A stretch of 61,509 nucleotides of DNA, counting the filler, from Hausera hauseri (lineage: Eukaryota), in assembly GCA_046269625.1 (NCBI GenBank). It is 11 parts of 11 records of this genome, joined end to end, with 100 filler letters (N's around TTAATTAATTAA, not from the genome) between each part and the next. Parts side by side here need not be neighbours in the genome. Positions count along the whole stretch, not along the records: positions 17,580 to 30,605 come from JBJURY010002236.1; 10 more parts are not named here. One strand, written 5' to 3'. Each line of letters begins with the position of its first letter. Positions within the stretch are counted from its first letter, which is position 1. Positions 1-61,509 of this stretch are shown piece by piece. The notes under the pieces are model-generated. The model saw nothing but the letters and a program-made list of their open reading frames with translations, made no database searches and was not told where the DNA came from. A program made the position numbers and the translations under genes.

Positions 1-938
1 CCCATTACGGACTAGAATACTTAAATAACTTATCAGAGGAAGACGACATGGCCACCCATAACGCAAACATAGTAGAAAAGTCGGAGGTAAAAGTAATATA
101 TGAATAGAAAAATTTGCATATACAAACAAATTTATCATTTTGTTTTACTTGTTTCAAAATCAAACTCGAAATAATGTGCAATTCCTATGTCATTAGTTTA
201 TACCGGAGGGGATTACTTATGCAACAAGTTTATCAAAATTTGCCCTTTACAAGTAAAGTTGTGTCCCTTGTAAGGTTTTATAATTTTTAATAAGAATGCA
301 GTTGAGCTTTTTATGATCTGTGTTAAAATGAGGAATTTGTTTAAATACTTAAAATGAATCTCAAGGATATTGGACTTTGTTCGAAACTTTATAGCTGTCC
401 TGTCAGCATAATAATGTAAATATTCGGCGCATATTTTGCAAATTATTTGATTCTGGAGGGTACGTTTACTCTATCTGCACAAAAATCCTTTTCCATATAT
501 TTGTGACATAATAGCCATATGATAGACAAAAATGTTCCTATTCTTGTAAGTTCGTCATCTAAATGTTAAAAATCAACATGGCCACTAGAGTGACGCGCCT
601 TACGAAACTGTCAAGGGGATGGTGTGCACATTTAAACTGTTCCTTATTGGATATGTTACGTTGATGCTCTATGATACTGACGCCCGGCAATTGGTGAATC
701 CGGAGAATAATTGGTTTAAAATCACAAAGCAACCAGATTTGAACGAACATTGATTTGTGTTTAGAAATATTTCCCAGGACCACCAGAAAGACACAGCCGA
801 TCTTTGGCTTTTCTACCTTAAATAGAAATAGGCCAGACGAGTTTTAAGTGCATAATCTGTAACTGTATCTATTTGTAATCCAGTGCAGAAGAGCCAGACA
901 ACGGTTACATATTAGTCAAAACCCGGTTACCTTGATTA

Positions 939-1486
939 TAAGTTCAACAGGTTCAAAAAGTACAAAATTTGATGCGGATTAATAGTATAAAAATCGTTTT
1001 TGCAAACAAAGCCAAGATTACGCAATATGGGCTTCTAAATGTTACGTCTTTTTGTACTTCTTCAATTATTCCCCTTAACATAGAGAGGAATTTTGAAATT
1101 TCATAAATTTTAAGTTTCTTTTTTCAACCAATATTTTACTAAGGTCGGATTTCCAATTTGTCGTTCATGTTACGACAAAATACAATGTATTCGTCCAATT
1201 ATCAGTCACAAGGTGTGACTCAATAAATATTTCTACCTTCTATATAAATATTAGTTGTTCACATAAGGATCACATGCTATGAGAAAAATATTAGACGGAT
1301 ATTTATTATGTAAACAAAATGTCAAGAAAGCACAATAGGTGAAATATTAAAAATAGAAAAAAATGGCAAAAATTGAAGAAGTGTAATGACGTAACAATTA
1401 GAAGTTCATATTGTGTAATCTTAGCTTTCTTTGCACTTTTTTAAAATTTTAATCATTATCGTAAAATTTTGTACATGTTGAACTTG
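939..1486. mobile_element. Non-autonomous foldback/MITE-like element with long imperfect terminal inverted repeats
   Basis: AAAGCCAAGATTACGCAATATGGGCTTCTAAATGTTACGTC (~1008-1048) is the near reverse complement of GACGTAACAATTAGAAGTTCATATTGTGTAATCTTAGCTTT (~1388-1428). The ends TATAAGTTCAAC / GTTGAACTTGTA are also complementary and TA-flanked. No ORF inside. Confidence 0.6.
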
Positions 1487-1822
1487 TAAAATTCCGACTA
1501 GCAGTAAGGTGCTCAGTACTCAACCTTCATACAGAATTAACACAATGGATTAAACTTCCCGACTGTTCAAACATTCATAAATCCCCCAGATATTCCCCGG
1601 CGCAGCACAGATGAAAAGTGCCAGACTTCTGTAAAGTGTAAATTCTACAAAAAAGCCGGTTGGCTGGACGCCGAATCAAGAATTCTAGAAAAAAGTAAAC
1701 AGAAAGAGTTTCTGCATTACTAGGAAATTGACAAAAGTTGACGAATATTGTACTTTATGTTACACTGTTCATATTGTAGTATATGCATTTTAATGTTGGA
1801 GTCACAACATTTATATTCCTAC

Positions 1823-3962
1823 CTTTAATATGAATGAATCTTCTGGCTGAAGACCAAGATTTTCAGTAGCGTTCTTTATTTCTGCTTCAAATTTTTGATT
1901 TCGCTGCCTAGGGACATTTAACTGAGGAAATAAATCACCAATCAATCCTAGGAATACTGGTGTATCATCGGTAATAATTTTTGGTGTGTTAAAGTCTCGT
2001 AAAGCTCTCATCAGAACGGAATCTTCACTCATTGACCTATCGCCCCTCTTCAATGATCCAGCAACAACTAACACAGATTTAATCGCACGTAAACCCCAGT
2101 CATAATGGTCTTGTTTCGATAATAACTCCTTGCATAACTGGTACAGTGTGATGAATTTTCTCGCCAACATTCTGGCATCCAAGAATCCTTCAGCAACCAA
2201 CATAATTTCGCAAATTAATTCAAAATCTGGTACAACCATAGCACATGGTCTGAAGAGCGCCTTCAGGTTTTCCGGCAATTCTGTACGTCCCGCATAACCG
2301 GGATTCATCGTGATGAATAGACCAACAGCTCGATTGAGCGGAATTACTTCTCCAAGAAAATTGAATTTCTCCTTTTTCAATCGAATCCCATCTTGAATAA
2401 CTTTAACCTGAACGGCAACAACCGACAGAACTTCAACGGAGATTCGATTAAATTCATCAAAGCATCCCCAACTGCCGGACTGAGCTAAGCCCTTATAAAT
2501 GTTCCCAATTGATTTGTAGTCCATTTGTTCAGAGCAGTTGAATACATATACCATTACGCCCATTGCTCTTCCGAGATCTTTTGTGGTTTCGGTTTTACCA
2601 GTTCCTGCTGGTCCAGCTGGTGCACCACTCATGCATAAATGTAGGGACTGCGTGAGAGTGATGTAGCACCGATCAGTAAGCGGCGTTATTACCAGTCTTG
2701 GTTGATTACCCAAATATTCATGAGCATACTGAAATTGGGCATCACAGATATTGGCAAAACAGTCTTTAATTTTATCATCCCACCGATGTCGCAACTGGGA
2801 TAACCACAGAAATCCCTGGGATGAATCGACTTTTTGTGCGATGAGTTTAGCAACCACATCCCGATTATGTACATCAATGGTACAAATAGTCATTATTTTT
2901 TGTCGATCTTCTGAATTGAGATCAGTGAGTAACATTTGAATGAGAGCACCGAGTTGGGCAATTTGCTTTTTATTATAATCCTTCATCGCATTTTCCAATC
3001 CCTCTTCCAATCGAGCAAATGCAATCTGAACTTCAGACGCCCAGCCAATTTGTGATCCAGTCAATGCAATCTGTGCCGGGTAATCAAACAGCCATTGATC
3101 CCTTGGTTTTTCTTCATACGTCACCACAGCATCTGCGAGAATGAGTCGCATTGTCAGTAACATTTGATCTAAAAGTTTATTCAACCACTCTTCAACTTGA
3201 CCCGATAGCGTTATTTGCTCGTAAAACTTGACCACTTCACTATCCTTCGCAATCATATGACTTGACACTTTTGGGTCGACCTTTTCGTCAAGGATCTTTA
3301 ATTTCCCGATACTGTCGAACAGCTTTGATAAGTGTTTCATAACTTTCAATGGAAACTTTCCATTACTTACTATGTCCATTAAATCAACTGACGAGACGAA
3401 ATAAAACCGAGGAAAAGCCAAACGTTTCGTTTCTAAGTACTTCGCTAGAGCCTTTTCACATAAAGTTAATTCATCTCGCAATAGAGTTATTTCTTTCATT
3501 AGCGTATCGCGTCCGGTGGATGCTTCAATAACTCTTGGGGTGTTTTCGAAATACTTTGCCATTTCTTTGAATTCGGCATCGACTTTGAAGAACCGTTCAG
3601 TATCTTCAGGTAATTGAACTCGAATATCATCGATCAGAACGAATATGGATTCTAAACACGACCAGCTTTGTTGAACTTCGAAGAACGACGTCAGAACGGA
3701 ATCAGTTTCGCAAGGTATGTCATACCAATAGTTAATTTGATATATAAAAAATGCATTGTCACTGTTACCAAGCATGTCCAAGACTTTAACTTGAGTTTCT
3801 CCCAGAATGGATGTTAAATCATCGCTAGCTTTTGGTAGTATAATTTCAGTTCGATCATGTTTATCATATTCGAATTGCAGATTTTCCCAAACATCGCGAA
3901 ATTTTTTCGAGTCTTTTTCGATTTTCTGTTTATTGCCGGCTTTGGAAACGACGCCTCTAACT
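1823..3962 (-). CDS. Internal exon of an axonemal dynein heavy chain (outer-arm beta type, DNAH9/11/17-like): linker plus AAA1
   Basis: Frame is open from the contig edge at 3962. Motifs: [20 protein letters not shown], Walker [48 protein letters not shown]. Ends at ...FILK followed by donor GTAGGA at 1822. The next exon is not seen in 1-1822. Confidence 0.95.
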
Positions 3963-4062
3963 NNNNNNNNNNNNNNNNNNNNNNNNNNNNNNNNNNNNNN
4001 NNNNNNTTAATTAATTAANNNNNNNNNNNNNNNNNNNNNNNNNNNNNNNNNNNNNNNNNNNN
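3963..4062. other. Artificial contig linker (N-run/TTAATTAATTAA/N-run); identical linkers at 9968-10067, 17480-17579, 30606-30705, 36324-36423, 40457-40556, 44787-44886, 49119-49218, 53191-53290, 57422-57521
   Basis: Ten identical 100-nt spacers with stop codons in all six frames. Confidence 0.99.
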
Positions 4063-4490
4063 GAACCAGAGCGACTGAACCAAAGGGACAGAACCAGAGA
4101 GACAGAACCAGAGAGACAGAACCAGAGCGACTGAACCAAAGGGACAGAACCAGAGAGACAGAACCAGAGAGACAGAACCAGAGAGACAGAACCAGAGAGA
4201 CAGAACTAGAGGGACAGAACCAGAGCTACTGAACCAGAGCGACTGAACCAGAGTGACTGAACCAGAGCTACTGAACTAGAGCTACTGAACCAGAGCGGCT
4301 GAACCAGAGCGACTGAACCAGAGCGACTGAACCAGAGCTATTGAACCAGAACTACTGAACCAGAACTACTGAACCAGAACTACTGAACCAGAGCTACTGA
4401 ACAAGAGCTACTGAACAAGAGCGAATGAACCAGAGTGACGGAACCAGAGTGACAGAACCATAATGACTGATCTAGAGCGACAGAACCATA
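4063..4490 (+). repeat. Minisatellite, ~14-bp unit GAACCAGAG(CGACT/AGACA/CTACT)
   Basis: About 30 tandem, gradually diverging copies starting at the contig edge. Confidence 0.95.
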
Positions 4491-4650
4491 TCAACATAAA
4501 AAGAGTGACCAAACCGGTGTGACTGAATCAGCGGGCCAGAAACAAAAAAACTGAACCTCACTATTTACCTCAGTAAATATAGTAGCTTTCTCAAATTATT
4601 GTTTGAAAGCATTCCCGTTTTGTGTGCTAACAATCACAGACAGTTGCTAA

Positions 4651-4830
4651 TGTTCCGACAAATAATATCGGAACATTATCCGATATTATGTTCCGATAAT
4701 ATCGGAACATAATAAATGTGCAGATAAAAAAATTTTTTCGGAACTTTTCGTCACATTTTATAGGAGCTAATTTCAAAATTACTTTTTTATCGTACAGTCT
4801 TCCGATGGTTTAAAGACTATCGGAACATAC
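4651..4830. repeat. Cluster of TGTTCCGA/TCGGAACA inverted motifs including a perfect 15-bp-arm palindrome (4684-4714)
   Basis: TATTATGTTCCGATA-A-TATCGGAACATAATA, with further motif copies at ~4651, 4668, 4738, 4800 and 4819. Confidence 0.75.
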
Positions 4831-7800
4831 TTAAGTGAACATTAATACACGTGTACAGTATTACATGGATAATCATGTGAATGTTGTTTAACAAAAAATT
4901 CCGAATTGGCACTTGCTTAATTTCTCCGTCGTAATATACAAACAAATTTTAAATTTTCATAATTTTATTGGTCAAATATTTAACATTTTGCATTACTGTA
5001 TCAGTGATTTTGTAATAAATAGTCAGAGTGAGGTGCAAAATATAATGTTGACTAATAATAAGAAAAAGTATTTCCTAAGCAAGATTGGAGTTTTTGAGTG
5101 ACATTTTTATTTTTTCTCAAATCTCCTCCATGACATTTAGTAATTTTAAATTCATTTGTGTATCAATTTTGGCTTTATTGTGCCTTTACATGCACCTATT
5201 CTGAAATTCAAATTTATTAGTGTAATTAAAACACATTTCATCAAAAGCTAAGTAAGCTAAGCAGAGTAAATTGGTAAATAGCAAAAGTAATTGTCTAAAC
5301 GCAAATTAATGTTGCGATTAGCATAGATAAAATAAACAATAATTAAAATTTATATAAATCTTTAAATATATGCCAGTATTCAATGAAGAATGACATTACA
5401 AAAATGAACGACCAATATTTCATGCCATAAGTAAATAACTAGACTGAAAATAAAATAAAATTCTGTAATTGGATATACACACCATGAATTTCCACACTTA
5501 ACTTGAAACGTTAAAAGTACAAAAATAATATAATTAAACCTAAGAATGTTAATTTCTGTATTTAATAAATCCTCATTCATAAGACCCTTCCTGCTATATG
5601 AAATATATAGATCCACTATCCGGTAAATTACTTAGATGAAGTAGTTGGAAAATAATTTCTTTTGTAAACCGGCCATTTGAAGTAAACAGCCTACAGACAG
5701 AAAATACTAATACATAGCTGTATCTTCTTTATTTGCAATTACAACACATAACATGACAGTTATATTAAAAATATTAATAACGGTTGTTTTTAGAACATGA
5801 CTGTACGAATTTCTCGGCTAAAATTTTCCAAATCTATATTTCGTGTACAAATCAGAATTTTCAACGGAATAATTTCAACAACAATTGCTTTTTTCGGATA
5901 CATGAGGACCTTTAACATCAAAATCCCGGACTATAAATGCAAAATTAAAGGCCTGTATAGTTAAGATTCTCATTAATGAATTGTACTACGGAAACTTTCA
6001 GATTTTGACGGATATATTGACGTAGAAACTCATGTATTAACCAAATAACCGCCGCGCTGCGGCTTTGAGCGCTTGTCGAGATATTTTAAGCTTCTAAATT
6101 AGAATATAATTTAAAAGATTTAGAAATTACCATTTAAGTCTGTAAAATGTTATTTTCAATGATAATATGAACATGAAAAGATGAATAATTTCCACCATCC
6201 GTTAATCCTAAATGAATTAACAGTATTAAGAGATTCCCATTTCATAAAACAATACCTACTATATAAAAAATTACCTTCGAGAAAATACTAAATACAACAA
6301 ACTTTATATATATAATTGGCTGTACATGGCTCATTTGAACAGACAACGGTACATCTACAAATATGGATACCAATAAATAGACGACAATGTGACTGGCGTT
6401 AATATTGTAAATAATATCTTGATAAATAGTACGTTTTGTGTTTATATTAAGTTTTATGCTAATTTATTTATATAGATCTTTTTGTTCATAATTACGGAAT
6501 TAGTAATTGAATACAAATTGCTAGTTTTGTACACATATGATGTTTGCTGTTTTACTTGTCACTAAACAAAAGAAGTCCGGCCAATTACAACGTTGGTTCT
6601 TCTTAGCTTAAAAAGATTTTTTTTAAAATCGTTCTGGATTTAAGCTGGAACTACAATTACTACTTATGTAATTTCAATATTTATTGAGTCCCAACGCTTT
6701 CTTGACCTTCATATATTTCACTTCTCTGATTCAGAAATGACAAATAGTTGTGCAAAGTGGTAAAGAAATGTCTTATCTCTTCCCTAGATTATACTTTAAG
6801 AATCTTTTTAAAAAGAAAATCGTCAAATAATTATCCTTGTTGAACGTTTGTCTCATCAGAAAAGCCCTTAACGGATACCTCATAAAATGGTCTTACTGAT
6901 ACTAACCAGCTAAATAACTGTATACAAAATTTCTTGATATCAGTCACTGAATGAAATACGGAGGAACGAATGAGGCCTTTACCTTAATAGTTTTTAAATT
7001 TATTTTAAAGCAAATACTTTAAAAAGTAATTTTCCCTTTTTCTGATTCAATAAGTAAACTATATATAAGCCACGCCAGTATCTTTAGAAATTGTAGTTAA
7101 GGGTTAGCTATATTTTGTAAAACTAATTTTATTGAATTCATGTAGAAATTTTCCTACAATATCCTAAAATTAGGCTTGCCGGAAAACACGAATTTTCCAC
7201 ATATTATTATTAGGGTCAAAATTTGATTAAAGATACATGGTCTGACAAATAAGTTCGGTGACTGAACATCTCCTTAAAACACTGTTATTTTATTTTGGAC
7301 TAAAAAGCACATTTTCGAATTCGTTTAAGATTTTTAATGAGCAATAGAAATTTGATTTTGTCGTGTAAAAATAGAAATAACATTTCTTAAATCGAAATTG
7401 AGAAATATTGAGTCTGCTTGTCACCTTGATAACCTGTCGTATCCACCCAATTGTAAACGGAATAAGCGACGAACTGTACAAAAAATATATAGATTTTACT
7501 TTTACGCGCACATACGAACACAGAAATGTGAAATACTGTTGACCGACATTTTTTCTCATCTGATTTGAATTTAAGTAACATTTATCCAATGAATCGTTTA
7601 CCAAGACGTATTCCGTTGTTGAAACGTCGATTTTCCGATTATTCCGGTGCCTATACGGTATTTGTTAGCATTATTCGATAAATTTCATCTATTATATAGA
7701 ATAACGGGTCATTATTACCAAAACCGAACGGTGTTTCGTACGGATGGACACGATCGTTGGCAATTGTCATTTCTGCCGTATTTCTCGGTGGATATTTCAG

Positions 7801-8309
7801 TAAGGAAATGGCGGTTTTTATGGAGGAAATGGAAGTTTTCTCACCGCACGATTGTGTGAAATCATGAAGAATAATCAATTAGGAACGAGTTCCATATTCT
7901 ATTTTCAGAAATCCATACTGCCTTGTTTACAGTTTATTTTCATATATTAGTTTTATTTCAGATGTTGTTGACACTAAATTAAAAATAAATAATGTGCTAT
8001 GTAGATGTATTAGATATTGTAATTTACACACATGAATGTGTGCGTATATTGAACTTCATATATTTTTCTTTAAAATCGGAAATTTATCAAATAATTTGGA
8101 CGTAACATTTGGCAAAAATATCTTGTCATGATTATAAAATCATTCCTAACGGCACAAACAATTCAAATGCCTAACATGAAAATTAATTTTGTCATATTAT
8201 CTAGGTTGCTCAAAGGAAACAGGTAAATTCAGTGAAACTTTTTTATACTATTGACAATATCACAGGGCATAGTGTCATTTAATCCAAAATATATTTACTA
8301 AAATAATTT

Positions 8310-9387
8310 CAGCAATTGGACAGATTTGCTCTGAATATTTAAGTCAGGTTTCCCGTTCCACCATTTACAATGCTATTGATCGTGTTTCACAAGGTCTACT
8401 TTATTAAGATTTGTTGCGATCAGGAAGGCCTGGAGTCTTGGTTAAACGGCAGCATACTTCACTTAAAGCAGATGCAGTAAATAAAGTGGGTGTCAGTCTG
8501 CTGATGATAGCGCGAAAGTATGGGGTTCATTTCTTTACCATCCATCAGTATTTGAAACGTCTTAACATCCGTTACAACCGACGACAGAAAGTCCCTAAAT
8601 ATAGTGCAGAGCAGTTGGAAGATGTTCGGTCAACTGCTCGCCATCTGTTACGATGCCACTTCAAGCCAGGAGTTTCGATAATAATGGATGATGAAAAATA
8701 TTTTGGGTTGAACTATGATACCATACCAGGATATGTTAGTTTCTATTTACATGGCACAACAAACGTGCCAAATTAAATAAAGTTCTATGGAAAAGAGAAG
8801 TATCCAACAAAATTCTTATTTTGGATTGCCATCCGTGATCGAGGGATATCAGAACCATTGTTCCGTCATTCAAAAGCCCCAGCTATTAATCAAAATGTCT
8901 ATTTGATGGGCTGCTTAGAACCACGTTTACTTCCTTTCATTGAACGCTTTCATTCTGATGGCAACTACATGTTCTGGCCCGACAAAGCAAACACCGACTA
9001 TGTTAGTTCTGTTCTTGACTGGTTCTTTACCAGCAACATTCACTTTGTTCCCAAAAAGACAACCCTGCCAATCTTCCCCAGGCAAGACCTATCGAAAATC
9101 TATGGGGTGTTTTAGCACAACGAGTATATGAATGTGGATGGTGTGTCAAATCAGAACGTGCTCTACGCATGCGCATAAAAAAAGAAGCTGGCAGAAATCA
9201 GTCCAGATTTTGTCCAATCAATGATGCAGACTGTTCTTAGTAAGCTTCGCACTGTAGCTGGCAAAGGGTCTTTGGCCACCTCACTGATATAAATAATAAA
9301 ACTACTTAAATAGACTTATCATTTAATTTAATGACGCCAAAAGCTGGTTGTTTGAGTTTTGTCCAGATACTCATGCAACACAGATTA
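8310..9387 (+). mobile_element. Tc1/mariner DD37E-type transposase pseudogene with probable 3' TIR
   Basis: HTH region SRSTIY..RSGRP; catalytic motifs IIMDDEKYF, FWPD and NPANLPQARPIENLW. D-to-E spacing is 37 after repairing a 1-nt deletion near 9057. Stop at 8776. GTCCAGATACTCATGCAACACAGATTA (9361-9387) is a candidate terminal repeat. Confidence 0.85.
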
Positions 9388-10067
9388 TTCAATAATTGTA
9401 GATCATCTTTTCGACGACATATTTAATACATTATCCAACGGAATAAATTGCGTGATATCAAAATCAAAAGATATAATAAACTGTACTTTAAAAAGAATAT
9501 TTAAAAAATATGTAAAACCTTAATTTCCATTATTGCTGCTTGTGACAGTCGGCTGTCGTTGCCAAGAAGATTTGCTAAACTCCCGATGACTCGTTCAGCG
9601 GCAAAGGCAAGCGTATCACTATAAAAATTTAATCAATACTTTGCACAGAAAGAACGTTAAAACAAATTATAAATTCCCCTTGGCTTAAATGAAACTCAAC
9701 TAATCTGTAAATAATTTTTATGATTCGCGTTGGGATGGCTGAAAATACAAACAAAATATTGTTCGTAATATGGAAAAGATTTGCTTCATTTTTGAAAAAT
9801 TAAATAACGTTATTTTATGAACAAAACCTTTTGAATTAAATAAGTATATGTATGGTTAAGTTAGAGTAAAAAAATTTAAACAAATATTCGTTCAATGCAC
9901 TTTTATTAATCATAAATAGACTTGGAAGTTTTAGATCCAAACATAACCCCCAAAAATATGCGAAAAGNNNNNNNNNNNNNNNNNNNNNNNNNNNNNNNNN
10001 NNNNNNNNNNNTTAATTAATTAANNNNNNNNNNNNNNNNNNNNNNNNNNNNNNNNNNNNNNNNNNNN

Positions 10068-10382
10068 GTTATCTACTCCCGTCTCCATTTGTGAGTCTTC
10101 AGTATTCCCCTGCGCAACATTTATGGTCTGGATTTTCCCAGTCTCCGCCTTGTTAAGCACTTCCGTGTCTTTCTCTTTGTCTTCATTGTTCGCCTCTTCA
10201 ACATGTGTGATAAATATTTTCCCCGTTTTCTCGAAGTCAAGTGTAGTATATACTACACGATCGTCTGGGTCATTAGCTATTTTCTTTGCTTTCTTTTTTG
10301 CTTGTTTTGGTTTTTTTTTGCCCTTGACTGCTTGAACTGTTATGTACACAAGACCCTCCTCAGAAATAAAGCGACCAGTATC
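10068..10382 (-). CDS. Probable host exon: cytoplasmic-tail-like peptide with two ITIM-consensus tyrosine motifs
   Basis: Acceptor TTTGTTTCTGTCTCCAG, then an open frame DTGRFISEEGLVYITV...DDRVVYTTLDF... to the contig edge. Confidence 0.4.
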
Positions 10383-12049
10383 CTGGAGACAGAAACAAAC
10401 ATTTTATATAAAAGGAGAGTTAGTAATAAAGTAATGACAAATATACATGAAATCAATCTTGTGCCGCGATGTTTTAAAACGTGATAGATAGGCACTATTA
10501 CTATTGTGAACATCTGTGTTGTCGAGGAATTAATGTTAGCATATATACAAGCAGCATGGTACAGCGTAGATTAGCAGCATTTCGTCGCTTTTCAGTTGTA
10601 TTATTTTAAATACTTCAGTACATGTACTGTGTTTTGCTGTTATGGAGTTTCTTTTCATGATTCCCATTATTATATTTGCCCATTCTGTGAAACCATCTCA
10701 GAACTTTCATATATAGATTTTTTCAAACAACATGCGCATCACTCATCCGACTTCTATCAAAAAAGAAAAGAGTTATTTTTCAAAATCAAAAGAAGGCGTT
10801 GGAGATAGCTACAAATTTATTCGGCAATAACAATGGGCAGTCAACCAGCGCAGTAGTGCAAAGACGAGAAACCCCAAAGCGCTATAGTGTCACTTTGACT
10901 GGAGGACTTAAGCAAAGCAGGCACAGACAAACTGATGATATGGCTTTTAAAAAGCCAATGAAAAAATTTGTTCTATTTACGACAGGACAAAATACATTGC
11001 AGGATATTCTGAATTCTATTTTAAATGAATAGATTGGAATATTGCAGGACAAATTGAGTTAACTGAAATCTATCAAAGTTAATTTAATGTTATAATCTAT
11101 ATATACGAACAAAGATGTCGAGAAAGCAAAACGAGCAATGTATGGCTTTCGTCTGCATTTCACCCATACTTTTAGTACACGGTAATCGAATCGAGTATAA
11201 CATGTTTGAATATTTTGGTTCCATTCGGTCTTGATAAAATTGAAACACAATGCAGTATTTGGATTCAATTCTACCAAGGTTGAAGTGACAATTTTAAAAC
11301 TTCGGTGTCGTATGACAATGACGAAAAGTCTTGCAATGTTAAAAAGTGGTAGTTTGGAGTTTGTATTTTTAAAAAACAGATACAATTTATACCTTATATA
11401 TACTATTTATGTGTGTAAAAGCCAGTACATGAAAAGACAATAAAACACGTAATTTTATTCATATAATAGGACACGCTTTCAAACAGCCGACTCTATGTCC
11501 AAACCGTTTGTCCAGTTAGTCGCATTTTTGAACAACCTTAATATCCAATGTTATCACAATTTCACTATCATCATCTTCATCATAGTAGACATAGAATATT
11601 TTCATTCCTGATAAAATTTCTTTGCCAAGAATAATCTTACATCTGACAGGCCGTATCAATCTGTTAAAATATGTTCTTAGATTGATTTGAATTCCATGAT
11701 GGCTCATCGTCCATCTTTTCAATAACACAGGGACTCAGAATAATATTTCACCATATATCACTGAAAAATTGACCGAGCCCTCATTTGGATATCTTGTGAT
11801 TTCTTCAATTACTTTCAAATTACGACAAATTCATATAGTATTTATACTCTTTTATCTTTCATTTGATTGGCTATAATTTTCTGAAAAATAGTGTAAATAA
11901 AGTGGCCGTTTTCATTTTATTTTCCTCTTACAATGCGATTTAAAAATGGTATGTTTCTCTTTTTCAAACTTGGTATTTTTATTTCTTTATTCTAGAATTG
12001 CAACTAAAATTATTGTACGAACAAGTTCTATTCCACTGAAAAATGCGAT

Positions 12050-15000
12050 GAAACTATGGAGAAGTATTATGGTGTTCGAATTGATGGCTCACAGTTCTAC
12101 ATTTATCCATCATATGAAATAATGTCTGACCTACAAGTCTCTCAGTTTAGAAATCAACATCAACACCATCTGTCCATGTTTACGAAATCGAAAAAAACAA
12201 TATTTCAAAATCATAAGGATATGATCAATATGCAAAGCAAATGGTATCAAATCAACAAATTCCGACAACATCAACCAATCAACCAGCTAAACTATCAATA
12301 AAACAAAATTATGATCAGAGTTGAAAAAACTGAGACTTGATGAACAATCTGTAATCGACAGTTATTATGTTAATCTTTGTTTTGATATTGCGCCTGACTA
12401 ACTGATTTCTACTCATACATCTGAACAGATTTTAGCAACTTTAGATTTGTACATTTTTTCAATTTTCATCCCGTAAGATTCAGTACGGTCTTGTAATTTT
12501 GTTTGAGAATGCTGAGGGTGAATTTAAACAGATATATTTCTCATCTAGCTGGTCCTTATCAACTGCATTATCCCCAATCTGTTGCTGCTAATTTTCGAGA
12601 GCAATTTGAGAATTACGCTGAAATGGGTAATGAGTGGTAAGTAGTTAAGGTTTTGAAGTACTGTTTTTATATAGTCAAAACAAACCCATTTCCTTATTTG
12701 TCTGGAGGGTCGTATTTGCCAACACTCGGTATTTTGTAAAAGTCAAAAGCTTTTGTAATGTACAGAATGGTGATAGTTTGTTCTTCGTTTACTCGATTTT
12801 TACAGTGACTTAGTATTCTCTCTTCGAAAAGAGTCATAGATATAGAGTTGGCAATTAGACTTCTTACTTAAGTGAACTGAAATATTCTTTTGATGACATG
12901 CTTATGAAAATATGTAACATAGGGAAATTTGAAAGGCAGAATCCACAACTTTCAATTAATGTATTTTTGTTTCATGAAGAAGATGATGTAAACTTCGATG
13001 AGGATATAGTAAAAAATCTATGAAATATAGGCAATTTGTTGGTGAAAATTGTACTGTTGAATTTTTGGCTTCTTTGGAAAAGATTGTCAAGATGTTAGTT
13101 TTTCTTTGCATGAAAGTTCGAAGAAAACAATAATCGCATTAACATCTTCTGAATGGTATCTCTTAAAAATGCCACAGTATGTTATCTTTGTTGTGAAAAT
13201 GGCTCTCAATTTGTCAGTGATTATTGGCATGTTACGGCAAAATTCGTAGGCCATGTGTGTAACAAATGTAACTTGGCATGTCAAATTAGGTATAGTTTGT
13301 CTGTTGTTTTTCATAATTTGCGTGGATATCATCTTCATCATATTTTAAAACATGCTTTAAGTACATTTAATACTTGGGAATTAAGAGTTATTGAACAAAC
13401 AACGGAAAAATTCTTGACTATGCAGGCAAAGATACGCTGTTCACCTAAAAAGTCTGTTTCCATTCAATTTCTGGACTCCTTTCAGTTTTCACCAGCTTCT
13501 TAAACGACTTTAGCTTCAAATTTAGACAGCTAACCATTTACAAAATCGGCTTTTTGTTCTGACATCATTAAGGGAAATGGTATATTTCCATATGCTGCAG
13601 CCAAATCATTAAGTGACTTGCAGTCTATTTCTCATTTACCACCTAAGTGGAACAATGTTAGTGATGTCGATTTTGAGGAAGCACAACTTGTTTGGACGAG
13701 GTATAGGTATAACATTTTTTGGATTATATGTTAATATACATGAAACTCGACGTACAGTTGTTGGGAGATGAATTTGAACGGTTTAGAAAGGAAGTTAAGT
13801 TACAGGGTGGTTCAGAGGCTGTAAACTGCCTTTCAATTACCGGGTTATCATGGGCAACAGCATTTAAATCAAGTCCTCGTAGGATTGAACTCATACAAGA
13901 TCCTGAAATGTACAATTTATTTTAATCTGGTATTCGCGGTGGCATGACTTTTGCAAATAAGCAGGGAGTTACCACCGATGAAAGCACCAGTCTCTAGTAT
14001 ATAGATGTAAATAATTTGTACGGCCGGACTTTATCACAACCTTTGCCATTGGCGAAGTTGACTTGGATTTAGAATGAGGATACTTTTAAGCAGTCTTAGT
14101 AAGCAATTGCATTATCTTGACACTATTAGAGAAAATTAGGCTTAATGTTTGAGTTGGATATTAGTATTCCGTCTGCCAAACATGACAAATTAGATCAACT
14201 GCCTTTAGCTCCAATTAATCAATATCCTCCGGGATCAAGAATTGTGAAATTATTGTTGAAACACTAGCGTAAAACAAACTACGTCACTTATTATCGGTTT
14301 TGCAGGTTTTCCTTGAGGTAAATGCTGTGATTGAAAAAGTTCATCCGGCTGCTGAATTTGGCCAGAGCTGTGTTTAAGGATTATATCGATTAAAACACTG
14401 ATAAAAGATCTGCATCGATAAATCCTTTCGAGAAAGATTTCCTTAAGCTGAAAGAAACAGCTGATATGGTAAGACAGTTGAGAATCTGTTGGAAAGGTCA
14501 AACTTGATATTGTGTAATAATGCTAAGAAGCTTATTACATATGCTAGAAAGGCAGAATTTAAGGAATGCATTATTACTGCTGATGAAATAATTTCTGTTC
14601 TTCTTGATAAACATATGGTTACTTTAGATAGGCCCTCATACATCTGTCAGGCTATTCTCAATCTTTTTAAACTGCAGATGTATGAGTTGAATTACGTCGA
14701 GTTTGACACTTATAGGCAACAGTTTAACTGTGAGATTAATATTATTGCCGGTAACATGGAGAGCTTTTTTCTCGAGTGCCGTGGTATTGACTTGCGATCC
14801 AAACTTTTAGCGGCAATGAGCAGCTAGATACTTCCAATTGTGATGTGAGTAATTCACTGTACTCATTTCGTTTCTCACCTGTAATAGGGAAATTTAAGGA
14901 CGAAAGTAAGGGTTGTGTTAAGTATCAAGAGTGGATTTTCTTACGGCCAAAATCGTATTCACTGAAAATGCAAAGTAAACCAATCATGAAATTTAAGGGC

Positions 15001-15215
15001 ATCAATCTCAAGCAGGCAAATTTGCAACATTACAGCCATGTACAGGCACATGAAAATGGTTGTTGTACAATGGTTTAACAGGATAAAATTGGGATCAAAA
15101 TTATCAGTTGATGACCATCAGTTTAAAAAAGAAGACATTGGATCCGTTTGATGACAATAGACAATAAATAGAAAAGAACAGAAGTGTGGCCTGCAGTCAT
15201 TTCAGTGTAAATATG
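12050..15215 (+). pseudogene. Polinton/Maverick protein-primed DNA polymerase B, decayed copy 1 (divergent subfamily)
   Basis: Fragments CYLC..SDYWHVTAKFVGHVCNKCNL (endonuclease VII-like), FHNLRGY, FLDSFQF, GIRGG, YIDVNNLY, RPSYI, IIAGNMES and GKFKDE..EWIFLRPKSY. Many stops and frameshifts. Confidence 0.85.
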
Positions 15216-15296
15216 TAAACGTATCTTTCCTGCTCTCTGATTGGTTGGACTCTTGCATATATCACTGTATATTTACTCTGAATTCACTCATTCGTT

Positions 15297-15712
15297 ATGA
15301 ATGCATTCACTTGGAGATTAGAAAACTTTAAGAACTATAAGAAGATTATTGCAATAACCAGTGATTCCTTCAGTTTTCAACAGCACAATTTCTGTATTTG
15401 AGTTTATTCGGATAGGATGGTATGAGAAGAAATACCTATTTATCAATATTCTTCGCAATGGTCAAATGTGAACATAACGATATGTTGCAATGGCCTTATC
15501 GTGCAGAAATCCAAATGTTCTTACTGAATGGACAAGGTGACGTAATCTGCTCTGACAAAATGAAAGCAGATATGAGATCAGTATGTTACATAAAACCAGA
15601 AAACGGATGCAACACAGCAAGTGAACGTCCAACATTTATTCGATTAACAAACCTGCACATTATGAATACCGTATTCCCCTTATTTTCGTTACATAGTACA
15701 CACATAAACTGA
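15297..15712 (+). pseudogene. Stand-alone TRAF-type MATH domain, decayed
   Basis: MNAFTWRLENF...FCI*VY...TYLSIFFAMVKCEHNDMLQWPY..IQMFLLN...KPENGCNTAS..PTF matches the TRAF consensus THLSLFFVxMKGEYDxLLxWPF...RPxxxMNIASG. One stop and one frameshift. Confidence 0.75.
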
Positions 15713-17579
15713 TACTTTATTATTTTGTTCTTTATTTTCTTTTTTGTTTCCTAATTCAACGTGTATTTTTTCAACAGTACTAAAGTAATTCCTATCATAA
15801 AATCTGTAAATGTACATTTGATTAATCACATTAACTAAATTTTCTATTAAAGGGCACACTGTTGTTATCATCAGTGCTATTGATGCTAGATATGCTTGAA
15901 ATTCAAAATTTCTTGCTTTTACAACTAAGTCATTCTTAATTGTCATTCCACCATCTTGACAACTCTGAAATTGATAATCCCTCAAAATTTTGCAACTGTG
16001 TTAATTGTTCCTCAACTTTGCAAAATTGTATAATATACACCATATACTTCCCATATAAATACAATTTTCAAGGGTCTAATGATCTTTGTTCTCAGCTGGG
16101 AGGGTGTGAATTTCTGTCATATCGTTTCTATCACGCTTTGCAAGAAGATTTAAAATATCCAAATTTGGTTCATTTTGCTGCAGATTGAACAAATTTATAA
16201 ATAAGTTGAATTTCGAATCCACAAACAATGGTGAAATGTGTCAGATTATTTTGAGACGACCGAAATATGGTTTGTCTGTTGATTAGTTCCACTTTTCTGT
16301 TAAAACCCGCCAAGAAAAATTTATTGCTGGAATGCTGTCTCAAAATTTATGTAACAAATATAATCGTAAATTTAAAAATATTGCATTTTTTGTAAACGTA
16401 ATATAAACATGTAATAATAAAACAAAACTTTAAAAATGCACACATATATCACTGTTATTTTTTTGGTGGGCCAATGTGAGCACCACACCACCCCCTTGCA
16501 AAGTCAGTTTTGCCAGGCGGGACCCAACGTGAGTCGTCTGGTGACCAAAACGTCGGTAGATTTTAACCATGAAGAATAAATACTTTCGGCAGGAATTGTT
16601 CGACTTCTCTCCAGTAGGACGAAGCAATGTTGAAGAAGCTCACACTAGCAACGCTGTATCTTTCGGTACCACCACGAGATGCAATGGACGTAGTTAAAAA
16701 CAGTGCACGGTCCTTTTTTTCCAATTGACTTGCAGATTTTGTGAATAACTATGTAATGAACTCTGGATATAGACCGTTACATGTTCCATAATTCCTCCTT
16801 GGATGAGCTTACAGTGTTTTGATCAAATCACATGGCGATTTCCGACTAGTATGTGCATTGGATCCTTCGATATCCCGACGGATATATTGAAGTAAGTACG
16901 ATGAGAATTGTCTGAACAATCATCGGTTTTTAGCATTTTATTCGGCGGTCAATCGAACATCGAATCGCTATCATCACAATCGGATTCACGAGAATATTTT
17001 GAGGAGAGTAGAAGAAAAATGAGAGTTATTCACAAATAACCTTCCCTACCCACTATTTAATTGAATTGTTGCGTTTAAACAAAAGTCAATTTCTCGATTA
17101 GCTGAATCGTTACGTGGATGAATCCAAAATTACTACTGATCCCGGATTGGGTGAATTCGTGATTATTTATTATTCCCACAAATGTCACATCAAATCAAGG
17201 TCATTTATGCATTATGAACAATGTATTTCAAAAAACAACAATTTTATTATTGTTTTTAAAATGTACTTGGCTGATGGTAATCATTCAGTCGCCATATATA
17301 TTGCGCTGCTCAAAGTTAAGTATTTAATTAAATTAAATGAATTTACAAATATTTTAAGAAACTGTTAAGAAAATGAAAGATAATTTCATTGAAATGAATG
17401 GCTATGAAATAGCTACTTCGGAATATGAAGCACCTGAACTAGTCCAATATCGTGCATACAGAAAATATTTTAAGATTTTNNNNNNNNNNNNNNNNNNNNN
17501 NNNNNNNNNNNNNNNNNNNNNNNTTAATTAATTAANNNNNNNNNNNNNNNNNNNNNNNNNNNNNNNNNNNNNNNNNNNN

Positions 17580-20500
17580 TTCGTCTGTTTGTAAATATTC
17601 AAAATACATTGCAGCGCCGTGAACTCCCATAATTTTCCCAACACAATGTTCGGTGTGTGCCTTTCTTATAGCTTCATCTTTGGTCTGTTCATTTGTGATT
17701 ATTGCTACTATCCGGTTTGTCTCGAGTGGTATAATCCCCACATTTACTAGATATTCTGGTTCGTCCAATATTCTACCTCTGAAATAGAGTCGGTAATTGA
17801 CTCCTTCTTTACCTTCTTTATTTATTATTTGTTGTTTTATGTCTCCAACAGTGGTATACGTAGTACATTCAAACTCCTCGTCGTCTATCCCTTCAGATGA
17901 TATCCTTACTTTTATTTGTGCTTCTGGTTTATTTTTCAATAATTTAGCGTACTCTTTTATCAAGAGTTTAGGCACGGCACTATACACAGTGTTCTCACTG
18001 GATAGTTTAGTCAAGGTTGGAATCAACTTCCTCAATTTTTCTTCACTTATGTTTATTCTCAACATGTTGCTCAGCTCTTTCTCAGTCATTATGGGATCTA
18101 GTAGCATTTGCACATCAAATTTTGTCTTTTGCGTATCAACAGGCGACTCGTGAATGTGTATTGGCGTTCTTGGGTTCTGTTCGGTTAAACCTTGGAGATA
18201 TTCATCCCATTCGTTTTCGTTCTCAATGTCTGGCACTTCCAAATTTGTTAACGCCGCTTGTCCTACTTGGACTCTTTCTCGTAATTTGCTTAATTGTGGT
18301 TGTAGTATTTTCATGACGGACACCCTAAATCCATCTCTGTTTCCGCAGGCTAGTTGTATCAGTTTAATTAGTCGACACGTTTCCTCTGGCTGTAACAAGG
18401 CCTTATCTTGGTAATTGGTCAGTTCCGCGATCCTATCAACTTGCCATTTCTGTACGAATTCTGCTTTATCGCTCAATTCTGTTTCTGTCAAAGAATATTT
18501 ATTTTTATAACTTTCTATTTCCCTCAGCAATTCATTTATTTTCAGCTGTCTTCTTTCAGAACGTAATCGGGTTTCTTTTATCAAACGTATGCGGTCGGTC
18601 AGACTTCTTGCTACTGTTTCATCAATTTCTGCCATTTCGGTTAATAGTAAGATTAATTTCTGGGTTTGATTAAGTATCTCGGCGTCTGGATCTATTGCGT
18701 CCATTAGTCTTCTTATTAATTTTACTTCTTCGCTAGTCAGCTGCAAATCGTTTAAGATTTCCGTTAATTCGGAATGACAAGATAAGTCATAACCTGGTGA
18801 CCATCCGACTGAGTTCTGTATATACTGTAATGTCTGTGCTATGGCAATCCGGTGATCCTTACACACTTCCAATGTTTCTATTTCCTGTATGGAAATTTCT
18901 TTTAGTGGTTTCTGTATCAAGTGCTGTATTCCTTCCCAACGAAGATTTGCTAAATTTCCTTGGAGATCATTTAGCTTATTCCTTTTCTTGTAGAAGTCTT
19001 TTTCTTCTATCATATCGTATATTTCTATCATCGTTGCTTGATCTCGAGCTTGGTTCATGAACCTGAGTTCTCGATATGATTCGAATTTACTTCGTAATTT
19101 CACTTCGTCCTGCATCGTACTGGTATCTAACAACATTTCTTCTAATTGATGTCTCATTATTGGTTCAATTACGGAAAATTCTCTTAACCTTTCTTTTATT
19201 ACTCCTACTATTAGGGGTAACAGATCGGTCCACTTCTGCAGTTGTTTGGTTATTAACGGTTTCGTATATATTATTTCATCTAATGCTTCAAGGGCTTCTC
19301 GTAATTTGTGGTCCGGTCCTCGGACAAATTCTATGATTTGTTTTATATAGTTAAATTCTTCCTTGTATTCTTCTAGCTCAAGCAAACAGGAACGTATTAC
19401 TCTCTGTACTTGTGTATTCTCGGAGTCGATTATGCCGATTCTTAAATCATTAATTTCTGCTCTCATTTCGTTTTCTCTTCTGATGCGTCTATGTAGATCC
19501 GGATATTTATGAGGCTTATCTTTGATTAAATTAAACATTTTTAATAAAAAGAAAATATCAGTTTGTTCTATATTCAGTATTCTTAAATCGACCTCAGTCA
19601 GTTCGTATGCGACTTTATTATGTAGATAAGAAATTATCGCTTTCTGCATCTCAGCCATCAATTCTTCTAAGTTCCGTCGTACTCGCTTTGATTTCGGATT
19701 CGCCTTTAATGTATCTATCAATCGTTGTGCTTGATTAACTTGATCGAGAAACGACTCGTTTTTATTCCACCATATTTTCGTAAAATCGATATTATTTGTG
19801 GTCCATAGTTCCAATTTATCTTGGCAATCTTTTATCATACCTTCCTGTATTTCCAACGATTCGCAAGATATGTCTTCTTCGCCTTTTTGTATACCAGTTC
19901 TAATCTTTTTATATAATTTTTCTATGAATTGTTGTTCTTTTTCGGAGATATCCAACTGCTTGTTCAGTTGTTGTAGTCTTTGTAAGTTTTGGGTTGCTTT
20001 TTGCGGATCGTCCAGAGTATCTGTTATTTTTGCTAGCTCTTGTGCATTTTTCCATGATTTTCTAATTTTTCCAAACTTCGTGGATTTCTCTTCCTTTGAT
20101 TCCTCTTCGCTAGATGGCAATGGACATATTTCATTGATTTTGTCGATATTTACGATACTTGTGGACTCTGGGACTATAATGGGAGTATTTAGCTCTGTCT
20201 CATCTCGTAAGTTGATAGTAAAGGCATCTTCTACTTCTACATCTTTCTTAACCGGAGATCGTGAACGTGTTCTTGACCTTCTCTTAAGAGAGGGGCTTCT
20301 ACCTCTATTCTTGGTTATTTTAAGTACTAACGGTCCGATGAATTCACTCTCGACTTCATCTGCTGTCTTCTCTTTAGTTGGCGTTACAATTTCAGTATCT
20401 GCATCCAAGTCTATACTCGGAGATGCTGTTGATTTTTCTTCTTTTGCTGGTTGATCTCTGCTTTTCTTTCTGGCCATATTAGTACCTCTGGGCGCTATAG

Positions 20501-21771
20501 CCTTTTCGTATTCCGTTTTTGGTTCTCTTAACCCGTGATAAACTTCTAATTGGTACAATTTCTCTTCATATTCCTGTCTGGCCTTAATTACTTGCGGATT
20601 ATTAGATTCACCCATATTTCTTACATATCGTCGTAAATCTTGCATTTCGATAATCATACTTATATCTCCTCGTTTTCCGTAAATCCCTTCTAGATTCTCT
20701 TTTATCATGCTTGTTTTACTGGTCTCGGCAAATGATACACTCCGCGGGTTAGGACATGATCTAGCTATATGTCCTTCTTTACCACACGAGTAACAAATCA
20801 GATTCCCATCGCGTCCGATTCTTTGTCTACCGTCTTCATTTACTGGTGATTTCGGTCTACCAGTATTTTTATTTTGAACTGACTTATCGATTCCATTATT
20901 TCGACTTTCATAATTCCGACTTCCTGTATGTCGATTCTTGTTATACCGGTCATTGCTTCTATCCGGATTATAACTTGTTTTACCATACATGTCTGTACTG
21001 TAACCCGTTTTATTATACATATTTCGATTATCGTTCCTGTTATCATATTTTGTATTACGATTGAAAGTATTTTGAGCTCTATTCTCATATCCTCGATCTC
21101 TATTATTGTCATTAAACCTTTTATTACTTCGGTTCCTATCTCTGTTATCACGGTCATTATTCCGTTCATATCTATCATTCTGTTTGGCATATCTGTCTAA
21201 TGCCATTTCTAAATTCTGAGCTAATTGCAATGCCGTTTCAAAATTATCTGGTCGAGCCAAAATTAGTTGCTTTACTAAATCTCTAGACCATATGCCGTTT
21301 ATTAACTGCGTTATCATCATGACATCTAAATCTAGTGGACTAGCCTTTTCTGCTGCTTCTCGTTCTTCATTTGTTTTTGCTTTTGCTGCATTAGCTATTC
21401 TCAACGTACTCACATAGCTATTAGCAAGTTTCTTAAGTGCGAATGCGAATTGGGAGACCGACTCACCCTTCTGCTGCGTTCTATTTTGGAAGGCCATCAA
21501 TTTCTGTTGAGGCGTAACTGTCGGTAACAATTTCCGATTTAAGGCTCCTACTACCGAAGACCATGACTTCTTTTCGTCATTAGTTAGTTCACTATAGGGA
21601 CAATCGTTTAATCATAACTTCTGGTGCGAGGCTGGCACCTTCTGCGTGCAGTTTATAAGTCCGTAAAAAGTCGTTTAATCCATCTGGATCTCCGTCGTAT
21701 GCGGGTAAGTTTAACGAGTCAAACGTAAATATATCAAGTTTCTGAGCTACTGCTGGGTTATCTGCTGCCAT
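17580..21771 (-). CDS. gag: Extended Gag: capsid-like domain, CCHC knuckle, RS patch, long helical region, ubiquitin-like domain; one frame break near 21595; open at the contig edge
   Basis: ATG at 21771 gives MAADNP..LPAYDGDPDGLNDFLRTY. The frame then shifts to YSELTNDEKKSW..RTQQKGESVSQFAFALKKLA (major-homology-like). CYSCGKEGHIARSC at 20754-20795. UBL at ~17695-17920. Confidence 0.9.
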
Positions 21772-22106
21772 TTTAGTTTTATTTAATTTATCTATTTTAG
21801 TTTTACGAGAAACTTTAAACTCTGTAACTTGATTTAATTCCGTGTCGGATAAATGGTTTTTATCTATCGTCTGATTTTTAGTATAAAGCTTATTACGAGT
21901 TTCTCTACCGTTTGCTAATAAATTTTGATAAGAATTTGATTTATCGGTGTTCGCTTTCAGTTTGACTTATTTATTCCCTCTATCAACTTATAATCCCGAT
22001 TTTTAACTCTCAATCTTCCTATAACAATTACTTGATGTAAGTGGCGCTATTCGCCCGTATGTCGTTAATTGATTTCTCAAAAGTAAAGTCTAGCGAGGCA
22101 CAGACT

Positions 22107-22124
22107 GTCCTGCTAGGGTCGCCA
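22107..22124 (-). promoter_or_regulatory. Primer-binding site, tRNA-Arg-like
   Basis: Minus strand TGGCGACCCTAGCAGGAC lies 4 nt after the LTR-terminal CA. It is complementary to a tRNA 3' end GTCCTGCTAGGGTCGCCA; the Arg assignment is by resemblance to Arg tRNA 3' ends ending GGTCGCCA. Confidence 0.85.
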
Positions 22125-22128
22125 AATA

Positions 22129-22918
22129 TGTTGAGTTAGGGTGGCCCTTATCCGTCCCCACTATAACAATATTAACTTCAATTTATATTTTTGCTTCAAG
22201 AGCAGGTTAGGATTACTCGTTCTCGAGTAATCTGCTTGTGCCTTAGTATTTTAGAATAATTTGTGTCTAAGCAGGTACTGCGTGCACGAAAAACAATTGT
22301 CTTAATTTGAATTCTCTTGTCTTAACTATTTAAGTTTGAGTGAAATTTTAACTTAGGGTAGTCCAAATCAGCTTTAAGAGCCGATGAAGAAAACTATGTG
22401 ATTTTAAAAGAGAATACAATAATGATAACCTTTATTAACACCTTCTCAACAGTACGTATCGAATCACAACCAAAATGAAGTAAGTCAATTTTTTTGTTTT
22501 TTTGAATCTTTTCCGAATTCCGCAATACGAACCTAAGTCGTAATTTGTTATCAAGCTTGTCTAGCAATTTCGATTCTAAGTCGCTAAATTTTCAGCAGGT
22601 CAATGCGATCCTAAGTCGCAAAAATTTTTCTAATTTTGTCTTTTTTAGCTTCTGCTTATATAGTAGCAGCTTAGCCGTAATCATCGATTTATCTAGTTTA
22701 TTTACACAGATAACCGTTTTTTTGGCAATTACAACAGTTTTTCGGCAATTGATGTGACAGTTCCTTTATTTTTATCGCGACTACAATCTTTAAAAATTAT
22801 TTACTGGTGACTTCTGTAGGCGATTGATTATTGTCAATTCACGAATAGAAATTCTAAATATTTACATTATTTACTGGTGATTTCTGTGGGCGATTGATGG
22901 GCGATTGATTATTCTACA
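22129..22918 (-). repeat. Long terminal repeat (790 bp, TGTAG...CAACA)
   Basis: Bounded by PPT and PBS. TATATAAG at ~22655-22662 and AATAAA at 22431-22436 (minus strand). An internal direct repeat of ~35 bp lies at ~22797 and ~22867. Confidence 0.85.
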
Positions 22919-24029
22919 TTTCTCCTCCCTGAGCGGCATCCTCGAAGGAGCCTATTGCGTCAGAAGAGGTGGCGCCAATTGTTCTGGGGTCTCTTAATCG
23001 ATTCAGTCTTTCGTCTAGGTCAGATGGAGATTCTGGGCGTTCTTGGACTACTACAGGGTTTGTTTCTAAACTATAACTGAAATGGGGTCTTATTCTGACA
23101 ACTCGCGTATAGTTTCCGTTCGAATAATATTTAAGTTCCGTAGCTTCAGCTCGACATACTGGACAGGTGGTCTTTCCATTGTCTAGGGTCCATTTTTCGA
23201 GACAGTCTCTGCAATACTTATGTCGGCAATTTTTGTTATCTAGGATTACATATCCTTGTTGTAAGTCGGCCTCGCAAACAGGGCACTCATTTTCCTTTTT
23301 GCCCCAGTCGTCTCTATCCAAGTCCACCTGGATGATTAACTCGATTGGCTCAAATACGAGCCCGTCTTTGTCTTGGTATAGGTAACCATGAATTATCTTT
23401 TGTTTCGGATTAATAGAACTTTTTCTGGGGTCGCAATCAACTTGGATTAGGGTCCAGTCTGTTATAAGATCTTTGTCCAGATCAGGAATAGTTCCTTCCG
23501 TTTTGTATTTCTTATATTGTTTTTTTAGAAGTATTCGAATTTGTTTGTTCACTGGAACTATGATTTTTCCGGTTCTCTTCGACCTGAAGATTGAAGTGAG
23601 ATATGTTCCTATTTTATGATTTTCCCAAACGTAGGTGTTTTCGAACACTTCTCTGGCGGGGGCTAGTTTGATGAAGAAAGTCGCTTCTTTTATTAATTTT
23701 TTGCTATAATATTCGGTTATCACCAGCATCTTGGGAAACTCTTTATCAGTTTTGAAGTGAACATCCTTTTTACTATTTTTCTTTATTAAGGTATTTATCT
23801 CTGTTATTAAGGGATTTTTAAATCCCCTCTTTAATGGTTGGGTACTTTGGGAAGTGCTGGGTTGATCTGATTGGATTTCCGTGCTCTGTCCTCCGTCGAC
23901 TTTTCGTTTTTTGAATATATAGTCATATACAGATACTGTTTCCCTTGTTTTGGATTTCTCCTTAATTCCTGTTTTGTTGATTGATGCTTCCTGTTTTCTT
24001 TCTTTGGTGTGTTTTTCTGGGGCTTCCAT
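22914..24029 (-). CDS. RING-HC (C3HC4) finger protein, probably the C-terminal half of one accessory ORF
   Basis: CPVC...CRHKYCRDC..W..CPVCR at ~23150-23287. The frame is open upstream of the ATG to ~24123. The ORF reads through the PPT and stops 5 nt inside the LTR. Confidence 0.85.
   Translation of the reverse strand: MEAPEKHTKERKQEASINKTGIKEKSKTRETVSVYDYIFKKRKVDGGQSTEIQSDQPSTSQSTQPLKRGFKNPLITEINTLIKKNSKKDVHFKTDKEFPKMLVITEYYSKKLIKEATFFIKLAPAREVFENTYVWENHKIGTYLTSIFRSKRTGKIIVPVNKQIRILLKKQYKKYKTEGTIPDLDKDLITDWTLIQVDCDPRKSSINPKQKIIHGYLYQDKDGLVFEPIELIIQVDLDRDDWGKKENECPVCEADLQQGYVILDNKNCRHKYCRDCLEKWTLDNGKTTCPVCRAEATELKYYSNGNYTRVVRIRPHFSYSLETNPVVVQERPESPSDLDERLNRLRDPRTIGATSSDAIGSFEDAAQGGEM
22919..22931 (-). 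promoter_or_regulatory. Polypurine tract
   Basis: AGGGAGGAGAAA immediately before the LTR-initial TG. Confidence 0.8.
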
Positions 24030-24081
24030 CTTCTCTTGAGGAATTTCGGTTTCTTTACTTCTCGGTGTTCCTTTCTTATTT

Positions 24082-25329
24082 TCAAGTATTTTCCGGCACC
24101 GTGATTTGAAGGCTATGTTGCTCTATCAGCTGAACAGTCCGGAGTGGGGAATATGGTTTTATACCTGTTCTGTGTTTTCTGTTTATTTGTTCTGGTTCTA
24201 TTGAGTTGCATAACTTGTTCATGACATTTGTAGGGGTCCACTCATGTTCCCATTTTAATTTGACATAAATTTGTTGTAGGTATCTAGATCGTTGGCTCGC
24301 CGACAAGAGTCTAGGTATTTTACCTTGATTATCGATCATTGCTTCGATAGTCATTTTGAAGAAGGCTTCTGGCGCGGTGGTTATATTTTTCTCTTGCATT
24401 GTTTTTGCTACCTGTTTTCGTACTACTGGGTGATGAGCTATCTCCCTAAATCCGGCAATGTTTGCCTCGGATATTTCTAGTAGCTCTACCTCGCTTTGTA
24501 CATAGTATCCGGTTAACATACAACCGTATAGGCAGTGCTCCAATTCCGATCGTACTTGGTTGATGTCTCTTCCAGTTAATAGTTGTTCTTTTCTCAACCC
24601 CGTCTTCTCTGCATACGATTCTTGCACGTGTTTTCTGGGGTTAATGATAGTTGAATAAATTTCTGTTCCACTTCTTTCTCTTATAGAAACCTCTATAGGT
24701 ACTCCATATCCATCGTCTCCTCTTCCATAATTTATCGCCAAAATTCTTATATTTCGTCCGTCCTGGACTAATCTATAGGCTTGTTGGTGCTTGTCCTTTT
24801 CTTCTTCGGTTGGGATTTGTGAAAATTGCAATGCTGGCAAACCTAAGTTGCAGCTTTCCTTGCTGGTTATTTCGAACATCAACTTGACAGGTAATGCCGC
24901 TATCCGAAATTCTATTTCATAGTTGATAGATGCTAAACCCTGTCCACTAATTTTGAACGTGCTAAAACGATATTGGCGCCCTTCATTATTTTCCCACGGC
25001 TGGTTCTTGATCCTGTAATAAATCTCTCCATCTGCGAGATGTATAAATAGGTTTTCTACTCGGTTTATCTTATTATGGATTAGCTCTTTTAAATCGTATG
25101 ATTTGGCTTGGTGATTTTCTTTCATTGCATATAATAGGACAATTCGGCTTTCTTCTGTCGTTCCTTTTAAATCGTTTGGGATTTCGGTAACTTTTCGGTA
25201 TTCCAGGTACGTCTTTGCCTGTAATGCGTCGTTGATTCTCCTGTATAATCCTTTGGATTTTGGGATGAGGATGGTTCCATACTCCTGCAGGAAAGCGTCG
25301 ATCCTAGGTCGGCGGTTCGTACTTACCAT
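24082..25329 (-). CDS. Accessory ORF with a REX4/ISG20-like DEDDh exonuclease fold lacking the catalytic acidic residues
   Basis: ILAINYGRG..EVSI..SGTEIYSTIINP..V..Y..KTGLRKEQL..INQVRSELEHCLYGCMLTGYYVQSEVELL..FREIA follows the REX4 pattern ALDCEMVG..RVSIV..G.V.YD.YV.P..V.DYRT..SGI...L..F..V..EV..LL.G.ILVGH....D...L..RDT. Confidence 0.65.
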   Translation of the reverse strand: MVSTNRRPRIDAFLQEYGTILIPKSKGLYRRINDALQAKTYLEYRKVTEIPNDLKGTTEESRIVLLYAMKENHQAKSYDLKELIHNKINRVENLFIHLADGEIYYRIKNQPWENNEGRQYRFSTFKISGQGLASINYEIEFRIAALPVKLMFEITSKESCNLGLPALQFSQIPTEEEKDKHQQAYRLVQDGRNIRILAINYGRGDDGYGVPIEVSIRERSGTEIYSTIINPRKHVQESYAEKTGLRKEQLLTGRDINQVRSELEHCLYGCMLTGYYVQSEVELLEISEANIAGFREIAHHPVVRKQVAKTMQEKNITTAPEAFFKMTIEAMIDNQGKIPRLLSASQRSRYLQQIYVKLKWEHEWTPTNVMNKLCNSIEPEQINRKHRTGIKPYSPLRTVQLIEQHSLQITVPENT

Positions 25330-25475
25330 TCTGAAACAAAATACAAAATAAGGGTTAATCCTAAAACAAAATATTGTTCTAAATTTGAACCAATTCTTTG
25401 TTTGATGGTGGAATAACCCGAGCTGTAGTTGTCAGGTTATTCCATCATTAATTTCATTCTATGGTACCATCACCC

Positions 25476-26880
25476 TTAATTCCCTTTCATTAACTTTATG
25501 GCGCTTAATACAACAGTTTTGGCAATTGATCGAAAAATCGCAATTATCATTATGAGAGCGAACACTGACATAGCAATAACCGATATTAGTGACATTGTTG
25601 TCCATTTAATCGAATTTTCTATTTTGGCGGTAGTTACTATCTCATCAGTCATTTTATCGTCTTTCGGTTGATGCTTTATAGAAATCTCGTTTAAAGTTCG
25701 TGCTACGAATACTACGCTTTGTTTATTCTTTGCTTTTATTTGTAATATATAATTCGTTTTGGGTTTTAATCTAATACATTTAGTCTGATAGCTGCCTTTC
25801 CGTAACTTTACTTTTTGGTTGTTGTATAGTGTTCGGCAGTTTATTTCTACTTCGTATTTGAGAGCTTCTTCTACGTTAAACGTTATCTCTTGTTGCTGTG
25901 CCTGATATTTTACTGGAATCATTTCAATTTTCTCTGATAGTTTCTCTGATAGTGAATCGGTTGTTCGGTGGAGTCCGGTAGGAGCTGGGGAAGTTATATT
26001 TATTTTCGTAATCGTAGTTTTGTTTAGTTTTGACATAGTCCCTTGGAATAAATTTTTCAATAAGTAGCTTCCTAAGAAGATACTTGGCTGATTAATTCTT
26101 GTTTCATACAAGTCTAATCGAATTCTATATCTCTGTGCTGGAGGCGTTTTACAACATCTATCGGGCCTTTCCGTGTTAATCTGACAGTATTGTTGTTTTA
26201 ATGTCGGTTTTCCTTCCTCAAAGAAGTTAACTGTGATTACTCGTGCTTTGATTAGTCGTCCTTTAGTGCTGATTTGAATACATTGATTCTTCCGGTTTTC
26301 TTCTACACTTGCTACGTTTTCTTCTAACATTCGTTTAAGTGGATCCATAGATTGGAATAGGTCTTCTAGCTTTGTATTTAGATAATCTCCATAGTTTCGT
26401 GGTAGTACTAAATATGAATTCAAGCTTATTTCCGCTTGTACTTTATCACAATTCGGTGGATATAATTGATATCGCATGGTATAATAATGTCCATATTTCA
26501 CGTTACAACAAATCGTATCATCTTCTGGCTCGAATCTACATTCGATTTCTTCATTGTTCGATATGTCACAGAGTAGTATCCTGGTTTGCTCTTTTCGTAA
26601 GTCTGGTAATCTAAATCCGACACATGGGGCTTCTGGTGAAAAGTAATCGATTGTTACGGCTCGTAAGAATTTTTCATCTCTTAGATCTATTTTCTTTTCG
26701 GGAAGCTTTTCTGGGGGCTTTAACCCATTTAACCCAATTTTTCTAATTCCGTATACATCACTTAACGAACTTTCATCAATCCACCATTGTGCTTGAGTCT
26801 TGGGCGTTAACACAGCAATTAATGATAAAGCTACTATGATTTGCGCATACGATACTGGTCTGGTGATAATTGATGAGGCC
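25476..26880 (-). other. Env-like segment of Pol: internal signal peptide, three FN3-like modules, C-terminal TM helix
   Basis: Signal YAQIIVALSLIAVLTPKTQA|QWW. Repeats CCNVKYGHYYTMRYQLY..ISLNSYL, CCKTPPAQRYRIRLDLY..IFLGSYL and CIRLKPKTNYILQIKAKN. Sequons NKT and NIT. TM SLISVIAMSVFALIMIIAIF. Confidence 0.7.
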
Positions 26881-29800
26881 TTATTTTTACGTGGTCTCAG
26901 ATTGTACTGTTTGATCGGTTTTATGTCCGTTTTAACTACTCTTTGCACTGACACAACTTCTTCCTTTCCATTTTTATTAACATATACTGTGGTTGGCGTT
27001 GTGCGGAGTACTTCATATGGTCCTCTTCCGGTACGTGTTAATTTTAAAGACGTACCCTTCTTTGCGACTGGATAATGTATATAAACCCATTTTCCTTTTT
27101 CCAGATCGTGAGGCTTGATCTTTTTATCGTATTGTTTCGTAAATTGTTCCTGATATTCTAGTGATAGTGTTTTCGCGACTTCCCAACATTTCTGTAGTCT
27201 CGTTTGCAGAACTTCCGCAAAGTTTTGCTCCAGATCTTCAAGATTCATTTCGTATGGTGTCATGCCTAAATCGGTAGGCAAGATTGCTTCTCGTCCGTAC
27301 ATCATAAAAAACGGTGTAAATCCTGTTGCTGGATGTGGGGTAGTATTAATTGCGAATTGAGTTCCTTCTAAAAATTCATCCCAATCTTTTTGATCCTTTG
27401 CTACTACCGTTGATAATATTCGAATAACTGTTGCATTCATTCGTTCTACCATTCCATTGCATTGAGGGTGATATGCAGTTGTCGTTAAACGTTCGATTTC
27501 AAATATTTTGGTGATCTTCTCAAATAATTCACTTGTAAAGTTTCTCCCTCTATCTGTTAGTATCTGTTCCGGCGGTCCGTATCTGCAAATAATTTTTCTT
27601 ACTACTGCATTGGCTAAAGTTTCTGCTTTTTGATCTATCAGTGGTACTAGTTCAACGAAATGCGTTAATCGGTCTACGCATGTTAGGATATATCTGTTTT
27701 CCTTATGTGTTTTAGGTAAGGGTCCCACTATATCCATTGACATAGCTTGCATTGGCCTGTCTGGCACATTTATAGGTTTTAATTCTGCTACATAGCCTTT
27801 TGATTTCTTTTGTTTGGTGGCACAAACTTCACAAGCTCCTACCCAATTCTTTACGTCAATGTAAATACTTGGCCAATAATATTTATTTAATATCCTTTCT
27901 AGCGTCTTTTTCCAAGACATATGTCCGGCTAAGTATGAATCGTGTTCTGCCATAAGCACTTCGGGTCGCAATCCCTTTGGAATAACTATCAGTCTCCGTC
28001 CTTTTCGTTCGTAGTATAAGACGTTATCTTGGTTTGTCGCGTGATATTTATGTCCGTGTTTTTGTAGGTGCTTTTTCAATTGTCGTCCTTTCTGTAGTTC
28101 ATCGTTTTGTACGAATTCAATAATTTGTTGAATAACTGCATCCTTAGCTTGTTCAGCTGTAATTCTAACTGTTTTGTCCAATATTAGAGTTCTCTGTCGT
28201 TCAACCAGCTGTTCGAGTTGCGGTTTCTTAAATACCGTGATCGCACTGGTTTTTGTTTTTAGTCTTGACAGTGCATCAGCATCCACGTGTTTGCTACCAG
28301 GTTTATACTGGAATTCAATATTATATCTTGAGATCTCTTCAATCCAACGGTTTAATCTACATGTCGGATTATTAGCCCGGCCTTTTAGTGTCGTAACTGC
28401 TTTGTGATCCGTTACTATGATTATCTTTTGTCCATAAACATAGACATTAAAATGTCGTAGCGCTTCTTTTACGGCCAACGTTTCCAATTCTGTAACTGAA
28501 TAATTCTTTTCTGCTTTCTTTAATGAACGTCCTCCGTAAGCTATTGGATGTTCTAATTCTTCGTCTTCGCGTTTTTGAGCTAACTCATACCCGATGCCTT
28601 CTTTGCTTGCATCCGTCTTAATAATAAATGGTAGGTTGAAGTCCGGGTACCTTAAGACTGGTTCGCTAGTTAAAATCCTTTTCATTTCGTCGAATGCCTT
28701 TTGTTCTGCTTCTGTCCATTTCCACTTAATTCCTTTTTTAAGCAATCGATATAGTGGGGCATTAATCTTTGAGTTGTCTGGTACGTAAGTGGCGTAATAT
28801 CCACATAATCCTAACCAGTGTCTCAATTCTTTTTGGTTCTGTGGTTCCATACAGTCCGATATTTTATTTAATAATGATTTATAAGGTTTCGATCCTCCTT
28901 CTCCAACTATGTGTCCAAGATACGACACTGCATTTTGTGCCCATTTACATTTCTTTGGATTTAGCTTTAATCCGGCTTGTTCTAGTCGCATAAGTGTGTC
29001 TTCAATATCTTTTAGATGTTCTTTTTCTGTTCTTGATGCTATCATCACGTCATCTAAATACGCAAATGCATGATCAAGTCCCATGAGCATTTTATTCATC
29101 ATTCTAGTAAAAATAGCTGGTCCTGTGGTGATACCAAAAGGCATAACATTAAATTCATATACACCATCGTGTGTTTTAAATGCCGTTTTATATCGATCTT
29201 CTTCTTCGATTTCCACCTGCCAATATCCCGATTGTAAGTCGAGAGTTGTAAACCATTTTGCTCCTGATAGTCTATCTAAAGCTTCCTTCACTGATGGTAA
29301 GGGAAATGAATCTTTCATCATTAGTGTGTTCAATGCTCGATAGTCTATACAAAACCTATGTTTCGTAGTTCCCTTCTTTTTAACCATAAGTATAGGTGAA
29401 TACCATGATCGGTAACTTGGTCGAATTATGTCGGCCTTTAATATTCGTTCGATTTCTTTAGTTATTTCTGGTCTCAGTGAATGAGGAGGTGGATACCACT
29501 TAGGCATCTTTTGTTCTTCTAGATCGATTTCGTCGTCTGAACCCGGTTTCTTTCTTAATGGTATCGCTAATTTTAAGGCTTTTGCTCTGCCGATGTCTTT
29601 TTCATTTTGTGCTATTATTGAACTGAATTTACATAGTAATTCATAGAATTTGCAGTATGCTTCTGGAGAAAATTTGGTTTCTACATGAGGCGGAAACTCG
29701 GCACACTTATATGGTTTTTCTTCCATTGTTATTGCGGATACTTGATAAGTCTGACCTAACGTAGTGTTAGCATATAACCTCGCTATCGTTGGTGCATTGT

Positions 29801-30605
29801 TCACTAGTCTGAAGGGTATGCGTCCTGTCACTACTCTGCAAAGAATATTACTAAACATGATGTTCGGATCGATATTCCCTTGAGGTTCAAAATATACTGG
29901 CAGATCATCATCTTGTCGAATTTGTGCGAAAATTATCATCTCCGTTCTAGGCGGGATGTCTTCATCCACTGGAATCCATACTTCACCCGATTTCCTTTCT
30001 TTTATTATTTTAGTTCCTTTTATCGGTTCTATCTCAATCAGTTTTCCATTGTGTAGGTCAATTGCCATACCTGGTATCTGTTTCAATATATCACATCCTA
30101 ATACTACATCGTCCGTTAGCTGATCCATTACGGCAAATTCATGTTGAAGGGCTTGGCCCATCATATAAACAGTAGGGGTCCACTTGAATTTCGGTTTCGA
30201 CACTTGTCCAAAAGCTCCTATGCTACCTGGGTCTGAAGATGATGGTGGACACAAATGCTTCCGTAATGTGGTTGGTATTGATTCGTTTTTTACAAATGAT
30301 TTTTCCGATTCTGTATCGATCAAAGCGTATACTTCCCAATCTTCGATATTGATTTTAGCAAAGGGTCTTCCTTCTGCTACTGTTCCGTAGCAATTCGATT
30401 CTACCTTTTTCCGTTTTATCGTAGAGACTCTATATCCGTTTATTGTTACTTCCGGTGGCAATGTAACGTTTTGTCTTAATTGTTCCAATTCTTCACTAGG
30501 GTATAATTCGTTATTTGTTATTTCAGTAACGCGATTATCGAGGAGTGGTTCTTGAGGCGGAACATTTAAGTTCGAGCGCATTCGTGGATTCTCCCAAATT
30601 GTCGT
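25476..30605 (-). CDS. pol: Pol polyprotein (PR, dUTPase-like spacer, RT, RNase H, IN) fused in frame to a type I membrane protein
   Basis: PR: LIDTES and VVLGCD. RT: RFCIDYRALN, LDLQSGYWQ, MPFG, YLDD. RNase H: TDAS, ELETLA, TDHKA, ADALSR. IN: H-x6-H..CEVC, MDIVGP, TDRG, NGMVERMN, GPY, YNLRPR. A ~465-aa extension follows without a stop. Confidence 0.95.
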   Translation of the reverse strand, partial: TTIWENPRMRSNLNVPPQEPLLDNRVTEITNNELYPSEELEQLRQNVTLPPEVTINGYRVSTIKRKKVESNCYGTVAEGRPFAKINIEDWEVYALIDTESEKSFVKNESIPTTLRKHLCPPSSSDPGSIGAFGQVSKPKFKWTPTVYMMGQALQHEFAVMDQLTDDVVLGCDILKQIPGMAIDLHNGKLIEIEPIKGTKIIKERKSGEVWIPVDEDIPPRTEMIIFAQIRQDDDLPVYFEPQGNIDPNIMFSNILCRVVTGRIPFRLVNNAPTIARLYANTTLGQTYQVSAITMEEKPYKCAEFPPHVETKFSPEAYCKFYELLCKFSSIIAQNEKDIGRAKALKLAIPLRKKPGSDDEIDLEEQKMPKWYPPPHSLRPEITKEIERILKADIIRPSYRSWYSPILMVKKKGTTKHRFCIDYRALNTLMMKDSFPLPSVKEALDRLSGAKWFTTLDLQSGYWQVEIEEEDRYKTAFKTHDGVYEFNVMPFGITTGPAIFTRMMNKMLMGLDHAFAYLDDVMIASRTEKEHLKDIEDTLMRLEQAGLKLNPKKCKWAQNAVSYLGHIVGEGGSKPYKSLLNKISDCMEPQNQKELRHWLGLCGYYATYVPDNSKINAPLYRLLKKGIKWKWTEAEQKAFDEMKRILTSEPVLRYPDFNLPFIIKTDASKEGIGYELAQKREDEELEHPIAYGGRSLKKAEKNYSVTELETLAVKEALRHFNVYVYGQKIIIVTDHKAVTTLKGRANNPTCRLNRWIEEISRYNIEFQYKPGSKHVDADALSRLKTKTSAITVFKKPQLEQLVERQRTLILDKTVRITAEQAKDAVIQQIIEFVQNDELQKGRQLKKHLQKHGHKYHATNQDNVLYYERKGRRLIVIPKGLRPEVLMAEHDSYLAGHMSWKKTLERILNKYYWPSIYIDVKNWVGACEVCATKQKKSKGYVAELKPINVPDRPMQAMSMDIVGPLPKTHKENRYILTCVDRLTHFVELVPLIDQKAETLANAVVRKIICRYGPPEQILTDRGRNFTSELFEKITKIFEIERLTTTAYHPQCNGMVERMNATVIRILSTVVAKDQKDWDEFLEGTQFAINTTPHPATGFTPFFMMYGREAILPTDLGMTPYEMNLEDLEQNFAEVLQTRLQKCWEVAKTLSLEYQEQFTKQYDKKIKPHDLEKGKWVYIHYPVAKKGTSLKLTRTGRGPYEVLRTTPTTVYVNKNGKEEVVSVQRVVKTDIKPIKQYNLRPRKNKASSIITRPVSYAQIIVALSLIAVLTPKTQAQWWIDESSLSDVYGIRKIGLNGLKPPEKLPEKKIDLRDEKFLRAVTIDYFSPEAPCVGFRLPDLRKEQTRILLCDISNNEEIECRFEPEDDTICCNVKYGHYYTMRYQLYPPNCDKVQAEISLNSYLVLPRNYGDYLNTKLEDLFQSMDPLKRMLEENVASVEENRKNQCIQISTKGRLIKARVITVNFFEEGKPTLKQQYCQINTERPDRCCKTPPAQRYRIRLDLYETRINQPSIFLGSYLLKNLFQGTMSKLNKTTITKINITSPAPTGLHRTTDSLSEKLSEKIEMIPVKYQAQQQEITFNVEEALKYEVEINCRTLYNNQKVKLRKGSYQTKCIRLKPKTNYILQIKAKNKQSVVFVARTLNEISIKHQPKDDKMTDEIVTTAKIENSIKWTTMSLISVIAMSVFALIMIIAIFRSIAKTVVLSAIKLMKGN

Positions 30606-30705
30606 NNNNNNNNNNNNNNNNNNNNNNNNNNNNNNNNNNNNNNNNNNNNTTAATTAATTAANNNNNNNNNNNNNNNNNNNNNNNNNNNNNNNNNNNNNNN
30701 NNNNN

Positions 30706-33700
30706 AGGAAGAGGGCCAACGAGATCAACATGAACAGACTCGAAACGTGATGTGCAAGGGAAATGATATAGTGGTGGCTTCAGATGTTTGGTGGTTTTAA
30801 ATTTCTGGCAAGCCACGCACTCCTTAACCCACGCTTGCACATCAGAACGCATATTCGGCCATATTACTTGCCGGTGGAGTAAGCGAAAAGTTGCATTAGC
30901 GCCAGGATGGTGCAGTTAATGTACACTGTTAAACGCTTGCCGTTGTAAAGGTGGTGCGAGAATTATTATGGAAATACCTGGTTCGGAAATGTCTAAAGCC
31001 ACTCCGTTAACAGTTGTGTAAGACTTAAAAAAATTAAGCATGTCCTAAGGTGGCTGGTTCTGTTGGAGTTGTACGTGAGAGAAAATTGTTGAAAAATTAA
31101 TAGAACCAACCGCCCTAGATAGAAAATCGGCAACCAAATTATTAACCCCGTTAATATGTTTAAGGTCAAAGTTAAATGTTGACAAATATGATATCTGTCA
31201 TTCTTGGTATGAAGAAGGATGTTTCATAGGCATGATGTTTAGCAAGGACTTGTGATCGGCCTGTATAGTAAAACGGCGAGCGAAAAGTAGGTGGGAGAAA
31301 TGCTTTAAAGAGAGATCTATGACCAATAATTCTCGATCGAACGTTTAATATTGAGTTTCAGGGGATTCTACCCGCATCAGGCTTGGGAAAAGCAAGAATG
31401 TCGACGATCTTAATTCCTTCGCGTAGTTTATCAAACTTATCAACCAGATCAGGTGTCTACTGGATTGGCTAATGTTTTTGCCGCCGCCTAAGTAAGAAAA
31501 TGTTGCGGTATGTTCAAAGCAGTACGGCACATACTTGTGAATGAAGTGCAAAGTTCCCAAAAAGCTCCTCATTTCAGTTGTTGTTAGGGATAGTTGTATA
31601 CTATTGAGAGCTTCAACACGTTCTGGCTGAGGAGAATGACCATTTTCCGAAATTATGTCCGAGAAAGTTAATACGCTTTTGGAAGAAAGGATATTTCGTA
31701 AAATTAATTTGTAAATTATGGTGGTTGAGTCGTTAAAAAATAGAACAAAGGTGTTCCTCATGCTGTTTGGTTGAAGACAAAGCAATTAAGGTATCGTCGA
31801 TATATGGATGCACGAAACTAAAATCGGAAAGGATAGAATCAATGTGACGTTGGAAAGTCAGCGCAGCATTGCGTAAACCAAATGGTATATAAATGTATTC
31901 GTACAGACCCAAAGGTGTCGTAACGTCAGTTTTCTCAATGTCCTCGGGTGCTACAGAAATTTGATGATATGTCTTGGCTAAGTCCATGGTAGAATATACT
32001 GTAGTGAAATTAAGCCGGTACAGGATATCCTAAATTAATGGTAAAGGGTATGCGTCCGTAACAGTCAAAGTGTTTAGTTGACGGTAATCACCACAAGATC
32101 GGAAGGATCCATCCTTTTTTGGACAACGTGTAAAAGCGAAGACCACGGCGATTTAGATCTGCGTACAATACCGAAGCGTTCAAGGTTTAGAAATTTTGCT
32201 TCGACAGCTTACTTACGATGAGGTGACAATGGACGTACCTTTTGAAAAATAGGTCGTTGATGTTGTTTATGATGTGATAAAAAGTGCTGTTTGTAAGTGA
32301 AAAGGTTCGGTCCTTCTGAATTAAGTGGTGGCATGAAGTGTGTATGTATTGCCGTAGACTTGCACGCAATTGCGAGAAATTGGGTGATGTTGATTGTGTA
32401 GAGTCAATATGTGCAGAGACGAGTGATGTTTGCGAATTATTAAAATAAAATGGAATTTGATGTAGGGTAGTAGTATTAAAATAGTGTTTAAAGAGGTAAT
32501 TTTGTCTAGTGAATGTACTGAACCAACGGAATCGTAGTTGTCAAAACCAAATCTCAACTAAATATCGATATTATCATTAAAAATTTACGAAATGAAAAAT
32601 GCTCGTTGAAGAGATTTGGATTACTTACAGGATTTTTGAGTATAGGCTTCCGCGGAAAGATCGTTTGCACCTTAGCGGATATACAATTTATTCGGTCGGT
32701 AAGATATCCAGTAGTGTTACGTTTCAAACATTTTTGTTTGCAATCAACTAAAAGATATAGTAAGATAAAAAATCCGAACCTAGGACTGCTGCGCGGACAT
32801 TAGCGACGGTAAACGTCCAATGAAACTTTGACTGAAAGTTTGGTAAGGTGAACGACAATTTAGATGTACTCGAAAGGTCTAGAGGTTCTCCTGAAGCCGT
32901 AAATAACGATTTAGCTTTGAATGGTGAATTTTGTAGAGGGAAAGTGAGTGGTAGCAAAGAAACCGCAGCGCCTGTGTCGATAAGGAAATCTATGGGTTGA
33001 GCTGTTGGTGTGGTTATCGAAGCCTTTATTGTAAAGATTGCAAAAAAAGTGTGTCGGCAGGTAGTATTAGATTAGGTGCCTTTGCCAGACTCTGCTGTGA
33101 GTACTGGCAGCGAAATTAGTTTTTTGGATTGGTGACATTAACTGACTATTACTAGGGGAAATAGAACGTCTGTCCATAGTATGGTTAGCGTTATTCTTAT
33201 AGTTGCAGCCTGAAAGACATTTATGAGCGTGAAATCCAAATTTCGCATGGTAGATGCAAACAATCTTGTCTGAATATAAATTTGGAGTGTAATATCTACA
33301 CCATAAACAGCATTTCTTAACTTTATTGTGAAATTTGCTATGACAATAGCACACAAAAGATCATGTAGGCGATGGTGACCTGTTTTTGGAAACAGAACAA
33401 GTACGATTATAAATAGAAATACTTCGTCGTGGTAATGAAAGATTGTTCAACCTATTATTAATGTTATTTATTGTCTGTTGTAATGCTAAATTTTCAGCGC
33501 GTAATTGACTCAACTGTTGCTCTATTGTTGTGTTGAGTTGATTGTCGCTTGTTGTGACCGCTGCTGATACAATTGGTTGGGAATTCAATTGTAGCACTTC
33601 ATATGCTTTATCAGCCAATTCCGCCAATTTATCCAACTTCGTAGATTCCTCAACAACGGTAATGAGTGCCCTAATTTGTATAGGCAACGCGTTTAAGAAA

Positions 33701-34760
33701 TATCGTCGCAGAAAATCTGAATTATGCTGCCTAGTTACACAGCGTTTGTAGGTGAGCCAACGACGTACGTAGGAACTCAGAAGGTTTTTGTGTTCCCATG
33801 GCGTTATCATTAAAAAATCTATGGATTATGGAATCAATGGACGGTTCGGTAAGTTTTAAGACTGCGTTATAGAGATGTGTGTACGGGTCGGATTGTTGAA
33901 AAATGTCTAAAATGTTGTGAAGAGAAGTTTTAACTGTGTTTGCTAAGAGATAAAGCAAATTATAAGCTTTTTCTGAGGTATGAATAATGCTGTTAGGCTG
34001 CAGCTAAAGTTTGTAAAAGCTGAGCCAGGTTTTATTAGATTTTTAGTCATCGATAAAATACTCCGTGCACTGAAAGGAAGTGTGTTTGGCTAGAAGTATG
34101 GAGGATGTATAACTGGTGAAAGTAGATGGCGTGGTTACGGTCGTTGATTTCTGGTGGAAAGCAAAATGTGATGATTTAGAGGTAGTTTTGTCAGTGGCGT
34201 CAATTGCGGATGAAGAGTCCATTCTACCACGTATGCGCAAATGTACATGAATAATTAAGTGTTCGGTTGAAGGAGAAAAAAATTTGCAGTCATTGACATT
34301 AACCAATACTAGATTATTAATATTTAAGTAAAAGTCTGAAAGAGTATTAAAATGTTGTATAAATTTGTTTAAGTACAGTGTATCCATATGGTATGCTATG
34401 TCGTGCGTCAGTATTTGCGAGTTATTTATGAAAAAAGAAAACGAGAGGGATGTCACAGGCCCTAGTGGATGGTGTGGTGATGGAATGAACCATGTTGTGG
34501 GATCCACTGACATTGGACGGACGGTTGGGTAGTCGGTCACGCTGTGATTTGCTTGTAACTCAAGAGTATTGTTGCATGCATATGGACAGAAATCTGAACT
34601 ATCAAGGTAAATGGGCTGTAAAGGACTACCTGAACGGAGGGCAAAGTTTAAAAGGGGTAATATTGTGCCAAACATGTTGAGAACAAAAATATGAGAGAAA
34701 AAGGAAAAAGGAATCGTTAATAATAAGAAAATTAAAATAGTTGCCTGAAAAATAGAACGC
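30706..34760 (-). mobile_element. Decayed Ty3/Gypsy element (family B, copy 1): gag, PR, RT, RH, IN
   Basis: Gag DPY..L..MGTQKPSEFLR and two CxxH..F..A.KC motifs; PR FLIDTGAAVS; RT DLAKTYHQI, PFGLRNA, YIDD; IN HPG..CVACQ and VHVDLVGPLP. Many frameshifts. Confidence 0.9.
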
Positions 34761-34949
34761 AATGACGAATTTCACCCCATCGTGCGCTGGTTTCTCCGCG
34801 GATGGCTGTATAATTTTGCATTGTGGGCACTGCAGATCGACTTTCTCAGGTTGTGTCATCCTACGAGCGATCTGCGTACTCAACGACTCTTTGTTTTGTT
34901 TTCGAAACACTCGATATATTCGTGGTTGTCTTAAATGTATCAGTAGTCT

Positions 34950-36250
34950 ATGATCTTGTCCGAGAAGAAATCTTTGAAGTAGGAATCGATGATTCCGATA
35001 GCGTTGTTGGAAATATGTTCTTTGAGATTGTAGTTTCTTTTGAATGGGGAACAGGACTAGGCCTTGTAGAAGGGTATATAATAGAAAACAACGTTGATTT
35101 TGTAGTTATCATGGTACTAATGGGCGACTTGGGTACCAATGATGTTGAATTCACGATGGGACTGATTGTAACAGATGATGGATTTGTATTGGTTAAAGTC
35201 TTTAGATGATTCAGTTAGATGCGTCGTACTTGATTAACGGGAGTGTCTAATCTTATGCACGGTAGCCCATTTATAACAAAGAAATTATGGAATGTTTTTT
35301 TCCTTCATTAGTAAGACTAAATCCAGTAATTTGAATGCTGACAGATACATATTGAGTCTCTTGTTCATTTCCGAATATCTACAGCTGCTCTGATTACTGG
35401 ATAGATATGTAATTAAACTTTGACACACTGGTAACAATGCTGGAATATATATATGCCACAATGATGTAAGGTTTTGCGGTGACATGCGGAACAAAATGAC
35501 TCGAAAGCACCAAAACAACTGCGTTCGAATTTGAGGAATTACGCCCAAACGAAAGGAGTCGCTGAGCCTTTTTTGTATTTCGGGCATTGACTTGACATGT
35601 TGATCGGTTTCACTGCTCAAAATAATATAGGCCACTTTCTTCAAACAAACAGCAGCCATATCATATTCAGCTTCTTTGAAAATATAAATACTCAAACCTC
35701 CACCTTGGTTAACGGTTAATTTTGTGAAAGCTTCTTTAAATGTGCTTTTGTCTTGAGTCATGAGATTATCAATTATTGATTTCCATGATTTTAAGGATTC
35801 GAGATCAAACTGGAAAAAGTAGTACTCAAAAAGTAGATCAAATAAATCTTTTCTCCGTGTTTTTCTGGTATGTTGATAACTACTTAATGAAGCCATAAGC
35901 TGACTAGCGGCACGTAAGTTAAGCAAATTTGCTTGACTTCTGACTTTGAGATATGGAAGAATATTTGGCAAAATAATGCTACTCAGAAACGGTTGAACTC
36001 TTTCTTTTTCATCACTTTTATAAATCACATCAAGAATGGGAGCTAAATACAGTGTCAAAAGTCGAATTGCTTGAACAGTAAGTATTCTGGATGACAGAGT
36101 AAGTCGAACATTAACTGCATCCATTTTGGTAGAGTTTTCAGAATACTGTGGTAAACTTTGCATAGATCTTGATCTTCGAAAATTAATACCAGCTGCTGGA
36201 ACCAGATTGACTAGTTGGGGAATCCGGTCGAACTTCAACGGGAGACGTAT
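34950..36250 (-). pseudogene. DOP1: Dopey (DOP1/pad-1) C-terminal region, probably a decayed duplicate
   Basis: SDEKERV, LPYLK, QLMASLSSYQHTRK, W..IIDNLMTQDKSTF, LKKVAY..DQ, FRVILFRMSPQNLTSLW. TAA at 35285 interrupts IP*FLCYKWA (consensus LPQFQMYRWAF). The conserved W of TRRAW is R. Confidence 0.8.
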
Positions 36251-36423
36251 AGGGGTTGTATATAATGTATATAATAAAATTATATATAATGTATATATGA
36301 ATGTATGTGTGTTCATGTTGATTNNNNNNNNNNNNNNNNNNNNNNNNNNNNNNNNNNNNNNNNNNNNTTAATTAATTAANNNNNNNNNNNNNNNNNNNNN
36401 NNNNNNNNNNNNNNNNNNNNNNN

Positions 36424-37342
36424 CAACGAAATCCGCATTCCGACCCAAACTGATGTAATTCACATTGCTATGGGTAAACGTTTCCGAATCGGTCGTATAA
36501 TTGCCCGTTTGTTGAACAGTCGTTTGAAATGTAACGAGCACAAATTTCGGCAATCGCATGTGGCCAATCAGTGCATCTTTGTCAAACGTTGTTGAACATT
36601 TCCGTATGGTGTAAAAGACGAGTTCTGTGCGTTGTATCGGTCAACAGGCACTTTGTGTTTCCAAGCCCAATCGATGTCTCATGAGCAGAGATGGTTCTAC
36701 TTTTACTCGACGTATGTATAATCGTGCCTCGGTTATTTTCAGTACGAGTTTGAGATTTGCAACGTCGGTTTTCAAACAAAAGGCATTGTCGCTTTGTTTG
36801 AGCCGAATCATAGCTTTAATACTGGGTAGTAGGTATTTCGGCTGATAGAAAAGTCAAAGTACAGCGGTCCACACATTGTAAGCGGTTTTGATTCTGCCAC
36901 CCATACTTCACGGTTTGCCGCTGTGGCATCGTATCCGATCGTTTTCACAAAATGAGTCGTTTTCGTGTCTGCTGCAATTCAGAGCCGTTTCAATGAGTGC
37001 TTTAATACTGTATAGACTGGTGTTGACTTCGATTTTGACGCTGTTTAGAGTCAATGAAGCCTCCTGGATCAGTGTGGCGAAAAAGTAATTAGCCGATGTG
37101 ACAGTGTCTGTTGCAGCGAGAACCGTTGACGCGTCCTTTTTACCAATGACTTTTACATAGAGTATCGTATCGTTCAAATCCAGGTATTCATTGTCCGATG
37201 CCATAATGTTGAATTGAATTTCAATGTTATCGTCCGTTCAAACCGAATCAACGGGGTAGATTTCTTCAAATGCCGCATTGTCAATAACAACTTGTGGCAC
37301 CGCTTTGTCAAATATACACAATTTAGATTTTGCAGATACCAT
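36424..37342 (-). pseudogene. Polinton/adintovirus-like major capsid protein (PY), N-terminal part
   Basis: MVSAKSKLCIFD..PQ..EEIYP..IQFNI...EYLDLNDTILYVK..LTLN..YSIKALIETAL..GPLYFDF..KYLL..ARLYIRRVKV.P..LPKFV..GNY, which is the PY pattern. Contains stops and frameshifts. Confidence 0.8.
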
Positions 37343-37499
37343 GTCAATCAAAAATCATACGATGACGACGTATGTTTATAGCTAATTTAGATTTTACACA
37401 ATTCAGATTTTGCAGATGCCATGTCAATTGAAAATCCTACGATGACGACGTTTTTATAGCTGATGACCTCGATGATGCTCTATGGCGTTTCCTCATCAT

Positions 37500-37787
37500 T
37501 AAGCCTCTGCTAGCGTATTGTTTTTTGACTTATTCAACGACTCCCGGTGCAGCATTTTTTATTTCGGACAAGGCGTGTTCCTTCAGTGATGGTAAAACCG
37601 ATGTATTTTCATATAGTCCGTCCTGTGCCATTTTTGCTGCCACGGCTCCAATACGTTTCAACACCGGAAATGCTAAACATGCCAATGTACGCAACCATCA
37701 AGAGCCATACTGTTTACCAACGAAATATGACAGTTACCCGCCCTGTTGGGATTTACTGTAAATAGAAACAATTTCAGAATCAATCAT
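37500..37787 (-). pseudogene. Small Polinton core-like protein upstream of the major capsid gene
   Basis: IYSKSQQGG*LSYFVGKQYGSWWLRTL..LAFPVLK matches the Y..Q.GG..PYF.G..Q.G.G...L.R...P.LK pattern found before PY genes. Confidence 0.6.
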
Positions 37788-37789
37788 AT

Positions 37790-38780
37790 TGGTTTCGACG
37801 GAAATGAAGCGTTAGACTGGTTGTGGTACCTTACGGAAGTTTAATAAGGTAGCCCGCGTTACATCGGATATTCACTTCAACATTGTTTATAGACGTAGAT
37901 GCCACAGGTAGGTACATTGGATTATTGCACGGAATAGCGGTACACGTACTCCACCGACCAAAATCGGTTCGGTGACGTTTACGTAAATGTACATTTAACT
38001 TAGTCCTGTTTTCAGTTTGGGTTTGAGTGTTGCAACATTTGCCACATCCGCTCCTGTCTGAAACTGCTGTTTTTCAAAACTCAGTACCATGACTAAAGCT
38101 TTGTTCAATGAAATGTCGACAATATCCTTGTGCATTTCAAATTTAATGTACCCATTTGTATCTGACTCGAAAACTTTAAATACCGCCTTGTACTTTTATC
38201 AGAAGAAAAGTGTTGACAGAGATGTGCTACAGATTCGCAATAGACATTGCTCCAATCGATATGTATGATGTTTACACCCTTTCGACTGCATAGGTAAATT
38301 TCACCGTTGTCTGGTAATGTACGGGACATAATCTTGGAGCAACTATATATTCACTTTTAATATGATTACCTTTGTACTCTATATTTTTGAATACAAATTT
38401 CTGCGCCATATCGAAAGATTCAAAGGTGACAGTAAATTCAAAATTTGACATAAAAACTAAGTTTACCCCTAAAATGTAAACACCGATTTTGCCGTGTGAA
38501 CCGGAACCTGTTTCGGTCGTTCAAATGGCCGATTTTTCAACAGTTATTTTATTGTTAGTAAGTATAAGGGCACAAGATTGGGTTTTGGTTTCAGTAACAG
38601 TTTTGTTGTACGTTATTTTCATACTACCTTTCAATGTCATTGGTGCGTAGGGAAATTTGAATTCCGTCAGTGCAACCTCCCATTGTTTAGCTGATAAATC
38701 CAAAGGATTGTTCCAATGTACAATGTATTCACTGGCTTAATTTTTCGGACGAGTCGTCGGACAACTGTTGCTCGCCAACA
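37790..38780 (-). pseudogene. Polinton minor capsid (penton/PX-like)
   Basis: N-terminal NKASEYIVHWNNPLDLSAKQWEVALTEFKFPY; C-terminal MYIYVNVTEPILVGGVRVPLFR..MYLPV..INNVEVNI. Confidence 0.75.
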
Positions 38781-39059
38781 CCACGTAAATACTAATGACC
38801 TCGATGATGATCGTGATCATGCAGTTTGTTTATTATTGATGACCACGACGACGACGAAAATGTGGCATCAAATGTGCCTTGACTCCGAACAGAAATTTAA
38901 TGAATTTCGAAAATTTGTTTACTATATACACGGAAATAATGTGCGCAACATTGTGAGACAACGGTAAATAAAAGTGTCTGATGAGCAGTTTCGCCCGGTG
39001 TTTTGTACGTGTCCCAATCCAGTCCAATAGAAGTCAGTAGTTGTTTACGGTCTCCGCCA

Positions 39060-39245
39060 ACATATACGGTTAGATCCGTTAAAATATTGATTCAATGAAA
39101 TGCTTCGTAGAGACGTGGTTTGTGTCTGGCAACAATGTCACTGGTGTATAGGGAAAGTTAAGTTCCGTTAGTGCAACCTCCCATTGTCCAGCAGATAAAT
39201 CCAAAGGATTGTTCCAATCTACAACGTATTCACTAGCCTTGCTTC
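39060..39245 (-). pseudogene. Second, short penton-like N-terminal copy
   Basis: KASEYVVDWNNPLDLSAGQWEVALTELNFPY; the DNA closely resembles ~38645-38740. Confidence 0.7.
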
Positions 39246-39258
39246 GTAAAGAATTTGT

Positions 39259-39775
39259 TTAGGCGACCGCACAGTGTTCGATTAAATCGTTCAACGAGTG
39301 CAGCTTGTACTTGGAAAACACCGAGTATTGGTTTACGCCGAACCGTTTCAAGACAGCTGCAACGTGGGTGTTGTAGAATTCCTTACCCAAATCCGTTTGT
39401 AAATGCTTCGGTTGTTGTTGTTGTTGTTGTATCAGTGTCCGAACAGCGTTGGCAATCTCTTTACCGGATTTAGATTTTACAGAAATTGCACGTGCAAATC
39501 GACTATACACATTAACACATGTCATCATGTACCGATATCCATCATTGATTCTGGCGTACGGAATCATTTCCATACATTTGCCATACATTATTTACACCGG
39601 TAGCAAGGTATACACGAGTTAGAAACTGCCTTTTTATCGGTTTGTTTAGGCTGTATGCTAACTGTTTCCCGAGCCAGCGTTGGTTCTGTTGCCGAGTCTG
39701 TTTGACAGTATTTGCCAGTTTGTCGACGCCAGTATAGCCGACGGGATGACGCGGGTTGAGCCACACATCGCCCAT
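39259..39775 (-). pseudogene. Polinton retroviral-like integrase, truncated
   Basis: WLNPRHPVGYTGVDKL..WL..Q.AYSL.KP..F..VWQM, NDGYRYMMTCVNVYSRFARA, PKHLQTDLGKEFYN. Frameshifted. Confidence 0.85.
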
Positions 39776-39922
39776 CGTTGCCGTCGATGGTGTCGGTTTT
39801 GCTTTCATTACAACAATTAGAACGAAACGTAAATGAAAGATTCGGTAAACTGAAATAGAAAGATGAAAACCATGCACCCATATTGCCGAATCATCATATA
39901 CTTACCGTCATTGTTTATACTA

Positions 39923-40258
39923 TCATGTTGTTTCAGAACCAATGAGTCCACCCAGTAATGACGTGACAATCGGTAGAATTGCATCAAGGAATCCGCCGTC
40001 TTGCTGGTACATGACCTCTCGTTTCAGTTGTTTACTACGGGCGTTGGCAAGGCCAATGAGTCGTTTTCGATACTTTAGTAAATTCGGCTTTCCACTACCA
40101 ATCTCAACGTGACCCACAACGATATTGTATAAAATTTCCATCAAATCGTCTACTACAAACTATGGGAATGATCGCAACATGTTTTCCTTATATCTCGTAG
40201 GTGCTTTGAGCAAGGCAACAAAGTACGGTTGACTACGTTTGAATCGCATTTTTGACAT
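39923..40258 (-). pseudogene. Polinton small protein with QxxGGF plus amphipathic tail (adenovirus pVI/pX-like maturation substrate)
   Basis: LMEILYNIVVG.V.I...L.KYRKRL..LA...KR....QQDGGFLDAILPIVTSLLGGLIG; one internal stop. Confidence 0.6.
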
Positions 40259-40556
40259 ATTGATGTTGAAGAGACGTAGTTGTTTATAACCATTGCCACT
40301 ATGACGGTAATTTGCATCTAGGTGCTGATGTTGTTGTTCGACGAAGCACAAAATTGATTAATCGCTTGACTGTAGCGGTGGTTCGTTTTGATACACGTTT
40401 CTTGCCGCCGGACACCCGCTTGGTAGGTTTACGTTTAACAATTGTTTTTCGGAAATNNNNNNNNNNNNNNNNNNNNNNNNNNNNNNNNNNNNNNNNNNNN
40501 TTAATTAATTAANNNNNNNNNNNNNNNNNNNNNNNNNNNNNNNNNNNNNNNNNNNN

Positions 40557-43500
40557 ACTGATCCGTTTCTTAAAGCTAATAGCTTGCTCATCTCTTTAAA
40601 GTCGCGCCTGTCAAACCTATTTGAAATTTTCATGAAGCTGACCCCTGCAACTATCTCTACGCTGCAATACTGAAACTTACTGAACATCATATAGACTTAG
40701 TAATCCAAAAATACTTTAATGACAACACATTAGGCAATATCAAACCTTCCGACTTTCTTTGAACTTTTTTATCGCAACTGAGCACACTAGGCGTAACACA
40801 ATCAACCAATTCCGATCTCTTAAGACTCTACTTTCTGCAAATTTTGCCCAAGAAAATTCGAGCTCTTCTAACTGTCGTGGAGGACAGCGGGTGACTGGAA
40901 AAATTGGCACAGCTGGCTGACAAAAGCTTTGATATACTACACAGTCAAACTCAACCCACAATTGCAGCAGCACTGACAACACCAACAATACACAATCAAA
41001 ACACAATATAAAACATTGGTAATCAGGTTCAATCATTGCACGCAGAGAATGTAGCACTACGACAAGCAATCACAGCCATCACAGATAAGTTCAATCAAAT
41101 TACAGTGCCACGCAGAACTTTTTCTGGGAATCAACAGCTCCCCGCAAGATCGAATCGTTCTTCGCGCAACTGTTCTCCTGTGCGCGCTCCGACCTGTTTT
41201 TTTCACTCCAAATTTAAGCAGAACGCAAATAAATGCTGCATATGATGCAGATTTTACAATCAAAGCTTTATATCAAATAACGCCTCCTGCATTTATCACA
41301 ATAAATTTCGCGGCAATGCTCGCAAGTGAATACCAGGTTGTAACTTTTACAATTCTTCGGCACAGTCAAACTCAACAACGCCTTCAAAAAACTAACCATG
41401 TCACCAGAAGTCACGGCAAACTCTGGTCATGGCTCAAACGCTTCATTAAACAGTCGTAATGCATTATTTGCTGTTATTACACTGTAAGCCACCATTACGT
41501 CTAAAAATTCTGCCATCAATATCCTCATTGATACTGTAGATGCAGTCTCACTCCTTCCTCTCTCTTATGAATCTCAAAAATCTTCTTCAATCAGTAAATC
41601 CTTATTTACAGCCAATGGTGAACCGTTGTGTACCATTGACGCAGCACATCTTTCTTCTTCTCTACCAGATTTTTCTAAACCTTTTCTTGGAAATTCATAA
41701 TAGCCAATGTGCAAAGTCCAGTACTTGGATCAGACTTTTTTTCACATTACAATTTATAAGTCGATTGTATACAGCGTCGTTTGACGGTAAGCCCTTCCTC
41801 CAAAATTTTATCAGTTTCATCGGTTTTACATTCAACTTCACCAGCGTGCAATTCAATTATAAAACCGAATCTCAAATCCATTTTAAAAAATAAAAATTTG
41901 ATAAATAATCTTGTATATTATGATACCTCGAATACCTACATTTCGAGCATTGAGAGTAATCAGTCTTCCTCTTCCGGCAACATCATCTCAAAAACCAACT
42001 TACCCAATGATTAAGTGTTCACGTCGTCATCATCCTTCATCCAACTGTCATCTGATCTTCAAGCATTTGTCACTACTCAATACCCAGAATTCTCAAAATA
42101 GATCAATTCTATAAGCCTTCCCCCAACACATTTCACCACATTGTTACTTCTCATCAACGTCCAATTCGGCAAGAAGTGCGACTTTTCTCACCACGTCGCA
42201 GAAAAGCCGTTGCTAAAGAATTTCAGACTTTAGAGAACGCTGGCATCATCAGATGTTCCAAATCACCATGGGCATCACCTTTACACGTCGTGCCCAGAAA
42301 GGACGGCACCTTCAGACCTTGTGGTGACTGCCGACAACTAAACATCATTGCAATCATGGCTGCATATCCATTACCTCTGATCAACGATATCATGCACAGA
42401 CTGCATGGTAAAACAATTTTTTCGTCCATCGATCTCCATAAGGCATATCACCAAATTTTTGTTGCTCTGGCTGACATACCGAAAACGGCTGTAATAACAC
42501 CATTCCGTCTTTTCGGATATGTCTATATGCCTTTTGGACTTCGCAGTGCCTCACAGACATGCCAGAGACACATTGATACATTTCTTGCCGGCCTAGACTT
42601 TGCTTCCCCATATATAGACGATATACTTATCGCGTCGTCATCCCCCAAACAGCATGCGGAACATTTGCGCATAACTTTCCAACGCTTGCACCAGAACAAC
42701 CTTGAAGTAAACTTTGCTAAAGGCTGTTTTTTCCAACATAGAATCAACTTTCTTGGACACGTTATCACCCAATCTGGCCATTCTCCCCAGCAAGATCGCA
42801 TCACTCAACTCAAAAATGTCCAAATACCACGCACATCAACAAAAATGCGCTCTTTCCTCGGAACGCTTCACTTCGTGCACAAGTATGTGCCTCATTGCTC
42901 AACACTAACGGCACCATTCGCCTCACTCAGGTCCGGTAAGAAGAAACAGCTTATTCACTGGACTGCTGACTTAGTCAATTCTTTCGATCACCTCAAGGAT
43001 AATTTAAGAACTGTGGAAATCCTTGCATACCCTTTTCCATATTCGGAACTTTTCTTAGCTGCATCAATTGAAAGACGGTTCTCATCAACCTCTTGAATTC
43101 CTCTCACGAAAATTCTCGAAAGTCGAACAACGCTACTCAACTTTCGACAGGAAACTTCTTGCAATGGTCTTAGCATTAAAGCATTTTAAACATCTTCTAA
43201 TTTCACGCACATTGACCATTCAAACGGACCACAAACCTCTACTTCACATTCTCACCATGAAATCTCCATCTCCATGTCAAGAGAGACAGATTTTATATCT
43301 CTCAACGTTCGCGTTCGAAATAAAACATATTTCAGGGGTTGACAATTTAGTGGCTTATTTTTTGTTGCGCTCTGTCGACTCTATCACATTTGCACCCATT
43401 TTTGATGGTGAGTTACCCCGACGATACCTGCCTGACGAGTCTATTCTCTCTGCCTTCAAATCTTACAAAATCATTGATGGCGTAGCTTTGGACACCTCTA

Positions 43501-44786
43501 ATCCTGTGTTTACTAAAATTATTCTATCACCTTCTTTGCAGAAAAACGCTTTCACCAATATCTATTTTTTGCATCATCCAGGATCAAAAGCTACTTATCG
43601 CCTTCTTAAACGCCAAGTGATATGCCTATCAATAAAAACAGATGTGCAGGACCGGTTTAGAGAGTGTGTGGTATGCCAGAAGTTTAAAGTAGCCAAGCAC
43701 CTCAAGCCGCCACTCTATCATTTTCCCTGCACATCACGTTTCAACACTGTCCACATCGACATAGTCGGACCTCTTCCACCTAACAACGGTCATAAATTCA
43801 TTCTTACAATGATGGATCGTGCTTCTAAATGACCAGAAGCCGTTCCACTTTGCTCAACCAACAATGAGATTATTGCAGATGTCTTCATATGCACATAGCT
43901 CAGCAAATTCGGCTCACCTAAGCACATAATCATTGATCAAGGCCCTCAGTTTGAATCGAATTTTTTCAAATCATTAGAAAATCGACTGGGGATCAAGCAT
44001 ATTCACACAACACCTTATCATCCTCAGTCAAATGGGCTACTGGAGCATTTTCATCGCACTATGAAAATCTCCCTTAAAATTCTAGCCGTTTGCAATGAAC
44101 ACTGGGTAAACTTTCTTCCTTACGTTCTACTGGGATGGCGGAACACCCCATCCACAACCACTTGCTGTTTGCCGTCCGAGGCACTCTTTGATGCACCAGT
44201 GCGTGCATTATTGGAGTTGGCGGAGTGCGATAAAACACCCACTGAAGATATAATCCGAGCTGTGCAGGAGCACTTTGTTGCGCTGAATAGCGATTCGTTC
44301 TGCAGAATTCTAAATCACAACAAAGCATACATTCCCGACACTCTATATACATCCACATTTGCTTGCCTGAAGAATCCAGTGTCGCATGAGTTCAAACCTC
44401 AGTACGTTGGGCCCTCCAAGTTAATTCGTCTGAACTCACATACTGCTATAATCCTCAAAAACGGAAAAGAATGCTCAGTGCGCATCATTAACATCAAACC
44501 AGCATTCTTTATCGATGGCAACCCTGATTATTCTGTTCCGCTTCGCAGAAATTCCTTTCTTGATGTTTTTAACAAGCCTTCTATTCCACCTCACAACAAA
44601 CCTCTCGTTGACTTTTCTTCTCAGCTTTCACTAAACCTTGAATCCTGTCCAGATATTTCTCAACTTTCGTCAAACGCAAAATGTTCTGATTCTTTTTCAG
44701 TTCACAATGACAGTTCCCTTCATGCCTTTCCTCAGTCTTCTTCAGACCTTCAATCTTTCAAACCTACTTTACCTTTCGCCACTTCG
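40557..44786 (+). mobile_element. Decayed Ty3/Gypsy element (family B, copy 2)
   Basis: LGNIKPSDFL; CFFHSKF and CIYHNKF; ILIDT; SPWASPLHVV; YIDD; YSTFDRKLLA; HHPG..CVVCQ; HIDIVGPLP; TTPYHPQSNG. Collinear with 30706-34760. Confidence 0.9.
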
Positions 44787-44899
44787 NNNNNNNNNNNNNN
44801 NNNNNNNNNNNNNNNNNNNNNNNNNNNNNNTTAATTAATTAANNNNNNNNNNNNNNNNNNNNNNNNNNNNNNNNNNNNNNNNNNNNTAATTTTATAACC

Positions 44900-47800
44900 A
44901 GCACAAGGACCACTTGAACCAATTTCAGCCGTCCAAAAAGCAAATATTAATAAACGCAACAAACAGCAGTATTAGCAGCAGCATTCCCACAACAAGCAGG
45001 AAACTTCAAGCATCTACGAGTCTTGACGAACACATAGAAAACAGCAAACAGCAACATCAGCAGCAACATCAACAACAACAACAACAGGAATCTGACCTTT
45101 CCATTACTGTCAAGTACGATCTAAACACATTATACGTGGACATAAAAGTTGACATTACACCATAAATGTCAGTACAATTAAAACATGTACCGTCTGGTGT
45201 ACTCAACCGGTTGGAATCAGAAGTGAAGAACTTCCAACACAACCACCACCACCACTGCAAAGTGCAGTATTATACACTGGCAGAATTTAAAAATTTGGAA
45301 TGTAAGAGGAAACAATGGTACCTGTCACATTGAGCCGAACAGTATTCCGATTATTTTATTGCCGATGTAAGCGAAAACCTCGTCGAAAGGATTACCAACT
45401 ATACCGAAAAGGGTAGTGGCTGGAGAATAATAAAAATAGTCACTCTCGGCTTTATCATAATGAAGTAGAATGACATGATATATTTGCCTGGACGATCATT
45501 TATACCGACACCTGCAACTCTGAAGTACTCTTGTGCGGTATTGAATGTAAAAAATACTGACGACGAATACTGTTTTATTTATAGTATTCTAGCGGTATTA
45601 AAATATGACCAAGTGGATAAACATAGTGCATATGGTCCAAATTAGTATCTGCAGTATTTTTCCGAATTGGCCTTTGATGAAAGATGGATGCCGATGAAAC
45701 TAAAAACCATTCCGACGTTTGAAAGACGTAACCAGACACTACTAATTAACGTGTTCCGGTACAACACAATCTTAGAAATACCGGCAGACGAAGAGATTTA
45801 CAGGAACACCATATAGAAGTAGGAACCCGAATGGAAGCCCAATAAATTTGTCCCTATTAGATCAAAAGCATAGGGAAAATTCCATTACGTGGTCGTGACA
45901 AATTTGGACAGACTGTTAAGCAGGGAACATGACTAGTTCATTAAAAAGCGTATACTATCTAAATGGTGTCCTGTATGTCTGCATGGGTTCAGGTCAGAAA
46001 CAACATGGGAGAAACATGTGACCCTATGCAAACAAAATTCCTCAAGAACAACAATGTACGTCATGCCAGTCAAAAAGGAGCTGAGATTCAGTGAGAAATC
46101 AAAATCCGACAGTGCGGCATACGTGGTATATGTAGATATTGAAGCCGTTCCATCACGGCACAATGCACACGATGAAAAGCACGTTCCAATCGCTGTCGGA
46201 ATGTTTGTAGTCCCAATAAAAGCCACTAGTCAACCGCAGTATTACGTTTTCCACGGCTCGAACGGTATCAGTGATTTCCAGCATCAGGTGGAAACATCAG
46301 TGGAAACGGAAGTCGCAGATATCGACAGATGAAAATGAACCGTTAATGTTTGCAGCCATCGATGAATGCTACCTTTGCCACAAAATATTACCGTTTGATG
46401 CACAGGAACAGCTCGTACCGGATCACGATCATTTTACCGGTCGATACTTGGGATTAGCATGCAATTCATGCAATTTGGCAAGGCGTGTGCGACCATTCCA
46501 ATCGATGATCCTTATTAATTTCAGGGTTTCTGATTGTCACCATATTTTGAAATGGGAAATAAACGGATTTCCGCACTCGAAACTATCCATAATTCCGATT
46601 ACGATAAAGAAATACCTGTCATTGTCTACTCATATAAACCTACTGGCAAAGCTGGTAAATGCCTTGACAGATGTGCCGCTAACAGTGACGCAGTGCGCGT
46701 AGCAAAGGCATATTCCCATAAGACTTTGCGACATCGTACAAGCGCCTCCAGTCGACAGGCGAATTACAACTACAATGGCCCGGTATCACAGAAGAAAAAT
46801 ATCACAAAGCACAGTCGTTTTGGGGAGAGTTCGGCTGCAGAAACGTGTTGGAGTACATGCTTCAGTATCTGAGATAGAATGTGTACTTATTAGCCGACGT
46901 GTTTCAGATATTTCGAGCTAAAGCGTTGGCAGACGATAGGCTATAGCCACTCAACTTTTACTCAATACCCGGAATGAGTTGGACATCAGCTCTGATGTCA
47001 CTGGATCTAGATATGGAGCTATTGCAAGACCCGGAAATGTACCGAATATATGATGTTGGTATTCGTGGCGGCATGACATTTGTAAACAAGCATCACATAA
47101 CCAGTGATGATACCACATCACTGCTGTATATCGACATTAAGAACCTGTACGGCTGGGCGCTTTCACAACCCTTGCCGTACGGTTCATTCGAATGGATAGT
47201 CGACAAACAGGACTTGGACACAATACTGGAAAATCTGCCGAGAGCAGACACAACAGAAAACATCTCAATCGGGTGCCTTATGGAAGTTGATCTTGTGGTA
47301 CCAGATGAACTGCATGATTTTATGGATGAACTGCCGGTCGCACCAATCAGCCTATGTCCACCGGGCTAGAAGGTGAAAAAGCTGCTTATGACGTATGAGC
47401 CGAAACAAAACTACATAGTTCATTGGCGTCTGTTGCAATTTTACATACAGTTGGATGTACGTGTCACACAGCTGAATCGAGCAATCCGATTCGCACAGGC
47501 TCCGATATTCAGTCGGAATTCGGAAAAACGAGTTGCAGTTTGTACGAAGTTTGAAAAAGACTATTACAAACTGAAAAACAATTCTCTATAAGGAAAACAG
47601 TAGAGAATCTGGAAAAGCCGCTCAACGTATGCCTGTGCAACAGCGAAAGCGGTTAGTCACGTACACGAGCAAGGCGCAGTTCAGACGGTCAATGCACATT
47701 GCCGATAGATTGGTTTCTGTGCATTTAAACAAGGAAGAAATCGTACTGGATCAGCCAAGTTATATAGGACAAGTGGTATTAAATCTGAGCAAGTTGCGAA

Positions 47801-48375
47801 TATATGAGCTGCAGTATCTCGATTTGGCACGATACCGGCAAATATTCGACGGATGCAAGATCAACATAATTGCCGGTGACACAGATAGTTTTTTCTTGGA
47901 ACTGAAAAACATCAATCGTGAACAACTACTACGGCAAATGATGGCAGACGGATTACTGTACACGTCGAATTACCCACAGAATCATCTATTGTACAGCAAC
48001 GCCATTACAAACAAAATCGGCTGCTTCAAGGATGAAAGTGAAGGTCGCGTTCAGTATCGGAAATGGATATTTCTACGGCCAAAATGTTATAGACTTTTAA
48101 CTGACAGTGGACCGAAAATGCGCGCCAAAGAAGTTCAGTTGCCCCAGATGGAAATAAATCACGGTGATTATTGCCGTATCTATGAAGGAGAAGCAGAAAA
48201 CGGTAGAGCAGAAGGACATTAAAAGGCTGTTGTGTCTCAAACGATCATACGATCAAGTGAGCACCAGCTGTATACAGTGACCAATACAAAAGTCGCTTTA
48301 TCATACAATGATGATAAGCGAAGGTGTGTGGGGCGAAATAAGAGTTGGGCGTACGGATATTGGCGTTTGGAATAA
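44900..48375 (+). pseudogene. Polinton pPolB, decayed copy 2 (near full length)
   Basis: Q-rich start, EKGSGW, NVKNTDDEYCFIYSIL..HYVVV, CPVC..H..C finger, YVDIEA, CYLC..DHDHFTG..CNSCN, GIRGG, YIDIKNLYG, KLKNNSL, AGDTDS, LRPKCY, DDKR. Confidence 0.9.
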
Positions 48376-48559
48376 AGCACACACATGAATTCGGTGCGGA
48401 CAGATGCAGACAGATCAAAGTGACCCATGTACTGTGACAATTCATTGTGATCTGTATTTTATTTAAATAATGTACATTGTTTGTTGATTTTGCCTTTTGT
48501 TTTATTACCATTTAATTTATCTATACATTTCCATATTTAACTAAGTGTGACGAGAAACA

Positions 48560-49046
48560 ATATTGGGAAAAAATCAATAAAATTTATTAATCCCAGCTTC
48601 CATATTGGTGATTTAATGCTATGTACACCCCTGTATCCTTTCAACTTCAATGTTAAATAGCCTTTAGCTCCTTCCGGTGGCTAAACTGCTGCTGCTGTCG
48701 CTGTTGCTGTTTCTCCGACATGTGAAGTGACAATTTTTATCACATTTCCTTTCAGAAATATTGACGATGTATCTCGGATATCGTTACTCAACACCAAATC
48801 ACTGTGAACTTTTTTAATTGTGTCTTCCATTTTATCCAAATCATCGTCGCTGATCTTTGTCACCAATAGACCGTATTTCACCGGTTTGATTTTGACCGTT
48901 TGCGTAAATGGCGAATGAATAGCGTTGCACAGATAACGTAAGTTGTAGCCATTATACAACCGGAAATTTTTGAGCGAATATTTGCTGTACCTTGACTTTC
49001 TTGAGAGACTCGCGGAACTGTCACCTGAATTGTTTTCCAAAGGCAT
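48560..49046 (-). pseudogene. Polinton ORF X, convergent with pPolB (copy A)
   Basis: Homologous to 54750-55191, including a conserved upstream GATATAAATATGG..TTTCATTTCAC..TTGTCTTATTTAAAAATG promoter-like block. Confidence 0.6.
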
Positions 49047-49599
49047 TTTTTAAATAAGACAAAGGTGAAATGAAATTTCATCCATATTTATATCAAATTT
49101 ATTCATACTGGTTTGCTTNNNNNNNNNNNNNNNNNNNNNNNNNNNNNNNNNNNNNNNNNNNNTTAATTAATTAANNNNNNNNNNNNNNNNNNNNNNNNNN
49201 NNNNNNNNNNNNNNNNNNAATTCAATATATTCTCTCTTGCTTATTATTCTCGTTTCTGCGAGTTCACATAAAAATTTAACATCAAACATGTCCAGTCATT
49301 ATGTCGTCGATCAATTTCTGAATCTCCCTTTTAATGTATTGTTCAATTTGATTAGTAGTAGTAGCAGTATGGGAAACAAATGTTTATAACAGAGTAAAGC
49401 AATTTCACAGATCATTTGGGTTATGTTTAATGTTTAATTTTACGAGTTTATATATTTTAATTTATTTTATTTATAATTTTAATCTATTTTAAATGTTAAT
49501 TTGTTTTGCATTTAGAAATGTTTGCAATATCCCTGAACAGAGTCTGTAGCATACATGAGACGGATCAGTGCCATCAATAGATAGCGAAATATTACATAT

Positions 49600-52515
49600 T
49601 TAGTGGAAAGGACACGTAGTTATGTTCAACTTGTAATATTCCAAACTACTGTCAATACCCCAATTTTTATAAAATGCACAAGCATTACCTTGGTCCGTTT
49701 ACACCGTCTAAGAAGATGATAATGAAGCTGAGCATCTACGAGTCTTGACGAACACAGAAAACAGAAAACAGCAACATCAGCAACAGCATCAGCAATATCA
49801 ATAGCAGGAGAAACAACAACAGGAACCTGACCTTCCTATTACTGTCAAGTACGATCTAAACAGATCGTACGTGAACATAAAAGTTGACATGACACCACAA
49901 ATATCAGTACAATTAAAACATGTACCGTCCGGTGTACGCAATCGGTTGGAATCAGAAGTGAAGAAAATCCACCAACACCACTACATAGGTCATTATTATG
50001 CACTGGCAGTATTTGAAAATTTGGAAGGTGACATGAAACAATGGTATCTGTCACATCGAGCCGAACCGTATTTCGACAATTTTATTTCCGATGTAGGCAA
50101 AAGGCTAGACGAAAAAATCACCAACTATACCGAAAAGGGTAGTGCCTGGCGAATAATAAAAATTGTCACTCTCGGCTTTATTATAACAAAATCGAATGAT
50201 ATGATATATTTGTCCGGACGGTCATTTATACCAACACCTGCAGCTCTGAAGCAGTCTCTGTCGGTGGTGAATGTACAAAAGAAGAACGATGAACATTGTT
50301 TTCTTTACAGTATTCTGGCGGAACTAAAATATGACAAAGTGGACAGAAAATTGCTAATCGTCTAAATGAGTATCGGCAGTATTTTTTCGAATTGGACTTT
50401 GACGAAAACTAGATACCAATGAATCTAAAATCTATTGCGATGTTTGAACAACGTAACCGGACACTGTCAATTAACGTTTTTCGTATAACACAATCGTAGA
50501 AATACCGGCAGACGAAGAGACTTACAAGAACACTCAAGAACCACGACACCCGAATGGATTCCCAACAAATTTGTTGCAGTTAGAGCAGAAGGCGGGGGAA
50601 AATTCCATTACGTGGCCGTAACAAATTTTGACAGTGTCCTGTATGTCTGCATGGATTCAGGTCGGAAACAACATGGGCGAAACATGTGACATTATGCAGA
50701 CAAAATTCCTGGGGAACAACAATGTACGTTATGCCAGTCAAAAAGGAGCTGAGATTCAATGACTGGTCGAAATCCGACAGTACGGCATATGTGGTATATG
50801 CCGATATTGAAGCCATTCTACCACGGAACAACATATATGACCAAAAGCACGTTCCAATCGCTGTCGGTATGTTGGTTATCCCAATAAAAACCGCAGGTCA
50901 ACCTCAATATTATGTTTTCAACGGCTGGAACTGTATCCGTAATTTCCCGCATCAGTTGGAGCCAATAGTAGAAACGGAAGTCACACCACGGTACAGTAAT
51001 AATAGCAATAAACCCTTAATGTGGACAGATGAATATGAACCGTTAATGTTTGCAGTCACAGATAAATGTTACCTGTGCCACAAAATATTACCGTTCGATG
51101 CAAAGGAACGGTTCGTGCCGGATCAAGATCATGTTACCGGTCGATTCCTAGGAGCAGCATGCAATTCATGCAATTTGGCAAGGCGTGTGCAACCATTCCT
51201 ACAGGCTATCTTTCATAACTTCAGGGGTTATGTTTGTCACCATATTTTGAAAAGGGCAATAAACGGATTTCCGTACTGGGAACTACCGTAATTCCGACAA
51301 CAATGGAAAAATACCTGTCACTATATGTTTGTATAAACTGGTTCCAGGTACGCATCCTCGATTCATTGCAATTTTTTAATGAATCATTGGGAAAGCTGGT
51401 AAATGCCTTGGCAGATGTGCCGCTAACATTGACTTAGTTCCATGTGCACATTGCGCGTAACAAAGACATATTCCCATATGACTTTACGATATCGTACGAC
51501 CGGCTCCAGACGACAGACGAATTATCACCGCAATGGCCCGGTATCACAGAAGAAAAATATCACAAAGCACAGTCATTTGGGGCAGAGATCGACTGCAGAA
51601 ACCTGTTGCAGTACATGCTTCAGTATCTGAATTTGGATTTGTACTTATTAGCCGATGTGTTTCAGACATTTTGAGCTAAAGCGTTGGCAGAAGATAGATG
51701 GGAGCCACTTAACTTTTAATCAATATCCGGACTGAGCTGAGCAACAGCTCTGATGTCAATGGGTCGGGATATCGAGCTATTGCACGACCCGAAAATGTAC
51801 TGAATTTTGATATTGGTATTCGTGGTGGCATGACATTTGTCAACAAGCACCATGTTACTGTTGCTGCTGCTACTACTAGTGATGATACCACATCACTGTT
51901 GTGTATCGACATTAATAACCTGTACGACTGGGCGCTTTTACAGCCCTTGACGTACGGTTCGTTCAAATGGATAGTCGATAAACAGGACCTGAACGAAAAA
52001 CATAATGGAAAATCTGCCGAGAACAGACAGAACAGAAAACAGCTCAATCTGATACCTGATGAAAGTCGAAAAGTAGTTAGTCACGTACATCAGCAAGGTG
52101 CAGTTCAGGAGATCAATGCACATTGCCCCTGGATTGACTTCCATGTTTTTAAACAGGGAAAAGTCGTACTGGATTGGCCAAGTTATATAGGATAAGTGGT
52201 ATTGAATCTGAGCAAGTTGTGGATATGAGTTTCAGTATCACGATTTGGCAGTATACCGGCAAATGTTCGGCGGAAGCAATATCAATGTAATTGCCGGTAA
52301 CACAGATAGTTTCTTCTTGGAACAGAAAAACGTCAATCGGGAATAACTATTGCGGAAAATGATGGCAGACGGATTACTGGATACGTCCAATTACCCACAG
52401 AATCATCCATTGTACAGCAATGCCATCACAAACAAAATAATCTACTTCAATGATGAATGAGAAGGTAAGGTTAAGTATCGGAAATGGATATTTCTAAGGC
52501 CAAAATGTTATAGCC
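49600..52515 (+). pseudogene. Polinton pPolB, decayed copy 3 (internal deletions, 3' truncated)
   Basis: Closely similar in DNA to copy 2; YADIEA, FHNFRGY, ILDSLQF, KDIFPYDF, CIDINNLY, AGNTDS, LRPKCYS. Confidence 0.9.
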
Positions 52516-52606
52516 CTGAAGAGGACCGATTGTTCATTCTCTATTTGGCCCTGAAGAGGACCGTATAACTTTCACATCTGTACATCTATACAAAATATTT
52601 ACAGTT

Positions 52607-53190
52607 TTATCTGCAAAAGTACACGGTGCAATTGTTAAAAATATTTGCACCGGTACTAAATGGTAGGGCATCAGTCATTGTCTCCTGTTCTATACATTCG
52701 GTTGCATCAGTCATTATTTCTTTCTCCATGACTGATTGCTTGCGTTCAGCCTCCTTGCGCAATTGGAATATAATTGCCGCTTGTTCAGCAACTTTTTTCC
52801 GCCAATAATCATTTTGTTCTTCCAACTGCGCAATCCTTTTTAATTGATCTGCCTGCTGCTGTTTGTCCACCTGCTGTTGTGTCTGGTCTTCTTCTGTCTG
52901 CTGCTGTTTGTCCACCTGTGGCTGTTTTGATGTTTCTGGTTGTTGCCCTGCTGCTGGTTGTTGTTGGACTGATGCTGCTTGTTGTTGGACTGATGTTGAT
53001 TTATGTTGCAGTGCTGCTGGTTGGACTGCTGCTGGTTGGACTTCTGCAGATGGTTGCTTTCTTTTTTGGGCACAATCTCAAACCTCTTGTTGAGATTTCT
53101 GTGCCATTTATCATCTGCAACATTGTCCAGCTTGATGGACTCCAGTGTCTCATCAAGCTGGAGTTTCTTTCTGAGCCGGTTCCTTCTTCT
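52607..53190 (-). CDS. Q-rich/coiled-coil protein fragment ending in FNNCTVYF
   Basis: Low-complexity Q repeats, heptad-like LKRIAQLEEQNDYWRKKV and a terminal F-x-N-C-x-V motif. Probably frameshifted upstream. Confidence 0.4.
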
Positions 53191-53422
53191 NNNNNNNNNN
53201 NNNNNNNNNNNNNNNNNNNNNNNNNNNNNNNNNNTTAATTAATTAANNNNNNNNNNNNNNNNNNNNNNNNNNNNNNNNNNNNNNNNNNNNCCGATTTGGT
53301 GTGTAGCTGAAGCACATTTTAATTATAAATAAATTTTGTTGTTGTTGTTGTTGTTGTTTTACCGATCTTCTTCTTTCATCAACCCAATTAACGTGTAATT
53401 TTAAAAAATAGGCACAAGAATA

Positions 53423-53880
53423 ATGATAATGAATGACGTGAAGATTATCTTAACAGACAAAAATGCCTTTGTATCGAGACGTGTTACAGCAAACAGTGAA
53501 GGTTACGATGTTTTCCGATGTCAATACGATAATTCCGGACAGCACAATCAAATGCATAACGACTGGGGTTCTATTGGCCATTCCACCCGGTTACTACGGC
53601 CAACATTTATCGAAAAGCGGATTGGCAAAGCTCGGACTGACGGTTGTGGGCGGCGTCATTGATTCAGATTTCCGTGGTGAAATTAAGGTGTTGCTGGAAA
53701 ACCAATCTGGCGAACCGCATGCTTTTTCGAAAGGCAGTCCAATCGCACAAATCGTTTTTCTTCGCTGTGAAGAGACGGAATTCAGTGTAATGTCACCGGA
53801 ACAATGGGGACTGTTTTGCGTTAATGAATGAACACGAAATTAACGCAAAGAATTCGGCTTTGGCGATATGGACAAAACCA
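53423..53880 (+). pseudogene. dut: Trimeric dUTPase, frameshifted
   Basis: Motifs 1-5: EGYDV, KSG, GVIDSDFRGEI, IAQ, RKEFGFG. Frameshift near 53510; stop at 53831. Confidence 0.85.
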
Positions 53881-53974
53881 CCTATGTTTAAATATTGTGA
53901 TGATAATAATAATAATAGTTAATTGTTTTGTTTGTGTTATAAACAAAAAATGATTTTTGTACCAGCGATAAGTA

Positions 53975-54460
53975 ATGCAGACAGGATTTATAGATATTGA
54001 AGCTTTCCAAGATGATAATGCCCGGTACCTGATAAAAAAATTATGTATTATGGACGTCGGTAACATTTTCAAACTGCTTCTGTACATATTCAAGCCCGGT
54101 ATTGTGTGGAATGACCTGACGGAAAAAGCGAAAATTACAAATGGATTTCTCTTTCGACATCGTCATGGACTTCATTGGTATGAAGGCAATTCAAAGTTTT
54201 GTGCGCCGTGTATTATGAGACAGATTTGTGATCATTTTGATATTGAAAATACAATATTTACATTCAAGATCAAATTGACAGACAAAGGTTTACACAACTC
54301 CATTCACTTTCCCGAGTTGCGAATGACAACGTATTCAACAACATAGAACAACTCGCTTGCGATGGTACCTGACAATATCCGATATCCGTATCGTAGTCAT
54401 GGACCACATTGTGCATACAAAAATGTCTACGGCTTTGTATTGACTGTTTCATGCAAATAA
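53975..54460 (+). pseudogene. Small DEDD-like exonuclease-fold protein of Polinton type
   Basis: FIDIEAF...YLIKKLCI...FKP..W.DL...TN.FL..HRHGLHWYEG and a C-terminal HCA.K motif. Frameshifted. Confidence 0.55.
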
Positions 54461-54749
54461 ATAAATGTGTATTTACTTCTTTCTGTAAATAATGTTTATG
54501 TCATGTTTAGGAGTATTGGTCAGTTGAATAAATCAAAGTCCATAAATACGGGTAGGTTATAATAATAATAGTAATCATGGAGTATAATGGACATTGTACA
54601 CTACGCATGACTTCAGTAACATGGAGATAATTTGTATCATTGTGATGAGACAATACTCACAAAGTTAATGTCTATTGTTTACAAAACAAAAAAACAAACC
54701 TTTGATATAAATATGGGTGCAATTTCATTTCACGTTTGTCTTATTTAAA

Positions 54750-55191
54750 AATGTATTTTTAAAACAATTCAGCAGGTGGCAGTCTCAAAAAAGCCACGGT
54801 ACAGCGAATATTCGCTCAGAAATTCCCGGTTGTATAATGGATACAACTTACATAATCTGCGCAACGCTATTCAATTGCCATTGACGCAAACGGTCAAAAC
54901 CAAACCGGTGAAATAGTCTATTGGTGAAAAAGATCAGCGACGATTATTTGGATTCAATGGAAGACGCAATTAGAAAAGTTGACAGTGATTTGGCGTTGAG
55001 TAACGATATCCGAAATATATCGTCGATTTTCTCAAAGGAAATATGGCGAAAATTGTCAATTCACATGGCGGAGAGAGCAGCAAAAGCAGTTTTGCCACCA
55101 GAAGGAGCTAAAGGTCATCTAACATTGAAGTTGAAGGGATACTCGGCGTTAAATCATCAATATGGAAGCTGGAAAAGTTTACGCTGATTTG
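54750..55191 (+). pseudogene. Polinton ORF X (copy B), convergent with pPolB
   Basis: RYSEYSLRNSRLYNGYNL..KISDD.LD.MED.I.KV.SDL.LSNDIR..LPPEGAKGHLTLKLKGY..WKL, shared with copy A. Confidence 0.6.
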
Positions 55192-55409
55192 ACTTTGTTT
55201 TTGATTTTAGATTATGATGATTAAGAAATTTTATTGGTTTTGTTTCTTTGTTTTTCATATTGTTTCTCGTCACGTACATTAAATGATAAAATAATAAAAC
55301 AAAAGGCAAAACAGTGAACAACATACATTATTTATAAAACAGATCACAACAAAATGTCATAGTTAATTGATCTGTCTGCATGGATTTCATCTGTGAGTGT
55401 GTGCGTGTT

Positions 55410-57421
55410 TTATTCCAAACGCAAATGTCCATACGCCCAACTCTTATTTCGCCCTACTCACTTACGCTTATCATCATTGCATTATAAAGCGACTTTTGTA
55501 TTGGTCACCGTGTACAGCTAGTGCTCATCCCATCGGATAATCGTGTTATACAAAAGCCTTTGATTGTCCTCCTCCCTCTCCTCCTTCATAGATACGGCGA
55601 TAATCACCGAGGTCGATTTCCGCCTGTCACAGCTGGACTCCTTTTGCACGCATTTTCAGTCCACAGTCCGTCAGAAGACTGCAGCACTTTGGGCGTAGGA
55701 ATATCCATTCTCGATATTGAACTCGACCTTCACTTTCATCCTTAAAGCAGCCGTCAAGGATGACTGTCCGTCAGAAGACTGCAGCACTTTGGGCGTAGGA
55801 ATATCCATTCCCGATATTGAACCCGACCTTCACTTTCATCCTTGAAGCAGCCGATTTTGTTGGTGATCGCGCTACCGTACAACGGATGATCAGGTGGATA
55901 GTTGGACGTGTCCAGTAGTCCATCTGCCATCATTTGCCGGAGCAGTTTATCGCAATTGACGCTTTTTAGCTCAAGGAAAAAGCTATCTGTATCACAGGCA
56001 ACAATACTGATCTTATACCCGTCTAACATTTGCCGGTAACGTGCCAAGTCGCGATACTGGAGCTTGTACATTCGCAACTTGCTCAGATCCAATACCACGT
56101 GTCCGATGTAACTTAACCGGTCCAAAACGACTTCTTCCCGGTTTAACAGCACCGCAGCCAATCCATCGACAATGTGCATTGACCGCCTGAACTGAGCCTT
56201 GCTGGTGTACGTAACCAGCCGCTTTGCGCTGTTACATAGGCGCGCATTGAGCCGCTTTTTGAGGTTCTCTACTGTGTTGCCGTAAAGATAATTATTTTTC
56301 ATCTTGTAGTAGTCCTTTTCGAACTTTGTACAAACTGCGGCTCATTTCTCCGATTTTCCGTCAATGTATGCTTTAAATGTCAGCGCCTGATTAAATTTTA
56401 TCGCGCGATGCAGCTGTGACGCGTACACCTAGCTGCATATAAAACTTCAGTAGACGCCAATGAACCACGTAATTCGATTTGGGTTCATGCGCCATGAGCA
56501 GTTTCTTTACTTCTGAGCCGAGCAGACATTGACTGATTGGTGCCAGGGGTAATTCATCCAGAGCTTCATGCAGCTCATTTGGTACCAAAAGATCGACTTC
56601 TATTAGGCAACCGACTGAGCGGCTTTCTGTCATGTTTGCTGCTGGAAAACTGTCCAGCAACGTATCCAGTTCTTGTTTGTACATTATCTATTCAAACGAA
56701 CCGTACGGCAATGGTTGCAAAAGCGCCCAGCCGTACAGGTTATTAATATCGATGCACAACATTGACGTTGTATCATCGTCATCACTGGTTACTTGACGCT
56801 TATTGACAAATGTCATGCCGCCACGAATACCAACATCAAATAGTCGGTACATTTCCGGCTCTTGCAACAGCTCAATTTCCCTATCCAGTGACATTAGTGT
56901 CAATGTCCAACTCATCCCCGGTATGGAGTAAAAGTTTAGCGGCTCCAGCCTATATTCCACCAACGCCTTAGCACGAAATGTCTGAAACACATCGGCTAAC
57001 AAGTACACGTCCAGTTTCAAGTACTAGAGCATGTACTCCAACATGTTTCTGCAGCCGAACTCTGTCCACGCTTCCTGTAATCTGTGGTACTCGTCCTCTG
57101 TGATTCCGGTCCATTGTGGCGGCAATTCATCTGTTGTCTGAAGCCGGTCGTATGACACAGCAAAGTCATATGGGAATATGCCTTTGCTGCGTGCAATATG
57201 CGCAGAGAACTGCGTCAGCGTTATCGCACATCCGGCAAGGCACTTACGAGCTTTCCTAAAGACTCATTGGCGAACTGCAATAAGTCAAGAAACCGTACCT
57301 GGAACCGGTTTATGCGTGCAGACAGGGACAGTTACTTCTCCATTGTTGTTGGGATTATGGACAGTTCCCAGTGCGGAAATCCGTTGATGGCCCATTTCAG
57401 TATATGGTGACAATCATAACC
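55410..57421 (-). pseudogene. Polinton pPolB, decayed copy 4 (C-terminal part), with a ~90-bp tandem duplication at 55664-55853
   Basis: FLDLLQF, KGIFPYDF, LDVYLLADVF, GIRGG, CIDINNLYG, KMKNNYLYG, ACDTDS, GCFKDE, LRPKC, DDKR. Confidence 0.9.
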
Positions 57422-57659
57422 NNNNNNNNNNNNNNNNNNNNNNNNNNNNNNNNNNNNNNNNNNNNTTAATTAATTAANNNNNNNNNNNNNNNNNNNNNNN
57501 NNNNNNNNNNNNNNNNNNNNNGTGGCTATAGTAAGTCAGTTAAATTATACTCAACTAAAAGGCGGTAAAAGGTATACTTCAATATAATGGCATATAAATA
57601 TGTTTTACAGTCACACAACATTGAAGACTTGGCAGCACCGTGATAGGACTAATTGTATG

Positions 57660-57995
57660 CATGCCATTACACAACTGAATGTTTGGCTTCCAATTTTGGT
57701 CTCTTCTTACATGATATCTCGACTGAAACCAGGATCCCATGTTGTGAATCGTGACCAAACACTTTCGTTGAAACCCTGGTAACGTTCTTGACAGCACGTT
57801 CAACGGTTTGGGTGTGACAAGGCAGTCTTGGTGGTCTAAGTTTTGCAGCTGCTAAGAGCTCCTCATCTGACATTCAGGACGGCACTGATGGTGGCTTTAA
57901 GGGGCAAAATTTCCAGTCAATGAGGTCATAATACGACGTCGCTGCAAAGTTTATATTTATACTTGATTTTGAAAATTTGCGTACATCTTTGTCAC
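57660..57995 (-). pseudogene. hAT (hATm-like) transposase C-terminal remnant
   Basis: VRKF...INFAATSYYDLIDW...PP..SDEEL..LPCHTQTVERAVKNVT. The subgroup assignment is from memory. Confidence 0.65.
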
Positions 57996-58947
57996 TGTGG
58001 TGCCGTTGTTGCAGACGTCACCACCACTTTTGGCAACCGGTCTATCATTTGGTGCCGTTAGACCGGCTTGTTATCTGCCTCAGTCTTCGCGTGTTGGTTT
58101 TCGTTTGATTGGCGGTCGACCCACATCCTGTTTCAAAAATTCAGAGAACATCTCACAATCCATATGCCATCAAATAATGATATTGCTGAGCACGTAAAAA
58201 GAGGCAAGAAGCTTTGGAAGATCCATATATAAGACGTAAATGTTACGATCAATTCTGTGAAATATGTATTAAGTGTTAAAGAATCTTTAGCGAAAAGAAC
58301 TATTCCACCAGAACCCGCCGTTGCGGAAGACAAACTTTTCTATTACATATAAATTTCAAAGAGATAGTGATAAAGAAGTATACTATGTCATTGGAATATA
58401 GTTCTATCCCGGCGTGATTAACCCGAAAGCTTTTTACAATGAATTAACAATAAAGCGTCACATTTAGAAGATTTGCAAATAAATTCAATGTTTAAAATCG
58501 GAACAGGATTTTGCGAGTTTACTTACACTTTTACTCATGCGAGTTATTCTCAGGCTTATTTGAGATGTCAGGGCCATAGTTTAGTTATTGAAGCATGGAA
58601 AAGTATGGTGTCAATTGACAGTCTCTAAATATATATAATCTGAATTTGCCAATTTTTGCAAATTATACCATTTATGACAACTGCACTAGTCAGTGTTCTA
58701 ACACAGAATCTCATTTCTTCCATTGTGAAATTAATGATTATTATTATGTTGAGAAGTACATTGAAGGGGAAAATATTTGGTTTGTAAATAAAATCGATTC
58801 TATGTCACTACCGTACTATCACTTATTTTCCAACAAAATTCATCTGGCCTTATTTCGTATCCTATCAAATTAAACAATACCAAATATAATTTGGCGAAAA
58901 TAATCACTGTTGATTAACACTAAACTCGGCTGTCGCGTTAGATTGTT

Positions 58948-59259
58948 ATGCTTGATTTTATAGGGAAAGGCCGAAAGGAAATTTCGGAAGAAATTCGTAT
59001 AATTTATGATTCAAACACTGATGAAGTTTTTGTGTCAGTGGCGGAAGTCAGACTAGATGGAGATTCAATCATTGTCACTGCTAATTGTACATGGATCGTA
59101 TTCATTATCATATCAGCAATGTTTTTGTTTTTGTTGGTGAAAATGACACTTAGAAACCAAAGAAAATCATATAAAATGGAGAAACTGAAAATCCCTAAAG
59201 GTTACGACAGGGACGAAGAGGTTTTTGAAAATAAGAGCATTAAACCATATACGAGATAA
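58948..59259 (+). CDS. Single-pass membrane protein fragment, unknown family
   Basis: Hydrophobic WIVFIIISAMFLFLLV followed by basic residues. The flanking frames are broken. Confidence 0.25.
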   Translation: MLDFIGKGRKEISEEIRIIYDSNTDEVFVSVAEVRLDGDSIIVTANCTWIVFIIISAMFLFLLVKMTLRNQRKSYKMEKLKIPKGYDRDEEVFENKSIKPYTR

Positions 59260-59699
59260 ACAAATTTGTTAAATGTTTTATATCAAGAATTAGAAAATTT
59301 TTATTACGAATAGTTCAAAGGTAAAGGTAGAATCATAAACTCAAGAGATTGGAAAACATCGGAATACACACTTTCATATCAGTCAATTATCTATCCCAGT
59401 TGGCAAGGTGACTAATTTCTCAGAATTAAATACGGAGAGGAGTACAAATTCAATATTTATTTAATGGTTTTGTCACCATCATTACTAATAAATGTCGTTC
59501 CAAAAACAATTTATTCAGTCATTTACCTGCTTATAATATCAAATGAATAGTGAACAAGAGCATGGAATGTGATATAGTCGATTCACCCTACCTTCAAACA
59601 AAACATACAATATAGTTTTGTTTCAATATTACTAATTTACAATTAATATTTTCAATTTCAATTTGTTAGTCATTTTGACTGTATTTATTTGGAGTTGAA

Positions 59700-60600
59700 C
59701 TTCGATGGATTTTTATGCCATGAATGTATGCGTGGATCTTAAATCCCCTTTTATGATATTTTTCGATGCTTTCAGGATGCTTAAAATCGTTAGTGGGGGT
59801 CTGGTTATACTTTTTAAATTATACTATTCAAAAATGTTCACAAAGAAAAAGGCTATTCAATGCATTCGGCGATAGTCACCCTCAACGTTCTTTCGTTCAA
59901 GCACTTTTTTCACAACAACATCTCCATACAACGTAATCGAGTCATTTATAGCAGCTATAAGAATATTCTCTAGATGTGCAAAATAACTGCTTTTTGAAGT
60001 AGTGTTTTGAACACATTCGCACATCTGTTAATTATTCAGTTCATGACACAATCGAACGAGAAAGAACAAATTCTTTGCATCGTCGTAGGAATGAGGATAT
60101 ATCTTGATTATGAACCACTAGGGAGCATAAACTGCAACAATGAAAGAAACAAGCTTCTGAAGTTCAATGGATGGCTCATCTGTGTCCATGTAAAGCCACA
60201 ATGTTGTATTTGCCCGAGTTAGCCACCTTGCATGACAAAGAGCACAAGGAGAAGCAGTTTACAGATACTCAATATCGCTAGACTTGGAATCATTGTGATC
60301 ACATTGCACAGCAAAGCATGTCTTCATGAGATATTTCCTTCACGAGATAAACCCTTCATTATGTTATCATCATCAATGTTATTGACATTTCCAGTAACTC
60401 TAACAAACGAAATTATTGGCAACTTAAATGGATCAAAGTAAAGCTGGCTTCCTACTAACCCCTTGAGTTCCTTTGGCCCAGATGTTTCACCATCAAGAAG
60501 CTTGAAGACATCTCAAAACGACAAGTCACTCAGATGCAACATATAGACTAGCCATGGCAAAAGACGATTCGGTGAAAATTTCAGCTTCCTGACGTGCTCT
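59700..60600 (-). pseudogene. hAT (hATm-like) transposase core remnant, separate copy
   Basis: WLVYMLHLSDL..LDGETSGP..GLVGK, ARWLTRAN..LY, VYAP*WF.IK, YFAHLENILIA, RPPLT. Confidence 0.7.
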
Positions 60601-61509
60601 CATGTGTTTATGTTTATTCTGTAACATGCTATAACACACAGACTGTCAGATGAATGAGCGCCGTGGATCACAGACAGTAGTTCTACACTAATATAACATG
60701 ATCTCCCAGTCTGCGCAGCGACGTGTTCAATATATTGTTCATCTGGAAAAGCAACAATGACATAGTAATCTTCTTCTCTTGTATTTGCTACTCTTCTGTA
60801 TATATGTACAGTCGTAGCTAAAAATTTGCATAATTTTAAAGTTACATGATTTTTTGAGAGAATGTTCATAGATGCTTGTAAATCTCTGTCAAATGATAAC
60901 AAATTGCCACCTGTGAACAAATTTGAACCTGTTAACAGAGAATTTGCATATTTTTAGTAATTACGCGTTAGTTCACTTGGTTTTATTCGATATTTCCATG
61001 CTTCTGTTGTGAATCAGACTGCTATTTTTAAGTAGCGGATTTGAAGAATTCGAAATGTATAAAAATAAATATTTATAAAATTATTTATAGAACTTGTAGT
61101 CATATGCGAAGATTATAGTATGATGATATTCGTAAAAATAGAAAATTAGATCAAACATTAGAATATAATCAAAATAAATCCAAAATAAAATATAAATGAT
61201 CAAAGTCAAGTCCGGCTGAAAAACTATATAAGCAGCTGACTAAAAATCAGAAGTTGAACAAGTTGAAATTTCGACTTAGGTTCGCGAAGCCTTCGATAGA
61301 GCAACTAATTCAGTACCTTACAGACTTTTCTAAAGACTTATTGCTGACATTGTTATTGATCGATAACTCACTGTTTACGATTTCGGTTGAAAGTAGTAAA
61401 ATAAAGGTGATTATTTATTTGTGTATTTTCCTAAACTATATAGATTTCCATCGTCCCTTAAGGACGATTTGTACTACCCTAAGGTAAACTATTACTTAAC
61501 ATTACATAG

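Follow-up and report, generated by a model that had tools for sequence, protein, structure and literature searches.

A Ty3/Gypsy LTR retrotransposon of Hausera hauseri with a RING-finger cargo, a degenerate exonuclease fold and a membrane protein in frame with integrase

Anatomy of the element

The window, the whole stretch of 61,509 nucleotides (filler included) analyzed here from Hausera hauseri, contains at 17580-30605 exactly one 13,026-bp contig, JBJURY010002236.1, with artificial N-linkers on either side. The contig is filled entirely (17580..30605) by an animal LTR retrotransposon of the Ty3/Gypsy type that is present in multiple copies. Like all features described below it lies on the minus strand, and its parts come in a permuted order, with Pol first, then the membrane protein, the 3' cargo, a single LTR and Gag. 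The permuted contig probably represents a repeat that has been collapsed, or else a tandem junction. A single LTR of 790 bp with TG...CA ends lies mid-contig (22129..22918), and no second LTR copy is present in 17580-30605; the original prediction of two LTRs in ~13.8 kb is not confirmed, that length being reached only when a second LTR is inferred and added to the contig. Element size here is ~13-14 kb. Gag and Pol run off opposite contig ends without overlapping, which leaves the Gag-Pol junction and its frame outside the contig, and no target-site duplication was seen within the permuted one-LTR contig. A primer-binding site that starts with TGG, 4 nt past the LTR (22107..22124), presumably resembles tRNA-Arg-primed sites, and the polypurine tract (PPT, 22919..22930) doubles as codons for the last residues of a RING ORF.

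Along the open frame at 25476-30605, Pfam identifies RVP, RVT_1, RT_RNaseH, Integrase_H2C2 and rve, the succession of domains known from Ty3/Gypsy. The aspartic protease (30075..30374, RVP E 0.001) is missing its canonical catalytic motif in this copy, and the catalytic motifs of the reverse transcriptase (RT; YxDD), RNase H and integrase (HHCC, D,D35E and GPY motif) are present (26866..29384). A weak dUTPase-like spacer (29736..30023) separates protease and RT; it returned no Pfam match of its own, and its alignment to the dUTPase-like region of a related locus, L001 (Pfam dUTPase E 9e-4), was equaled by 1 of 2000 shuffles. The best PDB match of RT-RNase H-integrase is Ty3 Gag-Pol (E 3.5e-111), followed by another Ty3 match (2e-84), a polyprotein that we take to be of caulimovirus type (2e-60) and retroviral RTs (1e-32 or weaker). 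By the order of its Pol domains, its LTR, PBS and PPT, its CCHC Gag and the closest solved RT, the element is a member of Ty3/Gypsy (Metaviridae). In a tree of 17 RTs, in which the named reference clades are not included, it falls in no starred set, with the nearest RT at 49% identity. Identity with the Kuafuorterviruses or Troyka, described as having IADD, VADD or LADD in place of YxDD (PMC11673190), was rejected because the RT has YxDD at residue 516.

The Gag core (20748..21771) comprises a capsid-like region, split over two frames near 21,600, an N/R/D-rich stretch and a CCHC zinc knuckle (20748-20795). It continues into an extension of ~940 aa (17919..20747), an acidic/basic linker followed by ~670 aa rich in L/E/I/K, for which there was no meaningful Pfam match, no Atlas match and no internal repeat. 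Beyond the extension, in the Gag frame and in an ORF open to the contig end, lies the ubiquitin-like domain that had been predicted (17694..17918). The prediction is borne out, if weakly: Pfam ubiquitin matches fall under the curated cut-off (E 6e-4 for the whole protein, 4e-5 for the sub-region), and in PDB the Gag extension draws five matches at E<=10, every one of them a ubiquitin-like protein. Because the domain has no di-glycine end it cannot be conjugated, and it would likely act as an interaction module.

A membrane protein (25476..26865) continues in frame from integrase and consists of a signal-like stretch, a Cys-containing domain D1 (26376-26654), a related domain D2 (26031-26300), an Ig/FN3-like domain D3 (25656-25928), a transmembrane (TM) segment and a short tail. 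Hydropathy of the Pol frame places the signal-like stretch at residues about 1250-1268 and the C-terminal TM at 1668-1703. No stop separates integrase from this protein, and the frame is shared by a diverged run X1 contig (87% identity) that bridges integrase to TM with all length changes in frame. D1 and D2 align as a repeat that none of 2000 shuffles matched, and fn3/Ig matches are weak and limited to D3 (fn3 E 0.066). Of the SP/FN3-like/TM protein proposed to be fused to PR-RT-RH-IN, then, the single frame, the signal-like stretch and the TM stand, and the FN3-like assignment is weakly supported. Sequence searches of Pfam and PDB gave no match to an F-type or gB-type envelope or to any fusogen, tblastn against env-like ORFs of related loci gave none either, and the furin motif R-x-K/R-R is absent from the protein. 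Signal peptidase likely frees the membrane protein from the Pol polyprotein, and its likely role is in cell-to-cell passage or adhesion.

The 3' cargo and its copies

Upstream of the cargo is an intergenic cis element (25326..25470) with a stem-loop (fold z -3.1), an acceptor-like site and a donor-like hexamer. The acceptor-like site at 25331, directly ahead of the cargo ATG, is the best of 431 YAG sites on the sense strand, and the sole perfect donor-like hexamer is at 25326. Contigs pile up across this interval far above the flanking ORFs, as they do at the PBS and PPT. A spliced subgenomic RNA from the acceptor-like site could express the accessory protein.

The first cargo ORF (24082-25329) encodes a DEDDh exonuclease fold that lacks the catalytic residues, behind a predicted AlkB-like N-terminal half. 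Family profiles (ISG20L2 7e-26, ISG20 2e-16, SDN1 1.5e-14) assign the region at 24082..24774, which includes a tail to the stop, to the ISG20/ISG20L2/REX4 type, and its model superimposes on ISG20 with a VIA Z of 18.7 (rmsd 2.4, 158 residues), a relationship that Foldseek also recovers. The element protein (P0003) retains an acidic residue at one of the five catalytic positions (D, E, D, D, H), and a relative, P0005, at none, so that the predicted dead exonuclease is confirmed in both fold and loss of catalytic residues. In an alignment of 13 family members, 8 retain all five positions, and in the tree the 12 rows of the family group together (100/99), with REX4-like rows outside; the dead state is therefore likely derived. 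The comparison also exposes an unnamed protein family, the likely source of the dead form, which combines an AlkB-like fold with a DEDDh exonuclease that is active by its residues in the 8 members seen.

The N-terminal half (24859..25329), which the original prediction missed, is assigned with moderate confidence to a 2OG-oxygenase/AlkB-like fold, an AF2-modeled double-stranded beta-helix without the HxD/E...H metal triad. Its model (mean pLDDT 69.7, Z about 10) matches Ofd2, ALKBH6, ALKBH1, ALKBH5, FTO and prolyl hydroxylases with VIA Z of 8.5-10.3; seven such 2OG enzymes are among the 50 VIA matches listed (rmsd 3.3-6.2, 132-150 residues). Foldseek E values range from 2e-4 to 1e-3 (Ofd2 1.7e-4, ALKBH7 4e-4), and profile searches found no sequence-level support for the assignment. 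HxD/E is missing from 11 of the 13 aligned rows, and its two occurrences fall in different alignment columns.

The RING ORF (22914..24122) encodes a basic low-complexity linker, a conserved domain, a SIM-like motif and a C3HC4 RING finger above the Pfam cut-off (23151-23285). Its last codons cross the PPT and its stop lies within the first LTR bases, and the ORF and LTR border coordinates agree with the earlier claim that it reads through the PPT into the LTR. The SIM-like motif before the RING is a short pattern match only. RNF4 is the best PDB match (E 1.4e-6). In the element protein and in P0005 alike, the RING retains all eight of its zinc ligands, a tryptophan in the helix and an arginine that follows the last cysteine; residues of this kind serve E2 binding, and the RING is likely a ubiquitin ligase (E3).

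A search among 1.84 billion representatives returned 14 matches, of which P0005 is the best. This protein of 870 aa, known here from its protein sequence, joins both predicted folds and the RING in one chain (43% identity for the exonuclease-like part; 42% over 394 columns for the RING ORF), keeps the domain order and shares the PPT-encoded peptide at its C-terminus. In the Hausera copy the two ORFs overlap by 41 nt and are read in different frames; a frame difference is likewise present in a near-identical run X1 contig that bridges their junction without gaps, and the fused form is therefore seen in P0005 only. Both parts of the dead-exonuclease-plus-RING gene are thus present as described, in two frames in this copy and as a single chain only in P0005. 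A RING and two predicted dead RNA-enzyme folds persist at 42-43% identity between distant relatives, with the catalytic sites lost.

When the element is divided into 30 bins, every bin is covered in both runs X1 and X2 by contigs of 80-99% identity, and no single contig among the X1 and X2 pieces listed spans the whole stretch. Among the cargo differences listed, with several rows of the listing from one contig, 31 of 51 are synonymous against 13.9 expected, an excess that comes from a noisy test, since the RING ORF alone (7 of 14, P 0.1) is not significant and the Pol-core control (4 of 12, P 0.52) shows no excess. The diverged copies carry the cargo, and with the synonymous excess they speak against its loss or neutral decay. 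Together with a uniform A content (0.38-0.42 across all element parts) and the PPT-encoded end in P0005, they place the cargo inside the element, as predicted. The overall anatomy, corrected for the second LTR and for the damage to this copy, is very probably real, with the ubiquitin-like and TM parts in the open frames of Gag and Pol respectively, as originally claimed.

Candidate functions of the cargo and the membrane protein

To our knowledge, host transposon silencing is well mapped, and hardly any counter-measure encoded by an element in animals has been described. Our tentative reading of the accessory protein is an RNA-binding E3 ligase directed against host silencing proteins. The two dead folds would bring it to element RNA or to silencing complexes of RNA and protein, and the RING, with the SIM-like motif ahead of it, would ubiquitylate host factors at the docking site. 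This mechanism is supported by the RING ligands being intact while the nuclease site is lost, both in the element protein and in P0005, by the single chain of P0005, by the synonymous excess in the cargo, by the position of the best acceptor-like site at the cargo ATG and by the existence of an RNA-binding pseudo-exonuclease in cellular PML. A RING joined to two dead RNA-enzyme folds is a concrete, soluble counter-measure candidate, open to direct test.

The same anatomy and conservation would also follow, somewhat less plausibly, if the cargo served the element's own life cycle instead of counter-defence. In that case the dead folds would bind the genomic RNA so that it is exported, protected or packaged, and the RING would ubiquitylate Gag or the membrane protein for particle assembly and release. 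Candidate substrates then lie in the element itself, in the ubiquitin-like domain of Gag and the membrane protein of Pol, and the conserved hairpin, together with the splice-like signals, points to complex handling of the RNA. However, a protein of this kind is dispensable for the replication of most Gypsy elements, with 12 related loci lacking any match to the cargo proteins, and the combination of RNF4 as best solved match with a SIM-like motif leans weakly to host SUMO-marked targets.

The membrane protein corresponds to neither of the two envelope types described for Ty3/Gypsy, and may consist of FN3-like repeats or be a class II fusogen. In the latter reading, which is unlikely, it would be a true, highly diverged envelope of a type not described for Ty3/Gypsy, and would make the element an infectious retrovirus-like agent of invertebrates; this concerns one part of the element and is compatible with the anti-silencing explanation of the cargo. 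All 10 Atlas neighbors listed are class II fusogens (phlebovirus Gc-like, EFF-AFF, alphavirus E1, flavivirus E and HAP2), with language-model scores of 0.90-0.93 and ~200 of 256 features common to the top ones, which is a lead only. The ectodomain of ~400 aa with 12 cysteines and an Ig-like domain ahead of stem and TM is of the kind found in class II fusogens. Against this, a score of 0.9 is reached by 4-10 of every 100 proteins after shuffling and one third give a single clan throughout, in a calibration that covers whole proteins where the query is part of one; Pfam and PDB sequence matches are lacking, as noted above; and the tandem-repeat look of D1/D2 fits repeated FN3/Ig domains better. 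Less probable still is the full combination, in which the element would belong to a new lineage of Ty3/Gypsy viruses, complex and infectious in invertebrates, that have a third kind of envelope, a diverged class II fusogen behind integrase. Its spliced accessory gene would have made dead RNA sensors of two host enzymes, AlkB-like and ISG20-like, and joined them to a SUMO-targeted ligase that destroys silencing proteins, in an ICP0- or Vif-like counter-defence within a retrotransposon.

In a last reading, pieces of host genes were captured or mis-joined beside a Gypsy pol and are decaying neutrally, so that the cargo would be a passenger or a chimera of the assembly. This might be suggested by the permuted one-LTR contig from a fragmented assembly, the several lesions and the lack of a listed piece across the whole stretch, but the reading is very improbable and already largely refuted by the uniform A-rich composition, intron-free ORFs, complete bin coverage in both runs, the contig joining integrase to TM in frame, the relative with the same domain order and PPT-encoded end, and the synonymous excess.

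Comparison with known systems

Poxvirus p28 and herpesvirus ICP0 are RING ligases, a class of enzyme with which viruses remove host restriction factors. Cellular PML likewise has a RING. Its isoform 1 carries the PXL pseudo-exonuclease, described as binding RNA (PMC13659232). The working principle, a nucleic-acid-binding or dead-nuclease module in one chain with a RING, is common to these proteins and the Hausera cargo by analogy only.

Among retroelements, planarian Burro/GYPSM1 is described with a long Gag carrying Ubi/SUMO-like, MATH and BIR domains (PMC6431247). It resembles the Hausera element in the CCHC Gag core with a long extension and Ubi/SUMO-like domain (weak here), the dUTPase-like spacer between protease and RT, the ubiquitin-pathway cargo and, as proposed for Burro, host meddling (PMC6431247). 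Burro alone exceeds 30 kb, carries MATH, BIR, BCL2 and ankyrin domains and has an F-like env between gag and pol (PMC6431247). In contrast, the element here is ~13-14 kb, with a membrane protein after integrase and an AlkB-like/pseudo-exonuclease/RING gene at the 3' end; no MATH, BIR, BCL2 or ankyrin domain was found, Pfam having covered the part of Gag within the contig, the Gag-Pol junction lying beyond it.

The bdelloid rotifer LTR elements Vesta and Juno share a DEDD-family exonuclease ORF (ORF3) after pol, with TM-containing ORF3s in the same group (PMC5408684). Theirs is DEDDy/RNase D-like with intact motifs, and no significant departure from neutrality is reported for it (PMC5408684). 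The DEDDh/ISG20 profile and fold and the lost catalytic residues led us to reject the DEDDy type for the Hausera protein, which further differs in its AlkB-like fold ahead and linked RING.

A Phalaenopsis orchid Gypsy element has an active AlkB 2-ODD ORF, a 2OG-oxygenase-fold accessory protein close to plant demethylases and read as a counter to RNA-level surveillance (PMC9289625). In the animal element the fold is recognizable by structure only, without the metal triad and fused to other domains.

The env of errantiviruses is a separate ORF after pol, an arrangement rejected here since the membrane protein is in frame with integrase, also in the diverged run X1 contig. These metazoan env-carrying Ty3/Gypsy elements share the pol followed by a signal-peptide/ectodomain/TM protein, described as F-type or HSV gB-type (PMC13524379), in contrast to the Hausera protein with neither an F/gB match nor a furin motif; the words RING, ubiquitin and exonuclease are absent from the main text of that source.

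The combination, originally put forward as unfamiliar for Gypsy, and the specific fusion were not found in print, but each cargo theme has a precedent in Burro, the rotifer elements or the orchid. The surprise is tempered accordingly: Gypsy elements already collect ubiquitin, exonuclease and AlkB cargo.

Layout of the element and the surrounding window

The window comprises 11 short contigs separated by artificial 100-nt linkers, and the element occupies exactly one of them (17580-30605; 13,026 bp). On the minus strand, Pol (25476-30605), which runs off one end of the contig, is followed by the exonuclease-like ORF (24082-25329), whose product is termed P0003, and by the RING ORF (22914-24122). 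The PPT, a single 790-bp LTR and the PBS come next, with Gag running down to 17580 and open at the other contig end. Such a layout is the expected product of a collapsed multi-copy LTR-element assembly or of a tandem junction. The original prediction described two LTRs and ~13.8 kb, yet the contig holds one LTR; the second LTR and the 13.8-kb length are what we infer. Neither two LTRs nor a circular contig could be retained, given that an LTR-length repeat and an end overlap of 4-39 nt are both absent, and no joint from contig end to contig end appears among the joints listed (15 of 71).

Motifs of RT, RNase H and integrase are all present. The present copy is probably dead, because the protease is without its canonical catalytic motif, Gag near 21,600 is split over two frames, and the pair of 3' ORFs overlaps by 41 nt in different frames. 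A programmed frameshift at this overlap was rejected, as no slippery heptamer was found there. A near-identical contig from sequencing run X1 bridges the overlap without gaps, so an error confined to this assembly does not explain the two frames, although X1 may be the source of the assembly. An Rfam search returned 0 matches at E<=0.1.

Since the window consists of 11 unrelated contigs, features on opposite sides of a linker are not true neighbours. The linkers, each made of 12 stop-bearing bases between two blocks of 44 N, lie at 3963-4062, 9968-10067, 17480-17579, 30606-30705, 36324-36423, 40457-40556, 44787-44886, 49119-49218, 53191-53290 and 57422-57521. Degraded Gypsy-like pol fragments are found at 30706-32540 (minus), 39199-39588 (minus) and 42056-44780 (plus), and a tandem array of 30 copies of a 14-bp unit spans 4063-4488. 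Repeats of 75-87% identity that contain Endonuclease_7 domains are common to three contigs at 45000-57400, which we take to resemble Polinton-type polymerase regions. Host gene sequence is represented by a DOP1 C-terminal domain (35288-36319, minus), and a DNAH9/17-like dynein piece contains a 715-aa uninterrupted stretch (1811-3958, minus). If the contigs share a source, this dynein, an axonemal one, makes an animal bearing motile cilia the most likely host: it scores 1045 bits against DNAH17/DNAH9 and at most 730 against algal or ciliate chains.

The 3' gene and its possible role

Pfam assigned no named domain to P0003, and a full HMMER search returned 14 matches. In the relative P0005 (870 aa; one 16.2-kb contig), counterparts of P0003 (43% identity) and of the RING ORF (42%) form a single chain, whose C-terminus is the same peptide that the window encodes across the PPT. 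For this reason the ancestral 3' product was probably one protein with its end still tied to the PPT. A profile of 13 family members matches ISG20L2, ISG20 and SDN1. All five DEDDh positions are kept in 8 of the 13 family rows, one in P0003 and none in P0005, and both ExoI residues are gone from the fragment P0006. A tree was built from 17 exonuclease domains, leaving out P0006 as a fragment; there the 12 family rows group in a single clade, separate from the REX4-like rows, and dead members fall in two places.

The pseudo-exonuclease was borne out by structure modelling of P0003 (AF2, Foldseek), which yielded an ISG20 match (Z 18.7) together with a predicted 2OG-oxygenase-like N-terminal fold. 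The AF2 model in use has a pLDDT of 69.7, versus 33.7 for single-sequence AF2. Its N-terminal 156 residues resemble Ofd2 (Z 10.3), ALKBH6 (9.6), ALKBH1 (9.4), ALKBH5 (9.2) and FTO (8.5), with Foldseek E values of 2e-4 to 1e-3 against 2OG-oxygenase folds, and the iron triad is absent from this domain. A profile of the N-terminal domain built solely from the 8 active members finds P0003 among the collected proteins (E 4e-10). Members P0007-P0011, P0013, P0015 and P0017 combine the AlkB-like domain, with conserved IPNxLK, H and G, with an intact DEDDh exonuclease, and several lie on 14-30 kb contigs. P0012 and P0014 are additional dead members, and P0016 (804 aa) holds several tandem RNase_T/DEDDh domains in a single protein.

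The RING shows a clean C3HC4 pattern; among solved structures RNF4 matches it best, and a SIM-like motif precedes it in both relatives. Ahead of the RING, a domain at 23290-23800 (minus) is well kept relative to P0005, has no Pfam assignment and is a candidate substrate-binding module. The predicted gene uniting a dead exonuclease with a RING stands as to its DEDDh fold and RING, but here it is two ORFs.

We tentatively read the 3' protein, from its sequence and modelled folds, as an RNA-docked E3 ligase directed against host proteins. Dead enzyme folds would be kept as binding modules that dock the protein on RNA, the intact RING would act as its effector, and host silencing or RNA-decay proteins would be its targets. 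The main rival, that the 3' protein helps the element to export its own RNA and release its particles, is less likely.

Three signals precede the cargo ATG: a hairpin (z -3.1), an acceptor-like site (25331) that ranks first among 431, and the sense strand's sole perfect donor-like hexamer. Contigs pile up at the hairpin/splice-like site, as at the PBS and PPT, and the cargo may be expressed from a spliced subgenomic RNA.

The membrane protein, Gag and membership of the cargo

In frame after the integrase, ~440 aa (25476-26865, minus) comprise a signal-like stretch, 12 cysteines, a TM segment and a short tail, with no furin-type motif. The fusion of integrase to a membrane protein stands as predicted, but its FN3-like character is limited to weak FN3/Ig matches of D3 (25656-25928). 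D1 (26376-26654) resembles D2 (26031-26300), and "three FN3 repeats" is not supported, as D3 is not detectably related to either. Pfam and PDB sequence searches matched the protein to no envelope. The Atlas neighbours listed are class II fusogens only, at 0.86-0.93, within the tool's stated chance range, and this likeness is a lead; three ectodomain copies in the complex predictor scored 0.00, which speaks neither for nor against. That the protein is a class II fusogen, a question separate from the role of the cargo, is doubtful.

Gag contains a CCHC knuckle and then ~940 residues without assignment, and an Atlas search with the Gag extension gave no usable match. The ubiquitin-like domain predicted in Gag was matched, but weakly and without a di-glycine.

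The cargo is part of the element, as predicted, on several lines of sequence evidence. The A content of the sense strand is 0.38-0.42 in all element parts, and contigs from each of the sequencing runs X1 and X2 cover 30/30 bins. A 1521-nt X1 contig at ~87% identity connects the end of integrase with the TM region, and the two places where it differs in length do so by a multiple of three. X2 was rejected as a second species and as independent support, having near-identical pieces, low depth and the same profile as X1, which may be the window's own source. The substitution test used 40 differences per listing, out of ~1500 and ~620; 4 of 80 listed rows were dropped as non-coding and duplicates were merged, leaving 70. 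Among the differences listed, 31 of 51 in the cargo are synonymous versus 13.9 expected (P 3e-7): 6/11 in the Gag extension, 9/11 in the exonuclease ORF, 9/15 in the membrane protein and 7/14 in the RING ORF (P 0.1). The Gag core gave 5/7 and the Pol-core control 4/12 without excess, probably because most of the control's listed differences are private to this copy. As its rows are not independent of each other, the cargo excess is support, not proof. A chimera or neutral passenger is unlikely.

Relatives and comparison with known systems

Pol gave 11 matches at 29-38% among longer proteins, none close, and 12 metagenome loci at 27-42%, all without cargo. No homologs were found by word-index search with P0003 or P0002, in metagenome and viral contigs with P0003, in viral contigs with Pol or the intact relative P0009, or in phages and prokaryote genomes with P0005. 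Two giant retroelement polyproteins not close to the element carry, by Pfam label, a DNA_pol_A_exo1 domain inside Pol (P0032, 3264 aa) and DNA methylase and PhoH domains (P0033, 4765 aa). Gypsy loci with ~40% Pol identity (L001:4862-6610, L004:6660-8106, L008, L010, L012) have a separate env-like ORF of at least 580 aa with a signal-like start and no Pfam match; L004 also has a chromodomain.

The feature is real, a cargo-carrying Ty3/Gypsy element in which the architecture of one protein has no counterpart that we found in print. Searches of the text of published papers turned up none with this fusion or combination; this family may already be catalogued in Repbase or in the supplements of PMC13524379. 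Kuafuorterviruses/Troyka were ruled out by the RT motif (PMC11673190, PMC12440569).

Errantiviruses have envelopes of the F or gB type (PMC13524379), MDG1 elements have a small FAST-like protein in place of such an envelope (PMC11952523), and PML contains an RNA-binding pseudo-exonuclease (PMC13659232). Burro elements have a long Gag with a Ubi/SUMO-like domain, like the weak ubiquitin-like Gag domain here, and other ubiquitin-pathway domains (PMC6431247). Rotifer LTR elements have DEDDy ORF3s in which the motifs are intact (PMC5408684), in contrast to the DEDDh/ISG20-like domain here, where catalytic residues are lost. The AlkB of orchid Gypsy elements is active (PMC9289625), whereas the predicted AlkB-like fold of this element is without the iron triad.

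Follow-up and report, generated by a model that had tools for sequence, protein, structure and literature searches.

The closest published counterparts of the ubiquitin-like domain (UBL) considered here are found in the giant gypsy-like LTR elements Burro and GYPSM1. As far as the accessible part of their description goes (PMC6431247), these share with the element below a Gag CCHC knuckle, a long Smc-like (coiled) region and a Ubi2/SUMO-like domain, which in planarian Burro lies between Gag and protease and is followed by BCL2-like and Env domains. Burro's own features are this BCL2-like and Env stretch between UBL and protease, MATH, BIR and ankyrin domains, and an ORF of ~5,000 aa; with its MATH, BIR and BCL2-like cargo, it is proposed by its authors to meddle in host ubiquitination and apoptosis. 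A UBL in a giant gypsy polyprotein is already a known kind of feature; the accessory set here differs. Beyond that paper, the literature search found no report of a module of helices plus UBL, its scope ending short of subscription papers, Repbase reports and bioRxiv supplements.

Other described systems touch on parts of the element. Errantiviruses with the order GAG-ENV-POL and an HSV/gB-type Env are reported from Platyhelminthes, Nematoda and Bryozoa (PMC13524379, seen in part); the word "ubiquitin" is absent from the main text and the seven readable supplements of that paper. Bdelloid LTR elements resemble ours in having an extra nuclease-like ORF behind pol (a DEDDy ORF3) but differ in that the accessible text of their description makes no mention of ubiquitin or RING (PMC5408684).

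The window, that is, the whole stretch analysed, comprises 61,509 nucleotides (filler included) of the Hausera hauseri assembly GCA_046269625.1, as contigs joined via N-linkers. The UBL lies near one end of a 13,026-bp contig (17580-30605, JBJURY010002236.1), all of whose ORFs are on the minus strand. Read along that strand, Pol and its in-frame membrane tail come first; the nuclease-like ORF and the RING ORF follow, then polypurine tract, LTR, primer-binding site and finally Gag:

26859..30605, minus strand: Pol, with retropepsin, RT, RNase H and integrase; truncated at its start by the gap at 30606
30374-30075, minus strand: retropepsin, the canonical catalytic motif being absent in this copy
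25476..26858, minus strand: in-frame tail after the integrase; by hydropathy, a signal-like stretch, an ectodomain and a C-terminal transmembrane segment
24082..25329, minus strand: ORF3, weakly DEDD-exonuclease-like (ISG20L2, E 0.15; Pfam gave nothing notable)
22914..24029, minus strand: ORF4, with a RING finger at 23291-23151 (zf-RING_2, E 3.4e-9)
22919..22930, minus strand: polypurine tract, abutting the LTR
22129..22918, minus strand: single LTR of ~790 bp, TG...CA, in the middle of the contig; a contig of a public run starts exactly at 22918
22107..22124, minus strand: likely primer-binding site, starting TGG 4 nt after the LTR
21592..21771, minus strand: N-terminal piece of Gag in a different frame, by eye like the starts of P0004, P0006 and P0007
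17580..21611, minus strand: enlarged Gag frame, 1,344 aa visible, with the C-terminal part of capsid, a CCHC knuckle, a spacer of ~880 aa and the helix-plus-UBL module
20748..20795, minus strand: CCHC zinc knuckle, Gag aa 273-288 (zf-CCHC, E 3.4e-6)
17928..18101, minus strand: three-helix segment, Gag aa 1171-1228, conserved jointly with the UBL as one module
17691..17915, minus strand: UBL, predicted beta-grasp, Gag aa 1233-1307, no GG; the ubiquitin L8/I44/V70 positions read E/Y/I
17580..17690, minus strand: the last 37 visible residues, between the UBL and the assembly gap (17480-17579); the ORF end lies beyond the assembly

A single LTR in mid-contig means that the contig is circularly permuted, and the positions of LTR, primer-binding site and polypurine tract give the order gag, then pol. 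Pol has the order PR-RT-RH-INT, and the one TG..CA LTR is flanked by primer-binding site and polypurine tract; the element is a multicopy Ty3/gypsy LTR retrotransposon, assembled as a collapsed, permuted contig with its opening between gag and pol. The PR-RT interval of Pol holds an insert of ~90 aa, common to other Pols, where a dUTPase-like domain was sought and no Pfam match was seen. Near 21600 there is either a break in this copy or a mis-assembly, and the copy's lesions include the Gag frame break and the non-canonical protease motif; because it is damaged, function is read from the family rather than from this copy.

The tail after the integrase has no significant family match, and the Atlas gave nothing usable for it; it is possibly a non-Env cell-contact protein. 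The same layout follows the integrase in P0018 (by hydropathy) and P0021 (by eye), and the Pol of P0021 also has extra retropepsin domains and ankyrin repeats there. In ORF3 the catalytic residues of the acidic motif look replaced (by eye). The nuclease-like ORF is followed directly by the RING ORF in a different frame (22914-25329, minus strand), and seven of eight listed sister differences in ORF4 are synonymous. Elsewhere in the window are two decayed gypsy elements that belong to a different family and lack the helix-plus-UBL module (31345-33825 and 42056-44834), and several decayed copies, 75-90% identical, spread across contigs (45023-57419 and ~13900), which we take to be remnants resembling Polinton/Maverick DNA polymerase. 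The segment at 1811-4006 (minus strand) is presumably a fragment of a dynein heavy-chain-like host gene; a 14-bp tandem array lies beside it at ~3993-4613.

The first-pass annotation reported a ubiquitin-aligned peptide in Gag, and this was recovered on the minus strand, in ORF 21611-17580, the same frame as the CCHC knuckle. Pfam ubiquitin (PF00240) matches with E 3.1e-5 and 24.1 bits, 1.3 bits short of the gathering score of 25.4; the second Pfam match is Rad60-SLD_2 (E 2.5e-4). An AlphaFold model built on a 6-row alignment (window and five relatives) has three helices followed by a beta-grasp fold, with a mean pLDDT of 59.5, and 63-74 across most of the UBL. Foldseek returned 91 matches to this model at E<=0.001; all 47 listed are ubiquitin-fold proteins, including ubiquitin, SUMO, ISG15 and ubiquilin domains. 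The best VIA structural match has Z 9.6 and an rmsd of 2.3 A over 77 aligned residues. A single-sequence model (pLDDT 38.9; no Foldseek match at E<=0.001) was set aside. No GG was found across the whole visible Gag frame, nor after the UBL in the relatives. With a beta-grasp predicted, no GG and the domain kept in sister copies (below), the proposal of an integral, non-conjugatable UBL holds: the modelled domain is real, and lacking a GG it is not a conjugatable (type I) modifier. The structural register is ungapped over ubiquitin 1-61 and agrees with the sequence alignment in placing L8 at E1240 and I44 at Y1276, ubiquitin residues 1-19 being numbered in the usual way.

The domain had also been described as the last ~115 aa of Gag. 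This needs amending, as the frame is cut by the gap and the conserved unit begins ~60 aa earlier: by sequence comparison, the UBL is half of a module of ~140 aa, three helices plus UBL, common to three distant Gag lineages. The last 444 aa of Gag, searched against 1.84 billion proteins, gave six matches: three were multi-ubiquitin proteins, one aligned with the spacer, and the other two were Gags (P0004 and P0006) aligned across helices and UBL. A profile search then gave three matches among 7,991 candidates, two of them the profile's own members and the third, P0007, a gain (cluster: five members). A profile made from the three relatives only scores the window module at 52.8 bits, with 18.7 for the helices and 24.6 for the UBL; generic ubiquitin-repeat proteins reach 5.8 bits at most, and the top score among 500 shuffles is 5.6. 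This margin over the controls, with both halves scoring separately, argues for an inherited helix-plus-UBL module rather than a fresh capture of ubiquitin.

Identity among the relatives is 53-57% in the helices and 45-51% in the UBL; to the window it is 22-29% and 21-23%, respectively. Nine of the 17 invariant columns of the module alignment fall in the helices, and the invariant UBL residues are mostly in D-x-x-E and G-x-x-P stretches, off the I44 face. At the I44 position the three relatives have hydrophobic residues (L, V, V), and at the L8 position P; only four lineages, window included, are sampled here. Against the PDB, the family profile matches ubiquilin UBLs best (E 9e-6 to 2e-4), then ISG15, the ubiquilin match being weak, with a slim lead over ISG15 and SUMO. 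Between knuckle and module (18102-20700, minus strand), the spacer is ~880 aa here and 112-257 aa in the relatives; it is low-complexity, then E/L/K-rich, without a Pfam match, and P0001, a 150-aa relative without a known family, matches Gag aa 987-1136.

Other searches added no further lineage. A word-based search with Gag 1000-1344 found no match among 5,516 candidates; among viral contigs, 0 of 16 stretches were confirmed, and among metagenome contigs 1 of 141, which was P0004's own contig. The Atlas search with the module gave only sub-0.9 leads to ubiquitin-type clusters, and no RNA data set carrying the element family was listed.

What follows the module varies among the relatives. In P0009 a class III fusion glycoprotein (E 1e-50) lies in frame ~290 residues past it; in L001 such a glycoprotein follows a stop, in the same frame; and P0006 has 230 residues without a known domain. 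Helical segments between UBL and Env, P0004 aa ~840-985 and P0009 aa ~780-930, have by eye BH1-/BH2-like words and are what we take to be Bcl-2-fold-like; whole-protein scans of the relatives gave no BCL2 match. The layout of the two relatives with downstream sequence, Gag-UBL-(Bcl2)-Env-Pol, is the one published for planarian Burro. P0009 and L001 also share the order of the GAG-ENV-POL errantiviruses, and their Env by eye resembles the Smed_errantivirus_1/2 rows (PMC13524379, accessible part); the window element differs in having no gB-type Env in its assembled part. As in Burro, its UBL lies between Gag knuckle and protease; it differs in having one visible knuckle, an assembly gap for a UBL-protease interval, a membrane tail after the integrase, a nuclease-like ORF and a RING ORF. 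It may belong with the Burro-like lineage, judged by comparison with the published description of Burro.

Sister copies come from two public runs, of which X1 is possibly from the source organism and so not independent support. On the 366-base region lie 583 and 80 run contigs, covering 29 of 29 bins in each run, with no indels listed in either. Lack of a predicted beta-grasp, or absence from sister copies, had been named as grounds for dismissing the UBL; the fold is predicted, and the domain is retained. Inside the region, five joints of low depth (3-11) leave out 68-148 nt; they were not taken as UBL-less copies. There are 56 differing places; 28 of the 40 listed are at third codon positions, and 26 of the 40 are synonymous if each is considered alone, where 28% would be expected (p 2e-6). 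One listed difference is a stop if taken singly; its codon is shared with a second difference, and it was counted as non-synonymous. Inside the UBL, 20 of 32 listed differences are synonymous, for a dN/dS of ~0.2, rough since the listing favours well-supported places. Judged by these codon patterns, the helix-plus-UBL unit is under purifying selection.

This synonymous excess bears on one explanation, that the UBL is a recently captured host ubiquitin fragment carried as a passenger without function. The further lesions of this copy would fit it, but the excess among sister copies does not, nor does a module orthologous across Gags only 21-29% identical; together with the relatives-only profile scores, the excess largely refutes the idea, which we find hardly credible.

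The UBL was initially placed just upstream of the aspartic protease, in a layout recalling the UBL-RVP order of Ddi1/DDI2, cellular proteins which likewise combine a UBL with a retropepsin-fold protease. The assembly does not bear this out. Between UBL and N gap the Gag frame has 37 residues, and at the opposite contig end (30605) another 77 stand ahead of the protease, a distance of at least 37+77 residues if the ends are joined; these ends do not overlap, and none of the joints listed (15 of 71) links end to end. In Ddi1, a helical domain sits between UBL and protease (PMC5028754, accessible part), whereas here the helices precede the UBL and any adjacency lies beyond the assembly. The window protease matches RVP (PF00077, 22.5 bits) and not Asp_protease, and no Ddi1 chain was matched in the PDB at E<=10 by the region before it. 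A protease follows the UBL within the same ORF in none of the three relative lineages, two of which have the fusion glycoprotein next, and 0 of 20 Pol relatives carry the module, a weak test as many start at or after the protease. One might still suppose that the Bcl2-Env cassette has been lost and that the UBL, at least ~115 residues ahead of the retropepsin on a single polypeptide, steers the protease to ubiquitinated targets or the proteasome. The membrane protein here comes after the integrase, so the intervening Env of the relatives may indeed be absent, and the minimum spacer would allow it. A retroelement protease normally excises itself from its polyprotein, and with the points above this makes such steering quite unlikely. 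The bolder version, in which deletion of the cassette leaves a UBL-protease product, a retroelement Ddi1 that with the element's own RING ligase tags and cuts host restriction factors, is a long shot; if true, the element would carry a self-encoded ubiquitin-directed proteolysis kit, and would be a living model for the origin of Ddi1 from a gypsy polyprotein.

A role in budding had also been suggested, with the UBL mimicking ubiquitin on Gag, recruiting ESCRT (Tsg101, ALIX, STAM) and replacing a late domain. The precedent stands: ubiquitin without GG, fused to Gag, restores budding, according to the accessible part of PMC2958808, and membrane proteins are encoded by the element and its relatives. 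The same rescue required L8 and I44, however, and since these positions read E1240 and Y1276 here (with P at the L8 position of three relatives), the hydrophobic patch of a ubiquitin mimic is missing and late-domain substitution is unlikely. The UBL is, besides, internal, with 230-290 residues following in uncut relatives, and two late-domain-like peptides occur in the element itself, both ALIX-type look-alikes: YPDL at Gag aa 703 (19494-19505, minus strand; exact motif in 0.7% of shuffles) and LYPx3L at Pol aa 34-40 (30486-30506, minus strand), ~40 aa before the protease (0.04% of shuffles). These were spotted post hoc, and some late motif occurs in 23% of shuffles. We consider a budding role distinctly improbable.

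Two readings remain in which the module acts as such. In the one we tentatively prefer, at somewhat less than an even chance, the GG-less UBL and its three helices serve, unconjugated, as a docking module for the ubiquitin-proteasome system of the host. Presumably inherited from a lineage of giant, Burro-like Gag-UBL-Env-Pol elements, the module would be made at roughly Gag-level amounts, and be either kept attached or freed by the element's protease. Like the UBLs of shuttle factors, it would bind receptors on the proteasome or enzymes of the ubiquitin pathway, and this binding may compete with Gag/Gag-Pol turnover, or help other cargo, here the RING protein, to redirect degradation. The suggestion is drawn from the ubiquilin-leaning profile matches, the RING gene in the element and the ubiquitin/apoptosis cargo of Burro. 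The predicted fold, the synonymous excess, the shared ancestry of the module and the hydrophobic I44 position in the relatives count for it as well. Like ubiquilin UBLs, the best PDB matches of the family, this one is GG-less and integral; unlike ubiquilins, the window element has no UBA or STI1 domains, its patch is atypical (E/Y/I for L8/I44/V70), and the margin over ISG15/SUMO is thin. The atypical patch and weak ubiquilin match count against docking, as do the nine invariant columns in the helices, which may point to a self-contained structural unit. A predicted complex of module and RING, at 0.02, speaks neither for nor against it. Host pressure of the kind supposed does exist in at least one system, given that the gypsy-derived PEG10 gag-pol is sent to the proteasome for degradation by the shuttle factor UBQLN2 (PMC10076021, accessible part). 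The other reading, unlikely yet carrying real weight, is that helices and UBL form a structural or assembly module (a spacer, an oligomerisation domain or a folding aid between capsid and cargo) with no partner in the host ubiquitin system. Helices conserved at least as well as the UBL would suit this, as would invariant UBL residues that mostly avoid the I44 face. What it fits less well is a hydrophobic or aromatic residue at the I44 position in four of four lineages, and the company the module keeps, ubiquitin/apoptosis cargo in each case: RING here; MATH, BIR and BCL2 in Burro (PMC6431247, accessible part).

This copy adds to the known giant elements a module boundary (~140 aa, three helices plus UBL), purifying selection and a different accessory set, and the unit persists in elements whose envelope arrangements differ. 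Earlier records of UBLs in giant gypsy polyproteins are profile hits, with no functional test among the literature found; as a small expressible domain, the module would offer a way to ask whether retrotransposons, like viruses, counteract proteasomal control by the host.
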